Assembly: GCA_963702845.1 (NCBI GenBank)
Contig: OY969763.1
Span: forward strand, 4,800,001 to 4,864,000
Direction of reading: 5' to 3'
Origin: an uncultured Verrucomicrobiae bacterium
Lineage (GTDB): Bacteria; Verrucomicrobiota; Verrucomicrobiia; Limisphaerales; Palsa-1400
DNA length: 64,000 nucleotides
Positions within the stretch are counted from its first letter, which is position 1, and each line of letters begins with the position of its first letter. The notes under the pieces are model-generated. The model was not told the DNA's origin. It saw only the letters and a list, made by a program, of their open reading frames with translations, and did no database searches. The translations under genes were made by a program, and so were the position numbers. Shown here piece by piece: positions 1 through 64,000 of this stretch.

Positions 1-1452
1 AGTCGGCCTTTCACCAATTTGCAGAAAAATATACGGCCACTCTGGCCGCTATCGATGACGATTACTTGCGCGAACGCGCCGCAGATATGCGCGACGTCAC
101 CGCGCGGGTGCTGAACAATTTACTAGGCCATCCCCAACAGGAACTGCGCAGCTTGACCGAACAGTGCATCGTTATAGCCGAAGATATTCCGCCGTCGCTC
201 GTCGCGACGCTCGATAAAACGAAGGTCATTGGTTTCGCGACAGACGTTGGCAGCAAAACCTCCCACACCGCCATCATGGCCCGGTCGTTGCAAATTCCGG
301 CCGTTGTCGGTTTGCAGGATGCGAGTGCCAAAGTCGAGAACGGCGTCCACGTCCTCGTCGATGGTTACAACGGCGTCCTCATCATCAATCCGACCGATCA
401 GACGTTGTTCGAGTACGGCCAACTGGTCCGACGACACGTCACGATGGAGGAGAAGCTCAAGGACATCCAGGGGCTTCCAGCCGTCACGCTTGACGGCGCC
501 AAAGTGACGTTGGCGGCAAACATCGAACAGACCAGCGATGTTGATGCTGTAAAATTTTATGGAGCCGAAGGCGTCGGCCTGTTCCGTACCGAATACCTCT
601 TCATCAATCGCGACACTTTGCCAACTGAAGAGGAACAATACGTAGCCTATCGCAAGGTCGCCGCGGAGTTGAAGCCCGCTCCGGTCATCATCCGCACGTT
701 GGACCTCGGCGGAGACAAATTTTTGTCACACCTCGCCTTGCCCCAGGAAATGAATCCGTTCTTGGGCTGGCGCGCCATCCGGTTTTGCCTTGAGGAGAAG
801 GATATATTCCGCGCCCAACTCCGCGCCATTCTCCGCGCCAGTGCAGAAGGGAACATCAAGATGATGTACCCGATGATCACCTGCGTGGATGAGGTGCTAA
901 AGGCCAATGAATATGTCGAGGAGTTCAAAGCCGAACTTCGCGCCGAAGGTAAACCGTTCGATGAAAAGTTGGAAGTCGGCATCATGGTCGAGATTCCATC
1001 AGCGGCTTTGGCCGCAGGTATTCTTGGCCAAGCACGTCAGCTTTTTCAGCATCGGCACCAACGATCTGATTCAGTATTCGTTGGCCGTCGATCGTTTGAA
1101 CGAAAAGATTGCGCACCTGTACGAACCGACCCATCCAGCTATTTTGCGATTGATCAAAATGACGGCCGATGCCGCTAAGAAACAAGGCATCTGGTGCGGC
1201 ATTTGTGGCGAGATGGCGGGTGATCCGATGCTGACGCCGTTGCTCTTGGGTCTGGGTGTCGATGAATTAAGCGCGGCTCCGCCTCTCTTACCCTGGGTGA
1301 AACTCCTAATCCGCCGTCTGAAAATGTCCGATGCAAAGGAACTGGCAGAGTTCGCCTTGAATTGTGACTCAGGTCGGGAAATCTTAGAGCGGTCGCAAGC
1401 GCTCGCGCAATCGGTTGCTCCGGGTTTGTTCGACCATTCCTTAAAAGTATGA
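1..1452 (+). CDS. ptsI: PTS enzyme I (phosphoenolpyruvate-protein phosphotransferase), 5'-truncated by the window, with an apparent 1-bp frameshift near 1023-1026
   Basis: SHTAIMAR phospho-His motif, GVGLFRTE, RTLDLGGDK and NPFLGWRAIR in ORF 66..1178; FFSIGTNDLIQY and GICGEMAGDP continue in ORF 907..1452. Confidence 0.95.
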
Positions 1453-2201
1453 AGGTTTTGATTTTGGCCGCGGGTTATGCAACTCGCTTGTATCCGTTGA
1501 CACTGACTCAGCCCAAGCCGCTTTTACCGGTTGCGGGCAAGCCCATGATCGAGCACGTCCTCGATAACATCGCGCCCATCCCCGGCATCGACCGCGTCTA
1601 TGTCGTCACAAATGCCAAGTTCGCCGATCACTTCCAAAAGTGGGCCGACAATTATTGCGCGACCAAAACCAAACTGAATTTTACCATCGTCAACGATAAG
1701 TCGACCGACGACACCAACAAACTCGGCGCCATCGGCGACATTCATCTAGTCCTGAATCGCGAGAAGATCGACGACGATTTGATCGTAGTGGCAGGCGACA
1801 ACTTGTTCAGCCAAACCATCGAAGCCTTCGGTCAATACTGCCGCAAACGCAACGCTCCGGTCCTCGCCGTTTACGACGTCGGCAATCTCGAAGAAATCAA
1901 AAAGTACAACTCCATCAGCATCGACGGCGACGGCAAGATTACTTATTTCGAAGAAAAACCTAAGGATCCCAAGAGCACCATCACCGGCATTGCGCTCTAC
2001 TATTACCCGAAGAACACGTTGCCGCTGATTCATCAATACATCGCCGAAGGCAACAACCCGGATCAACCTGGTCGCCTCGTCCAATGGCTCTACACCCGCA
2101 CCGCCGTCTATACTTGGCGCGTGCCCGGCATCTGGTTCGACATCGGCTCGAAGGATAGTCTCGATGAAGCGAACAAAATCTTCTCCGGGCTGACGAAATA
2201 A
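1449..2201 (+). CDS. Sugar-phosphate nucleotidyltransferase family protein
   Basis: LAAGYATRLYPLT..PKPLLPV N-terminal motif, EEKP, WFDIG; ATGA overlap with ptsI stop. Confidence 0.9.
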   Translation: MKVLILAAGYATRLYPLTLTQPKPLLPVAGKPMIEHVLDNIAPIPGIDRVYVVTNAKFADHFQKWADNYCATKTKLNFTIVNDKSTDDTNKLGAIGDIHLVLNREKIDDDLIVVAGDNLFSQTIEAFGQYCRKRNAPVLAVYDVGNLEEIKKYNSISIDGDGKITYFEEKPKDPKSTITGIALYYYPKNTLPLIHQYIAEGNNPDQPGRLVQWLYTRTAVYTWRVPGIWFDIGSKDSLDEANKIFSGLTK

Positions 2202-2243
2202 ATTCCGCCTTGCGATTGGCTGGCGTTCGCCTAAAGCTCGGGC

Positions 2244-3476
2244 ATGGTTAGGTTCTCGTGTCCGGCGTGCGGTCAACACTTTGCAGGCGACGAATCCTAT
2301 TATGGCCGGCAGCTCGACTGCCCTGCGTGCCGCAACCGGTTTGTCGTCCCCGCGCCTGCTTCAGCGGCTCACGCTGCCCCAGCCGCTCCGGGCCATTATC
2401 CGCCGAACACCTTGCCGCCGAAGAAAAGCAAGACCGCGCTGATTGTTACCGCATCCGTCTTGGCATTCCTGCTTTCGGCTGGCGCAGCCTTCGTCGTCGT
2501 TCAACGACTATTGGTTCCGCAAGCTGTGCTCGTTGCCAAAGCGCCGGCGAATGCGGTCGGCAAGCTGAAAGGAACACTCGGCAAAATCCCGCAACGTTCG
2601 ACAGACGACCCAACCGGACAGTTAAGCGCCACGGACATCGTTCAGCGCGTCACCGATGCGTACAGCGCGCTGATCAGTTACAGCTCCGAAGGAACCGCCG
2701 TAACCGATATGGATATGTCGCGCGTAGATTTTGGAAGCATCCCTGGACTACCCCCGCAAGTGGCTGCTCAAGCCAAAGCTTCCAAGGAAGCAAAAGCCGC
2801 TTTGGCAAAACCGCAACACATGGAGGCTGACTTCTCAGTGAAGCTGGCCCGGCCGGGACTTTATCGAGTCGATTGGAAATCTCAAGGACCCATGAACATG
2901 AGCGGCGCGGCATGGAGCACCGGTGACGATCACTACCTGTATATGGGAATGAAGCCGCCGAAATATGTCAAAATGCAGAATCGCGACATCGCGCTCGGTG
3001 CCGCCACCGGCGTCTCTCAAGGAGCGGCAAACACCGTTCCGGCGCTCTTTTTCAATGGCGCCGAGAGCTTCCTCGCGAAATTGGCCGATGTGACGCTTGG
3101 CAAAGATGACACCATCGACGGCGTCGATTGTTATTTGCTCAACGGCGACCTGAACGGAATGAAAATGAATTTCTGGATCGATAAAAGCAATTTCCTCATC
3201 AAACAAAAGCAACAAGTCCTCGGCGGCGAAGTAAAGATGCCAAAAATGAGCGACAAGGATGTCGACGACGCCCTCAAACAAATGGGCGGCGGCACGACGA
3301 CGGAAAAACGGGCACAGATGAAAACCATGATGCAAAACATGCGTGCGATGTCGTCGAAGATGAAGGGAACAATGACCGAGACATATCGGAACATTGAGAC
3401 GAATCAGAAAATTGCGACGGACAAGTTCAAATACGACGTTCCTAGCGGTGTGGAATTGAGCAGTTCTTTGTTCTAA
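2244..3476 (+). CDS. Membrane-anchored protein: N-terminal zinc ribbon, TM helix, LolA/DUF2092-like periplasmic domain
   Basis: CPACG...CPAC, hydrophobic helix, IDGVDCYLL..FWIDK..FLI pattern of LolA-like folds. Confidence 0.6.
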   Translation: MVRFSCPACGQHFAGDESYYGRQLDCPACRNRFVVPAPASAAHAAPAAPGHYPPNTLPPKKSKTALIVTASVLAFLLSAGAAFVVVQRLLVPQAVLVAKAPANAVGKLKGTLGKIPQRSTDDPTGQLSATDIVQRVTDAYSALISYSSEGTAVTDMDMSRVDFGSIPGLPPQVAAQAKASKEAKAALAKPQHMEADFSVKLARPGLYRVDWKSQGPMNMSGAAWSTGDDHYLYMGMKPPKYVKMQNRDIALGAATGVSQGAANTVPALFFNGAESFLAKLADVTLGKDDTIDGVDCYLLNGDLNGMKMNFWIDKSNFLIKQKQQVLGGEVKMPKMSDKDVDDALKQMGGGTTTEKRAQMKTMMQNMRAMSSKMKGTMTETYRNIETNQKIATDKFKYDVPSGVELSSSLF

Positions 3477-3532
3477 GAGTGTCAAATACGCAGGCTTGCT
3501 CGCGTGAATTCGGTGAGCTAGGTTGGGGCGCT

Positions 3533-4756
3533 ATGGATGATCATGCTTCAATGGGAACGCCGCCCGATTCCGGTGCGGGATCAACCTCAAGTTTCAGTTC
3601 GACTACTCCACCCTCATTCACTCCGCCGCCGCCCGTTCCGCCAGTGATCGCCGCCAGCGTTCCACCACCACCACCACCGCGACGAAACAATTGCACTGCG
3701 TGGAAGGTCGTGGCAATTGTCGCTTTGATTCTGTTGGCATTTAGTTTCCTCGCCAACGTTGCCCGCGTGACATCCAGAGCGATGCGCGGCAATCGAAGCT
3801 CTCAAACTTACGAACGCGTGCAGAAAGTTGAGGAAGTGCTGATCGAGCCAAGTTCAAGCCGCAACAAAATCGCCGTCGTCGAAGTCGAAGGCATCATTAT
3901 GAGCGCCGGTGAACGTTCTGCTATGACGATGCCAGAGTTCGTTCGCGAACAACTCAAAGCAGCCAAGGCTGACGACGATGTTAAAGCCGTGGTTCTGAAA
4001 ATCAATTCACCAGGCGGCGAAGTGCTCGCTGCCGATGAAATCAACGCTGCCATCAAAGATTTTCAACAGACCTCATCCAAGCCCGTGATTGCATCGATGG
4101 GAACTTTGGCCGCTTCGGGGGGTTATTATGTGGCAGCGCCTTGTCGTTGGATTGTTGCCAACGAATTGACTATCACCGGCAGCATCGGCGTGATTATGCA
4201 TGGATACAACTACCGCGGGCTGATGAACAAGCTCGGCATCAAGCCGGACATCTTCAAAAGCGGCAAATTCAAGGACATGCTCAGCGGCGATCAGGAACCT
4301 GACCTCGACAAACTTTCAACCCAGGATCGCGAGACCCGCATGGAAGAACGAAAGATGGTGCAGGATTTGATTGACGAAACCTTCAATAGGTTTAAAGAGG
4401 TAGTGAAATCCGGTCGCGATACAGCCGAAAAGCGCAATCACGGCAAAGGAAAAACCCTTTCCGAAAATTGGGCCGATTACGCCGATGGCCGGGTGTTCTC
4501 CGGCAAGCAGGCTTTGGAACTGGGTTTTGTCGATGAAAATGGCAGTTTCGACGCCGCGGTCGCGCGCGCGAAGCAGATCGCCGGAATCACCGGCGGCGCG
4601 AACTTGATCGAATATCGTCAACCGTTCGATCTCGGTTCTCTGTTCCATTTGTTTGGCAAAACGGAAGTGCCCGCGATGAAAGTGGATCTCGGAATTAACA
4701 CTCCGAAATTGCATGCCGGCCAATTGTATTACATTTTTCCCAGTGTTTTGAATTAA
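3533..4756 (+). CDS. sppA: Signal peptide peptidase SppA (S49)
   Basis: INSPGG, AASGGYY, TGSIGV, KSGKFKD and DGRVFSG motifs; ATG at 3533 chosen. Confidence 0.92.
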   Translation: MDDHASMGTPPDSGAGSTSSFSSTTPPSFTPPPPVPPVIAASVPPPPPPRRNNCTAWKVVAIVALILLAFSFLANVARVTSRAMRGNRSSQTYERVQKVEEVLIEPSSSRNKIAVVEVEGIIMSAGERSAMTMPEFVREQLKAAKADDDVKAVVLKINSPGGEVLAADEINAAIKDFQQTSSKPVIASMGTLAASGGYYVAAPCRWIVANELTITGSIGVIMHGYNYRGLMNKLGIKPDIFKSGKFKDMLSGDQEPDLDKLSTQDRETRMEERKMVQDLIDETFNRFKEVVKSGRDTAEKRNHGKGKTLSENWADYADGRVFSGKQALELGFVDENGSFDAAVARAKQIAGITGGANLIEYRQPFDLGSLFHLFGKTEVPAMKVDLGINTPKLHAGQLYYIFPSVLN

Positions 4757-4911
4757 TCGAACGACTTGGGCTGAGACGAAAAGTAAATATATAATCGCGA
4801 AGCTTTAACTTTAAAAACCATTCCCGATTTAAGAACGGAATAAGCGCAGAGGCGCCGCAAGCACTTCTTCTTTGTTGATTCTTACTTCTTAAGACGTGGG
4901 GTTATCCTCCC

Positions 4912-6045
4912 ATGAGCCAGCTAGACAACGTCCTGATCGTTGCTGACAGCGAGCACGACGCGAACATGCTTTATGCAGTGCGCATGTTCGTGCCTGACGC
5001 ATTTATCTATATGCGCCTCGACGGCAAGTGCCACGTCGTCATGAACGACCTCGAAATCGACCGCGCGCGCAAACAAGCCCCGCATTGCCGAATCATTTCC
5101 TCCACCGATTGCGTTCAGCGCATTCAAAAAACAAAAGGCAAGCCGAACACCGCCGCGATCATCAAGCTGCTTTTGAGCGACCGCAAGATTCGCCGCATTT
5201 TCGTCCCCGGCACTTTCCCACACGGGCTTGCGCGTGAGCTGCGCCAGATCGGAATCACGGTTGATGTGAAGAAGGGCGGTATTTTTCCACAACGCGAATG
5301 CAAGCGCCCAGATGAAGTCAAAAAAATCAGCGCGGCACTAATGATGGCGGAGGTCGGCCTCGCAGAAGGTATGCAAGCGTTGAAAAATTCGAAGATCGCG
5401 CGCGACGGTCGTTTGATGTATCATGGCGTCCCGCTGACTTCAGAAAAACTGCGCTCCATCATCGACATCGCGATCATTCAAGCCGGCGGTTTGGCTAATC
5501 ACACAATTGTCGCCGGCGGCAAGCAAGGTTGCGATCCGCACGAACGCGGCCACGGTGTCTTGCGGGCCCATGAACCGATCATTCTCGACGTCTTCCCGCG
5601 CTCACAAAAAACCGGTTACTTCGGCGACATCACGCGCACAGTAGTTAAAGGCAAACCCAGCGAGGCTGTGCGGCGCCTGTATAACATCGTTGCGCGCGGC
5701 CAGGAAATTGGGTTCAAGCAAATGAAGACCGGCGCGAAAGGCGCAGACGTGCACAAGTCGGTCCAAGCGTTTTTCGAGAGTGAAGGTTACAAGACCGGCA
5801 AGCGCAACGGGCGCATGGAAGGTTTCTTCCACGGGACCGGCCATGGCCTCGGCTTGGAAATTCACGAAGCGCCGCGAGTCAGTCTGACATCGGTCGACAC
5901 TTTGAAGAGCGGCCACGTGGTCACGGTTGAGCCCGGATTGTATTATCCGGAAATCGGCGGCGGGGTCCGGCTCGAAGACGTTGCCTGGGTCCGAAACGGG
6001 CATTCCAAGAATCTCACGAAGTTCGAGAAGGTGCTTGAGGTCTGA
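4912..6045 (+). CDS. Xaa-Pro aminopeptidase family (M24) protein
   Basis: GYFGDITRT, HGTGHGLGLEIHEAP, TVEPGLY, GVRLED. Confidence 0.92.
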   Translation: MSQLDNVLIVADSEHDANMLYAVRMFVPDAFIYMRLDGKCHVVMNDLEIDRARKQAPHCRIISSTDCVQRIQKTKGKPNTAAIIKLLLSDRKIRRIFVPGTFPHGLARELRQIGITVDVKKGGIFPQRECKRPDEVKKISAALMMAEVGLAEGMQALKNSKIARDGRLMYHGVPLTSEKLRSIIDIAIIQAGGLANHTIVAGGKQGCDPHERGHGVLRAHEPIILDVFPRSQKTGYFGDITRTVVKGKPSEAVRRLYNIVARGQEIGFKQMKTGAKGADVHKSVQAFFESEGYKTGKRNGRMEGFFHGTGHGLGLEIHEAPRVSLTSVDTLKSGHVVTVEPGLYYPEIGGGVRLEDVAWVRNGHSKNLTKFEKVLEV

Positions 6046-6142
6046 GCCGTTTCAGGCTTGAGACAGCGCTACGTTTCTGTATAACATCTTTGGCTCCGGC
6101 GGCGAATGCGAGTGATTGCGTGTTCACCAAGGGACAACAACA

Positions 6143-6349
6143 ATGCCGACAACCAGACGGTCCAGACGCACAATCGACCCGGACGCTGCTGCTTTGCCCA
6201 AACGCAGTCACGATCTCTATTTTCTGTTCCCCGGGATGGCGCACGGCTCGCGCAAACGATATACGCGCAATCTCATCTGGTCCTTGATTGTCGGCGCGCT
6301 GGCGTCGACGGCCATCGCAGGGTTGCTTTATTTGGTGTATAAGCCTTGA
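6143..6349 (+). CDS. Small hypothetical membrane protein
   Basis: ATG after an A-rich leader; single C-terminal TM helix; fits between neighbours. Confidence 0.55.
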   Translation: MPTTRRSRRTIDPDAAALPKRSHDLYFLFPGMAHGSRKRYTRNLIWSLIVGALASTAIAGLLYLVYKP

Positions 6350-6358
6350 TTCGTTCCG

Positions 6359-7138
6359 ATGGCGATTCTCCATGTTTCCGGGCTCAGCATTTGGCGCGGA
6401 CAAACGGTCATTCTCGATGACATCAATTGGACCGTCCAATCGCGCCAACATTGGGTCGTGCTCGGCGCGAATGGTTCGGGAAAAACTTCTTTGCTCAGCG
6501 CCTTAACCGGCTACCTCACTCCCAGTTCAGGGACGATTCAGCTCTTCGACGAAACCTTTGGAAAAACCGATTGGCGCGAGTTGCGCAAGCGCGTGGGCAT
6601 GGTGAGTTCATCGATTCGCCAACTCATTCACGAAGAGGACACCGCGCTCGACGTCGTCGTGAGCGGCAAAGACGCGATGATTGGCAGTTGGGGTAAGGTG
6701 AGCGCAGCCGATCGCAAAAAGGGATTCTCCCTGTTGAAACAGATCGAATGCGAAAATCTAGTTGAACGACCCTGGGATGTGTTATCGCAAGGCGAACGGC
6801 AACGGGTTTTGATCGGACGCGCGTTGATGGCCAACCCGGCGTTGTTGATTTTGGATGAGCCGTGCGCCGGCCTTGATCCCGTAGCCCGCGAACGTTTTCT
6901 CAGTTTCATTCAGCGGCTCGGCACGCAAAAGAATTCGCCGACACTGGTGCTCGTGACTCATCACGTCGAAGAAATCATGCCCGCGTTCTCGCACGTGTTG
7001 ATGCTCAAGGAAGGTCGCGTGTTCACTGCCGGTAAAAAAGGTGCTGTTTTGAATTCGAAAAACTTCAGCGCATTGTTCGATGAACCAATCCGCCTCGCCA
7101 AAGTTTCTCGCCGCTACGCTCTCCATTTCAAGGCTTAG
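6359..7138 (+). CDS. ABC transporter ATP-binding protein (ModF/YlmA-like)
   Basis: Walker A GANGSGKT, LSQGE signature, LILDEP, VTHH. Confidence 0.9.
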   Translation: MAILHVSGLSIWRGQTVILDDINWTVQSRQHWVVLGANGSGKTSLLSALTGYLTPSSGTIQLFDETFGKTDWRELRKRVGMVSSSIRQLIHEEDTALDVVVSGKDAMIGSWGKVSAADRKKGFSLLKQIECENLVERPWDVLSQGERQRVLIGRALMANPALLILDEPCAGLDPVARERFLSFIQRLGTQKNSPTLVLVTHHVEEIMPAFSHVLMLKEGRVFTAGKKGAVLNSKNFSALFDEPIRLAKVSRRYALHFKA

Positions 7139-7180
7139 TTGGAGCTTGTCGCAAGCACGCCGCCGCGTAATATCCCGACA

Positions 7181-7552
7181 GTGTTGATTCGATTGCACAA
7201 ATGGCTCGTCGTGCTGGCGCTCGTGTTGAGCATCGGCGGTCATTGGGCATTTTTGCAATCTGTTGCGTGGGTCGGCATGGCCGTGACTTACTCCAAAGAT
7301 GCGAGCTTGTCGCAAGTCTTCGAAAAAACTTTTGACGGACACCATCTCTGCAAACTGTGCAAAATTGTTCGCGCGGGCCAAAAAGCCGAGAACACAAACG
7401 AAATGAAGCTCGACTTAAAAAAGTTCGACATCATGGCCAGCGCACCAAGTCTTTTCATTTTCGAATCTCCTTCAATTTCTCCTCAGAGCCCAATCGTTCC
7501 CACTCTCCAACGCACCGAGGCTCCGCCATCACCACCGCCCATCTTCTCATAA
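7181..7552 (+). CDS. Small CxxC-containing membrane protein of the type found upstream of metal-transport genes
   Basis: TM helix, TFDGHHLCKLC, C-terminal PPSPPP. Confidence 0.6.
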   Translation: MLIRLHKWLVVLALVLSIGGHWAFLQSVAWVGMAVTYSKDASLSQVFEKTFDGHHLCKLCKIVRAGQKAENTNEMKLDLKKFDIMASAPSLFIFESPSISPQSPIVPTLQRTEAPPSPPPIFS

Positions 7553-7678
7553 CTCTAATTCTTGCTTCCTCGACGCGTGGCGTCGAGTGCGGCGCGCGCC
7601 GGGCGTTGCGCCTTATCTGATCAACAAATAATCAATCGCGGCACTTAAATCAGAAGTGTCGCAAGCAGTTTTGTAGTT

Positions 7679-8644
7679 ATGAAAATTTTGAAGAGTTCTT
7701 TTGCATTTTTAATTTTGGCTGTCGCGAGTGCGCAGCCGTTGTTGGCCTGTGATATTTGCGGTTGTTTCGACGCCAATGGCGCGTGCGGAATGGGCATCGG
7801 ACCGAGCAGCAAATACATCACTGAAATCGAAAAGGGATTTATTGCCGGCGTCGCCGAACAATATACGCATTTCGGCACACTCCAGGACGACGGCCATAAA
7901 ATCGCCGGGCAAGGCGAATTTCTGAACAGTTCAGTCTCGCAGATTTTCGCGTTGTATAACTTCAACAAACGTTTCGGCGTGCAACTGAATGTGCCGCTCA
8001 TTTATCGCGAGTGGGGCTCCGACGTTATGCCGCACGACCACACCTCGGGCATCGGCGACGTCTCATTGGTCGGGAACTTTCGCTTATACGAACAACTGCG
8101 CCAGAATACGACGCTCACGTGGTCGTTACTCGGCGGCGTAAAATTTCCCACAGGCAATTCTTCGCTCTTGAATACGCCAGATGAACAGTTGCCGGAGGGC
8201 ATTGGTGGACACGATCTCGCCCTCGGCTCCGGCTCTTTCGACGGCATTGTTGGGACCTCTGTCTACGGCCGATACAATCGATGGTTCGGCAGCGCCGCAG
8301 TTCAATATGCCATTCGCACTCGCGGCGATTTTGGTCATCGCTATGCCAACGATCTGATCTGGTCCGGCGGCCCCGGATATTACGTCGTCGTGAAGGGCGA
8401 ATACACCATCGCTCTGCAAGCCATCATCGCTGGTGAAACAAAGGGTAAAGACACATTCTACGGCGTCGACGATCCAGATTCCGCCGAAACAATCGTGACC
8501 GTCGGACCGCAAGTCAACTTCAGTTGGCGCAACAAATTGAATGTCCAACTCGCAGCCGATCTGCCCGTATCGCGCGACAACACCGGCGAGCAAGTCGTGC
8601 CGGATTATCGCATCCGAGCCGCGGCGAGTTGGAAGTTTTGGTGA
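7679..8644 (+). CDS. Outer-membrane beta-barrel protein ('transporter', MetA-pathway-like family)
   Basis: Signal peptide followed by CDICGC; SGIGDV, GVKFPTG, LGSGSFD; aromatic C-terminus. Confidence 0.7.
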   Translation: MKILKSSFAFLILAVASAQPLLACDICGCFDANGACGMGIGPSSKYITEIEKGFIAGVAEQYTHFGTLQDDGHKIAGQGEFLNSSVSQIFALYNFNKRFGVQLNVPLIYREWGSDVMPHDHTSGIGDVSLVGNFRLYEQLRQNTTLTWSLLGGVKFPTGNSSLLNTPDEQLPEGIGGHDLALGSGSFDGIVGTSVYGRYNRWFGSAAVQYAIRTRGDFGHRYANDLIWSGGPGYYVVVKGEYTIALQAIIAGETKGKDTFYGVDDPDSAETIVTVGPQVNFSWRNKLNVQLAADLPVSRDNTGEQVVPDYRIRAAASWKFW

Positions 8645-8875
8645 TTAGAACCGCTTCGAGAAATACCAAATCGCGACCATTATTCCGATCGCGGTGATGC
8701 TCATGTAGAGCGGCGAGGCGATGAAGTAAGATATCCCAATGAGCGCGACGCCGCCAGCCATTGGGACGTAAGAATGCTGCTTTTTACCGTAGATAAAGAA
8801 GCCAGAACCGATAGCTCCCCAGATCAGCGATGCAAACAGCGTGCCTGCGCTAAAATTCATTGCGCTTAAGTCCAT
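8645..8875 (-). CDS. Small hypothetical membrane protein
   Basis: Hydrophobic 76-aa ORF (GFFIYGKKQ...YF), 1 bp downstream of the previous minus-strand gene. Confidence 0.7.
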   Translation of the reverse strand: MDLSAMNFSAGTLFASLIWGAIGSGFFIYGKKQHSYVPMAGGVALIGISYFIASPLYMSITAIGIMVAIWYFSKRF

Positions 8876-8876
8876 T

Positions 8877-10295
8877 TCAAGCTGAGCCAGAGATATTTTT
8901 CAGGTCCGCTCGAACCTGCTCGTAACTCGTATTAAATGCCAACACCGCCGGATCGGGTTCGATTCCGGCTTTTTCGCATGCTTGTGAGTAGCATTTTACC
9001 CACCAGTTGCGATGTTGCGTAAGTCCTTGATCCCGCCACTCCCGCCAGCCCATTAGCACCTTCGACCAGCATTTATCGCCATACTCGACCGCTTCCGCAG
9101 CGCTCTTGAATTCCTTCAAATACCAATCCCGACCGATGCGCGCGTGAAGAACTTCGTCTGCCCAATCGTAGTCCTGGAACAGCGCGGAAAGCGCGCAGTG
9201 CGACTTCAGTCCGACCTCCCATTCGTAGCGTTTGCCATTCTTTGGCATCAAACCTTGCTCGATAAAATATAAAACCCCGTGCCGCTCGATCGACATAAGC
9301 TGCGTGTTCAAACCCAGTGACCATGTGAAATTCACCATCACGTTCTTCGGCCAATCAACGCCGAGCTTCTCAAACCCGACTTCGCCCATCATCGCGTGAC
9401 GCGCTTCATCCCACAATTGGCGCGTCATATCGCTGTAGTAAGTCCACGGTTTATTTGGCGTTTCAATGATGATGCTGGCCATCATTTCGGGCACATCGAT
9501 TTCGCGCAGCCGCTTGTAAAACATCATCAATACCTTGGCATCCGCCGGCATCTTTTCGTCGTAGAGAAAGACCTCCGCATTGACGCCCATGTTGTAAGGA
9601 TCGGGAAAACGCGAATCGCGTTTCGGCACCTTATCGTAAACAAATGGCTTCGCCGAAAATTGACGCGAAATCTTTTTGTCGCTCGGTTCGTCCGCACCGT
9701 TGAGTCCGCCAGCCGCCGACAGGCAGTCTTCCAAAAGTTCTAACCAATTGCTGTCTCGTTTCCGATCGCTCTCCGATACAAGCGCGGCGATTGCCTGCAC
9801 GCCGAACTTCACCATGTCGTCCAACTCAAGCAACGCAAATCGACACATGCGAACCGACGGAGCGTCAGCCAGCGAATTTGTGTCAGCGATGTGCTTCCGC
9901 AATGCCGCAATCAGCACAGGCACAGCCTTTTCGTAAATACCGACCACCAATTCCTCCGTCGTCGGCGCGGAACGAATTTCATCAAAGAAAATTTCCAGGT
10001 TCGCATCCGGAACCATTTCCAAACCCAACGGTGGTTCGCGCATTTCGCCAACCCGTTTGCGCAATGCCGACACGTGCTCGGCGCAATAATGCGCGTGCAA
10101 GCTGAACCCCATCTTCAATTCGTAAACCGGTTCAGCCGTCAAACGTGCGAGCAAAATTTCGTGCAACCGCTTGAACGCATAGTGGTAGCGCTTGAGCCGC
10201 GCGACACAGTCGTCGATCGAAAGCCCGGGCGTCATCGCCTGTTCCATGGAGCAAAGCCCCGCCAGACGCGGCAGCTTGCCAAAATCAGTGTTCAT
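8877..10295 (-). CDS. Ferritin-like (DUF455-like) domain protein
   Basis: Long ORF with WDEARH and ADEVLHARIGRDW di-iron-type motifs. Confidence 0.65.
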   Translation of the reverse strand: MNTDFGKLPRLAGLCSMEQAMTPGLSIDDCVARLKRYHYAFKRLHEILLARLTAEPVYELKMGFSLHAHYCAEHVSALRKRVGEMREPPLGLEMVPDANLEIFFDEIRSAPTTEELVVGIYEKAVPVLIAALRKHIADTNSLADAPSVRMCRFALLELDDMVKFGVQAIAALVSESDRKRDSNWLELLEDCLSAAGGLNGADEPSDKKISRQFSAKPFVYDKVPKRDSRFPDPYNMGVNAEVFLYDEKMPADAKVLMMFYKRLREIDVPEMMASIIIETPNKPWTYYSDMTRQLWDEARHAMMGEVGFEKLGVDWPKNVMVNFTWSLGLNTQLMSIERHGVLYFIEQGLMPKNGKRYEWEVGLKSHCALSALFQDYDWADEVLHARIGRDWYLKEFKSAAEAVEYGDKCWSKVLMGWREWRDQGLTQHRNWWVKCYSQACEKAGIEPDPAVLAFNTSYEQVRADLKNISGSA

Positions 10296-10433
10296 AAAGA
10301 GTTAGGGCGCGTCTAGGTGCGCGCCGTTGGTTTCGACCTCAAACCTACCAAACACCTTGCGTTTTTCTAACCCTAATTCAACCATGCAAGCCGAAGCACT
10401 CATCACTAGCCACTCATCACTTATCACTTCCTC

Positions 10434-10640
10434 ATGAAACTCTTCTACACCGGCCCACTCGTTAATGTCGAATTGCTGGTCGTCATGCTGGAAAAACACG
10501 GCATCGCCGCCACGCAAGAATTCGTCGACGCCGAAGGCGACGAATTCGACCTCAACCGCCTGACCAAAGTCCTCGTCCCCGAACCCGACTACGACCGCGC
10601 CCACCAACTCATCTACGCCGAAAAAGAAGGCGAACTCTAA
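10434..10640 (+). CDS. Putative signal-transducing (DUF2007-like) small protein
   Basis: LEKHGI...VLVPEPDYDRA pattern. Confidence 0.55.
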   Translation: MKLFYTGPLVNVELLVVMLEKHGIAATQEFVDAEGDEFDLNRLTKVLVPEPDYDRAHQLIYAEKEGEL

Positions 10641-11234
10641 TCATCACTCGTAGAAGCCGAGTTAACGTGGCTCACTTCACAAAATCCGAAATTCCAAATT
10701 TTTGTCTCCCGTGTAGGTCGGTGCTAGTCCGTGCAGATCCCAAACCTCCTTCGATCGTTCTCAATATCCCCTCCTCTGCGCCTTCGCGTTGAACAACCTC
10801 ATTCAACTTCCATGCCAACCTCCTAAAAACGCATCTTTTCAACACAAAAAAGTGTCATTTCTTTCCCTCGCTTCCCTCCTTTCCCTACATTTTTTGACGA
10901 GTCGCAACTTCCTGCCATAATCCACCCGCACGCATAAGCGCGCCCGCTGAGCGCTAACGCCCACCGGAACATTGGAAAGATCTATAAATGGGACAGCTGT
11001 GGGTTCATCGAACTGCGATGCCGGACTAACCGGTTAATCCGACAATTCGGACCCATTGGCACCTAAACAAAAAGTTATGAACACCGAAATTGATAATTCA
11101 GATTCGAAGACCGGATCCAAACGCAGCCAAGGTCACGTCGCACGTCTGCCACCAAATCTCACGCTCCCGGGCCGCGGGCACCCACTGACATCCACGCTGG
11201 ATTCCAGCGAAATTCTCCAGTAGCTTGCAGCAAT

Positions 11235-12381
11235 ATGTTCGAAAACATCAAAGCGCAGACCGCCGCCGCCGCTGACAAGCTCGCGCATTTACGGAGGTTT
11301 CTTTGAAGTCCCCAGCGTGCAAAAGCGCCTCGGCGAACTCGACGCCTTGATGGCCCAGGACACCTTCTGGAATAACCGCGAAAAAGCGCAGGGGCTGATC
11401 GACGAGGCCAATGTGCTTCGTAAAAAAATCGACCCCTTGGTCAAAGCCGAACGGCAAGTCGAGGATTTCAAGGTCATGACCGAATTGGCCGAGGCCGAAC
11501 CGGAGTCCGAACAGGCCAAATACGAGCAGCAGATGGACCGTGAAGTGGCGGGCTTTCTCAAAGAGCTTGATAAGCTGGAACTGAAAGTTTTCCTGACCGG
11601 GCCGCACGATAAGAATAATTGCATCTTGAGCATCAACGCCGGCGCAGGCGGCACCGAAGCGTGCGATTGGGCCGATATCCTGTTGCGCATGTATCAACGC
11701 TGGTGCGAATTGCGCGGCTGGAAAACCGACGTCACGGATTTGCTAACCGGCGAAACCGCCGGTGTGAAGAGCGCGACGATGTTGGTGGAAGGCGAGTCTG
11801 CATACGGCTTTTGCAAAGCGGAACGCGGTGTCCATCGACTCGTGCGCATTTCGCCGTTCGATTCGAACAAGCGTCGGCACACCAGTTTCGCGAGCGTTGA
11901 TTGCATCGCGGAAATTGAAGAGACCAGTTCGGACATTGTCATTCCGCCTGGCGATTTGCACGTCGACACCTATCGCTCTGGCGGCAAAGGCGGCCAGAAC
12001 GTGAACAAGGTTGAAACAGCCGTCCGCATCACGCACTTGCCGACGGGCATTGTGGCGGCGTCGCAGACGCAACGGTCGCAGCACCAGAATCGCGCGACGG
12101 CCATGCGCATGGTGATTTCGAAGTTGTACGCCAAACGGCTCGACGAACAAAAAGCCGACATGGAACGGTTTTACGGCGAAAAAGGCGCGATCGGCTGGGG
12201 ACATCAGATTCGCACTTACGTGTTTCAGCCGTATCGAATGGTGAAAGATTTGCGGACCGGCGTTGAAACCAGCAACGTCCAGGGCGTGATTGATGGCGAC
12301 CTGGATCCGTTTGTCAATGCGTGGTTGCGCGCCGGTTGTCCGACCAAACGAATGGCCGGCGTGAAGGACGAGGAAGAATGA
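11235..12381 (+). CDS. prfB: Peptide chain release factor 2, with programmed +1 frameshift at CTT-TGA (11301-11306)
   Basis: 23-codon leader ends in CTT TGA with internal SD GGAGG at 11293-11297; +1 frame has SPF and GGQ motifs. Confidence 0.97.
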
Positions 12382-13175
12382 ACATTCTCGACCAAATCGT
12401 CGCGCACAAACGCACTGAAGTAGCGCGCTTGCCGCAGATGAAAGTCACCGGGGCGAGCTTGCGTGCGGCTTTGGATAAACGCGGTCGACGCGATTTTTTT
12501 GCCGCGCTGCAAAAGCCGCGCTGTGGAACGGTCGGCCTAATTGCTGAAGTCAAAAAAGCTTCACCATCGGCTGGCGTGATTTGTCCGAACTTTGATGCGG
12601 TTCGCATTGCTAAAGAATACGAAGCAGCAGGTGCATCGTGTCTTTCGGTGCTGACGGATGAGAAATTTTTCCAGGGCTCACTCGAGTATCTGAAACAAAT
12701 CCGTGCGGCGGTGAATCTGCCGTTGTTGCGCAAAGATTTCGTGGTGGACGAACGGCAAATTGCCGAAGCGATCGAATGGGGTGCAGATGCGGTGTTGTTG
12801 ATTGTGGCGTGTTTGTCCGACGCGGAGCTGAAGCACTTCCACGATTTGGCCACAGAAGCAGGGCTGACCGCGCTGGTTGAGGTTCATGATGAAGCGGAAC
12901 TGGACCGCGCACTTGCTATCAACGTGCGATTGGTCGGGGTGAATAATCGAAACCTCAAAACTTTGGCGATTGATTTGGCGACGACGGAACGGCTCGCCAC
13001 GAAATTATTTGCGACCAGAAAAGACGCGTTGCTCGTCGCAGAAAGCGGACTGAAGACGCGGGCCGACATCGAGCGCGTTGAGCGTGCCGGAGCAAAAGCG
13101 ATTCTTGTCGGTGAGTCGTTGATTAAAGATCCGGCGACGATGCGCCAAAAGATCGCCGGACTGCTCGGGATTTAG
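12378..13175 (+). CDS. trpC: Indole-3-glycerol phosphate synthase
   Basis: [32 protein letters not shown]. Confidence 0.96.
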
Positions 13176-14560
13176 TTCTTTTTTGCGACCTGCTGTTTGG
13201 CAGTAACATCGCGTTGTGCGTCGAGCTTGTCCAACTCGAGACACACGTTTTTCTTGTGGGAAGCGACGCGAGCCATGTGTGGACCGCGGAAAATCTTTGG
13301 ACCACGATCGCGCTCATGCAGGTAATTCTGCAAGGTCGTGATATAGCCCAAAACAATTTTGTTCAACTCCGGTGCGCAATGCCATCGTAGCAACTGCAAT
13401 CCGCCGAGCGTTCGGCCAATCGCCTCCGTTTCAGCAGCGGGTTCCCAATGTTGGATGACTTCCTGCAACGTGATTTCCGCAGCGGCCGGCATACGATCCG
13501 CGGTCACGTGGACTTCGACCGGGACATCGAGCAAGTCTTGCAAACGCTTGCGCGATTCTTCCATGGTCCATTTTTCCGTCGCCTGACTACCGGCAAAACT
13601 GACGCAGGTAAGCGCCCACCATTTCTCGACGTCGAGGAGTTTTTGGAAATGCGGGCGGAAAGCAGCCAGGAATGTGAACTGCCAGTTCTGATAAGCCGGC
13701 AGTGCCAGAATCATGTTTTGCAACTCGGCGCGACCGCGTCTGAGGTGTAATAGTTGGTGAACAAGCAACTGCGCGCTGTCGCGATAAATCCCAGCACTAC
13801 GACCGCCCGCATTCTCTTCGTCTGGCCAGCTCAGCGATTGAAACGAGAGCGCCTGTTCATGACGCAAATGTTCGCGCACGAGATCCAGCGCATCGAGTTT
13901 GATGCGATTGCCAAGCAGCGTGACTTTTTCCTGAACCAGAAAGGTCGGCAGGTTAAACGCACGCAGATGAGCGGTCATACCTTCAACGAGCCAAAGGGGA
14001 ACTTCGGCCAATTCGCAGTTGGAATTGCGATTGGCCATCTCGAGCAGGAGAACGTGGACGAGCGAGCGCAGGAGGCGGTCAGGCTTTGCTTTTTTTGGAA
14101 GCTCCAATTCGTACATCCAACCGTCGCGGTGAAGTGTTGCAATGAGGAACGGTTCCTCTCCTTCTGGCAGGGCCGAGTTAATGGCGATTTCAATGCGACC
14201 GCGCCATGCGTCGCCCGCGCCCAACTCGAATAACAGCGCGTCCTTCAAACGTTCGCAACCGATGGCCAGTAAAGCGGGGTCGACCTCGACAAATTCGACG
14301 CTGGAAGTAGCCCGGCGCGGCGGTGGCTGGAGTGCCAAAGCCCACGTGCCGGCGAGCGGAATTTTCGTCGAGTCAGCCGGTCGTGCGATACTGCGTTGCA
14401 TCATCGCGCAGACCGTGAACTGACCTGACCGGCTTTTGCTGTTCCGGACTTTTTGCAGTGCTTCCTGAAGTTCTTTTAGGTTGCCGACATTGGGAGCACC
14501 TTGGGCGAAAGCAGAACCGACGACACAGCAGGCGGTAATTAGTATCGTCAGGAATTTCAT
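13172..14560 (-). CDS. Secreted hypothetical protein with a degenerate peptidase-MA-like segment
   Basis: Signal peptide from ATG 14560; VPLWLVEGM motif but no intact HExxH. Confidence 0.6.
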   Translation of the reverse strand: MKFLTILITACCVVGSAFAQGAPNVGNLKELQEALQKVRNSKSRSGQFTVCAMMQRSIARPADSTKIPLAGTWALALQPPPRRATSSVEFVEVDPALLAIGCERLKDALLFELGAGDAWRGRIEIAINSALPEGEEPFLIATLHRDGWMYELELPKKAKPDRLLRSLVHVLLLEMANRNSNCELAEVPLWLVEGMTAHLRAFNLPTFLVQEKVTLLGNRIKLDALDLVREHLRHEQALSFQSLSWPDEENAGGRSAGIYRDSAQLLVHQLLHLRRGRAELQNMILALPAYQNWQFTFLAAFRPHFQKLLDVEKWWALTCVSFAGSQATEKWTMEESRKRLQDLLDVPVEVHVTADRMPAAAEITLQEVIQHWEPAAETEAIGRTLGGLQLLRWHCAPELNKIVLGYITTLQNYLHERDRGPKIFRGPHMARVASHKKNVCLELDKLDAQRDVTAKQQVAKKN

Positions 14561-14615
14561 GTAACAACCTTGGCAAGAGTATAGGTTGAACGGGGTGGTT
14601 GAAACAAGGTTAGAC

Positions 14616-14643
14616 AAAAAGCCCGCTGTTTCCAGCGGGCTTT
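14616..14643 (-). terminator. Intrinsic terminator, the original host terminator of the tRNA-Met gene
   Basis: Stem GCCCGCTG/CAGCGGGC with T tract on the minus strand, directly after the duplicated tRNA 3' end. Confidence 0.85.
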
Positions 14644-14697
14644 CAATTGGTTGCGGGGCTGGGATTTGAACCCAGGACCTTCAGGTTATGAGCCTGA
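14643..14697. repeat. att site of element 1 (displaced tRNA-Met 3' portion)
   Basis: 55-bp exact direct repeat of 43654..43708. Confidence 0.95.
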
Positions 14698-14859
14698 ATT
14701 TAAAACGCGGTTTTGTTGACTTTCCTAGCTATTTAGCTGTTTTTGGTGCGATGTGTTTGTGGATTTGTTTGTTTTTTGCTTGCTGGTGTTCGCCTTTTTT
14801 CTGTATGGTTGTCAGCGTTACAAACGTAACGGGAAAACCAAATACACAGGAAAAAAGCT

Positions 14860-16290
14860 ATGCCTCTGGAATTTCGAAAGCAACGTGACGGTACTTTGCG
14901 CGATGTCTGGTTCGGTGCCTTTGAAGTGAACGGCAAACGTTCCGCCGTCAATCTCGGGGTGAAGATCGCGGGCGTTCCCCCACCCTCTCTCTCGCTCAAG
15001 GATCGGGGCGATACGGACTTTGAAGTGTCGCGCGCTAATGCGCTGTCGAAGTTGAATGGCATCGTGGATGAGGCGCGGTCGCAGCGCTCTTCGGAGCGGC
15101 TGGTGGAGAAGCTGTATGAGATTAAGACAGGCGAGCAGATTAAGTCGGTAAAGCTTTCGGACCTGGGCGCTGAGTGGGAGAAGATTCCGCGCAGGCGCAA
15201 ACCGGATGACCGCTACGCTTCGCAATGCAAGTCGCGGCTGGAGAAGTTTGCGACGTTCATTCGTGCGGAGAACTCCAAGGCTGACGAGATCGCGCATGTG
15301 ACGCGGACGACGGCGCGGGCGTTCCTGGATTCGGAAACCAAGCGCGGCGTCACAGCTAAGACGTGGAATGATTCGCTAGTGCTGCTGCGGGCGACGTTCC
15401 AACAGCTTATGCCGGCGGGGAGCATCAATCCGTTTTCCGGTATTCCAACGAAGGAGATTGAAACGGTTTTTCGCAAGCCGTTCACGCCGGAAGAACTCAA
15501 GGCGATCCTAAAGGCGGCCAAGGGCGATAAGTTTATCCGGCCGATTATCATTGCTGGCGTTTGCACGGCGATGCGGCGCGGCGATTGTTGTTTGCTGAAA
15601 GGGTCGGATGTGGATTTGAAAAACCGATTCATTTCGGTGAAAACGGCGAAGACGGGTGAGACGGTGAGCATTCCGATTTTTCCGGCGCTCTACGACGTTC
15701 TGAAGAAAGCGCTAAAGACCATCAAGGATCAGGCTGGATTCGTTTTCCCAAAGCAGGCGGCGATGTATACAGAGAATCCCGACGGCATTACGTGGCGGGT
15801 GCGCAAGGTTCTCGCCCTAGCTGGATTTAAGGACACGGAGAATGAAGATGAAGGGAAGGCAGAGACTGAGGATGAAAAGCCCGGTATTGGCAAGCTGGTG
15901 AAGGTGAACGGGGCTTTGGATGTGGCCAAGACAAACGGAAACGGCGCGGTGCATCGGGGCGAGATTCATGCGGAGCGCAATGGCGGGCTGCGTCGGGCAT
16001 CAGTGCGCGACTTCCATAGCTTCCGTGTGACGTGGGTCACGCTGGCGCTCACTGCGGGTGTGCCGCTGGAGCTAGTGCAAAAGGTGACAGGGCACAAAAC
16101 GACGGACATTGTTTTGAAACATTACTTTCAGCCAGGGCGCGAGGATTTCCGGAAGGCGTTGCAATCGGCGATGCCGAAGCTGCTGACGAATGGGAAGAAG
16201 TCGCCGAAAGAGAAGTTGCGCGAGTTGATCAACAAGTCAAAGGAAGAGGAGCTTAAAAAACAAATGTTGGCGGAGTGGGAGAAGCTGTAA
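14860..16290 (+). CDS. Tyrosine recombinase / phage integrase
   Basis: TAMRRGD, DFHSFR, TGHKT..VLKHY catalytic residues; next to att. Confidence 0.93.
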   Translation: MPLEFRKQRDGTLRDVWFGAFEVNGKRSAVNLGVKIAGVPPPSLSLKDRGDTDFEVSRANALSKLNGIVDEARSQRSSERLVEKLYEIKTGEQIKSVKLSDLGAEWEKIPRRRKPDDRYASQCKSRLEKFATFIRAENSKADEIAHVTRTTARAFLDSETKRGVTAKTWNDSLVLLRATFQQLMPAGSINPFSGIPTKEIETVFRKPFTPEELKAILKAAKGDKFIRPIIIAGVCTAMRRGDCCLLKGSDVDLKNRFISVKTAKTGETVSIPIFPALYDVLKKALKTIKDQAGFVFPKQAAMYTENPDGITWRVRKVLALAGFKDTENEDEGKAETEDEKPGIGKLVKVNGALDVAKTNGNGAVHRGEIHAERNGGLRRASVRDFHSFRVTWVTLALTAGVPLELVQKVTGHKTTDIVLKHYFQPGREDFRKALQSAMPKLLTNGKKSPKEKLRELINKSKEEELKKQMLAEWEKL

Positions 16291-16414
16291 GAAGCCTTAG
16301 CCGCGTTGCCGGCGCTAAAGGCTAGTTGTGCTGCCGGCGCGGGGGAACTGGATGGCTTTGGAATTGCAAAACGGAGTTGTCAAAATAACATTCGCGTGTC
16401 CCGAAACAAATGAT

Positions 16415-16756
16415 ATGAAAAAGCTGCTGCTGTTTTTCCTTGTACTCTGCACCGCTTGTGCTTCAACCAATACCGTAGTTTTCGATTCCACCAAACGGCA
16501 GCCAAAGCAGAACGTGGACGTCCTGCCAGCAAATTCAACCCTGCCGAAATATAAGATTGTTGCGGCGTTTACAATGGACGGTCCTCTGGAAAATCAACTC
16601 AAAGCGACAAAATCCTTTTTAGATCAGACAAAGGCCTTGGGCGCGGATGCTCTCATATTGTCAGACCCTGACAATGGAGGGAGCAGAGGAACACCGGGAT
16701 TCGGAACATATCAGAATTGGGTGTTTAAAGGCACTGCGGTGGTTTACGAGAAGTAG
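16415..16756 (+). CDS. Putative lipoprotein
   Basis: MKKLLLFFLVLCTAC lipobox; LGADALI motif. Confidence 0.7.
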   Translation: MKKLLLFFLVLCTACASTNTVVFDSTKRQPKQNVDVLPANSTLPKYKIVAAFTMDGPLENQLKATKSFLDQTKALGADALILSDPDNGGSRGTPGFGTYQNWVFKGTAVVYEK

Positions 16757-16774
16757 CAATTTGGTGCCTCACGT

Positions 16775-17140
16775 ATGGCATTCGTTCTCATAGCACTCAT
16801 TGCGATGTATCCAGGCAGACGCCTTGGCTGGATGCTCTCCCGAGCTGTTTTGTATTCAGCGCCATCGGCCGTGGTCATCGTCGCGTGCATTATTTGGGGC
16901 GCGCTGATTGCATATCTGATTCACCTTCTTATTGGCTGGCAGCACCCGCACTGGATTCTGAAGAACATTTTCGGTTTTGCGTTGGGAGCTTACGTGTCCG
17001 TTCCGAATTACGGTCTGGTTGCAGAGTCCACAATCCCGCCGGAAGGCATCAAGAGGCATGAGTTGATCTCTCAACTCCCCATGTGGATTTTTATTCTATC
17101 ATCCGTTGGCTTTGCGTATTTGGCTCCTGCGCATTCTTGA
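16775..17140 (+). CDS. Hypothetical membrane protein
   Basis: Several hydrophobic helices. Confidence 0.6.
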   Translation: MAFVLIALIAMYPGRRLGWMLSRAVLYSAPSAVVIVACIIWGALIAYLIHLLIGWQHPHWILKNIFGFALGAYVSVPNYGLVAESTIPPEGIKRHELISQLPMWIFILSSVGFAYLAPAHS

Positions 17141-17167
17141 GGTCCGTTCTCGCTTTATTATCGAAGC

Positions 17168-17504
17168 CCCCAACAACTAGCCCGGCCGGCAATGAGGACA
17201 GGTTTTGTGGTTAGCTTCTCCGAGGATTTATGTCGGTACAGAAAAAGACCGATGGCGCGTCAGTTGTGCGTTACTCGGGATTGCCCAGATTCCAAGTTAG
17301 CGACGGAACGGATCGCTTGCACGGTTGCCCAGCCTCGCCATCGGTAGCCGCGGCGATGCTCACACCAGCACGAAACGTTGTCCAGAAAGCCAATGTAGAT
17401 TTTGTGTTACGGGAATGTGACATTGATGTGACCCGTGGCTCAATGCGGTCGTTGCGTTTGTTAGCGGATTCCCCAACAACTAGCCGGTCCGGCAATGAGG
17501 ACAG
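17168..17504. repeat. 34-bp imperfect direct repeat pair (17168..17201 and 17471..17504)
   Basis: CCCCAACAACTAGCC..CCGGCAATGAGGACAG, 32/34 identical. Confidence 0.85.
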
Positions 17505-17516
17505 AATCTGAACAGA

Positions 17517-18601
17517 TTAATTTTGCCAGACGAAGCGGCGTTTTAGGTCATTCAGTTGGTTAAATCGTATGACTTTGTCGTGCTGGAGCCGACCAACAAC
17601 GATTCCGGGTGCTATCTGCAGACCCGCGGCAAATTGCGTGACCGCACGCGCAGTAAAATCCCGACGTGTCACAAATGACGTGTACTTCTCTTGAGGAATC
17701 AGGAACTCAGCGGCGAATTTGTTCGCGTCAGCTTCGGTATCGTCTCCATCCTTTAAGCCTTCGACGAACACCGTGTTTTTAACTTCCTGCAGGACATGAC
17801 GGCCTTCGTGAAAAACGGTAAACCAGAAGTGATCGTCGGATTTGTAAAGGAGGCTCACCTGAACGATTGCCTTGTCTTTCGTCAGCCAATAGGTAGCGCC
17901 GCTAACCTTTAATTTTTTTAGCTCCGGTGTGAAAACGAGTGCCACGCCTGCTTCGGCACAGAGCTGCCGCATTTGCGGTTGAAATTCGGCGGCAGACTTC
18001 GTTGTGAGCGAACGAATCTGATCAAGTGCCGATTTGAAGGCATCCGCGTTGAAAGGCTTTGTCTCAATTTTCTGAGCGTCCAACTCGCCCTTGCGCAACC
18101 AAGCCGAAACTATACCGAGCTCGTTGGCGGCGAGTTTCGATTTTCGGAATGAGACAGAAACTTTCTCCCAATAAGTCTGCCAGTTGGCAGGCGAGGAAAC
18201 CCCATAATACGAGAGGGCATTGTGTACAGAACCTGCGAGGGTGTTTGACGCGTCAACCCAACCCTTTTGAACCATTTCCTTATATGGCAAGCGCTTCAAC
18301 CATTCGACTTCTGAAGCGAATTGGGTTTCCTGTGCCTTGCGAGCAAGGAACTCTTGATAGTTCGCGTCAAGGTTTAGCCAGAATGCTGCCGGAGTGCCTA
18401 AGGCGAGTTCAAGCTTTACCGCTGTTTCGGCAGTAATTGGGGCAACGCCTTGGATGATTTGGTTCACCGTTTTCCGGCTTAAGCCGACGCGGTCAGCTAG
18501 ATCCATCTGGGTCATGCCAAGGCACTCGAGCGTTTCCGCCAAGGTGTCCCCTGGGGGGTCCGGTCTTGCGGGTCGTATCGAATTGGTGCGTTCTTAGCCA
18601 T
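17517..18601 (-). CDS. higA: HigA-type XRE HTH fused to ImmA/IrrE (M78) metallopeptidase; apparent 1-bp deletion in the G run at 18553-18558
   Basis: PGDTLAETLE..MTQMDLADR HTH, FTVFHEGRH, EADANKFAAEFL; ATG 18601 overlaps the higB end. Confidence 0.85.
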
Positions 18602-18932
18602 GATAGTCAGTTATTTCGTTGATCATTACCGCTGTAACTTTCGACCAATCGAGTCCACCGTCGTCTTTACGTGGTATGGGGTCGTTGGCGGGCTCGAACA
18701 GCAAACGGTAGGGATGATCTAGGTCTACAGCCAACTGGCCTTTCAAATTGCCACTTAGCTCGTGACAACGTGGGCCAGGTATTTTCCGAATCATCTCCAA
18801 GTTCGTTAGCGCCACAAACTCGTCTAGTCTGCGGCGGAGCAGCTTGCCTCGCCTGTCTCCCCATTCCCGCTTCGCATCGTCCAGAGTTTCACAATGCTTA
18901 GCGAATTTCGATTTGCGAAAATATATATCCAC
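18594..18932 (-). CDS. higB: HigB/RelE-family toxin (killer-suppression type)
   Basis: RCHELSGNLKGQLAVDLDHPYRLLFEP...EITDYH. Confidence 0.88.
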   Translation of the reverse strand: MDIYFRKSKFAKHCETLDDAKREWGDRRGKLLRRRLDEFVALTNLEMIRKIPGPRCHELSGNLKGQLAVDLDHPYRLLFEPANDPIPRKDDGGLDWSKVTAVMINEITDYHG

Positions 18933-19104
18933 AAGATGCGGTATTCAACAAATTTGTTTACCTATTTGGTTACACATTTTTTTGCGCCGATGTGCGTGCT
19001 TAGAGCTCCTAGTGGACGAGCCTAAAATGTTTCGCGCTCGAGTCAACAGCGCACGTCACGGCCGATACTTATTTGCTGCCACCCACGGTGCGTTGCAATT
19101 GTCG

Positions 19105-19767
19105 TTATTCTGCCGTCGGTGGGTTTGGCTTTTGGTTGAGTGACCTTTGGACGGCTTCCTTAGCGCGTTTCATCTGCGCCTTATATTCGGGCGATTGCAA
19201 AATAGCGTTAAATTTTGCAAGCTTCTCCGCCGCTTCGGGGTCAACCGGAGGTACAATTCTTGAAAATTCGGACGACACCGTTCGAAGTTTTTCCTCATTC
19301 GGGAGGCCGTCGAATCTATAGAATTTGGTGTAGTCGTTTGTATAAACGAGATAGTGGAGCTTTATGGCTGCAGTTGGGATTGGGCCAACGTGGCAGACTT
19401 CCACGTATGGAATAACGTTTCCTTTGGTCCCGATTTTGTTGTCTGGATAGGGAATCAACTTCCCCGGCAGCTTATCGCGATCGAGTCCAAGGATTACTGT
19501 CATTGGGTTCGCACGACCGAGGAACTGGGTCCATTTTACTGACTCTCCGATGATAAGGTTTTCAGGTTCTGATTGAAAATCGAAGAGAGAGACAGCACGC
19601 AGTTCTTGGCAAGCGTAGCATCCGCCCAATTTGCTCCTTCCGTTATTGGGTTTGATAAAACCGTCGGTGCGGATTTGTCGGTATTCTTCCGGGCTAGTGC
19701 AATGCCACAGGTTGGAGCACCGTAGCTGTCGAAACAATGGGTGAGTTGATTCTAGCTCGCACCTCAT
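19105..19767 (-). CDS. Hypothetical protein, possibly ADP-ribosyltransferase-like fold
   Basis: LWHCTS..I..DGFIKP, VSLFD, EVCHVGPIP; ATGA overlap with the upstream gene. Confidence 0.5.
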   Translation of the reverse strand: MRCELESTHPLFRQLRCSNLWHCTSPEEYRQIRTDGFIKPNNGRSKLGGCYACQELRAVSLFDFQSEPENLIIGESVKWTQFLGRANPMTVILGLDRDKLPGKLIPYPDNKIGTKGNVIPYVEVCHVGPIPTAAIKLHYLVYTNDYTKFYRFDGLPNEEKLRTVSSEFSRIVPPVDPEAAEKLAKFNAILQSPEYKAQMKRAKEAVQRSLNQKPNPPTAE

Positions 19768-20455
19768 TTTCGTAAAGCGTCGAGGGGGACCCAGTCGCCG
19801 GGGGCGCGTTGGTATTGCCAAAATTGCCAACCGTTGCACGTTCGACGCTTGTATGCGTGGGCTCCTGCAAGCGATGGGGACGTGAAGTGCTTTCCGTCAT
19901 ACCAATCAGCCCAGTCTTGCGCACGTAAGCTCTGTGCGTTTTGCCCTTGTGCCGCGCGCGGATTGTCATGGCACCACTTATGTAGTCGGCAAGGATGGGT
20001 TTTCGCCCGTCGGTTTCGACTGCTTTGACCGGACGCGGCGCACGTTTTGACGTCGTGCCCATTAGTTCCTGCATTTCCAATTCCCATGAAGATTTGACGT
20101 CGCCTTTGAATTTGCGATGGAGGTCTTCAGATTTGGCGAACTTGCCCTTCTGCAAGTTGCCTTTGGTTGTAATGATGCGCAGCAGCAATGCTTCAAGTTC
20201 TCGGAGGTGACTGTCGCCGATGGTGAAGTAAACGCTAAAGCGGTCCCACGATTGGCCGTGTCGATCTTTGAGATGGTGGCCTAACCGTGAACGCAGATTT
20301 GAAGCCAATCCGACGTAATAGAGTTTGTCGCGGCGGTAGAGGGCGTAAACACCGTGGCGTTTGCGGACGTAATCGCGGATGATGTGTTGGTATTTTTCCA
20401 ACCCATTGCGCGAGATGTTTTCAAGATGCTGGCAAACGAGAGGCGTCCGTTTCAT
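19764..20455 (-). CDS. GIY-YIG nuclease fused to RAMA/DUF4357-like domain, apparent frameshift near 19903
   Basis: GVYALY..LYYVGLA.NLRSRL..H in ORF 19694..20650; YDGKHFTSPSLAG...NGWQFW in ORF 19764..20087. Confidence 0.75.
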
Positions 20456-20845
20456 AGTTGTCCGTGGTCCGAAGCGAGGTTGCGAGAACAGCCTTAAAAA
20501 CACCAGAGGAATTGCGCGCGAACGCCAGATGCTATGACACGAAAGAAGTTGGTTGCGTTCCCGATTATGTGGAACTACAGCGCCACGTCCACTCCAATCG
20601 TTCTCGCTGAAAACAGTCGCCGAAACTGCGAAATGGTGTGCAAGGAGCACAATCGGGAGAAAGGAGGAAATAGAGGCTTGGAAGTTGCAGCAAAAAAGCG
20701 GCGGTGAATAACTTTTGACTCGGAAAGTGGTTTTGTTTACACCGTTGTCTCAAGCCAACCGAAAAGCCCCTGTGGGAGCGTTTTCTCACGCCAGCGGGTG
20801 ACGGGTGGATGCGTATCAACCATAACGCAACAGAAGGAAAAAAGC

Positions 20846-21632
20846 TTGGGACATGAGCAAATAGGCAGACTTCGGAAATCCGCGAGCTGGAACAAGGTCG
20901 TTTCGCTTATTACGAACGGGGCGGACGTGGCGAAGGTGGCGGAGGCTACGAGTCAAGCGCTGGAAAAGTCGCTGCTCTATGTGCAGAATGATGCCGGGTT
21001 CAAAGAAGCGGTCCATTTAATGACGCAGCTTGCCGTTGCTGGAACCAAGAAAGATCCCGCTGAACACCTCGCATCGGTCGGTATTGTGCTTTCACCTAAA
21101 ACTTCAGTGGCCGATGTGGTGGCGGCGGTGACGGAGGCTTTGGATCAGAACGTAGATGCTACGGGAAAGAGGTCTGATTTCAGCGAATGCGCGCATCGGG
21201 CGCTGATTGGCACTCTTAGCCAGTATCTGAGCAACAATCAAACGACGCTGTTCGAATCCAGCCACGAAGATGTGAGTTCCGCCCTCAATTCTCTACGAAA
21301 AGAAAAAGCGTTCGGAGAGTTTTCGAAATCCTTTTTTGGGAAATTGACGAACGAATGCATGGATTACTTCCTTTCGAAAACGCTGGCGACGCATGTCGGA
21401 GAAGGGCAGCAATTTGCCACGATGAACCAGATGGCGCAGTTCGAGGCGGGCTTATCTAAACATTGTAGCGAGGTGGCGGTGATCGTGGAGAAGGTACAGC
21501 AAGGAATGGTTTTCAAAGAACCTGCGTGAAGGGAAAGGTGATATTACGAAAGATGTCGCTGAAGGGTTTGGCTGGTATGGCGTGAAAAAGATTCAAGATG
21601 CATTGAAGGAAAGGCCGAGCGATGGAAAATGA
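20846..21632 (+). CDS. QatB-like helical partner of the QueC-family protein, apparent +1 frameshift near 21494
   Basis: TTG start with AAGGA upstream gives MGHEQIGRL..W.KVV.LI; shifted frame continues YSKEWFSK..GFGWYGVKKI to TGA overlapping the next ATG. Confidence 0.6.
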
Positions 21633-23670
21633 GCATATCATTGTGTGCGGCGGCCAACAGCCACCGGCTGGGATTGGCAAAAAGTTTCTGGCGCTCAATC
21701 TCTGGGGTGGGAAGGGCGTAGCGAATATCAAATTTCACATAGAAGATATTCATTCGCGGCTTCTTCAGAATGTGCCGGAGCGGTTCGTGGACCTGCTGGA
21801 GATCGCGGCTTATCTCTATTGTTTTGACCAGGGATTTGCGCGCGTGAGGATGGATGTGGAGAGTTTTGGGTCGGCGTGGCGGCGAAGGTTCAAAGTATAT
21901 GTGCCGGTGCGCGACCCGGACTTTTGGAATGATGCGGAGGTGAAGAGAACGCTGACGGATACGTTGAATTTTCTTTCCGATGAATTTTTCGATTTTCGAT
22001 TTTCCAAAGCGTATAAGCCGCCGGAGTTACAGGAATATCTCGATTTCAAGGAGAGCGCGGGCGCTGAGCAAACAGCCGAACAAGTAATGATGTACTCGGG
22101 CGGGCTGGATTCATTGGCAGGTGCAATCGACGAAATCATAACGCAAAAACGGCAAGTCGTTTTGGTCAGTCACAGGTCGACGCCGAAATTGCTCGGAGTG
22201 CATCGGCGCTTGGAAGCGATGATTGTGGAAAAGGCGGGACAGAAAAGGCCGGTGCAGATGAACGTCCGCGTCAGCAAGAAGATCGTTTTAGATGAAGAGG
22301 ATCATACGCAACGGTCCCGGTCGTTCTTATTTGGGTCCTTGGGAGCGACGGTTGCGACTGTCCTGGGTTTGAAAAACCTCCGGTTTTATGAGAATGGCGT
22401 CTTGAGCATGAATTTGCCGATGACTGCGCAGCTCGTGGGTGCCCGCGCGACACGCACGACGCATCCGCGGGTGATTCGAGGGTTTTCCAGACTGTTCTCG
22501 TTGGTGGCGGGTGAAACATTCACGGTGGAAAATCCGTTTATCTGGAATACGAAGGGAGAAGTAATACGGAAAATTGTCGACGCAGGCTGTGACGCGATGA
22601 TTGAAGCGTCCACGAGCTGCCCACACACACGGCAAGCAAGCAAAGAGCAGACGCATTGCGGTGCGTGTTCGCAGTGCATTGATCGGCGCTTTGGAGTTAT
22701 AGCAGCGGAAGCGGAAGAATTTGATCCTCCTTCGATTTATCGAATGGATGTTTTTACGGAGTCGCGCTCTAAGGAAGAGGATAAACTGATGGTTGCGGCG
22801 TATTTGGAACGTGCTAATCAGGTTGCGAAATTGGGAAACGCAAATGACTTCATGTCGAAGTACACGGAACTGGGACGGGTGATCCGGTGCATGGATGGCG
22901 CGCCTGATAGCGTGGCTGGCCGCATCTTCGAGTTGTATAAGCGGCATGCGACAGAGGTCAACGAGACAGTCGATAAGATGATGGGAAAGTATCGGAGGGA
23001 AATACGGGAGCGCACGTTGCCTGGAGATTGTCTCTTGCGATTGGTTTATGAGTCTGGATCGGTGACTTCGTTGCCGGTACAAACAGCAGAGCCGATGGAC
23101 AAAACTATTGTTGGCGCAGAGACGAAGACTGCGGCGTTTGTGTTTCGAAAGGCTGGCAGTGTGTGGGATGTGGTTTTCGACGGTGGCAGTTTATTCCACA
23201 TCGATGACGGTTTCGGGGCGAAATATTTGGACTATTTACTGCACCGTCCGAACGAAGTGATTAACGCATTTGACTTGGAAAAGGCTATCCGACCGGCAAA
23301 AGGAAATGCGCGGGCCAAAGATTCGGCACAAACGGCTGTGGACCAACAAACCAAACGAGAGGCTAAGGAAGAACTCCCTCATTTGGAAGCGGAGTTGGAG
23401 ACTGCCGAAGGCGAGGGAGATACTGCGAAGGTAGAACGGTTGAGAGGCGAAATAGCTAAGGTGAAGTGCGTCATCGGCAATGAGAATTTATTGAACGGGG
23501 ACGCTGGCGAGCGCGCGCGCGACAACGTGAGAAAAGCTATCAATAAGGTTGTCCAAAAAATGCGTAAGGGCTCAAAAGAGGAGCAGGCGTTTGGTCAGCA
23601 TATTGGGCAGTTCGTTTCCCTCGGATACGAGGTCTGTTACAATCAACCGAACGAAAATAGTTGGGCGTAA
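21622..23670 (+). CDS. QueC-family (QatC-like) PP-loop protein with C-terminal putative DNA-binding domain
   Basis: SGGLDS, QRSRSFLF, YENG, TRTTHP, NPF..TKGE, SC..HCG.CSQC; C-terminal W.V.FDG..YL.YLL..P..ERARDNVRKAI. Confidence 0.85.
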   Translation: MENEHIIVCGGQQPPAGIGKKFLALNLWGGKGVANIKFHIEDIHSRLLQNVPERFVDLLEIAAYLYCFDQGFARVRMDVESFGSAWRRRFKVYVPVRDPDFWNDAEVKRTLTDTLNFLSDEFFDFRFSKAYKPPELQEYLDFKESAGAEQTAEQVMMYSGGLDSLAGAIDEIITQKRQVVLVSHRSTPKLLGVHRRLEAMIVEKAGQKRPVQMNVRVSKKIVLDEEDHTQRSRSFLFGSLGATVATVLGLKNLRFYENGVLSMNLPMTAQLVGARATRTTHPRVIRGFSRLFSLVAGETFTVENPFIWNTKGEVIRKIVDAGCDAMIEASTSCPHTRQASKEQTHCGACSQCIDRRFGVIAAEAEEFDPPSIYRMDVFTESRSKEEDKLMVAAYLERANQVAKLGNANDFMSKYTELGRVIRCMDGAPDSVAGRIFELYKRHATEVNETVDKMMGKYRREIRERTLPGDCLLRLVYESGSVTSLPVQTAEPMDKTIVGAETKTAAFVFRKAGSVWDVVFDGGSLFHIDDGFGAKYLDYLLHRPNEVINAFDLEKAIRPAKGNARAKDSAQTAVDQQTKREAKEELPHLEAELETAEGEGDTAKVERLRGEIAKVKCVIGNENLLNGDAGERARDNVRKAINKVVQKMRKGSKEEQAFGQHIGQFVSLGYEVCYNQPNENSWA

Positions 23671-23862
23671 ATCGGTAGTTTTTTGATTTGGGAACGCAAA
23701 GTTCCCAATTGGGAATCGTTAATTCCCGCCATTTGGGCGTAAGCCTGAATGGCGGTTTTTTTTGGACTCGTTGGTCGAGCCCTTCGTTGACTCCGCGATT
23801 CAGGTAATGGCCTGAGTCGCGTTTTTTGTGCGCGTCTCTGGCGACGAAGAAGACGAAGAACT

Positions 23863-24066
23863 ATGAGAACGCTAAGAAACAAAGCGAAAGTGATGCGCGG
23901 CAAACGGGGGCAGCTCGGGTGGACCCAGTTCGAACTGGCGCGACGAGCTGGTTGTTCGGAATCGCAAATCGCCAAGATCGAGACGGGCCGGATCGCTCCT
24001 GAACCCTGGCTTCGAGATGCCATCGCGCATGCATTAAACATTCAACCGTTCGAGGTGGGCTTGTGA
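23863..24066 (+). CDS. XRE-family HTH (Cro-like) regulator
   Basis: LGWTQFELARRAGCSESQIAKIETG. Confidence 0.85.
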   Translation: MRTLRNKAKVMRGKRGQLGWTQFELARRAGCSESQIAKIETGRIAPEPWLRDAIAHALNIQPFEVGL

Positions 24067-24359
24067 TTACTGCGAACCCTAATGAACGGTTGATTCGGTT
24101 TCTCCAGGCTACGCCGGAGCAGCAAGCGATGGTGGATCGGATTCTCGACGGCCACGCACCCGTGGCACCTCCGCCAATCTCCGGGCCGTTGCTGTTGCCG
24201 ATGGGCAAGGCTTGTGAGTTGCTTGGGGTTTCGCGACCTACTCTCTGGCGCATGCTCAATGCAAAAAAGCTCACACGGGTTGAGGTGTTACCGAAGACGT
24301 ATCGGGTGAGGCGATCGGAAATTCTGGAGTTGGCGAATGGAAAGGACGGCGGCCAATGA
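24063..24359 (+). CDS. Excisionase-like HTH protein
   Basis: ACELLGVSRPTLWRML...YRVRRSEI. Confidence 0.8.
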   Translation: MITANPNERLIRFLQATPEQQAMVDRILDGHAPVAPPPISGPLLLPMGKACELLGVSRPTLWRMLNAKKLTRVEVLPKTYRVRRSEILELANGKDGGQ

Positions 24360-24769
24360 ACCAGCAACGTAAACAGAAGGTAACGGAGGGATCTAAGAAG
24401 ATTGCGGATTGCGGATTGCAGAGTGCGGATTCCAAACAAAAGGTCGCGAAGGAAACGAAGGCAAACCTAACGTTTGACGGCAAGCGGGGCTTGCATCCAC
24501 CTCGATCTCAGCGACCCGGCGGGCCGGTGAAAACGAATGCAACTGCGCAAAGCGATTGGGATGGGGCGCTGAAATCTTGGCAGCTTGCGGAAAAAATTCA
24601 GGTGAGTGAGCGGATGATTCGCAAGCTGGTGGCACAGAAGAAAATTCCGGTGATGCGGTTGGGGCGGTTGCTTCGGTTTGATTACGACGCAGTGCAAAAG
24701 GCGCTGACTGTCGCGGAAAATAAGAATGGGGTTGATGGGACTATTGCGACGAATGGAGGCGGCCAGTGA
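24356..24769 (+). CDS. Second excisionase-like HTH protein
   Basis: LAEKIQVSERMIRKLV..KIPVMRLGRLLRFD. Confidence 0.7.
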   Translation: MNQQRKQKVTEGSKKIADCGLQSADSKQKVAKETKANLTFDGKRGLHPPRSQRPGGPVKTNATAQSDWDGALKSWQLAEKIQVSERMIRKLVAQKKIPVMRLGRLLRFDYDAVQKALTVAENKNGVDGTIATNGGGQ

Positions 24770-25791
24770 TCAGCGTTCTGGATCGGGCTCTGCGTTATGT
24801 CGCGAAGTGTGAGCCCGCAATTTCCGGGCAAGGTGGGCATGATCGCACCTTTCATGTGGCGGCTGTCGCCGTTCATGGGTTCGCCCTGGATGATGCCGAT
24901 GCGCTGGCGGTTTTGCGTGAGTATAATCAACGGTGTGTGCCGCCATGGTCGGAAACGGAGTTGGTGCATAAGGTTCGGTCGACGGCGACGGCGCAACATG
25001 CGTTAGCACGCGGCCACCTTTTAAAGGAACACGACAGGGGAACCGATTTCAAATCTCAGATTTCAGATTTGAAAGTGTCCAGACCTGCTTCGGCAAATTT
25101 GGTCAGTCCGCGAGCGGCGGCGGAGCGGTTTCTAAACGGGTTTCGCTGTCATGAATCGGATTTGACTGCGGAAAGCCCGGTGGCGTTGGATGGAGAGCCG
25201 CGTTTCGACGGCGTTCTGGCACTGGCGAATTTGTATAAACCGGATGAGCGAATCAATTTTGTAACGGAGTTTGAGGAAACGACGGTTAAGGGCGAAATCA
25301 AGGCGCGGCCGGTCGGCAAAGGTCTGACGCTGACGAGGGATGAAGCGATGCGGCGTTTTGCGGAGGTCGGAACTGACAGCAGCCGCGCGGGTGGATGGCT
25401 GCGGATGAATCCGGTGGACGGGTACGGCATCGCGGATGCGAATGTGGCGGCGTTTCGGTTCGCCCTGCTGGAAAGCGATGCGCTTCCGATGGATTTGCAG
25501 GTGTCGCTCATTGCGCGATTGCCGTTACCGGTCTCTTTGGTGGTGAGCAGCGGCGGTCGCTCGGTGCATGCGTGGGTGAGAATTGATGCCGGCGATATTG
25601 CGGAGTATCGGGCGACGGTTTCGAAGATGCTCAAGATTCTGGCGCGGCTTGGGGTGGATGAGAAAAATAAAAATCCTTCAAGGCTTTCGCGTTTGCCGGG
25701 AGCGAAACGGGAGATCGGCGGAGTCGGTGACGGGTGGCAAAAGATTCTGTATCTAAATCCGAATCCAGCGGAGAGGAGGATTTGCCCATGA
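24766..25791 (+). CDS. DNA primase (PriCT-like N-terminus plus RepB/AEP-type primase domain)
   Basis: AISGQGGHD..NQRCVPPWSE.EL; LLESD, SGGRSVHAW, NPSRLSRLPG. Confidence 0.75.
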   Translation: MISVLDRALRYVAKCEPAISGQGGHDRTFHVAAVAVHGFALDDADALAVLREYNQRCVPPWSETELVHKVRSTATAQHALARGHLLKEHDRGTDFKSQISDLKVSRPASANLVSPRAAAERFLNGFRCHESDLTAESPVALDGEPRFDGVLALANLYKPDERINFVTEFEETTVKGEIKARPVGKGLTLTRDEAMRRFAEVGTDSSRAGGWLRMNPVDGYGIADANVAAFRFALLESDALPMDLQVSLIARLPLPVSLVVSSGGRSVHAWVRIDAGDIAEYRATVSKMLKILARLGVDEKNKNPSRLSRLPGAKREIGGVGDGWQKILYLNPNPAERRICP

Positions 25792-26930
25792 CAAGCCTCG
25801 ATGTGTTGGAAAAGGAGGTTATGGAGGCGTCAACGCCAGCGAATGAGCAACCGCCGGTCGCGCGGAAGTTGAGCGAGCTGGTGCTGCCCGACATCAATGA
25901 CCCGGATGAGCTTTTGAAACATCGGTTCCTCGGGCGTGGCGGTGGGATGTTGATGGTTGGGCCGACGGGAATCGGGAAAAGTTCGCTGGGGATGCAGTTG
26001 ATGGTGCTTTGGGCGCTCGGGCGAGAGGCGTTCGGGATAAAACCATCCAAGCCATTGAAGTCGCTGTTGGTGCAAGCCGAGAACGATGACGGGGACCTGG
26101 CAGAAATGAGAGACGGGGTGATTCGCGGTCTGGGCTTGAATGCCGATGAAACGAAACGTGCTTTAGACAATGTGATTGTGGTGAGGGAAGATTCGCGGAC
26201 AAGCAGCGGTTTCGCGACGGGCGTGCTGCGGCCGTTATTGGAGACGCATCGGCCCGATTTGCTTTGGATTGATCCGGCGCTGGCTTATCTCGGCGGGGAA
26301 GCGAGTTCGCAAAAGGATGTAGGCGGGTTTTTGCGGAATTTGCTGAACCCGCTTTTGCGCGAGTTCAATTGCGGATGTGTGGTGGTGCATCACACGAATA
26401 AGCCTTCGTCGGGACGTGAAAAGTCGGAGTGGCAGGGAAGCGATTTTGCGTATCTGGGCAGCGGGTCCATTGAATGGGCGGGTTGGGCGCGTGGAGTGAT
26501 TGCGTTGCGGAGCGTTGGGTCGCATTCGGTCTTCGAACTGCGGGCGGCGAAACGCGGAGCACGGCTGCGATGGAAGGAATCCGATGGTGTAACGGCGAGT
26601 TTTGCCAAATTGATTGCGCACAGCCGCGAGCCTGGCGTGATTTGCTGGCGTGAAGCGCAAGCGGACGAGATTCCGGCCGACGCGAAGCGAAAGAATGTTT
26701 TCACCAAGGAGGATTTATTGCCGCACGTGCCTACTGATAAAGCGATTTTGAAAGAGGCGCTGAGGAGCAAAGCGAACGGCGCGGGGATCGCGATAAACAA
26801 AATCAATGGGCTGATCGCGGAGTTGGTGGATGACGGCAGGCTTTTTATTTGGCGCATCAAACGCACGGGAACGAACCCGCAATTGCAGATTGCACGGTTT
26901 CGCCAGCCAGTGGAGGAATTGATAAGATGA
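25788..26930 (+). CDS. AAA_25/RepA-like replicative helicase
   Basis: Walker A GPTGIGKS, QAEND, WIDP, VHHTNK, GS. Confidence 0.85.
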   Translation: MTSLDVLEKEVMEASTPANEQPPVARKLSELVLPDINDPDELLKHRFLGRGGGMLMVGPTGIGKSSLGMQLMVLWALGREAFGIKPSKPLKSLLVQAENDDGDLAEMRDGVIRGLGLNADETKRALDNVIVVREDSRTSSGFATGVLRPLLETHRPDLLWIDPALAYLGGEASSQKDVGGFLRNLLNPLLREFNCGCVVVHHTNKPSSGREKSEWQGSDFAYLGSGSIEWAGWARGVIALRSVGSHSVFELRAAKRGARLRWKESDGVTASFAKLIAHSREPGVICWREAQADEIPADAKRKNVFTKEDLLPHVPTDKAILKEALRSKANGAGIAINKINGLIAELVDDGRLFIWRIKRTGTNPQLQIARFRQPVEELIR

Positions 26931-27128
26931 GAGACTCACACAGAGATTCAAACGGGAAAAATGGGCGTGCGTTGGTGTCGTGCGCGTCAGGAAAGATACA
27001 CATCAACACGCCCCTCTCTTTAGAGGGCGTGTGTGTGTCTGTCCGGGCTTTTTACAGACGGTGACAAATTTAAAAAGGAGTTGCCACCACTTATGAACAG
27101 CTCTTCATATCAGGCAATTGAAACATCA

Positions 27129-27845
27129 CTAAAGGTGACGCTCCAGGCTCGTCAAAACATTCGTCGCAATCCTGCGTATTTGCAGGTCCGGGTCAGTCAG
27201 GTGCTGCCGAATTTCGTTTGTCACAAGTTGCCGATTGTTAGATACACAGAGGCCGAGTGCCGCAAGAGTCGTAGTGCGGTTGGGATTGTTCGGGTTGTGA
27301 AGGAGCGCGACCATCGTTTGAGTGCCAGCTTTTCCTGTCGACGCCATTGCTTGAAGCGCATTGCGAGCAGCATCACGATGTTTTGCGTTCATAACCATGT
27401 TCGAGAGCCGTGGGATAGCGGGCGTGGCGTTTGTTCCGAGGACTTCGAACACTCCCAAAGCGAGGTAGGTGCGGTTTTCTCCCTTGTGTATCAGAAGCGA
27501 GTAACTGTCACCTACGCCCATCTTGTCGGCGATCGGCTCGATGAAATCTTCTACACGTTCGGAGGCAGGCGATTTTTCGTAACTGATCCATCGAATGAGT
27601 GTCGGAAAAATTTGCGGCGTCATTGCACGCAAAGCTTGGGCCGGTGGGCTCGATTTTGCCGCATCACCGTTCCCTGTTTTGGTGAAAGCGGCTGCATAGG
27701 CGTCCTGATAAGCAGAGTTCCATTCCGTAAAAGTGCGTCCATTGTATTCCGGTTCGGAATCACCCGTTGTCAGCGCAATGGCGGCAACGATTGCCATTAT
27801 CGTGCCCGCTACAAGGGTAATTTTCCACCGTCGCTTCACACTCAC
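27129..27845 (-). CDS. Membrane-anchored HEAT-repeat protein (cargo)
   Basis: TM helix, EPEYNGRTFTEW, LG.NATPAIP.L, LTDPD..IR..AT..L. Confidence 0.7.
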   Translation of the reverse strand: MSVKRRWKITLVAGTIMAIVAAIALTTGDSEPEYNGRTFTEWNSAYQDAYAAAFTKTGNGDAAKSSPPAQALRAMTPQIFPTLIRWISYEKSPASERVEDFIEPIADKMGVGDSYSLLIHKGENRTYLALGVFEVLGTNATPAIPRLSNMVMNAKHRDAARNALQAMASTGKAGTQTMVALLHNPNNPNRTTTLAALGLCVSNNRQLVTNEIRQHLTDPDLQIRRIATNVLTSLERHL

Positions 27846-27865
27846 AGAGTAGGCAGGTGTCCTGA

Positions 27866-28030
27866 ATGAGCGAGCAAATTGACATTGCAGTTGATCTTGG
27901 CGCCGTTGCGCCTCCCTTGCCGGAGATCGGCACGTTGCGCGATTTTGTCGCGGACCCGCCTAAGCCGCCTCCGCAAATCATTCAGGGCATCCTGCATCAA
28001 GGGTGCAAAATGTTTTTGGGCGGCACGTCC
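27866..28030 (+). pseudogene. Truncated 5' fragment of a second AAA_25-type helicase
   Basis: PPQIIQGILHQGCKMFLGGTS breaks off inside the expected Walker A. Confidence 0.55.
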
Positions 28031-28182
28031 AATACTGAGAAAGAACCAAAAGACAGGCAGAAGGGAAGGAGCACCCTCTTAGGAGTCGGGTGGCCTTCCT
28101 TCTTCTGCCGTTGGACTGCGGAGGTGTTAGCACACGGCCACCACTTGCACGCAGCGATCAACACGCCAGAAATAAAGCATTT

Positions 28183-28812
28183 ATGAGCCGACCATTTGAA
28201 CAACTGCCGACGCCGAGTGTTAGCACACGGACACCTTCGCTTTCTTTCGAGCAGCAACCGAAAGAAAGTGCTAAGGCGTTTGCGGCGTTTGGATTGTATC
28301 TGAGTATGGGGCCGGAGCGGTCGCTGGAATTGGTGGGGCGAAAGTTAGGCAAGAGTAAGGGGCAAATGGAAAAGTGGTCGCGGCGTTTTGAATGGACTTC
28401 GAGGGTGCAGGCGCATGGGGCGCACCTGGCTATTGTGGAGCGCGAAGCGATCGAGGCGACGGCGCGAAGCAAGGCGGCGGAGTGGGAAGGGCGTGAGCAG
28501 AAGTTGCGAGAAACGGAATGGGCGATGCATGAGCGGGCGATTGCTGCCGCGCAACGGGGTCTCGATGCCTACATGGCGCGTGAAAAGGTTTATGCGAATC
28601 TTTCGGACATCGCGCGGATGCTGGAGGTCGCGAGCAAGCTTGGGCGGCTGGCGACGGGGCTTGGGACGAACGGCGAGCGCATGAACGGTGACGAGTTGCC
28701 GACGGTGCGCGTCGAGGTCACGGTCGCACTGGAGAAGATTTATGGCGAGCCGTTGCCGGGTGAAATTATCGACGTCGAGGCGGTGCGAACACTGCCGGAG
28801 GGAACGCAATGA
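28183..28812 (+). CDS. Putative terminase small subunit
   Basis: ES.KAFAAF..Y..MGPERSL..V..WS....W..R pattern; directly upstream of and overlapping TerL. Confidence 0.65.
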   Translation: MSRPFEQLPTPSVSTRTPSLSFEQQPKESAKAFAAFGLYLSMGPERSLELVGRKLGKSKGQMEKWSRRFEWTSRVQAHGAHLAIVEREAIEATARSKAAEWEGREQKLRETEWAMHERAIAAAQRGLDAYMAREKVYANLSDIARMLEVASKLGRLATGLGTNGERMNGDELPTVRVEVTVALEKIYGEPLPGEIIDVEAVRTLPEGTQ

Positions 28813-30260
28813 CGCCGTGGGAAAGGTATTTTCTGATCGGGCGGCGCGCGGGTTGTCCGAAGGATCAGATGCAACGGTTTGAGCGGGCGGACGTCGTCTT
28901 GCAGGAGCGTCAGCTTGCGGCCAGCGCGGCGGCGCGACTTTGCGACGGTGCCGATGGGCCGACGGCGATCGGCTACGGCGGCGCACGTGGTGGTGGCAAG
29001 TCGCATTGGTTGCTTGGACAGATGGGCGTCGATGATTGTCAGCGTGTGCCAGGGTTGAAATGTTTGCTGCTGCGCAAGGTCGGCAAGGCGAACCTTGAGC
29101 ACTTCGAGGATCTGCGGCGAAAGTTGTTCACGAAACTCGGTCACGAGTTCTCGGCGTTTCGGGGAATCCTGACGTTCAACAATGGATCGCGCATCATCGC
29201 TGGGCATTTCCAGAACGAGAAGGACATCGACGCGTATCTCGGGCTTGAATACGACGTTATCGGCATAGAAGAGGCGACGACGTTGACGGCGCGCAAATAC
29301 CAGGACATCACGACGTGTTGTCGGACGAGCAAACCGAATTGGCGGCCGCGTATCTATTCGACGACGAATCCGGGCGGCGTCGGTCACGGCTGGTATCGAA
29401 CGAGGTTCGTTCTCCCGTTCTTGAACAAGGCGGAAACGGAAACGAGGTTTGTGGCGGCGCGTGTGACTGACAACCGGTGGAACAACCCGGAGTATATCCG
29501 GGTGCTGCAGGGTCTGAGCGGTTGGCAGCGTCGCGCGTGGCTGGATGGCGACTGGGACATCGCGGCGGGGCAGTTCTTCACGACGTTGCGGCGCGATGTG
29601 CATGTGGTTGAGGATTTCGATGACAGGCGCGCGCGGGAATGGTTCTGTGCGTTAGACTATGGATTTGCGCATTACACTGTGGTGTTGCTCGGCTGCACGG
29701 ATTGTGATGGGAACGTTTTCGTCGTGGATGAACACGCGGAACGGCTCTGGTTGCCGCAACGTCATGCGGCGGCAATCAAGGCGATGGTGCAACGGCACAA
29801 AACGGTTGCGAATCGCGCCGGAAGTTCCGGTTCCCATTTGCAAATTGCGGATTTGAAACGGTTCGTTGCTGGTGCGGATGTGTTCTCGCGTCAGAGCGAT
29901 GGCACGACGATTGCCGCGCAGTATGCGAAGCACGGAATCACGCTGCGGTGCGCGAACACAGACCGCATCAACGGCTGGGCTGAGATTCTGCATCGTCTCG
30001 GCGACACGAACGTCGTGCTCGCACCGATCGTCGGTCTCGCAGTGGGAGGAACGAAGCCTACGCTTTTCATTCACAAACGATGCGGGCGGCTGATTGAGAC
30101 GCTGCCAGCGCTGCAACATGATCCCCATCGCCCTGAGGATGTGTTGAAGGTCGACGCCGACGATGATGGCGTCGGCGGCGATGATGCGGCGGATGCGTTG
30201 CGTTACCTGGTGGCGACGAAAGCACGAAGTGTCGTCGCGAGGAAGTTGAGCGGGTTTTGA
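28809..30260 (+). CDS. Terminase large subunit
   Basis: YGGARGGGKS, IEEA, TTNPGGVGHGW, LDGDWD, LDYG, DDAADALRY. Confidence 0.93.
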   Translation: MTPWERYFLIGRRAGCPKDQMQRFERADVVLQERQLAASAAARLCDGADGPTAIGYGGARGGGKSHWLLGQMGVDDCQRVPGLKCLLLRKVGKANLEHFEDLRRKLFTKLGHEFSAFRGILTFNNGSRIIAGHFQNEKDIDAYLGLEYDVIGIEEATTLTARKYQDITTCCRTSKPNWRPRIYSTTNPGGVGHGWYRTRFVLPFLNKAETETRFVAARVTDNRWNNPEYIRVLQGLSGWQRRAWLDGDWDIAAGQFFTTLRRDVHVVEDFDDRRAREWFCALDYGFAHYTVVLLGCTDCDGNVFVVDEHAERLWLPQRHAAAIKAMVQRHKTVANRAGSSGSHLQIADLKRFVAGADVFSRQSDGTTIAAQYAKHGITLRCANTDRINGWAEILHRLGDTNVVLAPIVGLAVGGTKPTLFIHKRCGRLIETLPALQHDPHRPEDVLKVDADDDGVGGDDAADALRYLVATKARSVVARKLSGF

Positions 30261-30387
30261 GAAAGCGAAAACTCCGGGTGCGGCCGCAAAGCAATGGAAT
30301 ACCGGCCTGGTGTTTCGGGGAAAACAGTTAAAAATAATACCAAACGGATTCGGGTTGTTCCTTTACCGGAAGCGGTGAGTGTTCTGA

Positions 30388-30642
30388 ATGATGACAAAAA
30401 CGCGTGTTGAGGACCGGGAAGGGCCAGTGGGAAAGATTTTTGAAAAGCAGGCTTCAAAAATTCCGTCGGATATTTTCATGTGGGCGGCCGGTGGCTCAAT
30501 CGTTGCATCGCTAGCGCTCAAATTGGCCAAGCGCGATCATGAGGCGCTGTTCGTGGGACAATGGGCTCCAACATTTCTTGTGTTGGGATTGTTCAACAAA
30601 TTATTGAAGGTGGCGGGTAGTGAGCACGCAGAAAACGCGTAA
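30388..30642 (+). CDS. Small conserved-type membrane protein (host-like cargo)
   Basis: KIPSD.F.WAA..S..ASL.L....ALFVGQWAPTFL.LG.NKL. Confidence 0.7.
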   Translation: MMTKTRVEDREGPVGKIFEKQASKIPSDIFMWAAGGSIVASLALKLAKRDHEALFVGQWAPTFLVLGLFNKLLKVAGSEHAENA

Positions 30643-31657
30643 GGGCTAACGCGTCCCATAATTAAAGTCCCAAGCGACCCCGCCTAACTTCCTCTTCGGG
30701 AAGCTGCGGAGTGGAGGCGTGGCGTGAAGAATGCAAATTCAGTTGGCGCGATCGCTGCGGCTGGCTCGGCGGGGAAGGAGACAGCCATTGTCAGCGAGCG
30801 TGCCAAGTGAATTTCCCTGCGTGGCATAAGGCAATATTGTGCGACAAATCCGGTTCGCATCAGTGGGTCTCGCGGGTCCCGCTGGTGCGATGCGTTATTT
30901 CGCAACGGATTTTCTGCACAATGTTTCTTATGTCTTAGCAGTGGTTCGCAAGGCAGACGCCCAGACGCGCAGGTGCGAGCCGCACTGGCCACATCGATCA
31001 TCGTAGCGTCTGCCGGTTCTTCATGACATGCTGGAACGGAGCTTAGTAATTTCTCGCGGGGTCGCATCAACACGGTTCGCGGTGGTCGCGGCTCTCTGAC
31101 GTGTGCGCGGAAGTCGAGGATGTCGCCGTCGTTCGTGCGGGTGTTAGCACACGGCCACGTGGGGCGAACGGGAAGGCGATACCGCAGGCTTTTGCGCAGA
31201 GGTCAGACTAAAGATGGGAGGCCTGCACATGACTGCGACGCGGCGAAGGTCAGCGAGCTTGCGAGCGTTTCCGTAGCTAGTCGCAGTGATGTGCTGGCCT
31301 TGGGGAATGGCCAGTCTCCACAGATTTGAAACGTCGGAACGGAGCGGAAATGGAGGCGTGATGGAAGCGGAGTTGTTCGCTGACACGCGCCGCAATGTAG
31401 CGAAGTGGAGCGTTTTTAATTTGTGGAGTCTGGCGTGCTTGCGCACGGCCACGTTCCGCACGAGGACGTGCGTGGGGCTGCGCAAGGGTGAGGACATTGA
31501 CGGTGGCTTGCCACGATGGAGCGGCGCAGCAAGCGACAATCGAGTCGATGGCATCACGCTTGTGCAGCGGGGGATGGTTCCGTTGTATTATTTCGTCGTT
31601 TGAAAAGAATGACGATTTGCAATAGCCCAAAAATACGATTCTCCAAGTGGGTAGGGA

Positions 31658-31828
31658 CTAATTGGATTTTCGGTAGGAGCGAACCAGGTCCCAAAGCAAA
31701 CCGGTTACGCCAATCGCCCATAGGCACCAGATCCAAGCAGGTATTCCTTTGGAGAAACCAGAAGCAACAACTCCTGCTATTATTAGCATGACGCAAGAAT
31801 CCCCAATGGTGCTAGTGCGTTTTTTCAT
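31658..31828 (-). CDS. 56-aa two-TM protein absent from the ORF track
   Basis: Manual translation MKKRTSTIGDSCVMLIIAGVVASGFSKGIPAWIWCLWAIGVTGLLWDLVRSYRKSN. Confidence 0.5.
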   Translation of the reverse strand: MKKRTSTIGDSCVMLIIAGVVASGFSKGIPAWIWCLWAIGVTGLLWDLVRSYRKSN

Positions 31829-32586
31829 AAGTTTTTTATGGTCTGAAACGACTGAAATCCTGACAGCCGTTATAGGGCGGCATTGTTTGACACGATATAA
31901 CTAATCGTAAAATGGAGCAATTGCATTTGGCGAACCAACTTCCTAACACGGCTAAGCGGTGGTTTGTCAGCGCGTGCCAGAGCAAGCTTGCGTGCGGGGT
32001 TGGTGGGTGTGTTTGGGTTGTCTTTGTCTTTGGGGCGAGCCGGGAGGCGAGGCGGTTGTCTTTACGGGCTCGCGTTGGCGCGCGTTCCCTAGCGGGGGAG
32101 GGGGCGAAGTGTTGCTAGCTATTCCGAGCGCGCCTGCCCCCTCCCCCAGCAGCCCGCGTCGACCGCGAATGCGGAACTGTAAACGTGGTCTGGGGGAGGG
32201 GGCGCGGGGGCGGGAGCGGGGAGCGCGCGAGGGGGGCAATGCGCCGGTGCGCGAGGGGGAAAATGGGCGGGTGCCGCCGGCGTGCGGCGGGGAAATCAAG
32301 GCGGCGAGAGACGCTGGATTATATGAGCAAAGCGAACCGATGTTGTCTTTGTAGCGCTGTCGGACGGTTGAGGCGTTTGATTCGGTTGGAGGGCTAACTG
32401 ATGCCGAAGGTTCGTACCAATTGAGCGGGTGGCGGCTGGTCTGCTCTCACTGACGTCGAATTGGAATGCGCAGAACAGATGCCACGCGCGCAACTGACTT
32501 TGTCTTTGTGGGATGTTGGATAACCCGAAGCGGCGGTTAACTTGATCTGGCTGGTTCGGCCTCACAGTTTATCCCGATGCGGTTGA

Positions 32587-32853
32587 TCATGCTGCCTGGA
32601 GTGCTCGTGAGTAACTACGCATCGTCACGAACCACATCCCAAGCCCCCAAATAAAGCCGCCAGCCAGGCAAAGTCCAACAATGAAATACGGCGGCAACGC
32701 CTCCTCTTTGTGCGACACGTGTTCATAGATGGTGCCAAAAACTGCCATAGGAACACCCCAACCGAGGACGCCCCGCAGCAACACAAAACGCCAAATGCCT
32801 CGTTCCTTGATTCTTTGCCATCTCGCTAATCGCAACGTTCGGATATCGCTCAT
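32587..32853 (-). CDS. Cassette gene: small two-TM protein
   Basis: RW..IKE.G..RFVL.RGVLGWG; ATG 2 bp after GTTAGGC. Confidence 0.75.
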   Translation of the reverse strand: MSDIRTLRLARWQRIKERGIWRFVLLRGVLGWGVPMAVFGTIYEHVSHKEEALPPYFIVGLCLAGGFIWGLGMWFVTMRSYSRALQAA

Positions 32854-32855
32854 AC

Positions 32856-32957
32856 GCCTAACGCCGAGGTCAGCGACGGGAGCCAGCCGCCCCTGACGTC
32901 TGATTTGTCTCCTGAACCGAACGGCTGGCTCCCGTTCGCTGCACCGTCTTATTCGCC
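32856..32957 (-). other. Integron attC site (102 bp)
   Basis: Minus strand GGCGAAT..CAGCGAACGGGAGCCAGCCG..loop..CGGCTGGCTCCCGTCGCTG..GTTAGGC, a long hairpin with unpaired bases. Confidence 0.85.
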
Positions 32958-33610
32958 ATATTCTCGACCTGCTTCCACAGTCTCTCCCTCGCGTAACCCT
33001 CGATAAGACTGTACGACGAGCCCTTCCATTCCAATGTTTTCCAAGCCGACGATAAAAGGATCTGGTGGAATGCGTTACTGGCAGTGGTTAAAGTGGGTTG
33101 CACGTAAGGTTTCGTGCGGAAGACTCCATTTGACGCACAATAAACAAGATAGCTACCCGCCCGCTCTGCCAAGCCGCCCAGATTATAGCCGAGCGTCATC
33201 GACAACGGTACACCGTTGGTGATGGCAAAGGGCAGGTTGGGCCAAGTCTTAGGAGGCATCGACTCGTAAGGGACTCCGCTGGGGGCACCAAGGCGTGGTT
33301 CACGTAGGGGCAGCGACGGGTTCTTTTCCACGAAAACCAGCCGGCATAAAAGACAGATGCGTTCGTTCGCCTTCTCCTGCTCATCGATTGACTCCCACTT
33401 TTTGCCCGCCAGTTCTTTGAGATGGTCAAAAGCGGAGTCTCGTCCCGCCTTTATGAACGTGTTCGCGCACTCGGCGGCTATATCGGGTCGGAACTCCGAT
33501 GCCGCGATTTCTGGGAACCGCGACACCGCGCTTTCCATGTCGTTGGTTGCCGCGTTCACCGAAATAACCAGCAGTGCAACAAACGCGATTGCTTTTGCGA
33601 ATAGTGTCAT
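32870..33610 (-). CDS. Cassette gene: secreted hypothetical protein, reading into its attC
   Basis: Signal peptide; ATG directly after GTTCGCG; C-terminal ANKTVQRTGASR is translated attC. Confidence 0.75.
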   Translation of the reverse strand: MTLFAKAIAFVALLVISVNAATNDMESAVSRFPEIAASEFRPDIAAECANTFIKAGRDSAFDHLKELAGKKWESIDEQEKANERICLLCRLVFVEKNPSLPLREPRLGAPSGVPYESMPPKTWPNLPFAITNGVPLSMTLGYNLGGLAERAGSYLVYCASNGVFRTKPYVQPTLTTASNAFHQILLSSAWKTLEWKGSSYSLIEGYARERLWKQVENMANKTVQRTGASRSVQETNQTSGAAGSRR

Positions 33611-33853
33611 CGCGAACTAGTGATTATGCGACGGGGTGTCGCGGTCATTTTGATATACGAACGGTTGGTTCATATTGGTTGAGGAGATTATTGTTATGCT
33701 GGCGCTGCGAAGCAAGCGCAACACAACGCGCTCGCGAGCACGGCGACGACATACCGGAGATTCGCGATTGAAGTGGAGTGCGTAGCGGAGGGTCGACGGC
33801 ACTGGGCGCGTGGCAAAAATACCGCAAGCTTTATTGCAGACCACTGAGGCTCT

Positions 33854-34294
33854 CTATTCGTAGCGGCCCTCTGTTGTGTCCGTATACCAGAACTCCGGCT
33901 GCGCCCAAACATACCAGTGATCACCCACTGGGCGAAAACGCCGGACATACTGAGGGAAATGGTTGGTGGTCGGATTGTAGGCAATACCGTAATAGTCGTG
34001 GTGGAACTCGTCACCGAGGAGGACATAAAGGATGCCCCCGCTGGTCTTTGCTTGAAATTGCTTGCCACTCCATTTCTTCCAAGGAAGCCCTGTGATATAT
34101 GTCTTCGGCTCCAAATCCTCCCAATCAAGCGTTTCCTCTTTGTTAGTGAACATGTCCCACCCATTAGTCGCTATGAAACTCGACACAGAGGCAAGTGCGT
34201 TCGAGCCTTTAATGTCGGGTCTTGGTGTTCGCCTCCATTTCGGCGTACATCCGACAAGCAGGATCGCGATGCATAGAAACATGGAACGCGACAT
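33854..34294 (-). CDS. Putative lipoprotein, possibly cassette-derived
   Basis: LLVGC lipobox; ATTAGGC at 34306-34300 just upstream. Confidence 0.65.
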   Translation of the reverse strand: MSRSMFLCIAILLVGCTPKWRRTPRPDIKGSNALASVSSFIATNGWDMFTNKEETLDWEDLEPKTYITGLPWKKWSGKQFQAKTSGGILYVLLGDEFHHDYYGIAYNPTTNHFPQYVRRFRPVGDHWYVWAQPEFWYTDTTEGRYE

Positions 34295-34503
34295 GTTGCG
34301 CCTAATATTCAATATGCTCCAACTGTTCGCATAGTTTTAATCCGCGAACAAGGGTTTTTGCGGTTGTCCTAAAAGCTGTCAAGCTCGGATGGGACGTTAC
34401 TGCATGCCGGTTGGTGCAGCGGAACGGTTGCTGCGTGCATCGGCGTGCATGTGGTTTCTGTAGCGGGGCGATAGCGTTAAAAGAGTCATGATACGGTTCT
34501 TCA

Positions 34504-36153
34504 GTGCCAGTGGACTCTCTACATCCTGAATACGAACTGCATCAAGATTGGTGGCGGACTCTGCGCGACGTGATGGATGGGGACCGCGCGATGAAGCGGT
34601 CGGGCATTCGTTACATTCCGCGATTGGAGGGGATGAATGATCTGGAATACCGGTGGTACGTGGAGCGAGGGTTTTTCTACAATGCGACCGCACGCACGGT
34701 GTTGGGTTATTTGGGAATGATCTTTCGCCGCGAGCCGGTGCTGAAGTTGCCGGCACCGGAGAATCTTTTAGGAAAGGTGCTGCGGGAATTTGTCAACGAT
34801 GCTGATTTGCTCGGCAAGGAGTTGGCTGGCTATGCGCGCGAGGTGACAACGGAGGTCACGGTGTTGGGTCGTTGCGGGACGTTGATTGACTGGTGCGATG
34901 CGCCTGAGAACCGCGCTTACTTCACGTTTTATCGAGCGGAAGATATTGTGAACTGGCGCGAGCAACGGATTAACGGGCGGATGCAATTGACGCTGGTTGT
35001 GCTTCGGGAGGTGTTTTCAGATGGCAATCAAACAAGCGGGGCCGGTGATGAGTTTGCGCCCGCGCAAGTGGAGCGGTTGCGGGTGTTGCGGTTGGTTCAG
35101 GACGCGCCAGCGGCACAAGGTTCGGCCCCAGCGCAGAAAGGCAAGCATGTTGGTTGGCATTATGTGGTTGAGGTTTGGGGTCGCGCTAAAAAGTCGAACG
35201 ATGGAGTGCGGCGCGCTGATGTGGACGGCGCTGTGGGGAGCGATCTTGGGAGCGGCATCAGTCCGGGCTCGGCTGCACCCTCTGCTACGGTGGGAACTTA
35301 TCCCGCTGTTTCTGCGGTGAATAATGTCAGCACTGATTCAAAGAGTCTGACGCTTTTGGAAACGAGGGTTCCGTTGCGTCGCGGCAAGCCGCTGCCGAAT
35401 GTTCCTTTCATTTTTCACGGACCGAGCTTATCGAAGTCGACGGTGGAACGGTCGCCGATTACGGACATTGTCGGGGCAAATCTGGACCATTACCGGATGA
35501 CGACGGATTACAAACACGGGATGCATTTCACGGCGTTGCCGACTGCGTGGGTTTCTGGTTTTGCCAAGGACGATCCGTTGCGGATGGGTTCAAACACGGC
35601 GTGGGTGACGGAGACGCCGGGCGCGACGGCTGGGTTCCTGGAATTTAAGGGTGACGGTTTGCAGACGTTCGAGCGCGCGCTGGATCGGGTCGAGCGATTG
35701 CTGGCGGTGTTGGGAGCGCGACTGCTGGAGTCGCAGAAGCGGGCGTCGGAAAGCGCGGAGGCAATCCAGCTTCGGCAGTCGGCGGATAGCAGTGTGATTG
35801 CGGGAATTTCTGTGGCGGTGTCGAAGTCGTTGAATCAGGCGTTGCGCTGGGTTTATTGGTGGCACTCGACTGAGGAGCATCCCGATGAGGTTTCGGGTGG
35901 GGATATTTTGATCGAGCTGAATCGGGATTTTGACATCGTGCGTTTGACTGGGCGCGAGATTCAGGCGCTGGTGACGGCGTGGCAGTCGTCAGCGATCAGT
36001 TTGGAAACGGTTTTGCACCAGATGGAACGAGGCGAGGTGCTTCCTCCTGGCCGCAGTGTTGCCGAGGAGATGGCTTTGATTAAGGCGAATCCGCCGCCGC
36101 TGCCGTCGGGTCAAGGAACGAGTTGGGGGCAGAGTGGTGGCGGGGAGGGTTAG
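34504..36153 (+). CDS. Phage portal protein (DUF4055-like)
   Basis: HPEY..W....D, YIPRL, Y..R..FYNATART, NLDHYR...DY.H..H, LGARLL; lies between TerL and scaffold. Confidence 0.85.
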   Translation: MPVDSLHPEYELHQDWWRTLRDVMDGDRAMKRSGIRYIPRLEGMNDLEYRWYVERGFFYNATARTVLGYLGMIFRREPVLKLPAPENLLGKVLREFVNDADLLGKELAGYAREVTTEVTVLGRCGTLIDWCDAPENRAYFTFYRAEDIVNWREQRINGRMQLTLVVLREVFSDGNQTSGAGDEFAPAQVERLRVLRLVQDAPAAQGSAPAQKGKHVGWHYVVEVWGRAKKSNDGVRRADVDGAVGSDLGSGISPGSAAPSATVGTYPAVSAVNNVSTDSKSLTLLETRVPLRRGKPLPNVPFIFHGPSLSKSTVERSPITDIVGANLDHYRMTTDYKHGMHFTALPTAWVSGFAKDDPLRMGSNTAWVTETPGATAGFLEFKGDGLQTFERALDRVERLLAVLGARLLESQKRASESAEAIQLRQSADSSVIAGISVAVSKSLNQALRWVYWWHSTEEHPDEVSGGDILIELNRDFDIVRLTGREIQALVTAWQSSAISLETVLHQMERGEVLPPGRSVAEEMALIKANPPPLPSGQGTSWGQSGGGEG

Positions 36154-36196
36154 GTTTCAGGAACCGATGTCAGATGAACGGCCTTGCGCCGGATTG

Positions 36197-36225
36197 TTGA
36201 CCTTCATCGCTAGGATAGCTAAGGT
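36197..36225 (+). promoter_or_regulatory. Possible sigma70 (Pc-like) promoter for the cassette array
   Basis: TTGACC-17 bp-TAAGGT about 100 bp upstream of the first cassette. Confidence 0.35.
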
Positions 36226-36311
36226 GCGGTCGGAGCACCAAACGAACGAAACAAGGAAAACTTTCCGCCTTTAACGTTCACTTATGACCTTAAGTGGAAA
36301 AAGGTAATACT

Positions 36312-36328
36312 TAATAACATAGTTAGGC
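36312..36328 (+). other. attI-like crossover site
   Basis: TAATAACATAGTTAGGC, AT-rich, no attC hairpin upstream; resembles attI1 TAAAACAAAGTTRRRY. Confidence 0.5.
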
Positions 36329-36345
36329 GGCAAGACGCGCATCGC

Positions 36346-36669
36346 ATGAACGACCAGACCAAAGCCGCATATCGTCACTTGCTTTACGTGGCTATGCTTG
36401 CCACGCGCAACTATTGCCAGCCACGCGCGGACGCCAGTCGCAATCCATTCGTCTGGCGGCGGCAGTATCATCAGAGCCGGATAGCTGGCAGGCTAGCGGA
36501 TTGGCTTCACAATCTCGCGCACTACAGTTCGCTAGATTTTGCGGGATTCGACGACCAGCATTTTTGGTATGAACACAGCTTGGTTTGTCAGCACCATCCT
36601 GGCGAAGGCTTCGAGCGTTACCGAGAAATTTTTGATGAGTATTTTCAGGGGAAGAGATATGTATGCTGA
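36346..36669 (+). CDS. Cassette gene: hypothetical protein
   Basis: Lies between GTTAGGC (36322) and GCCTAAC (36674); LADWLHNLA motif. Confidence 0.75.
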   Translation: MNDQTKAAYRHLLYVAMLATRNYCQPRADASRNPFVWRRQYHQSRIAGRLADWLHNLAHYSSLDFAGFDDQHFWYEHSLVCQHHPGEGFERYREIFDEYFQGKRYVC

Positions 36670-36673
36670 CATT

Positions 36674-36769
36674 GCCTAACCAGAGCGCTGCAGCGGACGG
36701 CGAGTTGACGCTGAGTTTGCAATCGACAAGTCAGTGGCTCGCCGCCGCTGAGCTGACGTGTTGTTAGGC
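36674..36769 (+). other. Integron attC site (96 bp)
   Basis: GCCTAAC..GCAGCGGACGGCGAG..CTCGCCGCCGCTGAGC..GTTAGGC. Confidence 0.9.
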
Positions 36770-36775
36770 TGGCCC

Positions 36776-37105
36776 GTGAAAAAATCATCATACGAAACTG
36801 TTGCGGCAACTTTAGCGCTCGTTGGCGCATTTGTACTCGTTGGCGTTTACGTGCCGATCCTGAATCCGGGGCTGACCAAGCTCGCGCTACGCATGGAACT
36901 TCCATCGCTTGGCTATTATATCGTTGCGACTCCGATTCCGGTTTTTTTGCTACTTGCAGCATGGCACTTCAACAAGAAGGCGCGAGCAATCAAAGAGCAA
37001 TCGGAGCAGTCTCCACGCGTTCCAGAGCCCGCGTGGCAGAAAAGGCTCAAGTGGATTCTCTGCGCTATCGTGATCGTTTTGGTACTGTTTACATTTTTAT
37101 GGTAA
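36776..37105 (+). CDS. Cassette gene: three-TM membrane protein
   Basis: GTG 6 bp after attC; hydrophobic helices. Confidence 0.7.
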   Translation: MKKSSYETVAATLALVGAFVLVGVYVPILNPGLTKLALRMELPSLGYYIVATPIPVFLLLAAWHFNKKARAIKEQSEQSPRVPEPAWQKRLKWILCAIVIVLVLFTFLW

Positions 37106-37112
37106 CATCCTC

Positions 37113-37145
37113 GCCTGACGAGAGCGCTGAGCTGACCCGTTAGCC
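37113..37145 (+). other. Internally deleted attC (33 bp)
   Basis: GCCTGAC-GAGAGCGCTG-AGCTGACCC-GTTAGCC matches the two outer ends of the 36674 attC joined at CGCTG. Confidence 0.7.
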
Positions 37146-37167
37146 AGCGTCATCGCGCCCTTGCTGT

Positions 37168-37674
37168 ATGACCGTCCAAACAGACATCACTACGAACGAT
37201 CTCAAAGTGTTCGGCCAACACGTCTCAACCGGAGCGGATGGCGGGAGGTTGATGTACACGTTGCTAATCGGCTCGGGTGTGGCTGTGGGGGTTATCCTTG
37301 GCGTCACTCTGGCTGTGACCGGGGTCCGACTTCAGGTGGCAAGCCTGATGGCAGGCCTTCTTGCTGGAGCCTTCTGGCTCACCCTGTTCTCCCGGCTGTA
37401 TATGCGCAAGATGGGCCCAGCCGCAGATAGCTACGTTCTTGGACCTCGGGCGGTTTCCACAACGGACGATGGTATCATTGAGAAGTCGCAAAAGCACGAG
37501 GCGCTCTTTCGGTGGTCGTCAATTCGTTCAGTGGATTCGACGAAGGAGCACATTTTCGTCATGCTCGAACGTAACGCTGGGATTATTGTGCCATTCCGAG
37601 CTTTCTCATCGGACGCCGAGCGCGACCACTTCCTTGCAGAAATCCGGAGGCAGACAAGGGCGGAGACCAGATGA
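37168..37674 (+). CDS. Cassette gene: YcxB-like membrane protein
   Basis: Two TM helices then WSSI..V......FV......IIVP.RAF. Confidence 0.75.
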   Translation: MTVQTDITTNDLKVFGQHVSTGADGGRLMYTLLIGSGVAVGVILGVTLAVTGVRLQVASLMAGLLAGAFWLTLFSRLYMRKMGPAADSYVLGPRAVSTTDDGIIEKSQKHEALFRWSSIRSVDSTKEHIFVMLERNAGIIVPFRAFSSDAERDHFLAEIRRQTRAETR

Positions 37675-37681
37675 ATCTGCC

Positions 37682-37719
37682 GGCTAACTTTTCGGTGGAG
37701 CAAATCGCGGCGGGCGATG
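37682..37719 (+). other. Truncated attC (left arm only)
   Basis: GGCTAAC..GGTGGAGCAAATCGCGGCGGG interrupted by the second portal-end repeat. Confidence 0.6.
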
Positions 37720-37750
37720 CGAGTTGGGGGCAGAGTGGTGGTGGGGAGAA

Positions 37751-38833
37751 TTAGGCTGGTGCGTTAGAATACCATTGCGGATAGGCGGCGTGCACACGCG
37801 CAACCGCTTTTTCCAACTCCTCGTTTGAAGTGTTCGGAGCGAAGGGCTTGACCATTTCAACTTCAGAAAGGCTTACTTCCGGCTGCGCTTGCGTCAATTG
37901 AAAGATACTTGTTCCGTGAACGTTGTCGAAAAACCTTATTTTTGAATGTTCGCCATGACCACCGAGTTGGAGAATTTCTCTTATTGAGTAAGCAAGGTAG
38001 GACCATGATTTTCCGTCATAGATTGAGGGTTTGGGGGCAGAGAGCGGCACTTTATTCTTCCATGAATGGTAGCATTGGTAAACGGTTGCGGCGGGATTCC
38101 AATTGCGGCGGGCGGGCGTCTGGTATTCCGGGTAGAAATGAAAAACGTAGGCGGGCGGCGGAAGCTGTGGCTCCAATTTGTTCACTTCATTGACGGTAAG
38201 ACAGGTCGGAAAAAAGTACTCTTTGTCATCGTCAGTCCTTCTAACAGGTAAGAACACTGCTGAATTGCGGTAGCCGAAAACAGCAGCACCTTCGTTGTTA
38301 TTGGACATGATCACTACCGGCGTTCCGAAGAACATTGTCAAAAATTCGGTAAGGTCCGCTCCGATATGGTTTGGCACACGCTCCGAGAAGCGATCCAACA
38401 GATGGCCCGCGAAACTGACTCGCCTTCCGTTAAGGTAGACTTCGCGGAAAAAATCGTCGCCAGCGTAGAACTTGAATCTGTGAATCGTTCCTTTTTCAGG
38501 ATCATTAGCAGCCCGTCGCTGAACTATTGAAATGCGGGAGACAAGATTCTCATCAAAAATTGGGAAGAGCCGAAGCCTGTCCTTTCGTGCGCGGTTTATA
38601 TAGAGACAGAAGAGGATTACCGCCTGAGCCCGCTGGATTTTCAAAAAGTCCGTGGCCCGGTGGTCAACAGTCGCAATCTTTTGGGGAAGTCCAGAGTTGA
38701 ACTCGTGCGTCAAAGCTCTGAGGAGTTTCTGCAACTGATCGGTATGTGGAAACCGAGTTTCGTTGTCTCTCCGCTCCTCAACCAGGTGAATGTCGTCGAG
38801 ATACTTCGAGTTGAATTGATGATGGTGCGACAT
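37751..38833 (-). CDS. Hypothetical protein (moron-like cargo)
   Basis: 360-aa ORF antisense to the head genes; no recognisable motif. Confidence 0.65.
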   Translation of the reverse strand: MSHHHQFNSKYLDDIHLVEERRDNETRFPHTDQLQKLLRALTHEFNSGLPQKIATVDHRATDFLKIQRAQAVILFCLYINRARKDRLRLFPIFDENLVSRISIVQRRAANDPEKGTIHRFKFYAGDDFFREVYLNGRRVSFAGHLLDRFSERVPNHIGADLTEFLTMFFGTPVVIMSNNNEGAAVFGYRNSAVFLPVRRTDDDKEYFFPTCLTVNEVNKLEPQLPPPAYVFHFYPEYQTPARRNWNPAATVYQCYHSWKNKVPLSAPKPSIYDGKSWSYLAYSIREILQLGGHGEHSKIRFFDNVHGTSIFQLTQAQPEVSLSEVEMVKPFAPNTSNEELEKAVARVHAAYPQWYSNAPA

Positions 38834-39031
38834 CCGCGTCGGCTTGCTGCTGGTTGTGACATGAGAATTTGGCTCCCGTCAGAATCTGTCAATTCGCTTT
38901 TGCACTTTTTTTGCGCTGCCACGTGCCGCTTGGTGCATCAACAAGATGGTCGGGTGCATTGAAAAAAATCTTTGGGCTTCTCACGCGTAAAATTTTTCAA
39001 AACGTCGTGCTATCAATAGGCATCGAAAATT

Positions 39032-39835
39032 ATGGCACTCAAATTTAAGTACCAAAAGCGCGAGGAGATTCCGGCGGAGCTCCTTGCTCATTACGCGGAG
39101 CGTGATGGCGCTTGGCAATTGGATGCGGACGGTGTCGCGGACAATGTGCTAGCGCACGGCCACGATGCCCTGAAAGCCCGGCTGGATGAGTTTCGCCAAA
39201 GCAATGTGACGCTGCTGAAGCAATTGGAGGAGCAGCGGAAGAAATTCGAGGGCATCGATCCTGATGAAGTGCGAAAGCTTGGCGAAGAAAAACAGAGGCT
39301 CGAACTGTTGGCACAGGGCCACAAGCCGGAGGAGATCGACCGCATCGTTGGTGATCGTGTCAAAAATCTAAAAGGCGAGTGGGACAAGCAGCTCACGGCG
39401 GTGACTTCTGAACGCGACGCGCTCAATTCACGGTTGATGGCGATTCAGATCGACCAGGGCGTTATCGCCTCGGCGAGCAAGCGAGGTCTTCGTTCAACGG
39501 CCATTCCTGACATTACTTCCCGCGCGCGAAATGTTTTCAAGCTGGTGAACGGTGTTCCCACTGCATTTGAAAGCGACGGGCAAACGGTGCGCGTGGGTAA
39601 AGACGGCGTGGCGGCTTTGACTCTGGACGATTGGGTGAATGCACAGGTCGCAGAAGCTCCACATCTTTTCGAATCGAACGCTGGCGGCGGTGCTGCTGGC
39701 AATCCCGGCGGTGTCGGGAATGGCTCAGTGAAAAATCCGTGGAAGTCAGAAACGCGAAACGTGACTGAACAAATGAAGTTGCTGCGGAGTAATCCGCAGT
39801 TGGCCGCGCAAATGCAAGCGGCTGCCGGGTGCTAG
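39032..39835 (+). CDS. Capsid scaffolding protein
   Basis: MALK...IP....HY.E.DG...LD, coiled coil, APHLF....GGGA, KNPW...N.TEQ; precedes the capsid gene. Confidence 0.8.
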   Translation: MALKFKYQKREEIPAELLAHYAERDGAWQLDADGVADNVLAHGHDALKARLDEFRQSNVTLLKQLEEQRKKFEGIDPDEVRKLGEEKQRLELLAQGHKPEEIDRIVGDRVKNLKGEWDKQLTAVTSERDALNSRLMAIQIDQGVIASASKRGLRSTAIPDITSRARNVFKLVNGVPTAFESDGQTVRVGKDGVAALTLDDWVNAQVAEAPHLFESNAGGGAAGNPGGVGNGSVKNPWKSETRNVTEQMKLLRSNPQLAAQMQAAAGC

Positions 39836-39962
39836 GACACTAGCGTGTCGGCCACGACGGCCACGGCGCTTCGCGCAAACACTGCAAATAAATACAGAAA
39901 GTTGAAATTTGAAACGGCCCGCGCAGCGCGACGGGCCCTACCAAGATAGAAAATAAAATTTT

Positions 39963-40970
39963 ATGGCAAAGACACAAATCGCGGACGTAATCGTCCCGAC
40001 AGAGTTTGAGAAGTATGCGATTCAACGCACGGCTACGTTGTCGGCGTTCTATCAGTCCGGCATCGTGCAGATGGATTCGGAGTTCGACGCGCTCGCCGAG
40101 CAAGGCGGCACGGAGGCCCATCTTCCTTTTTGGAATGACATCTCAGGCGCTCGACAACCGTTGAGTGATGCCGCACCGCTGACGACGCAGAAGATTGGGG
40201 CGGACCAGGATATTTCCCGTATTCATAACGACGGCCAAGCGTGGTCGGTGAATCAACTGGCGAAAGCGTTGGCTGGTGATGATCCGATGGATGCGATTTT
40301 GAACCTTGTCGGCACGTATTGGGCGCGCACGAATCAGGGGGTTTTGATTTCTTCGCTGAAGGGAATGTTCGGCGCTGCGTCGATGTCGAGCAACCTTCTT
40401 TCCATCGCGAGCGAGTCGATCGCCGGGACAAGTTCGGCGACGCGGTTAACTGGTTCCACTTTCGTGGATGCTTGCACCAAGTTGGGTGATCGCGCGGATC
40501 GCCTTGTTGCGGTTGCGATGCATTCTGCGACGGAGGCGGCGCTGCGTAAGCTGGACTTGATTGATTTCATTCCGGACAGCGAAGGCAAGCCGGTGATTCG
40601 AGTGTTTCAAGGTCGGCGCGTCATCATCGATGACGGTTGCCCTGTTCGCGTTGGGACGACTGACGGGAATGTCTATACGACTTACTTGTTCGGTCCGGGC
40701 GCGTTCTGCCAGGGCTCGGCGAAGCTGAACAATCCTGTGCAAGGCGGTTTCGGCACGGAAGGCGTTGAGCTTTCGCGGTCGGCGCTGGATGGTGATTCGA
40801 ATCTGATCAATCGTCGCCGTTACATTTTGCATCCTCGCGGTGTGAAGTTCACAAGTGCTTCGGTCGCGGGCAAGAATCCGACTGATGCAGAAATCGAAAC
40901 GCAAACGAATTGGGTTCGCGTTTACGAGGCGAAGAACGTGCGCATTGTCGCAGTCGTCCACAACAACTAG
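39963..40970 (+). CDS. Major capsid protein
   Basis: T.IADVIVP..F..Y, QSGI, LPFWND, GDDPM.AI, AMHS, VIIDDG.P, INRR.YILHPRG. Confidence 0.9.
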   Translation: MAKTQIADVIVPTEFEKYAIQRTATLSAFYQSGIVQMDSEFDALAEQGGTEAHLPFWNDISGARQPLSDAAPLTTQKIGADQDISRIHNDGQAWSVNQLAKALAGDDPMDAILNLVGTYWARTNQGVLISSLKGMFGAASMSSNLLSIASESIAGTSSATRLTGSTFVDACTKLGDRADRLVAVAMHSATEAALRKLDLIDFIPDSEGKPVIRVFQGRRVIIDDGCPVRVGTTDGNVYTTYLFGPGAFCQGSAKLNNPVQGGFGTEGVELSRSALDGDSNLINRRRYILHPRGVKFTSASVAGKNPTDAEIETQTNWVRVYEAKNVRIVAVVHNN

Positions 40971-41015
40971 ACACTAGCGTGTCGGCCACGGCGCTGCGCG
41001 CAAAGACACAGAAGT

Positions 41016-41639
41016 ATGAAAACGATTTCGTTAGAGAAAGCTGCTAATGCAGGGCGACGGTATTCGAACGTGCTGCGGCTGGCGTCGAATGTGGCCGATG
41101 GGGAAACGGTGACGATTGGGAATGAGGTTTACGAGATTGATAACAACGCGGCTGTCACTGCGGGAAACATTCTGGTGGATTGTTCGGGCGGGCTCACGCC
41201 AACGCTAGCGGGTGCGGCGTTGGTCGCGACGATCAACGCGAAGACTCAGCAAGGGATTACCGCGAAAGCAATCAGCGCAAATGAGATTCTGATTGCGACG
41301 CGGGTTGGTATTGCGGGACGCGCGATTGTATGCGCTGAGACGTTGGCGGGTGCAAATAATGCATGGGCTGCTGCCGCGATGTATGGCGGGTCGGATGTTT
41401 TCAAGGGCGTTCAACTGCAGTCGCGTGCGGTAAATGCAACGGAGGTCGCGCTGGCGGCGATGCGGTTTGCGTTTCCGTTCACGCCTGTAGCTGCGTTGGT
41501 GCAAGTCCGCACTGCGGCAGGAGCGCCTAAAGCGTGGGGTGGGACAACTACTCTAACGGGTGATCGCGTTGACCTCGCGAATACTGGTTCTACGGATTTG
41601 GCGGCGACAGACGTCGTGACAGTCTTTGCCGGTGAATGA
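41016..41639 (+). CDS. Putative virion/head decoration protein
   Basis: Ala/Thr/Gly-rich beta protein (ADGETVTIG...YE) directly after the capsid gene. Confidence 0.55.
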   Translation: MKTISLEKAANAGRRYSNVLRLASNVADGETVTIGNEVYEIDNNAAVTAGNILVDCSGGLTPTLAGAALVATINAKTQQGITAKAISANEILIATRVGIAGRAIVCAETLAGANNAWAAAAMYGGSDVFKGVQLQSRAVNATEVALAAMRFAFPFTPVAALVQVRTAAGAPKAWGGTTTLTGDRVDLANTGSTDLAATDVVTVFAGE

Positions 41640-41845
41640 TCGCTTTTATGGAAGGTCTTTACCCAATCATTCGGCGAAAGCGGAAACCTTTGGTTGAGAC
41701 CGAGCCGGTCGGGCCATTGGCAGCTCCGGCGAAAGCGCCTGATGTCATGCCACCGAAGCCGAGTTCGCCCGGTGTGCCCAAACCAGCCGATGAAACAAAG
41801 TTCGTACAAAATCTTTCCGCCGCTCCCGCAGCCCGGAAGCGTTAG
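41636..41845 (+). CDS. Small Pro/Lys-rich hypothetical protein
   Basis: ATGA overlap with the upstream gene; LYPIIRRKRKPL. Confidence 0.5.
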   Translation: MIAFMEGLYPIIRRKRKPLVETEPVGPLAAPAKAPDVMPPKPSSPGVPKPADETKFVQNLSAAPAARKR

Positions 41846-41850
41846 CCTAA

Positions 41851-42572
41851 ATGGCTGGTGGGCATTGTGGGCGCAAAAGCGCCGGCGCAAGCGCGCACAG
41901 GCTAACGCGGGGCTCGATCCCGGCTTTGTTCCCGAGGACATGCAACTCTGGCTGCGGGCGAGTTCTTTGGGGGAAGGTCCCGGCGATTCGGTTTCGAATT
42001 GGCAGGACGACAGTGGGAATGCGAACGATGCTTCGGAAAGCACGGTTTCAATGCAGCCGACGTATCAGGAGGTGACGTTTGCGGGAAAAACTTTTCCGGT
42101 GCTTCGGTTTGATACGGTGGATGACGGGATGGAGACGCCGTTGGAAATTGATGGTGCGTTTTCGATTTTTGCTCTGTGGCGTTTGGCGAGCGCTGATGTG
42201 TTCAGTGGAGCGATTGTTTCATCCGGGTCTGGTGATTGGACCATGGGCGACGTGAATGGTCAGATGCTCTGCTACTTCGAGGGTTGGAGCGCTGCGTCGC
42301 CGGTGAACACTTCTGATTTCTATTTGTTGGAAGCGCGCATAGTTCCTGGAACCAGTCCAACGGAAATTTACGTTAATGGCGTGTGGGTCGGCATGGCCGA
42401 CGGAGCGTCCTCTGCTCCGGGTCAAGTGATGCTCGGTGCGGCCGGGGATAACGGGTATCCGGGCAATTGTGATTGCGCGGAGATTTTGATTTACGACCGA
42501 TATCTATCCGGTGATGAAGCTGATGGTGTGCGTGCATATTTTCAATCGCGCTACAACTTCTTGAAGTTATGA
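41851..42572 (+). CDS. LamG/concanavalin-like domain virion-associated protein, start uncertain
   Basis: LWLRASSL..GD.VS.W.D.SGN.N.A....QPTY and AEILIYDR.LS..E...V..Y...RY in ORF 41694..42572. Confidence 0.6.
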
Positions 42573-42886
42573 ATCGTTTTTTGATCATTGTTCCTGCGGA
42601 AGATCGCGATCGTGCCAACTCGGTTGCTGCGGAGCAATTCGACACAACGGGCGGCGCTCGGACTTTCTTCATCGGCATTTCGGCCAGCGGACAAGCGCCT
42701 GCGACGCATTATTGGTGCTCGGCTCAATTTACTGATGAGAACGCAACGAAGCTCGCTTTGGCTCAGGCGGATTTTCCGCTCGCGGTGGTGCAAGGCTACG
42801 ACGCCGATAGCGACGCGGGGTTTCCGCAGCGGACCATTGCGACGTTGGGATTGAAACAAATTGTGAGTTTGCCTGAAAGGACCTGA
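42569..42886 (+). CDS. Hypothetical phage protein
   Basis: Translationally coupled on both sides; S.SG..PATHYWC. Confidence 0.65.
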   Translation: MNRFLIIVPAEDRDRANSVAAEQFDTTGGARTFFIGISASGQAPATHYWCSAQFTDENATKLALAQADFPLAVVQGYDADSDAGFPQRTIATLGLKQIVSLPERT

Positions 42887-43509
42887 TGGCGCTTGTCGTT
42901 ATCAAAGAGGATGGAACGGGTTTGCCGGATGCGAACAGTTACGGCGTGGCAGCGGATGGCGACGATTACCACGCCGCGCATCTATACGCGTCCGCGTGGA
43001 GTGGTGCTACGGCCGGCAACAAGGATATTGCGCTCGTGATGGCAACGCGGCTGATCGATGCCCACTGTGAATTTCTGGGGTTCCACAAATCGAATGCGCA
43101 AGCATTGCAATGGCCGCGCGTCCAGGTGCCCGACAGGGAAGCGAGTGGTGTCTTTTGGGCGCCGGGTCTGGTGATTGGGCTCGGGCCTGCGGCGCCATTG
43201 TATATTTCGAGCGACGTTGTTCCGCCCTGTGTCGTTGCAGCGACGTGTGAGTTGGCGCGAGAGCTTCTGATCACTGACCGGACGGGGCCGCCTTTGGGAG
43301 AGGGTTTGAAATCGACTTCGGTTAAGACGGCAACCTCAAGCAAACCGGTGGGGACGACTGGCGTCGCGACTTCTTCCTCGTCGGCGTCCGCTTCCGTGTA
43401 TGATAAGTCGGATCGGCGGCCAATTTTAACGCCCGTTGTGGAGGCTTTAATGAGGCGCGTTCTCGCTGGGAGCCCCGGCAAATCGACGGTGAAATTGATT
43501 CGGACGTAG
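42886..43509 (+). CDS. Head-tail adaptor (annotated in many phages as DnaT-like ssDNA-binding protein)
   Basis: EDGTGL.DANSY...D.YH....W...K..AL..ATRLID....F.G....Q.L.WPR. Confidence 0.75.
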   Translation: MALVVIKEDGTGLPDANSYGVAADGDDYHAAHLYASAWSGATAGNKDIALVMATRLIDAHCEFLGFHKSNAQALQWPRVQVPDREASGVFWAPGLVIGLGPAAPLYISSDVVPPCVVAATCELARELLITDRTGPPLGEGLKSTSVKTATSSKPVGTTGVATSSSSASASVYDKSDRRPILTPVVEALMRRVLAGSPGKSTVKLIRT

Positions 43510-43620
43510 ATGTGTTTGTTTGTGTTTGTGGATGTGTTTGTTTTTGAACCCCGTTTTTCCCTGTTTTCGCCTTATTTCAACACATGACCCCGAAAAGGGC
43601 AGACATCAATAAAACCCAAT

Positions 43621-43654
43621 AAAAACGGCCCTAAAACGTGTGTTCTAGGGCCGT
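43621..43654 (-). terminator. Element-supplied terminator for tRNA-Met
   Basis: Minus strand ACGGCCCTAGAAC..GTTTTAGGGCCGT followed by a T tract. Confidence 0.75.
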
Positions 43655-43658
43655 CAAT

Positions 43659-43735
<77 letters not shown>

Positions 43736-43779
43736 ATCCGGTAGACGATGAATATACGGGTCGCGTTCGCTTCCGCAAG

Positions 43780-44820
43780 TTATTTGTTCGTAAGGACTAA
43801 AAATCGGCGCTTTATTTGATCGATCGCCCATCGTGCATGCTCGGCAATCAGGGGCTCTGGATCAATCGCGGCTTTCTCGAGTGCAGGTAAGGCGGTTTCG
43901 TCGGCGACGTTACCTAGTGCGACGCAGACGTTCCTAAGAAGTCCTCGGCGTTTGGTGCGCAAAATGGGAGTGCCGGCAAAACGCTGTTTGAACCCAATAT
44001 CGTCGAGCGAGAGCAAATCAATTAAGTCGGCTTGTTCCAAATCGGCGCGGCGATGTTCCCGCATGAGAGCACCGGTTTTGGCGAATTTGTTCCATGGACA
44101 AACGGCCAGGCAATCGTCGCAACCGTAGATGCGATTGCCAATGGCGGGACGGAGTTCCACAGGGATCGAGTCCTTCAGTTCAATCGTGAGATAGGAAATG
44201 CAACGGCGCGCGTCCAATTGAAATGGCGCAGTGATGGCGTTGGTGGGACAGGCGTCGATGCAACGATGGCAAGTGCCGCACCGGTTTGGTTCTGCTGCGT
44301 CGGAATCAAAAGCGACCGTCGTAATGATTTCCGCAAGGAAGAACCAATTGCCGAGTTCGCGGCTGATAACGTTGGTGTGTTTACCGATGAACCCAATACC
44401 GGCACGTTGGGCCAGGTCGCGTTCGAGCAGTGGGCCGGTGTCGACGTACCAAAGCGATTTTGATTCGGGGCCGCCGATTTGAGTTACAACCTCGCTCAAT
44501 TGCTTCAATCTTTCGCCAAGAACGTCGTGGTAATCGGCATAGCGCGCGTAGCGGGCAATTTGGCCGTGATGAGGGTTGGATGTTTGTTGCTCGTCGTTCC
44601 AATAACTCGCGGCAACGACAACAATAGATTTCGCTCCCGCCAAAACTTGTTGCGGGTCGACGCGTTTATGGGCATTCCGCGCGAGATAGGCCATCGCACC
44701 GTGGCGACCGTCTTTCAACCATTGCTCAAAATGCGCGGCGCGGTCCGGCGCGTTTGCCTCGGTAAAACGGCAGATGTCGAAACCCAGTTCTTTGGCCCGT
44801 TGTCGGATAACCTCCTTCAC
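43780..44820 (-). CDS. queG: tRNA epoxyqueuosine reductase
   Basis: ARYA...DYH, VDTGPLLER, CGTC.RCIDACPT, RCISYLTIE, GCDDC..VCPWN. Confidence 0.95.
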   Translation of the reverse strand: MKEVIRQRAKELGFDICRFTEANAPDRAAHFEQWLKDGRHGAMAYLARNAHKRVDPQQVLAGAKSIVVVAASYWNDEQQTSNPHHGQIARYARYADYHDVLGERLKQLSEVVTQIGGPESKSLWYVDTGPLLERDLAQRAGIGFIGKHTNVISRELGNWFFLAEIITTVAFDSDAAEPNRCGTCHRCIDACPTNAITAPFQLDARRCISYLTIELKDSIPVELRPAIGNRIYGCDDCLAVCPWNKFAKTGALMREHRRADLEQADLIDLLSLDDIGFKQRFAGTPILRTKRRGLLRNVCVALGNVADETALPALEKAAIDPEPLIAEHARWAIDQIKRRFLVLTNK

Positions 44821-44826
44821 GTTGCA

Positions 44827-45372
44827 TTAACTGCGGGGCTTTGCATGGCGCGCGAGATTGAATTGGTGAATCACTTGCAACGCAACTTCGCGCGGCGACC
44901 GCAGGCCGGTGTGAATCAAAACATCCGCCTTGCGATACGCGGGTCCGCGTTGTTGCAGCATTTCTTTTATTTTGCCGAGCGGGTCAGGTGTCTGCAGCAG
45001 CGGTCGATGCGTCTGCGTGCGCACACGTTCCCAAATCGTCTCCGCGCTAGCCCACAAACAAACAACCAACGCATGAGTTTTGAGGCTCGTCAAATTGCAT
45101 GGGTTCATCACGAGTCCGCCGCCGGTCGAGATGACTTGTTTTTTTTGGGTGGCGAGCTGCTCGACGACTTGCTCTTCCAACTTGCGAAAAACCGGCTCGC
45201 CGGCTTGCGCAAAAATTTCAGTGATGGTCCGGCCCGACTGCGCTTCGATTATTGCGTCGGTATCCACAAACTCGAATTGCAAGGCGTCCGCCACAATGCG
45301 GCCAACAGACGACTTGCCGGTGCCCATGAACCCGACCAGCGCGAGGTTGTGGATGTGGCGTGGGTTGTTCAC
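44827..45372 (-). CDS. aroK: Shikimate kinase
   Basis: GFMGTGKS, GE..FR..E, STGGG, RPLL. Confidence 0.95.
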   Translation of the reverse strand: MNNPRHIHNLALVGFMGTGKSSVGRIVADALQFEFVDTDAIIEAQSGRTITEIFAQAGEPVFRKLEEQVVEQLATQKKQVISTGGGLVMNPCNLTSLKTHALVVCLWASAETIWERVRTQTHRPLLQTPDPLGKIKEMLQQRGPAYRKADVLIHTGLRSPREVALQVIHQFNLARHAKPRS

Positions 45373-45380
45373 TGAAGCAA

Positions 45381-45460
45381 AGGCTAAATGCTAACGGCTG
45401 AAGGCTAAAGAAAATACATCGTTTTGCCCTTTAGCGTTTAGCTTTTAGCCTTTAGCCTTT
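45381..45460. repeat. Heptamer-periodic palindromic intergenic repeat
   Basis: (GGCTAAA)-like units followed by complementary (TTTAGCC)-like units. Confidence 0.6.
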
Positions 45461-45467
45461 TTCTCGA

Positions 45468-46817
45468 GTGCTGGAGCAAATCGCCAAAAACATTCGCGAG
45501 CGGAACCTCTTTCGCGATGGCGAGCGCGTTCTCGTCGCAGTATCGGGCGGCGTGGATTCAATGGCGCTGCTCCACATTCTGCATCGGCTCGCACCAGAAC
45601 ACGGATGGAGGCTGACGGTTGCGCATTTCAATCACAAATTGCGCGGACGCGAGAGTGATGCGGATGAAAAGCTGGTTCGCGAAACTGCAAATAAGATGCG
45701 GCTACAATTTATTACCGATGCCGGCGACGTAAAAGCTCATTCGATGACATCAGGGGTATCGATTGAGATGGCAGCGCGGGAGTTGAGGCACGCTTTTTTA
45801 GCCCGCACTGCACGCAAGCTGAAGATTAAGACCGTAGGGCTTGCGCATCATGCCGATGATCAAGTGGAGTTGTTTTTTCTACGACTTTTTCGTGGTGCTT
45901 CGATTGAAGGACTGGCTGGAATGCGTTGGCGCAGCGCTTCGCCAACTGACAAAGCCATCCACTTAGCGAGACCGTTGCTGAATGTTGCTCGCGCAGAGCT
46001 TGAAGCCTTTGCGCGTGAGCAATCGGTTCGGTGGCGTGAAGACCGAACAAACCTCAGTCCGGATTTTCTGCGTAACCGCGTCCGTCGCGAATTGATTCCA
46101 CTGCTTGAAAAGCATTATCAACCGGGCGTCAGAAAAAACGTACTTCGTCTGGCGGAATTGTTGCGTGCGGAATCCGATTTCCTCGCCGAGGCGACAGCCG
46201 AGGCAATCTCAACACGCCGCGCTTTTGAGCAGTTACCAATCGCGATCCAACGCAGAGCGCTGCAGCAACAGTTTTTCAAACTCGGGCTGAGCGCTGATTT
46301 TAAGACCATCGAATTGTTACGACTCAACGGCGGCAAGATTGTTGAGGTGGATGTTGCGACCAGATTGAAGCGTGATGAACATGGGCGCATTCATCTCATC
46401 AAAACCACTGCGGTTCAGTTTTCTGTAGCGAGCCGAACCATCAAGCTGAAAGCAACTGTCACGGCGATTAAATTTGGCAATCGGGCGTTCGCATTCCGAA
46501 TTGTGCAGCAGCGTGGCGCGAATCTAACCCACCGTGCTAACAGCGAATCGTTCGACGCGGAGAAAGTCGGGAACGTGATTACTTTGCGACATTGGCAACC
46601 CGGTGATCGCTTTCAACCGATTGGCTCGCGGTCCTCGCGCAAGTTGCAGGACATGTTCGTTGATATGAAGGTGGCGCAAGCCGAACGTCACACGCGTGTC
46701 ATCGCAACAACGGCTGACGGTGAAATTTTCTGGGTAGAAGGACTTCGCATTGGAGAGAAGTTTAAATTGACGAACGAAACAACGCGCAGATTCGTTGTTC
46801 AATGGAAGCGCCATTGA
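45468..46817 (+). CDS. tilS: tRNA(Ile)-lysidine synthetase
   Basis: AVSGGVDS, HFNH.LRG, AHHADDQ.E, RPLL, RNRVR, C-terminal PGDRF.P.G domain. Confidence 0.95.
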   Translation: MLEQIAKNIRERNLFRDGERVLVAVSGGVDSMALLHILHRLAPEHGWRLTVAHFNHKLRGRESDADEKLVRETANKMRLQFITDAGDVKAHSMTSGVSIEMAARELRHAFLARTARKLKIKTVGLAHHADDQVELFFLRLFRGASIEGLAGMRWRSASPTDKAIHLARPLLNVARAELEAFAREQSVRWREDRTNLSPDFLRNRVRRELIPLLEKHYQPGVRKNVLRLAELLRAESDFLAEATAEAISTRRAFEQLPIAIQRRALQQQFFKLGLSADFKTIELLRLNGGKIVEVDVATRLKRDEHGRIHLIKTTAVQFSVASRTIKLKATVTAIKFGNRAFAFRIVQQRGANLTHRANSESFDAEKVGNVITLRHWQPGDRFQPIGSRSSRKLQDMFVDMKVAQAERHTRVIATTADGEIFWVEGLRIGEKFKLTNETTRRFVVQWKRH

Positions 46818-46818
46818 A

Positions 46819-47238
46819 CTATTTATCTTCGTCAGGTTCGTCGGCGGATAGAAAGCGGTGCAACAAATAGACGAAGGTGGCGACCATTCCGATGGCAAAA
46901 ATCGCCAGCGCCAACCCGCCAAAAATCGAGCTCATTTGTTGCTTCGGCACGAAGCGCAATGGGTAAAAGAAACCGGTCACGCCGATGCAAATGATGATTG
47001 CAACTGCGATTCGCCGGGTGATTCGCGTTCCCGAATAAACGAGCGTGTAGAAGCAAGGGCCGACAACAAGCGCACCGAGCACAAGTGCCAATGCCGTGCG
47101 CCCTGTGACCGCGAAGGCGAAACCGCTTTGGGTCACGCGTAACGCTTCCATTGACCCGATCAGCACGGTAAACGCCAGCGTCAGGCAGATAAACATGATG
47201 CGACTGAGCCCCGGATCGAATTTCGCTTCGTTGGCCAT
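46819..47238 (-). CDS. Hypothetical four-TM membrane protein
   Basis: Hydrophobic ORF converging on tilS. Confidence 0.65.
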   Translation of the reverse strand: MANEAKFDPGLSRIMFICLTLAFTVLIGSMEALRVTQSGFAFAVTGRTALALVLGALVVGPCFYTLVYSGTRITRRIAVAIIICIGVTGFFYPLRFVPKQQMSSIFGGLALAIFAIGMVATFVYLLHRFLSADEPDEDK

Positions 47239-47331
47239 TGAAGTTCCATACAGCCAACAACGCGCGTAAGCAAGACAGGCGCAATGCAATTGTCAGCCGC
47301 GAAAAAACCGGATACGTTGCGAATTGCTCGT

Positions 47332-47407
47332 GGCCTCGTAGCTCAAATGGATAGAGCAGTGGTTTCCTAAACCGCGCATGACGGTTCAATTCCGTCCGAG
47401 GCTACCA
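47332..47407 (+). tRNA. tRNA-Arg(CCT); contains the left att site of element 2
   Basis: Cloverleaf GGCCTCG/CGAGGCT, anticodon loop TTCCTAA, TTCAATT T-loop, encoded CCA. Confidence 0.95.
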
Positions 47408-47499
47408 CCCTTGCAAACAAAGGGTGAAATGCGTGTTTTGTAGGTGTATTTTCAAGCAAACAGTTGACAGCGTGCAACAACTATGCAACACTAACGCGC

Positions 47500-48783
47500 A
47501 TGAAAACCACCCTGTCACGCAATAGTAATGATGATTCTTGGCCGCGAGAGGTTCAACCAGGCCGCGCTGTTGTTCGGGTTTATCGTCGCACAACGCCGCA
47601 AGGCAACTTCGCTTACATGGTTGCCAATTACGCAGACGGCAAGCGCCGTTTCGATTCCTACGCCAGCGAGCCCGACGCGCTAGCGGCTGCCGACAAGCTG
47701 GCCCGACGCATTGACGCTCGCGACTACGTAGCGGCCAGCATGACGAGAGAGCAAGCGATTGAATACGCCAGCGCCGTTGAAAAGCTAAAGCCGTTTAACG
47801 TCACGGTGGACGCAGCCACGAGCGCCGTTGCTGAATGTCTTAAAACGGTAGGAGATTTGTCCAATCTTCATGCTGCCGTGAAGTTCTACGCCGCCCGTAA
47901 CAAGCAGATCGTCAAAACACCCGTGTCGGACGTTGTTGTTGAGCTTCTAAAGATCAAGAAGTCACGCGGGGCTTCTGAGCGTTACCAAACAGACTTAAAG
48001 CGCCGGTTAGAACGCTTCGCGGGGGACTGTAAGAAAGACGCCAGCACCGTCACAACCGCCGACGTGCAAGAATGGTTAGATGCGCTCAAGCTAAGCTCTC
48101 AAAGCTATGCTAACTACAGGACGGTATTGCACACGTTTTTCGAGTTTGCCGTTGCCCGTAGCTATGCCGCTGACAATCCCGTTGCTGGCACGGAAAGAAT
48201 CAAAATCCGCAACGGGGATATTGAGCTTTTTACGCCGCTTGAGATTGGACGTTTGCTGACCACCGCCGATGCCCAAACGCTGCCTTGCCTTGCTCTAGGC
48301 GCATTTGCGGGGCTGCGGACTGCTGAGATTGTACGCTTGGAATGGAGTGACATTCACCTCGATGAAAAGTTTATCGTGGTATCTGCGAGCAAAAGCAAAA
48401 CGGCCAGCCGCCGGATTGTCCCGATTCACGATAACCTTTTTCAATGGCTCACCCCGTATAAGGGCCATGAAGGCAAAATATGGCATGGCACGGCAGGCAC
48501 GTTTAACAATCGCCAGCGTGATACCGCTGCCGCTACTCGCGACCTAGAAAACGGCATTACAGCGGTTAAATGGAAGCGCAACGGGCTTCGCCATTCTTAC
48601 GCAAGCTACCGTTTCGCACAAATCATGGACGCGGGTCGTGTAGCCGGTGAGCTTGGAAACAGCGCCGCTGTCATTCACAGGCACTATCGGGAATTAGTCA
48701 AACCAGCCGACGCGGTGAAATGGTTCACAGTCGCGCCAGAGCAACCGGCAAACGTCATTCCTGCAATGGCTGCGGCGTCGTAG
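47500..48783 (+). CDS. Tyrosine recombinase / integrase
   Basis: AGLRTAEI..L.W.DI, SKT, LRHSYASY, LGNS..VI.RHY. Confidence 0.93.
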   Translation: MKTTLSRNSNDDSWPREVQPGRAVVRVYRRTTPQGNFAYMVANYADGKRRFDSYASEPDALAAADKLARRIDARDYVAASMTREQAIEYASAVEKLKPFNVTVDAATSAVAECLKTVGDLSNLHAAVKFYAARNKQIVKTPVSDVVVELLKIKKSRGASERYQTDLKRRLERFAGDCKKDASTVTTADVQEWLDALKLSSQSYANYRTVLHTFFEFAVARSYAADNPVAGTERIKIRNGDIELFTPLEIGRLLTTADAQTLPCLALGAFAGLRTAEIVRLEWSDIHLDEKFIVVSASKSKTASRRIVPIHDNLFQWLTPYKGHEGKIWHGTAGTFNNRQRDTAAATRDLENGITAVKWKRNGLRHSYASYRFAQIMDAGRVAGELGNSAAVIHRHYRELVKPADAVKWFTVAPEQPANVIPAMAAAS

Positions 48784-49159
48784 GTTCAGCAGGCGGCGCG
48801 GGTAGAGCTTTCAACTCGGGCGCGTCAGCCTGTAACGCAATGGCGTTGTAAATCGGGCGCAGTTCTGCGGTTAGCTGTTGGTAGAGGCTGCACAAGGAAC
48901 AAGCACCCTGAGCGCAGCCCAATCTCTTTTCGAGTGTCTCTGTGGCATCAGGGCCAAGTCGTTGTTCCAACAACTTCGCTTCCAATTCCGCCTTTCGCGT
49001 TAATGCCGCATCTCGGCTCGTGTGCATAGCGTCGAAAATCTCTTTGGCCGTGTACCGCGGTTTCGTCTGAATCCCTGCTTTTGTAAGCCGTATCGCGATA
49101 GCTTTGCGGTCTTTACCGAGGGCAGTCGCCCATGCGTTTAGAGTGTGTTCGATGGTCAT
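48755..49159 (-). CDS. Small HTH protein, possibly terminase-small-subunit-like
   Basis: N-terminal HTH (WATALGKDRKAI), Y..KEIF.A, then RKAELEAKLLE coil. Confidence 0.45.
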   Translation of the reverse strand: MTIEHTLNAWATALGKDRKAIAIRLTKAGIQTKPRYTAKEIFDAMHTSRDAALTRKAELEAKLLEQRLGPDATETLEKRLGCAQGACSLCSLYQQLTAELRPIYNAIALQADAPELKALPAPPAEPTTPQPLQE

Positions 49160-49324
49160 GGTGTTAGGTATTTATTGTTCGGTAAGTGTGCGCGGTCTGA
49201 CACCCATGCGTTGAGGCGTCCAACGTGTCCACCCATTTCCTTATGTACCCTCTATTCCCCCTTACGCATGTTTTACTCTGTTGGATAAACATAAAGAAAA
49301 TGGTTGGACTGGTTGGACGGATTG

Positions 49325-50663
49325 TTATGGCTTCAGTTCAATTCCGTTAATTACGCGTACTCGGTCACCGCTTATCGTCGGGCGGCTTTCGTTCAGTCCC
49401 GGCCAGCGTTCTTTTAACAGCTTGAAAAACCAATCGTTCACGGACTCTGCAATGTCATTGTCGTCGCAAAAGTCTCGGAACGCGTTTTGCAAATGTTCTT
49501 TTGGAACGCGCGCATCGGCGGCTACTTTGCAGCGTAAGGAAATGAATGTGCCGATTGGGTCGTTAGAAATTCGGAAACGATTGTGAACTTCACGACTATG
49601 GCATCCACCAAGCGGAATTTCGCCCGCCTTCAACAGCTGCTGTAATCCCTCGATCATCCATTTGAAAACACCATCGCGCTCTAAAGCCAAACGTCGCTTT
49701 AGTGTGGCATCCTTTTTATCTGGCAAGTAATCGAATCGCAAAAAACGCGTACGCCTCAGTTCCGCTTCTGTACCGTGTTTGAATCGTGGAAGTGCATTCG
49801 CCAAAAACCATAGCTTGCATGTGGTCTGCATTGTAAAAGGTGAGCCGTAAATTGGTCGCGCTTCGATTGATTCACCAGACACCACTGCTTTGAATGCCGC
49901 CGAATCTCCAAGCTCGATGGCGTCGAGTTCTGGTACCAAGATTGACGGCTGCATAGCGTAGCTTCGGAACGTGGTAGCTCTTGCCATCGCAAATCTGCGA
50001 CATGCTGAGGCGCGGCACAATTTCGCGGCCTAGCGCTTCAGCAATCGGCTCGGCACATGTCGATTTTCCTCGCCCTGCTTCGCCGTATGCCACAAGGGCA
50101 GTTTCGAACCGAGAATCAGGCAATAAGACGTTGCCCGCGAAAAGTTGGTACAATTGGCGGTCGTCGTCATCTGGCAGTGCTTCTGACAAAACACGGCGGA
50201 ACAAAGGCGCATCTGCGTCTGGGGTGAACTTCGCGGCAATTGCCAAGGTGAAACAGCAATCGGGGTTGTGCGGTTCCAAAGTCGTAACGCCGTCTTGCGT
50301 CACACGAACGATACCGTTTTGACAATTCAGCAATATGTCGCTGTCAGCATTGAATCTGTAAAAGCCGGTGAATGAATCAGCGGACTTTTGGAACCGGCCC
50401 TCTAGGTCGTCTAGCAGAGCGTTTGCACGACGATCTGTTCGTATATCTGGCGGCAATACATTTTGTGCAATTGGCCGGAACCTGGCGCGATCAATAATGT
50501 GCCAGCATCCATTTTCATAAGCGTGCCAATCCGCGCCACAAGTTCTAATCGGTGGCAATTGGGTCGCGAGGTTGTTCGCGTAGTCAAACTCCGTTGGTTT
50601 CGTTGTTGTCAATCTCTGGAGTTCCGGCACGTCGGTAAGTTCTATTACGAGCGGTACGTTCAT
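49325..50663 (-). CDS. D5/P4-family primase-associated SF3 helicase, apparent frameshift near 49931
   Basis: LNCQNG, YGEAGRGKST in ORF 49872..50663; FKAVVSGE.I.AR, LAN.LP, RR in ORF 49325..50020. Confidence 0.85.
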
Positions 50664-51363
50664 CGTTTTTCCATGGGTTTAAAATTTAGAAAGAAAACCG
50701 TCTGGCGTTTTCCATTCTCCCGCGTGCCGTCCGGCATTCTGACAAACTGGCAGGGTGTCCACGTCTTGTGATTGGCCCCGAGGGAAACAGCGTAGCGAAA
50801 GAATCTGTAAACTTTGTCCTCGGGTTGTCCCTCAACGTAAAACCAAGCGTGCATTGATTTGCCTCCAGAGAACACGGCGCACACAAGCGGCCCCTTGCCT
50901 GCGAGGTGGAGAATTAAAGCCGCGTGTTCATCGGTCGTGCCTTTATCAAACTCGCAAATCAAAAACCGGCGCGGCCCTGTGTTGTTTAGGCAATGCTCTG
51001 ACTGCCTTCCGTCCTTGGTCAAACCTGTGACGGCAGACATCGGAGAAGGGACAATAAGCTGCAATTGTGACAACCTACCGCGCCACTGGTCGCGAGTTCT
51101 GGTGTTGAAGTCGTAACTGGACTCGCCACAACAAAGCAACGGGTTGTTAGGAAATAAGCGGTCGATGATCGCTCCGTATGGTGTTCGTTGTCATCGATGT
51201 GAACAGGCGACAGTTCCCAAAGGTCGGCAAGCTGCCCACCGTCACGAATAATCGCTTCGCGTTGCTCCTGATTAACGTCCGGCCATTTCGTCACGGCGTT
51301 TACCGGCTGGACGTTCCCACTCGGCTCAGGCGATTGCGTAGCTGTTTGACGGCTCTGAAACAT
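50660..51363 (-). CDS. RepB/AEP-type primase, apparent frameshift near 51171; start uncertain
   Basis: RRFLICEFD, SGGKSMHAWF, QFVRMPDG.R. Confidence 0.7.
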
Positions 51364-51385
51364 GGGTAGAGAGGTTTTGTTTTTG

Positions 51386-51961
51386 TTATGCGGGAAATTT
51401 TCCGTCGAGCAACAAAGCAACGTACTCGTCTAGCTTTTGGCCGTCAGAAACCTGCGAATCGGTTTCGCTTTTTGCGCTACGCAATCCTTCGATCAGAGGC
51501 CAGAAACTTTTGAGAACCGTAACCCTCGGAAGCAAGCTGCGCTTCATTTGTTCTGTCTCGGGTTTTGATAAATCAGCAAAACCAAAAAGGTTGTCGAGCA
51601 TCGCCGTTGCTTCGACTTTGCGACGCTCGTATTCGGCAGTCCACACGTCATCAACATGGTTTTTAACCACGCGCCAGCTCGCTTCTTTAGCTTCTTCAGC
51701 CTCGGTTACGTTCTTTTCTGCTGCGGCAATCGGTTTCGCGTGGAGTGGTGCTCGCGCTATTAGGACACCGATGCGAGCCACTGCTTTTTCGTCGAATAAA
51801 TCAGCATTTGCTTGAAGGTTCCCTAGCTCTTGTGCCTCTGAGTCCTGAGCGCCACGGGCGGCAATCAGCGTTGCCTTTGTGGATTCGACATTTTTGCGGG
51901 CTTGATTGAGCGCTGCGTACTTGGTTTTAATTTCGTTCGTTGGAATTTTTGTGTTGGTCAT
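51386..51961 (-). CDS. Coiled-coil hypothetical protein
   Basis: Ala/Glu/Lys-rich helical ORF in the element's leftward operon. Confidence 0.65.
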   Translation of the reverse strand: MTNTKIPTNEIKTKYAALNQARKNVESTKATLIAARGAQDSEAQELGNLQANADLFDEKAVARIGVLIARAPLHAKPIAAAEKNVTEAEEAKEASWRVVKNHVDDVWTAEYERRKVEATAMLDNLFGFADLSKPETEQMKRSLLPRVTVLKSFWPLIEGLRSAKSETDSQVSDGQKLDEYVALLLDGKFPA

Positions 51962-52005
51962 AAATTTTTCAATTGCTGTTTTGTTTTCGAAGGGACGTGA
52001 TTGAA

Positions 52006-52248
52006 CTAAGCTTTTCCGCGCCGTTGCACCCCGTATTTTTCTTTGAGCCACACGGCAACTTCTGGAAGGTCGAAGCGCGTCCTTCGAGCCCCCAACGCCA
52101 AATAAGGCATACCCGCTGCCATTTGGTCAGACACCCAGCGGATTGATTTCATTCCAGCCAAAGAGGCAACGGCTCGCTTATCGCCAAAACGATTTGCTGA
52201 CAACTTGTCGCCGGTATCAGCGTCCGGCAGTAGTAACGTACTATTCAT
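52006..52248 (-). CDS. AlpA/excisionase-like HTH protein
   Basis: DKRAVA......SIRWV...M..GMPY..LG.RRTRFDL.EV..WL. Confidence 0.75.
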   Translation of the reverse strand: MNSTLLLPDADTGDKLSANRFGDKRAVASLAGMKSIRWVSDQMAAGMPYLALGARRTRFDLPEVAVWLKEKYGVQRRGKA

Positions 52249-52296
52249 GCAAGGCATCGTAGAAATTGCGTCTTGAACACGCAACGCCAAAGGTGT

Positions 52297-52959
52297 ATGA
52301 AAAGGTGTATGAAAAAGACGCGAAAGAAAATACACGTTAAGGTCAAGCCGAAGCATGTGCTTTCCAGGCTCCGCAAAGTAATTGGGGTGGAATTAAGGGA
52401 ATGTGAGCCTTACCTCGGATTGTCCCCGCACACTGTAAAATCAATTCAAAGTGGCCGGTTACGCTTCAGCGAGCGCAATGCGCAGATTGTATCTGCAAAG
52501 ACGGCAATCGCGGTTGATTGTCTTTTAGAAAATAACGATCAAAAGCCTTTGGTATGTGTGTTAGGATGCCCTTATACCCGCGAAACCTACGACTCTCACG
52601 AGCTGAGGATTAGAAAATGGGAAGAGGCACAACGCAAAATAAACAAAGCGTCTGCTTCGCCATCACAGCTAGACAAAATAATCTTCGCCTATCAGCACAT
52701 AAGGCAATTTCACTCTCTCACAATAAAACTCGCTCGGCTTTTATTGGCAGCGCATTCGAAAAAAGACGGGGGGTTTGTTTGGGGGAAGCTTGAACAGGAG
52801 ATGCGACGACTAGGAAAATCCTATCCGGATTACCCCATGCTTGACACATTCGAGCGAAAACTACAGAACGCCGCTGGTGGCAATTTGCTAAAAGACCATG
52901 CTTTGTGGACAGCTATTACAACGACTTTTATTAGCGAAGTTCATAGGCGACAGTCGTAA
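52297..52959 (+). CDS. Putative XRE-type repressor of element 2
   Basis: LSRLRKVIG......LGLS..TVKSIQSGRL; divergent from the xis-like gene. Confidence 0.6.
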   Translation: MKRCMKKTRKKIHVKVKPKHVLSRLRKVIGVELRECEPYLGLSPHTVKSIQSGRLRFSERNAQIVSAKTAIAVDCLLENNDQKPLVCVLGCPYTRETYDSHELRIRKWEEAQRKINKASASPSQLDKIIFAYQHIRQFHSLTIKLARLLLAAHSKKDGGFVWGKLEQEMRRLGKSYPDYPMLDTFERKLQNAAGGNLLKDHALWTAITTTFISEVHRRQS

Positions 52960-53537
52960 ACGGGAAGCGTTGCATCTTTATAGTCAAACACGCCGACTCT
53001 TACGGCTTTTAGCGGAGAGTCCACCGTGTCCCCAGTCGCAAGCTCTTTCTCTTTCGGGTGATTTTTGAGAAGGTATGCCATGCCTTCCATCAGTTGGTAC
53101 TGTTTAGTGTAGCGGTTGAAATCGTACAATTGCACGATAACGCCTTGCCGAATGACTCGAACCACTTGCAATCGCTCATCCGCAGGCCCGTAGGCGGCCA
53201 ATACTTCCGGTTTAATATTGCGAGCGATAGGCTGATCCGTTTGCAACTTCTCGGAGAACTTTGGCTTTAACAGGAAAAACGCGGCTATACCGACAGCTAT
53301 TACAAAAATCAAAGCAAGGGGCAACGCACGTTTGAATTCCCAACGGTCCAACTTTTTAGATTGTGATTCAGGAAAAGATTGCGTGGGCGCACATATAACG
53401 GTTGTTTGTCGGCAATGCGGACACTCGATTCCCCGCTTTTCCTCTTTATCTAGCGCAGTTGCGTCAAACTCTATATGCCCGCCGCAATGCTGGCAACGGC
53501 ACGTAACAAACCGGCTCAATTCAGCTTCACCCATCAC
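52941..53537 (-). CDS. Zinc-ribbon plus TM hypothetical protein
   Basis: CQHCGGHIEF...CPHC followed by a TM helix. Confidence 0.65.
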   Translation of the reverse strand: MMGEAELSRFVTCRCQHCGGHIEFDATALDKEEKRGIECPHCRQTTVICAPTQSFPESQSKKLDRWEFKRALPLALIFVIAVGIAAFFLLKPKFSEKLQTDQPIARNIKPEVLAAYGPADERLQVVRVIRQGVIVQLYDFNRYTKQYQLMEGMAYLLKNHPKEKELATGDTVDSPLKAVRVGVFDYKDATLPVYDCRL

Positions 53538-53637
53538 GCAGTCAATCGAACACCAAGCAAGCGGCTAGAGCAAGCGTCATGTCCATCGTTAATTTTTGGG
53601 TTGGATTTCGAAAGCTTAGACAAGCAACCTTTGGCGC

Positions 53638-54291
53638 ATGGGTTCTGAAAGCCACGATATTACAGGGTTCGGAAAAGTTGCCGAACAATTTCAATTATCT
53701 ACCAAGGAAATCCGAGAAACGTTGCAGTTTTTCTTAAGCCCGATCGCGAAAGAGAGTGGAGAATGGATTGCTGACCACATTCGCATCGCTCGCATAAAGA
53801 ACGTCCAGAAAGTTTTGCAGTTGGCAAAGGCTGAACTGGAGGTATCTGGAATTCCCAATAACGCGGTAGAAACTAAGGTTCTTGTCCCGCTTTTGGAATC
53901 ATGCTCGCTGGAGCAAGATGAAGATATGGTGCAACGGTGGGCGAAGTTATTGGTAAGAGCGACCACAGGGGACCCCGTTCTCCCATCCTACATCCGCATC
54001 CTATCCGAACTTTCCCCGCAGGGCGCACAAATGTTAGATGCGATCAATGCTAGTTTTTCCGAGCATGGTGTTGACGTGAATTTGATATTATTTCCGCCGG
54101 ACGTAGGATTTGGCCAAGTGCAGCCGATACTTCTGAATCTTCAACGTCTCGATTTAATTCACGCTGTGCTCCCCGCGATGCATTTTGGAACCCCTCGGAT
54201 TGGAGCGAATCAAAATGTAACGAATGGACAGGAGTTTGTTGCCATTTCTCCATTTGGCCGAGAATTTCTCCGCGCCTGCACGGGCATGTAG
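53638..54291 (+). CDS. Abi-alpha / DUF4393-like protein
   Basis: VPLLE.CSLE.DE.M..RWAKLL, PSYI.IL.ELSP, NLQRL.LI, SPFG.EF..AC. Confidence 0.7.
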   Translation: MGSESHDITGFGKVAEQFQLSTKEIRETLQFFLSPIAKESGEWIADHIRIARIKNVQKVLQLAKAELEVSGIPNNAVETKVLVPLLESCSLEQDEDMVQRWAKLLVRATTGDPVLPSYIRILSELSPQGAQMLDAINASFSEHGVDVNLILFPPDVGFGQVQPILLNLQRLDLIHAVLPAMHFGTPRIGANQNVTNGQEFVAISPFGREFLRACTGM

Positions 54292-54584
54292 CCAAAAAAA
54301 GTATGTGGACGGATATCGGCGCGAAGGGGAGTAGGTGGAGTTTAATTTCAGCAACCCCGCGCTACAACGCCCCGCCTTGCGCTCAGGATTGCGCACAAGC
54401 GATTTTGTTTACTGTCTTGGCTGGATTCCGTCCACCCCGTCCCGTGCAACAAAGTGCAACAACGCTTTTGCACGTTAACGATATAACGACGACAGATTCC
54501 GAAAAAGGCGCGAGGCTGATTATCGCCTTTATTCATGCGGGTATAGTGCAGCTTTATGCCGTAGTCGTGAAGTTGCGGAATGGC

Positions 54585-54628
54585 TTCCTAAACCGCGCAT
54601 CCCGGTTCAATTCCGGGCGAGGCTACCA
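54585..54628. repeat. Right att site of element 2 (displaced tRNA-Arg 3' half)
   Basis: 44-bp copy of 47364..47407 with 4 mismatches. Confidence 0.92.
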
Positions 54629-54675
54629 TTCCCCAAAATTCTTTGATTCCAGAGTGGAGTTTGCAAGAATCACGC

Positions 54676-55914
54676 GTGTTTCGTATACGAATTACTCCGA
54701 AGCTTTTGCGATTCAAACTGAGCGCGCTCATCGTTTTTGTCGTTGTCTTCGGCGCGAACAGTTCCTTTTCGGCGGCCCCGTTCCTTGAGCAATCCAAATT
54801 ATTTGAGGCTCACAAAGACGGGATTGCGTTGTTTCGGATCCCCGGGATGGTCGTCGCAACGAACGGCGCGGTGCTGGTTTATTGTGAGGCGCGACGCAAT
54901 AGTTCGAGCGACTGGGCCGACAGCGAGATTTGGATCCGGCGAAGTACGAATGGCGGTGTGTCGTTTGATGCGCCAAAAAAAATCGCCCACCTTGGCAAAC
55001 GATTAAAACGAAACGCCATCGGACTTGTCCGAAAAGAAGGAAGCGCCGAAGATCAAACGGTCAACAATCCTGTGGCAATCGTGGATCGGCAGACCGGCGC
55101 GATTCATTTTCTATATTGCGTCAATTACGACCGGTGCTTTTACATGCGCAGTGATGATAATGGAGTCACCTTTTCGCAACCGATCGACATTAGGGCGACG
55201 TTCGACGCGTTTCGGCCTGAATACAATAGCCGCGTCATCGCTACCGGGCCGGGTCACGGAATCCAACTTAGGGGCGGACGATTGCTGGTGTCGGTGTGGC
55301 TCTCGACGGGAGACAAAGGGCATTCTCCGTCGGTAACAGCAACTATTTACAGTGATGATCACGGCGCCTCATGGCATCGAGGTGACATCGCTTTGCCAAG
55401 TCGCTCCGAGTGGCCGAATCCAAACGAGGCGATGGCGTTAGAACTGGCAAACGGCAGCGTGATGTTGAATGTTCGGACGTCCGCTCCTCAAAATCGTCGC
55501 GTTTTTACAATCAGCCCTGACGGAGCAACCCACTGGTCGGCTGGTGAGTTGAGCGGACAATTAGTGGAACCGATCTGTATGGCCAGTATTGTTCGGTATT
55601 CAATTGCGTCGGAGTCGAACAAGAATCGGTTGCTTTTTTCCAATCCAGATTCGTTGGAAGCGACGAACAAAGACGGGGCCGTTCCGGGCGGTCATCGGGC
55701 TCGAAAGAATTTATCTGTCCAGCTAAGTTATGACGAAGGACGGACCTGGCCAGTGAAACGCGTTCTGGAACCGAGCCGTAGCGCCTACTCAGACCTAGCG
55801 GTGCTCGGTGATGGAACGATTCTGTGTTTTTATGAAGGGCAGCAAACTTTGACGCTGGCGCGTTTCAATCTTGAATGGCTCACCAATGGCAAAGATTCAG
55901 CGCAGAGAAAATGA
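54676..55914 (+). CDS. Sialidase (GH33), start approximate
   Basis: FRIP motif; Asp boxes STNGGVSF, SDDNGVTF, SDDHGASW, SYDEGRTW; SAYS. Confidence 0.92.
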   Translation: MFRIRITPKLLRFKLSALIVFVVVFGANSSFSAAPFLEQSKLFEAHKDGIALFRIPGMVVATNGAVLVYCEARRNSSSDWADSEIWIRRSTNGGVSFDAPKKIAHLGKRLKRNAIGLVRKEGSAEDQTVNNPVAIVDRQTGAIHFLYCVNYDRCFYMRSDDNGVTFSQPIDIRATFDAFRPEYNSRVIATGPGHGIQLRGGRLLVSVWLSTGDKGHSPSVTATIYSDDHGASWHRGDIALPSRSEWPNPNEAMALELANGSVMLNVRTSAPQNRRVFTISPDGATHWSAGELSGQLVEPICMASIVRYSIASESNKNRLLFSNPDSLEATNKDGAVPGGHRARKNLSVQLSYDEGRTWPVKRVLEPSRSAYSDLAVLGDGTILCFYEGQQTLTLARFNLEWLTNGKDSAQRK

Positions 55915-55918
55915 TGCG

Positions 55919-57019
55919 ATGAATCGTTGCGCTCATCGACGGGTTTCGATCACGGGGTTTTGTTTGTTCGTTCTAATTGCGTTTGCAAGCTGCACGACTC
56001 CACATCGCACCGGGCGTAATGAAATGACTTGGACCAAGCTGCCGTCCATTCCCGATGCCGAAGGTTTTGCGGGAAGTTTTGCAGGCGTTAGTCATGGTGC
56101 ACTGATTCTTGCGGGCGGCGCAAACATGGTCGGTGATAAATGGGGGACGAACTTTCATAAGCAGTGGAGCGATTCGGTTTTTGTTCTAGAGAGCCCACAA
56201 TCGCAGTGGCACTTCGGAGGGAAACTACCGCATCCAATTGGTTATGGTGTTTCAATCACAACGGACGATGGATTGATCTGTATCGGAGGAAGTGATTCGA
56301 GGGGGCATTACCCGGATGTCTTTCGGTTGTCGTGGCAGAATGGCGAGGTGCACGTCGCGACGTTGCCGGCTTTGCCGAAACCGTGCGCGAATTGTTGTGG
56401 GGCGAGGATCGAACAGACGATTTATGTCGCAGGCGGACTGGAATTTCCCGGTGCGACAAACACGATGAAAACCTTTTGTGCATTGGATTTATCGGCGGAA
56501 AAATTGCAATGGGTTGAAGTTCCGCCATGGCCCGGGTCAGATCGAATGCTCGCTGTTGCCGGTGTACTTCGAGGTGAGTTCTACCTCGTCAGCGGCGCGC
56601 GGCTGAAATCAGGTGCGCAGGGAAAAGTCACGCGTGAGTATCTAAAAGACGCTTACGCGTATTCGCCGAAAAAAGGCTGGCGCAAAATTGCAGACGTTCC
56701 ACAGGCGGTCACGGCGGCGCCTTCACCGGTAATTTCAACGGAGCAGTTGCTGATCGTTTCTGGGGATGACGGATCGAAAACTGATCTTCCACCGAGCCCA
56801 GCGCATCCCGGGTTTTCGCATGATGTGCTTGCCTATGATGTTGAGATGAATCGTTGGTCGGTTGTAGGCCAGGTGCCTTTTTCCCGTGCGACAGCGCCTG
56901 TGGTTGAATGGAATGGGCATGTGGTCGTGCCGATGGGTGAAGTGCGTCCGCGCGAGCGCACGACGGAAGTCTGGTGGGCACAATTCCCGCAACCCCGTAT
57001 AGAGGGCCGAAAGCCGTGA
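55919..57019 (+). CDS. Kelch-repeat protein, N-acetylneuraminate epimerase (NanM)-like
   Basis: Repeated GG kelch motifs, C-terminal GEVRP..RT; cluster context. Confidence 0.8.
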   Translation: MNRCAHRRVSITGFCLFVLIAFASCTTPHRTGRNEMTWTKLPSIPDAEGFAGSFAGVSHGALILAGGANMVGDKWGTNFHKQWSDSVFVLESPQSQWHFGGKLPHPIGYGVSITTDDGLICIGGSDSRGHYPDVFRLSWQNGEVHVATLPALPKPCANCCGARIEQTIYVAGGLEFPGATNTMKTFCALDLSAEKLQWVEVPPWPGSDRMLAVAGVLRGEFYLVSGARLKSGAQGKVTREYLKDAYAYSPKKGWRKIADVPQAVTAAPSPVISTEQLLIVSGDDGSKTDLPPSPAHPGFSHDVLAYDVEMNRWSVVGQVPFSRATAPVVEWNGHVVVPMGEVRPRERTTEVWWAQFPQPRIEGRKP

Positions 57020-58278
57020 CGCGTTCGAAACTTAATCCAGCATGGGTCGTGGTCGGCTTGCTTTGGGTCGTTGCATTGTTGAATTACCTCGACCGGCTGA
57101 TGATCACGACGATGCGCGATCCGATCGTCGCGGCAATTCCGATGTCGGATGCGCAGTTCGGCTTGCTGACGTCGATGTTCCTTTGGGTGTATGGGACCGT
57201 CAGTCCGTTAGGAGGATTTTTGGCCGACCGTTTTAGCCGGAGCAAGGTCATTATGGGGAGTCTGTTGATTTGGTCGGTGGTTACGTGGCTGACAGGACAC
57301 GTGAAGACATTTGACCAGTTGCTGTGGACGCGAGCAGTGATGGGTGTGAGTGAGGCTTGTTATATTCCGGCGGCGCTGGCGTTGATATCCGATTACCATC
57401 GAGGCACCACGCGTTCGCTGGCGACTGGTTTGCACATGAGCGGCGTTTACACGGGCGCGGCGCTGGGCGGTATCGGCGGTTACATCGCGGAATCGTATGG
57501 GTGGCGAGTTGGGTTTTCTTTGTTCGGTCTGGTGGGAATCAGTTACGCGGTCGTGCTGATCTTCTTTCTTCGCGATAACGCAACTCGGGGAAGCGACGTA
57601 ATAACGACATCTACAAACGATGTGAAGCCGTTAGCGGCTCTTGCTGCTTTGTTTGGCGTCGCAGGTTTCTGGATTTTACTCGCGTTAAACGCATTGGTTG
57701 GAGTCGCAAATTGGGGGATCAACGGTTGGCTGCCAACCTATCTGAAAGATCAATTCCACCTTGGCCTGGGTTCGGCTGGATTATCGGCAACGGCCTACAT
57801 CCAAACTGCGTCCTTCCTCGGAGTGCTGATTGGCGGCGCGTGGGCTGATCGGTGGGCGCGACGTGATCGGCGCGGGCGAGCGTTCGTTCCTGCTATCGGT
57901 TATCTCATCGCTGGACCGTGCTTATTTCTAAGTGCGACGGCGGGGGCGCTCGCACCGGCTTTGGCAGGTCTGATTGTCTTCGGACTCGCGCGCGGATTTT
58001 TTGACGCGAATCACATGCCGATTTTGCGACAACTGACGGACGAGAAATATAGTGCAACAGGATACGGCGTGCTTAATTTCGTCAGTTGCAGTGCCGGTGG
58101 CGTGATGATTTTAGCGGGTGGCATGATCAAAGATGCGCATGTTCCTTTGAGCATCGTGTTCCAGTTTTCGGCCGCTGGGTTGTTGATCGTGGGAATCCTG
58201 CTGCTGTGCCTGAGGCCTGCTAAAACAACTCCTATCGTCGCGCCAATTCCATTGATAAATTTAAATACAAAAATATGA
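57016..58278 (+). CDS. MFS transporter, probable sialic acid uptake
   Basis: LNYLDR, GFLADRFSR, about 12 TM helices. Confidence 0.88.
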   Translation: MTRSKLNPAWVVVGLLWVVALLNYLDRLMITTMRDPIVAAIPMSDAQFGLLTSMFLWVYGTVSPLGGFLADRFSRSKVIMGSLLIWSVVTWLTGHVKTFDQLLWTRAVMGVSEACYIPAALALISDYHRGTTRSLATGLHMSGVYTGAALGGIGGYIAESYGWRVGFSLFGLVGISYAVVLIFFLRDNATRGSDVITTSTNDVKPLAALAALFGVAGFWILLALNALVGVANWGINGWLPTYLKDQFHLGLGSAGLSATAYIQTASFLGVLIGGAWADRWARRDRRGRAFVPAIGYLIAGPCLFLSATAGALAPALAGLIVFGLARGFFDANHMPILRQLTDEKYSATGYGVLNFVSCSAGGVMILAGGMIKDAHVPLSIVFQFSAAGLLIVGILLLCLRPAKTTPIVAPIPLINLNTKI

Positions 58279-59195
58279 AGCTGAGACTTAACGGACTGAT
58301 TGCTGCTCCTTTCACTCCGATGCGCAATGACCGGAGTGTGAACCTGGCTCTGATTCCGCAACAGGCGCGATTGCTTGTTGCGAACGGCGTCAGTGGCGCC
58401 TTTATTTGCGGGACCACGGGGGAAGGATTTTCGTTAACGACGGAGGAACGGATGCGCGTGGCGGAGGCGTGGGTAGCGTCGGTTCCACAAGGCACCCACG
58501 TTATCGTCCACGTAGGCCACAACAGCCTGGAGGACAGTCAGGCGCTTGCCGCCCATGCACAAAAGACCGGAGCGGCTGCAATTGCCACGATAGGCCCAAA
58601 CTTTTTTCGCCCTGCCAACATTGATCAATTGGTCGGTTATTGTGAAGAAGTCGCGACGTCCGCGCCAATGCTTCCGTTTTACTTTTATCACATGCCGGCG
58701 ATGACGGGCATTAATCTGCCGATGATCGATTTTCTAAGGACGGCGAGCCAGCGCATTCCGAATCTTGCCGGAATCAAGTTCACACACGAAAACCTGATGG
58801 ACTATGCAGAGTGCGTTGCGTTCGAAAGTGGAAAATTTGACGTGCTGTTTGGGCGCGATGAAATTTTGCTCGGTGCGCTGGCATTGGGCGCCACGGGCGC
58901 GGTGGGCAGCACGTACAATTACATGGCGCCGGTTTATCGATCGGTAATCGATGCTTTCAAACGCGGCGATATCGCAGCCGCACGAAAACACCAATTACAG
59001 GCGATCGACATCATTGAAGTGATGATTCGCCACGGCGGCATGTCAGCAGGCAAGGCGATGATGAAGATGGCGGGTGTCGATTGCGGGCCATCTCGATTGC
59101 CATTGCGGACTTTGACAGCAAAGGAAATCAGCGCTCTGGAAGCAGACCTTGAGAAGGCCGGCTTTCGATCGGTCGTAAGCACTACTCAGGGATAA
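58275..59195 (+). CDS. nanA: N-acetylneuraminate lyase (DHDPS family)
   Basis: GTTGEG, YH.P..TG, GIKFT, GRDE, GAVGSTYN. Confidence 0.85.
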   Translation: MKLRLNGLIAAPFTPMRNDRSVNLALIPQQARLLVANGVSGAFICGTTGEGFSLTTEERMRVAEAWVASVPQGTHVIVHVGHNSLEDSQALAAHAQKTGAAAIATIGPNFFRPANIDQLVGYCEEVATSAPMLPFYFYHMPAMTGINLPMIDFLRTASQRIPNLAGIKFTHENLMDYAECVAFESGKFDVLFGRDEILLGALALGATGAVGSTYNYMAPVYRSVIDAFKRGDIAAARKHQLQAIDIIEVMIRHGGMSAGKAMMKMAGVDCGPSRLPLRTLTAKEISALEADLEKAGFRSVVSTTQG

Positions 59196-59224
59196 TCGAC
59201 GCGAGATTACCAAATTCCGATGTA

Positions 59225-60346
59225 CTAATCTCCCAAGGTAGTTCCAACAAGGCGCGCGGCTTTGACCCAGGGGTGGTCGAGAGTCACGATTTTGCGGCGG
59301 CCGGCGACTTGGCCCAGGGGAACTGGCGACGTGCCTTGACCGCGGGACGCAACCATGACGCCGAAGACGCCGTCGTTAATAAGATCAGCGCAGGCGGTCC
59401 CCAGGCGGGTGGCCAACAGACGGTCGGCGGCTGAAGGTGCGCCGCCGCGTTGCACGTAGCCGAGGATGGTGACGCGAGATTCGAGGCCGGTCAGTTCTTC
59501 CAATTGTTTGGAGAGACGCATGGTATTGCCGGTGTGAGCGGCTTCCCATTTCGCGAGCGCGGCCTTGCACTGTTTCTTTTCCGCTTTCGAAGTTGCGTTT
59601 GCTTTCCGTTGCTCGATGGCTGCCAGAGCTTGAGCGTCGGATTTGGACACTGCGCCTTCGGCCACCGCGACAATGCTGAACGGACTGCCGCTCCGGCTGC
59701 GATCGCGGATGGCTTCGGCAATTTTTTCGACGCGATAAGGAATTTCGGGAATGAGGATCACGTCGGCCCCCCCCGCTACGCCTGAACCCAAAGCCAACCA
59801 GCCAGCGCGGTGACCCATGATTTCGACGACAACGATGCGATGGTGGCTATGCGCGGTGCTGTGCAGTCGATCGATTGCTTCGGTAGCAATGCCAAGCGCA
59901 GTATCGAAACCGAAACTGGTGTCGGTATTGAAGACGTCGTTGTCGATCGTTTTGGGCAGCGTGATGATATTGAGCCCTTGTTGCTTGAGATAGAGCGCGT
60001 TTTTTTGCGTGCCGCCGCCGCCGAGGCAAACCAGGGCGGCGAGATGATGCTTTTCGTAGGTCGCAATGATGGCGTCGGTGGCATCGATTTCCTTGCCGCC
60101 AATTTGCATACGCTGGGGCTTGTCCCGACTGGTGCCAAGGATTGTGCCTCCGACAGTCAGGATCCCGGACAGCTCCGAATGATCGAGGAGCATAGTGCGG
60201 TTTTCCATAAGGCCACGAAAGCCGTCGCGAAAACCAATAACGCGCATGTCGAATTTTTGGTGGGCAGCTTTGCCGACACCGCGAATGGCTGCGTTCAGGC
60301 CGGGACAATCTCCGCCTGAAGTTAGGATGCCGATTGATTTAGGCAT
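59225..60346 (-). CDS. pfkA: 6-phosphofructokinase
   Basis: [40 protein letters not shown]. Confidence 0.93.
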
Positions 60347-60347
60347 G

Positions 60348-61211
60348 TTAGTTGTTCATGTGATGGAGACAGTGCGATATTCGCTCGTGAAACGCCGAAG
60401 GCGCAAGGTCAAATGTCTGGCGCGCAATTTTAAATGCGCGCCGTTGCAATTTGCGGCGAGCTTTTCGGATTTCACGTTTGACGACGCGAGTGTCGGGATC
60501 GGTGGCGTCTGACAACGCTCTCAGCACTAAATATAAATCATGATCATCACCGAGGTATTGGGTGAGGTCGTGCGCGTTTTGGCTGAGTCGTTTTAGCTTT
60601 TTTGGGGTCAGTGCGCCGGTCAATTCGAGGAGGTGCCAGAAAGTTTTGGCAGCTTTGCGCCATTCGTGCAACCTCGTGCCAATGGGAGCTTCGCGAACGT
60701 ATTTGAAACATTTGCGGTTGCGGCGGTAGCTGCACTTCAATGCCAAGGCGAGTTGCTTTTGATCCAAATCGCCAGTCGGCCACGTGGCCAATCGCCGTTG
60801 AGCAGCGTTTATCGCGGTGTTGAATTGTTTGATATGTTCGAAGCTTTGCGGCTTTAACTCAGTCTGGGCCTTTAGCAAACGTTGCCGCAGAACATGGCAA
60901 ACGCCGTTTTCCTTGCATGCGGATAGCCGTTTCAGTGCGAGCCATTGGACGTGAAGGTCGCGATTGGCGGCAATGACCCGAGCAGCATCGCGGAGCGCGT
61001 GATCCTCGTTGCGGACGGCGGATTTGGTTTTGTCGTTGCGGAGCAACTGCAGCACAGCCCGGAGGCGCTTGATGGCTTTGCGGGCGCTGTGAATGGATGT
61101 CGCGGAAATTTTTTGGGCCGAGGTGTGGTGGTTGGCGAACTGCAGTTGTTCGTCTGCAATTCGCTGGATCGCGGTTGACAGGGCTTCTTTCTTTTTGATG
61201 CAGAACTTCAT
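60348..61211 (-). CDS. CHAD-domain (polyphosphate-binding) protein
   Basis: [31 protein letters not shown]. Confidence 0.88.
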
Positions 61212-61714
61212 CGGCCCTTTGCCAGACGGGCGAGTTGGCGCGGCGTCATCAGCCATTTGAGGCACGCGCACTTGCCGGGTTTGAGGTCATCAACGCACAG
61301 TTTGCAAAACCCGGACTTTTTGAAATCGATGCTCATGTCGGGCCTGCCGGTAAGAAGGACCGACATCAAGTGACTCATGTGCGGCTCATGGCCGACGAGG
61401 ACGATCGATTTGTATTTCGAAAATTTTTGATCAATTTCGTGAATGACTTCCGCTGGGTCAGCTTCGGAAATTAAGGACTCCGTCATCTGCACTTTCCCGA
61501 TCTCGAGCACGTCATGCAAAATTTCTGCGGTTTTCGCCGCGCGGACATATGGGCTGGTCAAAATCAGCTCGAACTCCACATCAAGGCGTTTGATGCCGCG
61601 GGCGACTTCGCGCATCACATCTTCGCCTTCGGGGGTGAGCGGACGGATGGAGTCGGGCCGAAATTTCGGGCTGCGTTGATACGCTTTTCCGTGGCGAAGA
61701 AAAAACAGGTCCAT
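61208..61714 (-). CDS. sixA: Phosphohistidine phosphatase SixA
   Basis: LRHGKA, RPLT.EG, SPYVRA..TA, VGHEP. Confidence 0.9.
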   Translation of the reverse strand: MDLFFLRHGKAYQRSPKFRPDSIRPLTPEGEDVMREVARGIKRLDVEFELILTSPYVRAAKTAEILHDVLEIGKVQMTESLISEADPAEVIHEIDQKFSKYKSIVLVGHEPHMSHLMSVLLTGRPDMSIDFKKSGFCKLCVDDLKPGKCACLKWLMTPRQLARLAKGR

Positions 61715-61819
61715 AACCGGAAATATCGTTTGTGGCAACATCCGCGCAAGGGCAAGTTTTTTGTCACATAAATGTAACTCGCGCGCGGCAAAAACGTGCG
61801 TATATTACCTTTTCTTACT

Positions 61820-63955
61820 GTGCAGACTGACACTACCAGTCCACCCCGGTATTTTCTCAACCGCGAGTTGAGCTGGCTGGAATTCAACCAACGCGTCCTG
61901 GAACAGGCGCTCGACCCGAAAACTCCGCTGCTCGAACGCGTCAAGTTTTTCTGCATCACGAGTTCCAATCTCGACGAGTTCTTCGAAGTGCGCGTTGCGG
62001 GTTTGAAGCAACAGATCGAAGCCGAGGGCACCGGGCGAAGCATGGATGGGCTGACACCGACGGAGACGTTCAACGCGGTAACGAGGCGCGTCCGCCAAAT
62101 GATCGATCAACAGTTCGATTGTTGGCGAAATGAATTACAGCCCGAACTGGAACGGAATGGGATTCATTTCGTCGAGCCAAAGGATTTGTCGCCAGATGAG
62201 ATCCAGTGGCTGGATAATTTTTACCGCACAGAGATTCGTCCGGTGCTGACGCCGTTGGCGCTTGACCCGGCCCATCCGTTTCCCCAACTACTCAATAAAT
62301 CGCTCAACATCATTGTCGATTTGGAAGTGAAGCGGAACGGCGACCTTCTTCGCTACATGGCAGTTGTGCCGGTGCCGCGAATTCTGCCTCGATTGGTGAA
62401 ACTTCCCGGGAGCGGCACGGAGCGCAGATATATTTACCTCGGCCGCATCATCGGACAGTTTCTGAGCGACCTTTTCCCAGGTGGGACAATTCTTGGCTAT
62501 TGGCATTTCCGAGTCACCCGCAACAGCGAGCTTTACATTGATGAAGAGGAAATCGCCAACCTGCTCCAGGCCGTTGAAGCAGAATTGCGCCATCGACGTC
62601 GGGGTGACGCGGTGCGCCTGGAGATCGATCACCATGTTCGGCCCGAGATTTGCAAGGCGTTGCTTGGCACCTTGAAACTCACCGAGGACGACCTTTACCT
62701 CATCGATGGCCCAATTAATCCGACGCGGTTGATGGCGATTTATGAAGGCGACCACTCGCCTGAGTTGCGCGATCCGCCGTTTATGGGAGCGATCGCTCCG
62801 CGGTTTGTCGATCAACCGGATTTGTTCGACGTGATTCGAAAGGGTGATGTGCTGGTCCATCATCCTTACGAGAGTTTTGAAAGCACGGTGGATTTCATCG
62901 AACAGGCCGCGCTCGACCCGCATGTGCTCGCGATCAAACAGACGTTGTATCGAACCGGCGGTGACACGCGCATCACGCACGCGTTGATGGAAGCAGTGCA
63001 CAGCGGCAAGCAGGTGACGGCGGTGGTTGAACTACGCGCGCGTTTTGACGAAGCGAACAACATCAAGTGGGCGCGTCAACTGGAACAGGAAGGCGTCCAC
63101 GTTGTTTACGGCCTCGTCGGTTATAAAATTCACGGCAAGATGTGCCTCGTCGTTCGACGCGAAGGCAGCGCGATCAATCGTTACGTTCACCTCGGCACTG
63201 GGAATTACAATGCGGCCACGGCCCGCCTTTACACGGACATTGGATTGTTCACGTGCAACAAAGACTTCGCCGAAGACGCGACGAATTTCTTTAATTTGCT
63301 GACGGGCATCTGCCAATTTCAGGAAACGAAGCGCCTGATCGTCGCGCCGTTTCAATTGCACGACCGGATGCTCGAAATGATTCGCAATGAAGCGACAAAC
63401 GCCAAACAAGGTCTGCCGGCCCGTATCATTGCAAAAATCAATTCACTGGCGGACCCGGAAACTATTGAAGCGCTCTACGCGGCGTCTCGTGCCGGAGTTG
63501 AGATCGATTTAATTGTCCGCGGCATCTGCACGTTGCGGCCCCAAGTTCCCGGTCTAAGCGAGAACATCACCGTGCGCAGCATTGTCGATCGGTTCCTTGA
63601 ACATTCCCGTGTCTTTTATTTCGAAAATGCATCGCAGCCGCGCGTGTTTATCGGGAGCGCGGACTGGTTGCCGCGAAACTTTTTCCGACGCATTGAATTG
63701 GTTTTTCCAATTATCCACGGCTCCCTGGCTGATCGTTTAAAAGACCAGGTTCTGGACATGGCGCTGGCTGATAATTCGCATGCGTGGATTCTGCAGCCCG
63801 ACGGATCTTACCAACGAATTCACCCGAAACCGGGCAAGCCTACGCGCCGAAGTCAGCTCCAATTCATCCGCATGGTTTCAGAACCAGCGAAGCCCACCGT
63901 GCAGAAGCGCAGAAAATACCCGCGCGTAAAAGTGGCACCCAGACCGACCAAATAA
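61820..63955 (+). CDS. ppk1: Polyphosphate kinase 1
   Basis: NRELSWLEFN.RVL, SNLDEFF, HHPYESF, IKQTLYR, ARFDE, GTGNYN, RFLEH.R. Confidence 0.97.
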   Translation: MQTDTTSPPRYFLNRELSWLEFNQRVLEQALDPKTPLLERVKFFCITSSNLDEFFEVRVAGLKQQIEAEGTGRSMDGLTPTETFNAVTRRVRQMIDQQFDCWRNELQPELERNGIHFVEPKDLSPDEIQWLDNFYRTEIRPVLTPLALDPAHPFPQLLNKSLNIIVDLEVKRNGDLLRYMAVVPVPRILPRLVKLPGSGTERRYIYLGRIIGQFLSDLFPGGTILGYWHFRVTRNSELYIDEEEIANLLQAVEAELRHRRRGDAVRLEIDHHVRPEICKALLGTLKLTEDDLYLIDGPINPTRLMAIYEGDHSPELRDPPFMGAIAPRFVDQPDLFDVIRKGDVLVHHPYESFESTVDFIEQAALDPHVLAIKQTLYRTGGDTRITHALMEAVHSGKQVTAVVELRARFDEANNIKWARQLEQEGVHVVYGLVGYKIHGKMCLVVRREGSAINRYVHLGTGNYNAATARLYTDIGLFTCNKDFAEDATNFFNLLTGICQFQETKRLIVAPFQLHDRMLEMIRNEATNAKQGLPARIIAKINSLADPETIEALYAASRAGVEIDLIVRGICTLRPQVPGLSENITVRSIVDRFLEHSRVFYFENASQPRVFIGSADWLPRNFFRRIELVFPIIHGSLADRLKDQVLDMALADNSHAWILQPDGSYQRIHPKPGKPTRRSQLQFIRMVSEPAKPTVQKRRKYPRVKVAPRPTK

Positions 63956-64000
63956 AGCGACCTCGCACCAAACGTCGATATTTCTTCATTGGCGGCGCAA

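Follow-up and report, generated by a model that had tools for sequence, protein, structure and literature searches.

What does a QatB/QatC-like gene pair do at the head of the early operon of a prophage? The question arises from the window (the whole stretch of 64,000 nucleotides analysed here), in which genes for a helical protein and for a QueC-family enzyme lie directly before HTH_3 (Cro-like), excisionase-like and primase genes (Table 1), as a preliminary description had read from the sequence. The answer that we prefer, at roughly even odds, is that the C-terminal tail of the enzyme, here called W, acts on two palindromes to control the early excision/replication operon, and that the QatB-fold partner, predicted to be tagged on Gly2, is the gating input.

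Table 1. Coordinates of the features of the element and of the QatB/QatC-like locus in the window
Feature	Position	Strand	Basis or comment
Left attachment-site repeat (copy of tRNA-Met 3' part)	14637..14697	.	61-nt direct repeat, 97% identical to 43648-43708
Tyrosine integrase	14860..16290	+	PF00589 E 7.6e-15; phrog_1
XRE + IrrE-peptidase protein (HigA-like)	17517..18569	-	HTH_3, Peptidase_M78, TIGR02607
HigB-like toxin of bacterial toxin-antitoxin pair	18594..18932	-	PF05015 under cut-off; phrog_3066
GIY-YIG nuclease-like cargo gene, divergent from the QatB/QatC-like pair	19694..20461	-	PF01541
Shine-Dalgarno-like AAGGA, 7 nt 5' of TTG	20834..20838	+	Sequence
qatB-like gene, M-G-H start, about 261 codons in homologues	20846..21632	+	Frameshifted near 21493-21494 in the assembly
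qatC-like PP-loop enzyme (about residues 1-480) fused to W domain	21622..23670	+	PADLOC QatC E 1.9e-55; 9vlk/9zee; Foldseek 9y01_B
W domain, residues 505-677, predicted OmpR/PhoB-like winged helix + inserted helical hairpin	23134..23652	+	VIA; 15,779 clusters
Palindrome 1, 17 bp, GGGAAC-N5-GTTCCC, predicted W site	23690..23706	.	
Palindrome 2, 17 bp, GGGAAT-N5-ATTCCC, 21 bp after palindrome 1	23711..23727	.	
Terminator-like hairpin + T run, begins at palindrome 2 end	23726..23763	+	Region folds at z -6.67
Second terminator-like hairpin, early-operon leader	23794..23827	+	
Early operon	23863..26930	+	Members in the next four rows
Cro-like HTH_3	23863-24066	+	
Excisionase-like HTH_17, two genes	24063-24359, 24356-24769	+	
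Primase	24766-25791	+	
AAA_25	25734-26930	+	
Head module mixed with cargo	28090..43509	+	terS, terL, portal (34504), scaffold (39032), major head protein (39963), head-tail adaptor (42886)
Right attachment-site repeat within tRNA-Met	43648..43708	.	tRNA-Met at 43659-43735

The prophage measures about 29.0 kb between its attachment-site repeats, and an Rfam search of 14000-44000 found nothing besides the tRNA. Family and phrog scans of the element ORFs matched no tail genes, and the families of KAP ATPase, TatD, CD-NTase and Dpd gave zero matches among the ORFs scanned, as had been noted earlier; qatA (KAP NTPase) and qatD (TatD) are likewise missing from the window. The earlier remark that a classic CI is lacking stands for S24-type repressors, none of which was seen among the element ORFs scanned, but it passed over the XRE + IrrE-peptidase protein, the sole further candidate repressor seen in the element. 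A homologue of the GIY-YIG nuclease-like gene also lies upstream of the pair in locus L108. The same element was found in none of the close relatives, and one of the 60 relatives has any homologue of the partner.

A QatC-type enzyme and its QatB-like partner

The downstream gene encodes a QatC-type enzyme, a remote relative of the enzyme of the anti-phage QatB-QatC pair. The QueC-family motifs reported in the preliminary description are all found in its 682 residues (SGGLDS at 159, RSRSFLF at 231, ENG at 257, TRTTHP at 277 and the zinc-type cysteines C-x12-CGxCxxCxxRR at 333), and they fit the QatC (cluster-2) motif list of PMC13329287. The PADLOC check proposed in the preliminary description returned QatC for the enzyme and nothing for the partner ORF; a Foldseek comparison with 9y01_B gave an E-value of 2.8e-17 and a TMt of 0.74. 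The NCBIfam QatC equivalog scored 211.7 bits, under its 280-bit cut-off, and canonical QueC (TIGR00364) 21 bits against a cut-off of 150. A canonical QueC, i.e., a preQ0 synthase of about 220 residues with YPDC and VPxRN motifs and queD/queE neighbours, was rejected as a description of this protein, given its length and the replacement of YPDC by TRTTHP.

The partner starts with TTG-GGA-CAT at 20846, giving the expected M-G-H N-terminus. The preliminary description made its reading depend on this Gly2, and Gly2-His3 proved invariant, in 75/75 non-redundant loci and in 38/38 aligned homologues. The fold of the partner is predicted to be that of QatB: the model of an intact homologue, L003, aligned with 9y01_A at Z 12.7 (rmsd 3.8, 209/215 aligned; VIA), the next unrelated row reaching only Z 6.0. 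This match surfaced only in a VIA re-alignment of the 1000 best Foldseek chains; QatB was absent from the Foldseek top rows and from the wide VIA library for the partner model, a library that also failed to list QatC for the enzyme-W fusion. Searches with sequence profiles failed to connect the partner with QatB, giving nothing in PADLOC or among PDB sequences and a match for one of 39 members in NCBIfam (E 0.023); hhalign gave E 1.2e-4. Residue 7 of the partner aligns with residue 64 of QatB, and the partner is without the flexible tail of 30-90 residues and the MGTS motif.

As assembled, the partner ORF (frame 1) ends at 21529 after 227 residues, 92 nt short of the enzyme start, so that the translational coupling described earlier is not confirmed for it; the 45 C-terminal residues known from homologues are encoded in a different frame (21495-21632), and their end overlaps the enzyme ATG by 11 nt, an overlap shared by most homologues. 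Compared with homologues, the assembly thus has a single additional base near 21493-21494, which most likely is an error of assembly. It is rather unlikely that the pair is a decaying pseudogene pair in which the partner has really been lost and W alone, or no part at all, remains functional, a possibility to which the extra base, the TTG start, the missing tail-gene matches, a Gln at position 5 (Arg in 35/38 homologues) and an Arg at a position held by Pro in 35/38 would point; yet 6 of 52 conserved chromosomal genes of the same assembly are split likewise (7 events in 21,935 codons), the single-contig genome has a completeness score of just 89.76%, the tail past the shift retains 37-53% identity to homologues as well as its 11-nt overlap, and the catalytic motifs of the enzyme are all intact. 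A programmed frameshift was also considered and dropped, since just one of the non-redundant homologous loci (L081) has a split gene, and at a different place.

The W domain and the palindrome pair

The preliminary description had assigned about 180 extra C-terminal residues of the enzyme to a DNA-binding type, on which its reading also depended, and the model indeed contains a winged helix with a helical hairpin. The modelled fold of W is an OmpR/PhoB-like winged helix: DNA-binding domains of this family occupy 9 of 50 VIA rows at middling Z-scores (7.0-8.1) over about residues 505-677, the best being CssR (Z 8.1, rmsd 2.6, 86/88 aligned), and the alignments span most of each target domain. 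Of 78 weak Pfam families for 25 W members, the 25 listed do not include Trans_reg_C, and the ESM Atlas returned unnamed clusters only. The relatives of W form 15,779 sequence clusters; W ends at most 12 residues from the C-terminus in 150/150 top relatives and stands behind many differing N-terminal parts, among them a receiver domain (P0127) and AAA_16/TPR ATPases. Proteins with W but no enzyme (W-only rows, L103-L107 among them) fill the identical slot 5' of the early operon, with the same palindromes, and therefore the enzyme is not required by W.

Conversely, near-identical enzyme cores carry unrelated tails: L024 and L051 share 319/469 core residues, and L167 and L108 share 406/470. Most of the remaining non-W tails are HTH or winged-helix-like as judged by eye, one clade member (L196) has a DpnII/MboI nuclease tail in place of a DNA-binding-type one, and no MGH-clade core without a tail was met among the loci examined, save contig-truncated ones. 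For the non-W tails, direct repeats are no more than a lead to possible sites: L187, L189, L191 and L194 have in common three TGTCAC/G repeats at offsets 0, +22 and +76, but nothing above shuffles was seen in 10/20 clade loci and 8/10 canonical controls, and two controls scored 1 and 8 of 100.

The preliminary description mentioned neither the palindromes nor the two terminator-like hairpins of the leader (23690-23827). The palindrome pair is the only one of its kind in the window, and the 6.03-Mb genome contains no other GGGA-N9-TCCC pair. With a pair defined by a score of at least 17 of 20 within 150 nt 3' of the stop codon, one follows the gene in 34/57 enzyme-W fusions and 9/10 W-only rows, and in 0/30 enzymes without W and 0/2040 shuffles. 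Ten of the 20 fusions searched that have no pair after the stop have one at another place of the locus, in most cases some 4 kb off and heading a divergent early operon; the pair therefore follows the operon, not the gene end. Because of such shifts away from the gene, a role of the palindromes as a mere gene terminator was rejected.

Judged by sequence, the palindromes track the tree of W and not that of the enzyme. The W of the window groups with four W-only proteins (support 98/89), all with GGGA/GAGA..CCC pairs, and other clades of the W tree correspond to CGGA (99/99) and GCTAC (97/91) pairs; the enzyme core of the window is surrounded in its tree by loci whose pairs are CGGA-type or whose tails are different. 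Among viral pairs, 29 matches have in-phase spacing and none the out-of-phase spacing of 26-27 bp. Taken together, W probably binds the two palindromes.

Similar pairs are also present in phages without W. No W was found within 3.5 kb of an exact GGGAA pair in 29 viral loci, nor in the 24 searched records with such a pair, 10 of them at least 90% complete. W or QatBC accompanies 27/108 GCTAC-pair loci within the available DNA, which for 28 of them is only about 640 bp, and W was found in 0/50 further GCTAC-pair records (control 5/5). The rule that the palindromes always accompany W was dropped accordingly.

Gene order and the proposed switch

An early-operon gene is among the next three genes in 54/73 MGH-clade loci, 8/10 W-only rows and 0/9 canonical QatC loci, and qatA or qatD adjoins 0/73 MGH-clade loci versus 7/9 canonical ones; the loci were sampled by best match and are mutually related, so the locus counts are not independent, and the early-operon clusters were defined after the data had been seen. 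Host ranges of the clade loci were taken from source names, and a scan of named genomes with one protein returned one locus. No paper describing the MGH clade was found in the literature.

From the modelled folds, the invariant Gly2-His3, the order of the genes, which include neither qatA nor qatD, and the palindromes that co-vary with W, we infer the following course of events. Met1 of the partner would be removed and, by analogy with QatB, Gly2 would enter the PP-loop site, where an adenylated small molecule, not necessarily a deazaguanine, would be joined to it. W dimers would sit on both palindromes, on one face of the helix, and their binding would most likely switch the operon on, either through activation or by letting transcription pass the terminators of the leader. 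Infection or stress would set the tagging state of the partner, and this state would decide whether W acts. Positive control of the operon is somewhat favoured over negative control, and gating of W by QatBC is slightly favoured. The regulator reading of the preliminary description has thus gained comparative support from the palindromes, but the choice between activation and repression is not settled and the copy here is frameshifted as assembled.

It is quite improbable that the fusion protein takes the place of CI, repressing the early promoter through two operators, conferring immunity to related phages and being relieved by tagging of the partner. Such a role would suit an element without an S24-type CI, and the tandem 17-bp palindromes resemble lambdoid operators; one betaproteobacterial-type group also has the pair oriented divergently to the early operon, like cI. 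In most loci and in the window, however, the gene is co-directional with the operon and upstream of it, and in 10/73 loci the pair is preceded by a gene of its own for LexA-type DNA binding. Most OmpR/PhoB folds and MalT-like ATPase fusions act as activators. There is also no evident promoter to repress, as no sigma-70 consensus was found on the + strand of 20400-24100 and no conserved -10 box in 51 aligned regions.

It is doubtful, albeit less so, that the pair is defence cargo, with QatBC shielding the lysogen against other phages and its fusion to the resident regulator W reflecting an insertion hotspot with independent functions. Engineered QatBC alone, without any DNA-binding domain, suffices against lambda-vir (PMC13279940), which also means that the two-gene defence unit suggested earlier is not itself new. 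Restriction-modification, McrBC, HEPN and toxin-antitoxin genes often directly adjoin the pair, W exists without the enzyme, and the nuclease tail of L196 points to defence. Against this, in-frame fusions of near-identical cores to several putative DNA-binding tails are hard to explain without selection for the link, and neither a tail-less core (contig-truncated ones aside) nor an adjoining qatA or qatD was seen in the MGH-clade loci examined.

The gating, if it holds, would give prophages, including head-only elements like the one here, a new route to time excision. More tentatively, the locus may represent a widespread prophage- or satellite-like class in which QatBC tagging is the sensor of a one-component transcription switch, with exchangeable DNA-binding domains, each with its own operator, turning on excision and replication on infection or stress. 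In that case a defence enzyme would have been co-opted as an induction switch in place of a RecA-cleaved CI, and canonical QatBC would be suggested to be a sensor rather than an effector. In the clade, a QatBC that naturally lacks the tail is linked to a predicted DNA-binding output for which an operator can be proposed. W itself is a regulator domain without annotation so far; it comprises more than 15,000 sequence clusters, and a sequence code can be given for the sites that it likely binds.

Comparison with known systems

The references for the QatB-QatC pair are the structures 9y01/9y02, 9vlk and 9zee (PMC13279940, PMC13376578, PMC13639016); in three structure papers of 2026 the group that QatC adds to QatB, the trigger and the output are not settled. 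The preliminary description took it as established that QatC and Cap9 attach a deazaguanine nucleotide, which is an overstatement: Cap9 adds a nucleobase, not a nucleotide, and in vitro reconstitution of QatC activity was unsuccessful (PMC13279940, PMC13639016). In QatC, Thr/Thr replaces Tyr/Asp in the substrate pocket, and a modified peptide was seen by LC-MS/MS at a low level only (PMC13639016); deazaguanylation by QatC is only weakly shown in print. Canonical QatC bound no DNA in EMSA (PMC13376578); therefore, DNA binding here would come from W.

The locus resembles qatABCD in the QatC fold with SGGxDS, RxRxxxF, ExG, TxTHP, P-x4-TK and zinc cysteines, and in the helical partner directly upstream, with its predicted QatB fold and invariant Gly2. 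It differs in the lack of qatA and qatD, in a partner with MGH instead of MGTS, no tail of 30-90 residues and about 9% identity to QatB, and in an enzyme that is 25-34% identical to QatC, falls under the NCBIfam cut-off, bears an exchangeable DNA-binding-type tail and heads a prophage early operon beside matching palindromes. With the type IV CBASS pair Cap9-CdnD (9nto) it shares a QueC-family PP-loop enzyme and the proposed chemistry on an N-terminal Gly, but the scanned neighbours include no CD-NTase or effector, Cap9 has about 185 residues and keeps the Tyr/Asp base-binding pair where the enzyme here has Thr/Thr, and the predicted QatB fold of the partner is unrelated to CdnD.

W shares with OmpR/PhoB domains (CssR 7cx5, GlnR 8hml, KdpE 4kfc) the predicted strand-helix-helix-recognition helix-wing topology and the place of a C-terminal output domain, also behind a receiver domain; it is only about 10% identical to them, has a helical hairpin of about 50 residues inserted, and is predicted to recognise inverted repeats instead of 11-bp direct repeats. 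Of a lambdoid CI (XRE HTH and S24 peptidase, divergent from cro), the 682-residue protein has neither domain, and its gene is co-directional with the Cro-like gene. FseA of ICEMlSym R7A, a functional analogue only, is likewise a mobile-element regulator on an inverted repeat before an excisionase operon, with a 22-bp geometry; it has another domain (DUF2285) and uses one repeat beside a -35 box, and it is gated by the antiactivator QseM and not by an enzyme (PMC10359603).

The gene pair and its element

The 682-residue enzyme encoded by the second gene carries every QueC-family motif listed for it in the preliminary description, and the PADLOC check proposed there returned a QatC match (E 1.9e-55). 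The solved QatC chains 9vlk and 9zee were matched as well, and the AlphaFold model (mean pLDDT 79) is similar to 9y01_B (TMt 0.74). The partner gene, as assembled, ends early relative to its homologues: the last 45 homologous residues lie in another frame, whose end overlaps the enzyme start by 11 nt, as is most usual among homologues. The translational coupling suggested earlier thus holds for the family but does not apply to the window sequence as written.

Positions of the features in the window
Feature	Position	Remarks
61-nt repeat	14637 and 43648	bounds the 29.0-kb element; second copy inside tRNA-Met
TGTGTTTGTGGAT-like repeats	14752-14776 and 43506-43546	adjoin both attachment sites on the inner side; may be arm-type sites for the integrase
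48-nt direct repeat	17154-17201 and 17457-17504	303 nt apart; lies just past the HigA-like gene on its 3' side
Partner gene	20846-21632	start TTG-GGA-CAT, preceded by AAGGA; frame as assembled stops at 21529
Enzyme gene	21622-23670	
Palindrome pair	23690 and 23711	17 bp each, 21 bp apart; first starts 19 nt past the enzyme stop
Early operon	from 23863	Cro-like HTH_3, excisionase-like, primase and AAA_25 genes
19-nt motif (GGTGTTAGCACACGGCCAC-like), 7 copies	24999, 28123, 28216, 31140, 31434, 39145, 39304	several near cargo boundaries; a related pattern has 14 genome matches
Head genes	within 28090-43509	
Second island	47360-47407 to 54581-54628	about 7.2 kb, lower GC; bounded by a 48-nt tRNA-Arg 3'-end repeat

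As a frameshift control, 191 ORFs from a 400-kb portion of a genome belonging to the same order were compared with the genome of the window (a single 6.03-Mb contig, completeness score 89.76%). Near-full-length matches existed for 52 of them, and six of these 52 conserved genes were broken into different frames (7 events in 21,935 codons), therefore gene breaks in this assembly are to be distrusted. An assembly indel is the likelier cause of the partner frameshift; counter to this view, the partner N-terminus has Gln where 35/38 homologues have Arg, and Arg where 35/38 have Pro. That the window copy of the pair is a pseudogene, a question separate from its mechanism, seems improbable.

The front part of the element comprises an integrase, plus a HigBA-like pair and a GIY-YIG gene as cargo, followed by the pair in question and, 3' of it, the early operon; further along lie the terS, terL, portal, scaffold, major head protein and head-tail adaptor genes, with unannotated cargo on both sides of portal, separating it from terL and from scaffold. 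Neither a tail family nor an S24-type repressor was matched among the element ORFs scanned, and the element could be either a decayed phage or a head-only type that depends on a helper.

The C-terminal domain and the palindromes

Residues 505-677 of the enzyme are predicted to form a winged-helix-like domain, W, for which no covering Pfam family was found. Nine of the best 50 structure-alignment (VIA) rows for W are OmpR/PhoB DNA-binding domains, including CssR (Z 8.1, rmsd 2.6, 86/88) and GlnR (Z 8.0); the scores for the modelled domain are middling, yet point to this one family. In the model, a helical hairpin (~575-620) forms an insertion ahead of the recognition helix. The W profile matches 15,779 clusters (50% identity), and in all of the best 150 relatives W ends at most 12 residues from the C-terminus; N-terminal to it lies a QatC core in 21 of them and a Pfam receiver domain in one, 10 fall into clusters with AAA_16/TPR ATPases, and the majority of the N-terminal parts have no known identity. 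Fusions of W in proteins P0163, P0191, P0234 and P0205 involve a CHC2 zinc finger with reverse transcriptase, a cyclase with AAA_16, and a CBS domain.

The palindrome pair behind the enzyme gene has no counterpart elsewhere in the window, and no other GGGA-N9-TCCC pair occurs in the genome; two terminator-like hairpins lie 3' of it, and the folding z of the region is -6.67. Scoring of the 150 nt after each anchor (excluding anchors with less than 150 nt downstream, four partial-W rows and the core row of locus L077) gave at least 17 of 20 in 34/57 enzyme-W fusions, in the single triple fusion and in 9/10 rows with W but no QatC-type enzyme (W-only), one of which is the split-off W of L077; the same score was reached by 0/30 enzymes without W and 0/2040 dinucleotide shuffles. 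Among the 20 fusions that lack a pair downstream, ten carry one at another place in the locus, and eight of these displaced pairs precede the excisionase-like gene at the head of a divergent early operon, at a distance of about 4 kb. When 43 W domains were placed in a tree, that of the window fell with four W-only proteins (98/89) into a group whose members all have GGGA/GAGA..CCC pairs, and other clades have CGGA-type (99/99) or GCTAC-type pairs (97/91); the window enzyme core, in the enzyme-core tree, groups with CGGA-type and other-tail loci. Since pair types match W-tree clades and not enzyme-core position, the motif follows W, not the enzyme. Across 51 regions, a CC..GAAG hairpin is kept 3' of palindrome 2, and no conserved -10 box was found there.

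The architecture is also used more widely, since viral loci in which no W was detected carry pairs. W was found within 3.5 kb in 0/29 viral loci with the exact GGGAA pair and anywhere in 0/24 searchable records, many of which are arrays of more than four half-sites; W or QatBC occurs in 27/108 GCTAC-pair loci, within the DNA available around each, and W in 0/50 of the W-less GCTAC-pair records (positive control 5/5). These loci use either another factor or W relatives beyond the profile. Out-of-phase spacing gave 0 matches in the viral search, so the phasing matters. Many phages with no detectable W (loci L221-L249 and W-less members of L250-L329) have arrays in which 4-11 half-sites alternate at the same 21-22-bp phasing; these arrays frequently lie at operon heads or 3' of integrase/terminase genes.

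Distribution of the family and a possible regulatory role

The enzyme search scored 2974 proteins out of 8000 candidates; the top 120 relatives are mostly 680-710 aa, with source names including Verrucomicrobiota, Ralstonia, Geobacter and Hydrogenophaga. Matches occurred in 20/401 genomes of the phylum, and scans yielded 557 metagenome and 171 viral stretches, the best 80 of each being retained; thinning at 85% identity reduced 194 anchors to 108. In a tree of 95 enzyme cores (quick search, thin outgroup), 85 enzymes of the clade with Gly-His-starting partners stand apart from 10 canonical-type QatC (SH-aLRT 97). Partner residues 2-3 are Gly-His in all 75 loci where the partner start is covered. 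At L071:51-2543, one 831-aa ORF runs from the first ~139 partner residues through the enzyme into W, either a natural fusion or a deletion.

An early-operon gene, from a set of clusters picked after inspection from their annotations, lies at most three genes downstream in 8/10 W-only rows, 54/73 clade loci and 0/9 canonical loci. W-only proteins occupy the same slot as the fusions, and such elements show that W, whatever its function, can do without the enzyme. Best supported, at a probability of about 0.5, is that W binds the palindrome pair and thereby would control the early operon, more likely positively, with QatBC tagging as a gate on its action. Most OmpR-type and MalT-type proteins act as activators, and lambda operator geometry offers a comparison for the palindrome pair; a CI-like repressor is a distinctly unlikely alternative.

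Other tails on clade enzymes in this slot are mostly HTH- or winged-helix-like by eye, and that of L196 is a DpnII/MboI nuclease. Unrelated tails occur on near-identical cores (L024/L051, 319/469 core residues shared; L167/L108, 406/470). Defence cargo fused to an independent regulator is a rather doubtful reading and ranks below W-mediated control of the early operon. The nuclease-tailed enzyme and its MGH partner lie on Leptospira noguchii plasmid NZ_CP091938.1 (L196:3072-5713); a similar-looking partner, L379:1492-2265, belongs to a genome of the window's order. Downstream of enzymes with a different winged-helix-like tail (L187, L189, L191, L194), TGTCAC/G occurs three times (offsets 0, +22 and +76) and is a candidate second operator code.

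Comparison with QatBC and qatABCD

The tagging chemistry of the pair would follow by analogy from QatB/QatC. QatB Gly2 enters the QatC active site and G2D abolishes defence (PMC13279940, PMC13376578), the QatC reaction has so far not been reconstituted (PMC13279940), and modified QatB has been seen at the peptide level only (PMC13639016). The Thr/Thr that replaces the base-binding Tyr/Asp in QatC (PMC13279940) is the same in the window enzyme. The model of an intact partner (L003, pLDDT 83.5) aligns with QatB 9y01_A (Z 12.7, rmsd 3.8, 209/215 residues, 9% identity; next unrelated row, Z 6.0); its residue 7 aligns to QatB residue 64, therefore the MGH partner, unlike QatB, is predicted to be missing the long N-terminal tail. 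A short 187-aa MGTS partner adjoining a 428-aa QatC-like gene (L219:6559-8402) weakly resembles the MGH family (hhalign E 1e-4) and is a possible link between the MGH and canonical groups.

The literature searched holds no description of the clade, some members of which could be listed in supplements (the PMC13329287 neighbourhood table, QatB alignments). PMC13329287 assigns QatC to a single cluster, about a third of whose members adjoin qatA/qatD, and its main results and conclusions make no mention of a fused form. Among loci with at least 1.2 kb downstream, qatA or qatD clusters adjoin 0/73 clade loci versus 7/9 canonical loci, and the NCBIfam QatC score of the window enzyme (211.7 bits) is below the cut-off of 280. 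The pair with its fused W is akin in its working to the QatBC core, yet it stands outside qatABCD.

Follow-up and report, generated by a model that had tools for sequence, protein, structure and literature searches.

Arrays of cassettes with no integrase are known from phages. Phage CALINs, including the attI-headed CALIN of Shewanella prophage M16-3, lie among packaging genes and may be headed by an attI, and illegitimate recombination was proposed for their capture (Qi et al. 2023, PMC9892861). A prophage context by itself is a known kind of finding. Delta-attI-type cassettes of class 1 and 2 integrons use attI copies within arrays as a cassette boundary in place of attC (PMC12901181). In SALINs and attG insertion, isolated cassettes are dispersed outside integrons (Loot et al., bioRxiv 10.1101/2022.09.11.507474), and in Xanthomonas the erosion of intI has left arrays behind, with in-trans mobilisation stated for CALINs (bioRxiv 10.1101/2025.06.18.660453). 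Integron tools look for attI of classes 1-3 only (PMC4889954), and integrase-less arrays are therefore usually taken as passive leftovers. Regarding the carrier, capsid-forming PICIs (cf-PICIs) encode an integrase, replication functions, terminases, a portal, a capsid and an adaptor, yet lack tail and lysis genes; they are induced by a helper and take their tails from it (He et al., bioRxiv 10.1101/2025.02.11.637232).

The same gene set is present in a 29-kb island of the window (the whole stretch analysed, 64,000 nucleotides from a Verrucomicrobia genome), presented in Table 1. Pfam and PHROG matches of the island ORFs include no tail or lysis genes, and none of three tail families searched was found in the host genome. 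Downstream of Ad1 in relatives, where 49 of 96 ORFs in 19 loci were scanned, there were two partial matches (residues 1-44) to a PHROG tail family. An Rfam scan of the window returned two tRNAs and nothing else. The island has its own head and packaging genes, as cf-PICIs do, whereas these measure about 10-18 kb and have a protease, a connector and HNH (bioRxiv 10.1101/2025.02.11.637232, as far as its text is available); the island is longer, has a scaffold gene and no protease or HNH match, is ordered terS-terL-gap-portal, belongs to a Verrucomicrobia host, and would have to borrow its tails. The terminase-portal gap of related loci is likewise 2.8-7.5 kb long and variable in content. In the literature outside subscription journals, we found no report joining capsid-forming PICIs, tails and Verrucomicrobia.

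Table 1. Coordinates of the island, its head module and the cassette platforms in the window.
Feature	Position	Strand	Evidence or remark
attL	14637..14697		Copy of tRNA-Met 3' end; left island border; 97% identity over 61 bp with 43648-43708
Island tyrosine integrase, not IntI	14860..16290	+	PF00589, phrog_1; TIGR02249 21.6 bits (cut-off 265)
Terminase small and large subunits	28090..30260	+	phrog_6299, phrog_979
Inverse core of last minus cassette	32554..32560	-	Remaining attC lost; sequence; no R1 match
Cassette gene, 88 aa, hydrophobic segment	32587..32853	-	No Pfam or PHROG match
Intact attC	32856..32957	-	R1 57.3 bits; folding z -4.7
Cassette gene, 246 aa, N-terminal hydrophobic segment	32870..33610	-	ORF runs into own attC
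T1 attI-like leader	33615..33732	-	Crossover G 33617, one extra adjacent base; aligned with copy beside intact xfp
xfp scar, frameshifted 3' end of host phosphoketolase gene	33733..33796	+	Aligns with end of intact xfp, G000:2198670
Sixth cassette gene (146 aa), N-terminus lipoprotein-like, its attC deleted	33854..34294	-	62% homolog at G000:4980581
T2 attI-like leader	34304..34360	-	Directly upstream of portal promoter; crossover decayed to A|TT
Portal gene	34504..36153	+	phrog_145; 97% aa identity with sibling-island portal
Incoming variant of portal 3' end	36119..36154	+	Left copy of 36-bp direct repeat
T3 attI-like leader	36238..36324	+	Crossover G 36322; also at arrays in both same-genus genomes
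Cassette gene, 107 aa, soluble, family of no known assignment	36346..36669	+	73 homologs
Intact attC	36674..36769	+	R1 75.6 bits; some 17 related whole or partial sites in rest of host
Cassette gene, 109 aa, three hydrophobic segments	36776..37105	+	Sequence
Collapsed attC	37113..37145	+	Stem deleted, both cores retained; R1 13.5 bits, E 0.21
Cassette gene, YcxB-like membrane protein	37168..37674	+	PF14317
Half attC (inverse core, left arm)	37682..37712	+	At cut end of block; sequence; no R1 match
Displaced original portal 3' end	37718..37758	+	Right repeat copy; 100% over 41 bp to sibling's portal end
Scaffold, major capsid protein, structural ORFs, head-tail adaptor Ad1	39032..43509	+	phrog_206, phrog_247, phrog_477; no tail genes after
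attR	43648..43708	-	Inside tRNA-Met 3' end; right island border

The original prediction placed integron cassettes inside the phage head module, and attCs supported by a covariance model do flank the portal gene; its coordinates and core letters all agree with the sequence on both strands. On the plus strand, GTTAGGC at 36322 precedes the intact attC, the collapsed attC, and an inverse core with left arm alone; on the minus strand, GTTCGCG at 33617 precedes the intact attC and GCCGAAC at 32560. The 5' core of each unit was said to be complementary to the unit's own 3' inverse core, which is read in the letters at 7/7, 6/7 and 7/7 positions for the plus units and 5/7 and 6/7 for the minus units. 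The model, R1, was trained on 33 attC bottom strands, all outside the window (27 from the host, five from relatives' intI-linked arrays and one from a related locus, L090). It detected both intact sites on the bottom strand, with top-strand scores of only 28.1 bits (36674-36769) and 10.3 bits (32856-32957), which indicates that the bottom strand is preferred; the strongest unrelated match in the window had 11.5 bits. The cassettes are real, given that both full attCs score with a model trained without them.

IntI recombines an attC in the form of a folded bottom strand. Both intact sites have inverse core/core, L boxes, and a hairpin with extrahelical bases, their stems containing two unpaired bases. 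Their bottom-strand folding z-scores are -3.2 and -4.7, and the top strands fold equally well or better, so the strand is not picked by energy alone. The full structure is absent from the collapsed, half and core-only remnants. The locus is a CALIN (at least two attC, no nearby intI): besides remnants it has one intact site on each strand, separated by 3.7 kb, and no intI close by. Each array taken singly has one intact attC. A longer attC ending at 32393 was rejected, as it does not fold as an attC and was missed by R1. A loose arm-matrix scan was uninformative (124 matches vs 137 in the reversed genome), and a stem filter improved it. Genome-wide attC counts are lower bounds because R1 scored 150 of 3137 candidates.

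The cargo had been described as mostly small membrane or secreted proteins, in line with a predicted 19-residue hydrophobic segment in four of six ORFs and, in a fifth, a hydrophobic N-terminal stretch that ends in Cys, read as a lipoprotein signal. Homologs of the 107-aa gene lie within attC arrays at four of eight metagenome loci and in a fixed, non-cassette position at three of eight; the ESM Atlas gave no usable match for its protein. The homolog of the sixth cassette gene is followed by an attC-like hairpin, as read from the sequence. An attI would be expected to bind IntI and to have a Pc promoter upstream; a consensus promoter scan of 32400-38000 returned nothing above chance. The idea that cassettes are a trait of the island family was discarded: R1 matched one of 50 related loci, at the site (L090) in its own training set, and a search of 87 related loci for the six cargo proteins found none of them.

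Every cassette run in the window, three in all, opens at an attI-like leader of type T1, T2 or T3. The unit is therefore a leader plus its cassettes, not a cassette in bare phage DNA. As in an attI, conservation extends up to G|TT and cassette-derived sequence lies beyond, although the window T2 reads A|TT and the window T1 has gained one base, and both may have lost their function. The leaders, the sixth cassette gene, the phosphoketolase scar and the 36-bp direct repeat flanking the plus array were not part of the original prediction. XFP_C pieces occur at eight other places in the host.

Regarding the origin of the cassettes, that prediction had offered capture as blocks or loading by a host IntI in trans. 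The first part stands for the plus array, which duplicates the portal 3' end: window and sibling portals are 93-99% identical across the last kilobase, to about 36105, and the block terminates in a half attC fused to the portal stub. In this close sibling island, T2 has the same position and other cassettes lie behind it. The second part found no resident enzyme. No intI lies near the cassettes, as had been claimed, and TIGR02249 and family IntI searches of the host found XerC/D-like matches only; with 89.8% completeness, the assembly could have missed an intI. Nor was a complete integron, i.e., an intI beside an attI, found in the host. Neither integrase of the window is an IntI, the second one (47464-48783) having no TIGR02249 match, and duplicated tRNA 3' ends were found next to each, as expected from their described tRNA att sites.

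These results bear on the version in which bare cassettes were put by a host IntI at secondary (attG) prophage sites, or leader-less blocks were captured. IntI can insert cassettes at genomic GWT sites (bioRxiv 10.1101/2022.09.11.507474), and the plus array is a captured block. Yet attG sites have just GWT in common according to the accessible text of that source, whereas the leaders here have 55-120 conserved bases up to G|TT and open all three runs, and an intI was not found in the host. For the three runs this version is largely refuted, and overall we consider it highly improbable.

IntI is present among relatives, in 5 of 31 family genomes and 156 of 401 order genomes, and the family intI adjoins a PF23343 Rep in two of three loci with a neighbouring ORF scanned. 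Seven of 20 array loci from relatives are headed by a shortened intI that aligns over 45-163 residues, and six of the seven have a readable attI side. The leader ends resemble intI-adjacent attI at p<0.01 in 7/26 (T1), 6/26 (T2) and 2/26 (T3) comparisons, a likeness that is clear for T1 and T2 and weak for T3; T2 comes nearest to the attI that belongs to the family intI. No leader was seen directly beside a full intI, and profile searches at 35 intI loci gave no significant T1, T2 or T3 alongside. T1 matched two of 251 order genomes, one of them its own; in the second, the copy lies after glgC at the head of a single cassette, on a 2.5-kb locus that has no intI. The T2 pattern occurs in two of 31 family genomes. 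In exact-pattern scans, T1 had no match in metagenome contigs, and T2 and two attC arm patterns had none in viral contigs.

The host genome contains 75 attI-like leaders, nearly all ahead of unrelated genes: 30 copies of T1, with conservation up to G|TT, 32 of T2 plus seven variants, and six full copies of T3. Profiles built from those copies matched 31, 42 and 9 places (T1, T2 and T3) and none in the reversed genome. GTT is retained at the crossover in 57 of 75, and an ORF of at least 50 aa begins within 90 nt in 74. Only two homologous pairs exist among the 74 leader-headed ORFs, whereas for 21 of the 30 T1 copies the nearest other copy shares at least 94% identity, so most loading was independent and recent. 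The genome has five paralogous head-module islands without tails and with differing cassette sets, which make up 3.6% of it and hold 35 of the leaders, a 12.8-fold enrichment among copies that are non-independent. This distinguishes the locus from phage CALINs as far as described in the available text of PMC9892861: here there are three attI types at three short runs, some 75 leaders with no intI found, a tail-less carrier, and several paralogous islands. It also differs from Xanthomonas, where one ancestral locus per genome is described in the accessible part of bioRxiv 10.1101/2025.06.18.660453, while many dispersed platforms exist here. In the accessible portions of the literature outside subscription journals, we found no account of solo attI present by the dozen within a single genome.

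PeSL modules of T4-type phages are promoter/regulator modules. The leaders could be of this kind, driving modular shuffling, with the G|TT boundary a mere mark of cassette ancestry. By R1, 31 of 38 T2-type ORFs and four of six T3 ORFs have no attC of their own, and a cassette origin is doubtful for some of these; inverted repeats are present in the leaders; and a pair of host units with the same mutated T2 crossover agree over about 660 bp downstream yet diverge upstream of T2, as recombination inside T2 would produce. However, conservation stops at G|TT, leader ends resemble intI-adjacent attI (for T3 weakly), and of the 32 leader-headed ORFs that end in an attC left arm, 22 pair at 6-7 of 7 positions with the 5' core. 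Hence, we regard promoter modules as quite improbable.

Alternatively, the leaders may have spread as IntI-mobile attI-type cassettes, i.e., a gene with a trailing attI instead of attC, excised between two leaders and reinserted with a new docking site; an example in the window would be the T2-gene-xfp scar-T1 unit. AttI-flanked cassettes do recombine with IntI1 (PMC12901181). Another leader follows within 400 nt in 15 of 46 attC-less leader-headed ORFs, compared with 4 of 28 with attC, and several T1 copies have an xfp scar that starts exactly at the G|TT of the preceding attC. Nevertheless, most T1 units begin at ragged microhomology joints rather than at G|TT, the plus block ends in the half attC at the portal stub, and the pair alike downstream of T2 has a mutated crossover. 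The Delta-attI-type cassettes are, in the available text of PMC12901181, 26 clinical cassettes in intI-bearing mobile integrons, whereas dozens of solo leaders are spread over one chromosome here, many with a host-gene scar. We consider this route possible, though unlikely.

The locus is probably best explained as three eroded integron platforms, each an attI-like leader with one to three cassettes whose intI is gone, loaded by IntI earlier or in trans and subsequently reshuffled, through recombination, into a generic hotspot for cargo, here the terminase-portal gap and the portal 3' end. Cassettes would have been loaded at the leaders' G|TT while intI was still present, or in trans by the IntI of small visiting elements, where it lies beside a rolling-circle Rep. 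Sequence comparison shows that leader-plus-cassette units were then copied and swapped from island to island, through homologous as well as microhomology recombination, with leaders, the xfp scar and duplicated gene ends as homology; the plus array came in as a single block, duplicating the portal end. Finally, attC sites and some crossovers decay while ORFs remain open, which turns the cassettes into fixed accessory genes that are probably self-expressed. For the island to transport them, as the virion-packaged carrier of the original prediction, it would have to excise and to borrow tails, a putative ability. With docking sites in dozens of copies and no integron enzyme found, it seems to collect ready-made units, not to run an integron.

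A bolder and rather doubtful reading is that of a distributed integron still at work: IntI arriving on small rolling-circle elements would go on loading, in trans, dozens of solo attI-promoter slots, of which many lie in head-only satellites, and the satellites would spread self-expressing cassettes between Verrucomicrobia with borrowed tails. If so, the slot beside xfp would serve as a landing pad on the chromosome, and the islands would keep an archive of the cassettes that occupied it in turn. The analysis supplies candidates for assay, namely three attI families and one helper integrase, and a testable account of how CALINs originate and how promoterless cassettes are expressed in mobile elements. 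In this genome the docking site itself has been multiplied and filled anew, and a route of such units into phage-like islands can be seen.

Integron cassettes in a tail-less, phage-like island are a real feature. The attC sites were scored with R1, a covariance model trained on 33 aligned attC bottom strands, all taken from outside the window to avoid circularity (27 from the host, five from intI-linked arrays of relatives, and one from locus L090). The coordinates in the original prediction all agree with the sequence, and R1 recovers the two intact attC sites, the top unrelated match across the 64 kb reaching 11.5 bits. At both sites the bottom strand is strongly preferred, and folding beats that of shuffled sequences on both strands. 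Genome-wide, 150 of 3137 candidates were scored by R1. The other sites of the window have decayed, and their reading frames remain open. Qi et al. 2023 (PMC9892861) describe 17 CALINs (attC clusters without an integron integrase) among 10,705 phage genomes, one of them headed by an attI and set amid the packaging genes of a Shewanella prophage. Elsewhere in the host, four attC sites (G000:C1 1730832, 2185922, 3665675 and 4070999) are split within their left arm by the same insertion, probably an attC-targeting IS. Other attC halves adjoin copies of a second repeat that are ~99% identical.

Coordinates of features in the window
Feature	Position	Observation
T1 leader	33615-33732	
T2 leader	34304-34360	
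T3 leader	36238-36324	
Intact attC, plus array	36674-36769	R1 75.6 bits
Intact attC, minus array	32856-32957	R1 57.3 bits
Collapsed attC	37113-37145	Both cores kept, stem gone; R1 13.5 bits, E 0.21
attC remnants	37682; 32560	
Sixth cassette gene	33854-34294	Headed by T2; own attC gone
xfp 3'-end scar	33733-33796	Accompanies T1
Island borders	14637-14697; 43648-43708	61-bp duplicated tRNA-Met 3' end
Island left arm	17517-23670	HTH plus IrrE-like peptidase regulator, GIY-YIG nuclease, 682-aa QueC-domain protein
Non-cassette cargo ORF	30388-30642	84 aa, weak phrog_23295
Non-cassette cargo ORF	37751-38833	360 aa, no family
G-rich non-coding block	31997-32351	Common to window and sibling islands; marks end of minus-strand cassette slot
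16-base motif (GTTAGCAC-CGGCCAC type)	25002; 28126; 28219; 31143; 39148; 39307	
Second island	47332-54628	7.3 kb, at tRNA-Arg: integrase, D5-like primase parts, Abi_alpha gene

Every cassette run in the window opens at a non-coding, attI-like leader that has further copies in the host, with conservation reaching to the G|TT crossover. The cassette inventory first proposed is real, but it overlooked these leaders, which fall into three types (T1 to T3), and the sixth cassette gene, a homolog of which (62%) lies elsewhere in the host and is followed by an attC-like hairpin. The host carries 75 leaders (30 T1, 39 T2 and variants, and 6 T3), with GTT retained at the crossover in 57 and an ORF 3' of 74; in 22 of the 32 testable cases, the leader's 5' core pairs with its own inverse core at 6-7 of 7 bases. 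Although 21 of the 30 T1 copies share ≥94% identity with a neighbour, only two homologous pairs exist among the 74 leader-headed ORFs. Such a pattern calls for repeated site-specific loading. Pfam matches were obtained for 14 of the 64 ORFs scanned out of these 74, including Imm32, Imm33, Imm50 and SMI1/KNR4. In another family of the order, a T1-like leader and one cassette lie directly 3' of glgC, with no intI beside them (L128 914-999, genome G164).

In their likeness to intI-adjacent attI sites, leader ends reached p<0.01 in 7/26 (T1), 6/26 (T2) and 2/26 (T3), the T2 end being closest to the attI of the family's own intI. Profiles of the full leaders matched nothing significantly next to any of 35 intI loci, so the exact parent integrons were not found among these. 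The leaders could instead belong to attI-type cassettes spread by IntI; class 1 and 2 integrons are described as having delta-attI cassettes that function (PMC12901181), and attC-less ORFs are closely trailed by another leader in 15 of 46 cases, against 4 of 28 with an attC. We regard such spread as unlikely. A pure cassette reading of the leader-headed ORFs has against it that R1 finds an own attC for only 19 of 30 T1, 7 of 39 T2 and 2 of 6 T3 leaders. Insertion of cassettes at attG sites (bioRxiv 10.1101/2022.09.11.507474) accounts for isolated cassettes but not for shared leaders, and is less likely still. The leaders may act as promoters; a promoter consensus scan of 32400-38000 gave none above chance. 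That they are plain regulatory modules is also a less likely explanation.

Comparison with the sibling, a close paralogous island of the host, bears out the proposal that cassettes were captured as blocks, in the case of the plus array. Portal identity is 93-99% over the last kilobase, to ~36105, and the sibling portal end matches window 37718-37758 exactly. The portal 3' end is thus duplicated around the block, indicating that the array arrived carrying a portal end of its own and pushed the resident one aside; the block terminates within a half attC. In the sibling, a duplication of this type encloses a different gene, and T2 occupies the same spot 5' of the portal in the window and sibling islands with different cassettes behind it. 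Two other host units have a mutated T2 crossover and ~660 bp downstream in common and differ upstream of T2, a pattern that, judged from sequence, fits recombination within the leader rather than IntI action.

In line with the original statement, no integron integrase was found: TIGR02249 gives only XerC/D-like matches, far under the cut-off. No intI remnant was found in the host by tblastn with a family IntI; given the assembly is one contig and 89.8% complete, absence is not proven. IntI is common among relatives, occurring in 5 of 31 genomes of the family and 156 of 401 of the order. Of three loci with full family intI that were scanned, two have a PF23343 replication protein next to the gene. 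In L094 930-1403 and L095 1098-1565 (genomes G005 and G012), full intI is convergent to this Rep and a conserved 112-aa ORF, beside sequence reading like a tRNA-end remnant; the arrangement suggests a candidate small rolling-circle element carrying an integron.

Among 20 array loci of relatives, picked for having attCs, seven have at their head a truncated intI of which only the first 45-163 aligned residues remain, including three in one genome and two in another; T3 is present at arrays of both same-genus genomes. In the host, one T1 copy with cassette and attC directly abuts the 3' end of intact xfp (phosphoketolase), and xfp 3'-end pieces accompany T1 at at least eight other places. Integrons would arrive repeatedly and leave solo attI platforms as intI erodes, and IntI would have loaded the cassettes before its loss or in trans. 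That the leaders are such eroded platforms, shuffled by recombination, is the explanation we find fairly probable; it and the spread of attI-type cassettes can both operate.

Homologs of the 107-aa cargo gene were found at eight metagenome loci, four in attC arrays and three in a fixed non-cassette place. Two short contigs of run X2 correspond to 36320-36531 and 36589-36754, each differing at a single position, and in a contig of run X1 an attC-like arm at 36752 is followed directly by 37138, placing the YcxB cassette behind another attC; these single, low-depth contigs are only hints of cassette mobility.

The arrays lie inside a 29-kb tRNA-Met island encoding integrase, primase, helicase, both terminases, portal, scaffold, capsid and, last, adaptor Ad1. 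The island gave no match to tail or lysis genes, and three tail families searched in the host genome were not found. The island's gene content is like that of cf-PICIs, but it falls outside both their size and their gene set (bioRxiv 10.1101/2025.02.11.637232). The left arm is possibly a defence module. The 16-base motif has 33 genome-wide matches (≤2 mismatches), with 4-7 copies in four of five islands (including near G000 128-144 kb, 1.72-1.74 Mb and 4.28-4.30 Mb) and one in the sibling; always on the head-gene strand and often within coding sequence, it could be an oriented signal for protein binding, packaging or recombination. A second, putatively Mu-like terminase family has ~8 large-subunit copies with no head genes nearby (G000:C1 2183025-2185238 and other loci), and at several of its loci the small-subunit gene has a T3 leader close by.

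Five complete paralogs of the island and several terminase remnants are present in the host, the sibling's capsid protein being 98% identical. The five islands, four with approximate outer borders, hold 35 of the 75 leaders in 3.6% of the genome; 48 of the 75 have terminase sequence no more than 20 kb away, a zone that makes up 17.6%. Portal relatives come nearly all from Verrucomicrobia records and keep the order terS-terL-gap-portal-scaffold-capsid-Ad1. Only one of 50 related loci (other genomes and viral contigs) has an attC by R1, itself in the training set, and the six cargo proteins are all absent from 87 related loci. The two non-cassette cargo ORFs sit in the same hotspots as cassettes. 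The terminase-portal gap is a variable cargo slot throughout the island family, and in this host lineage its cargo is cassettes, which the island may package or transfer.
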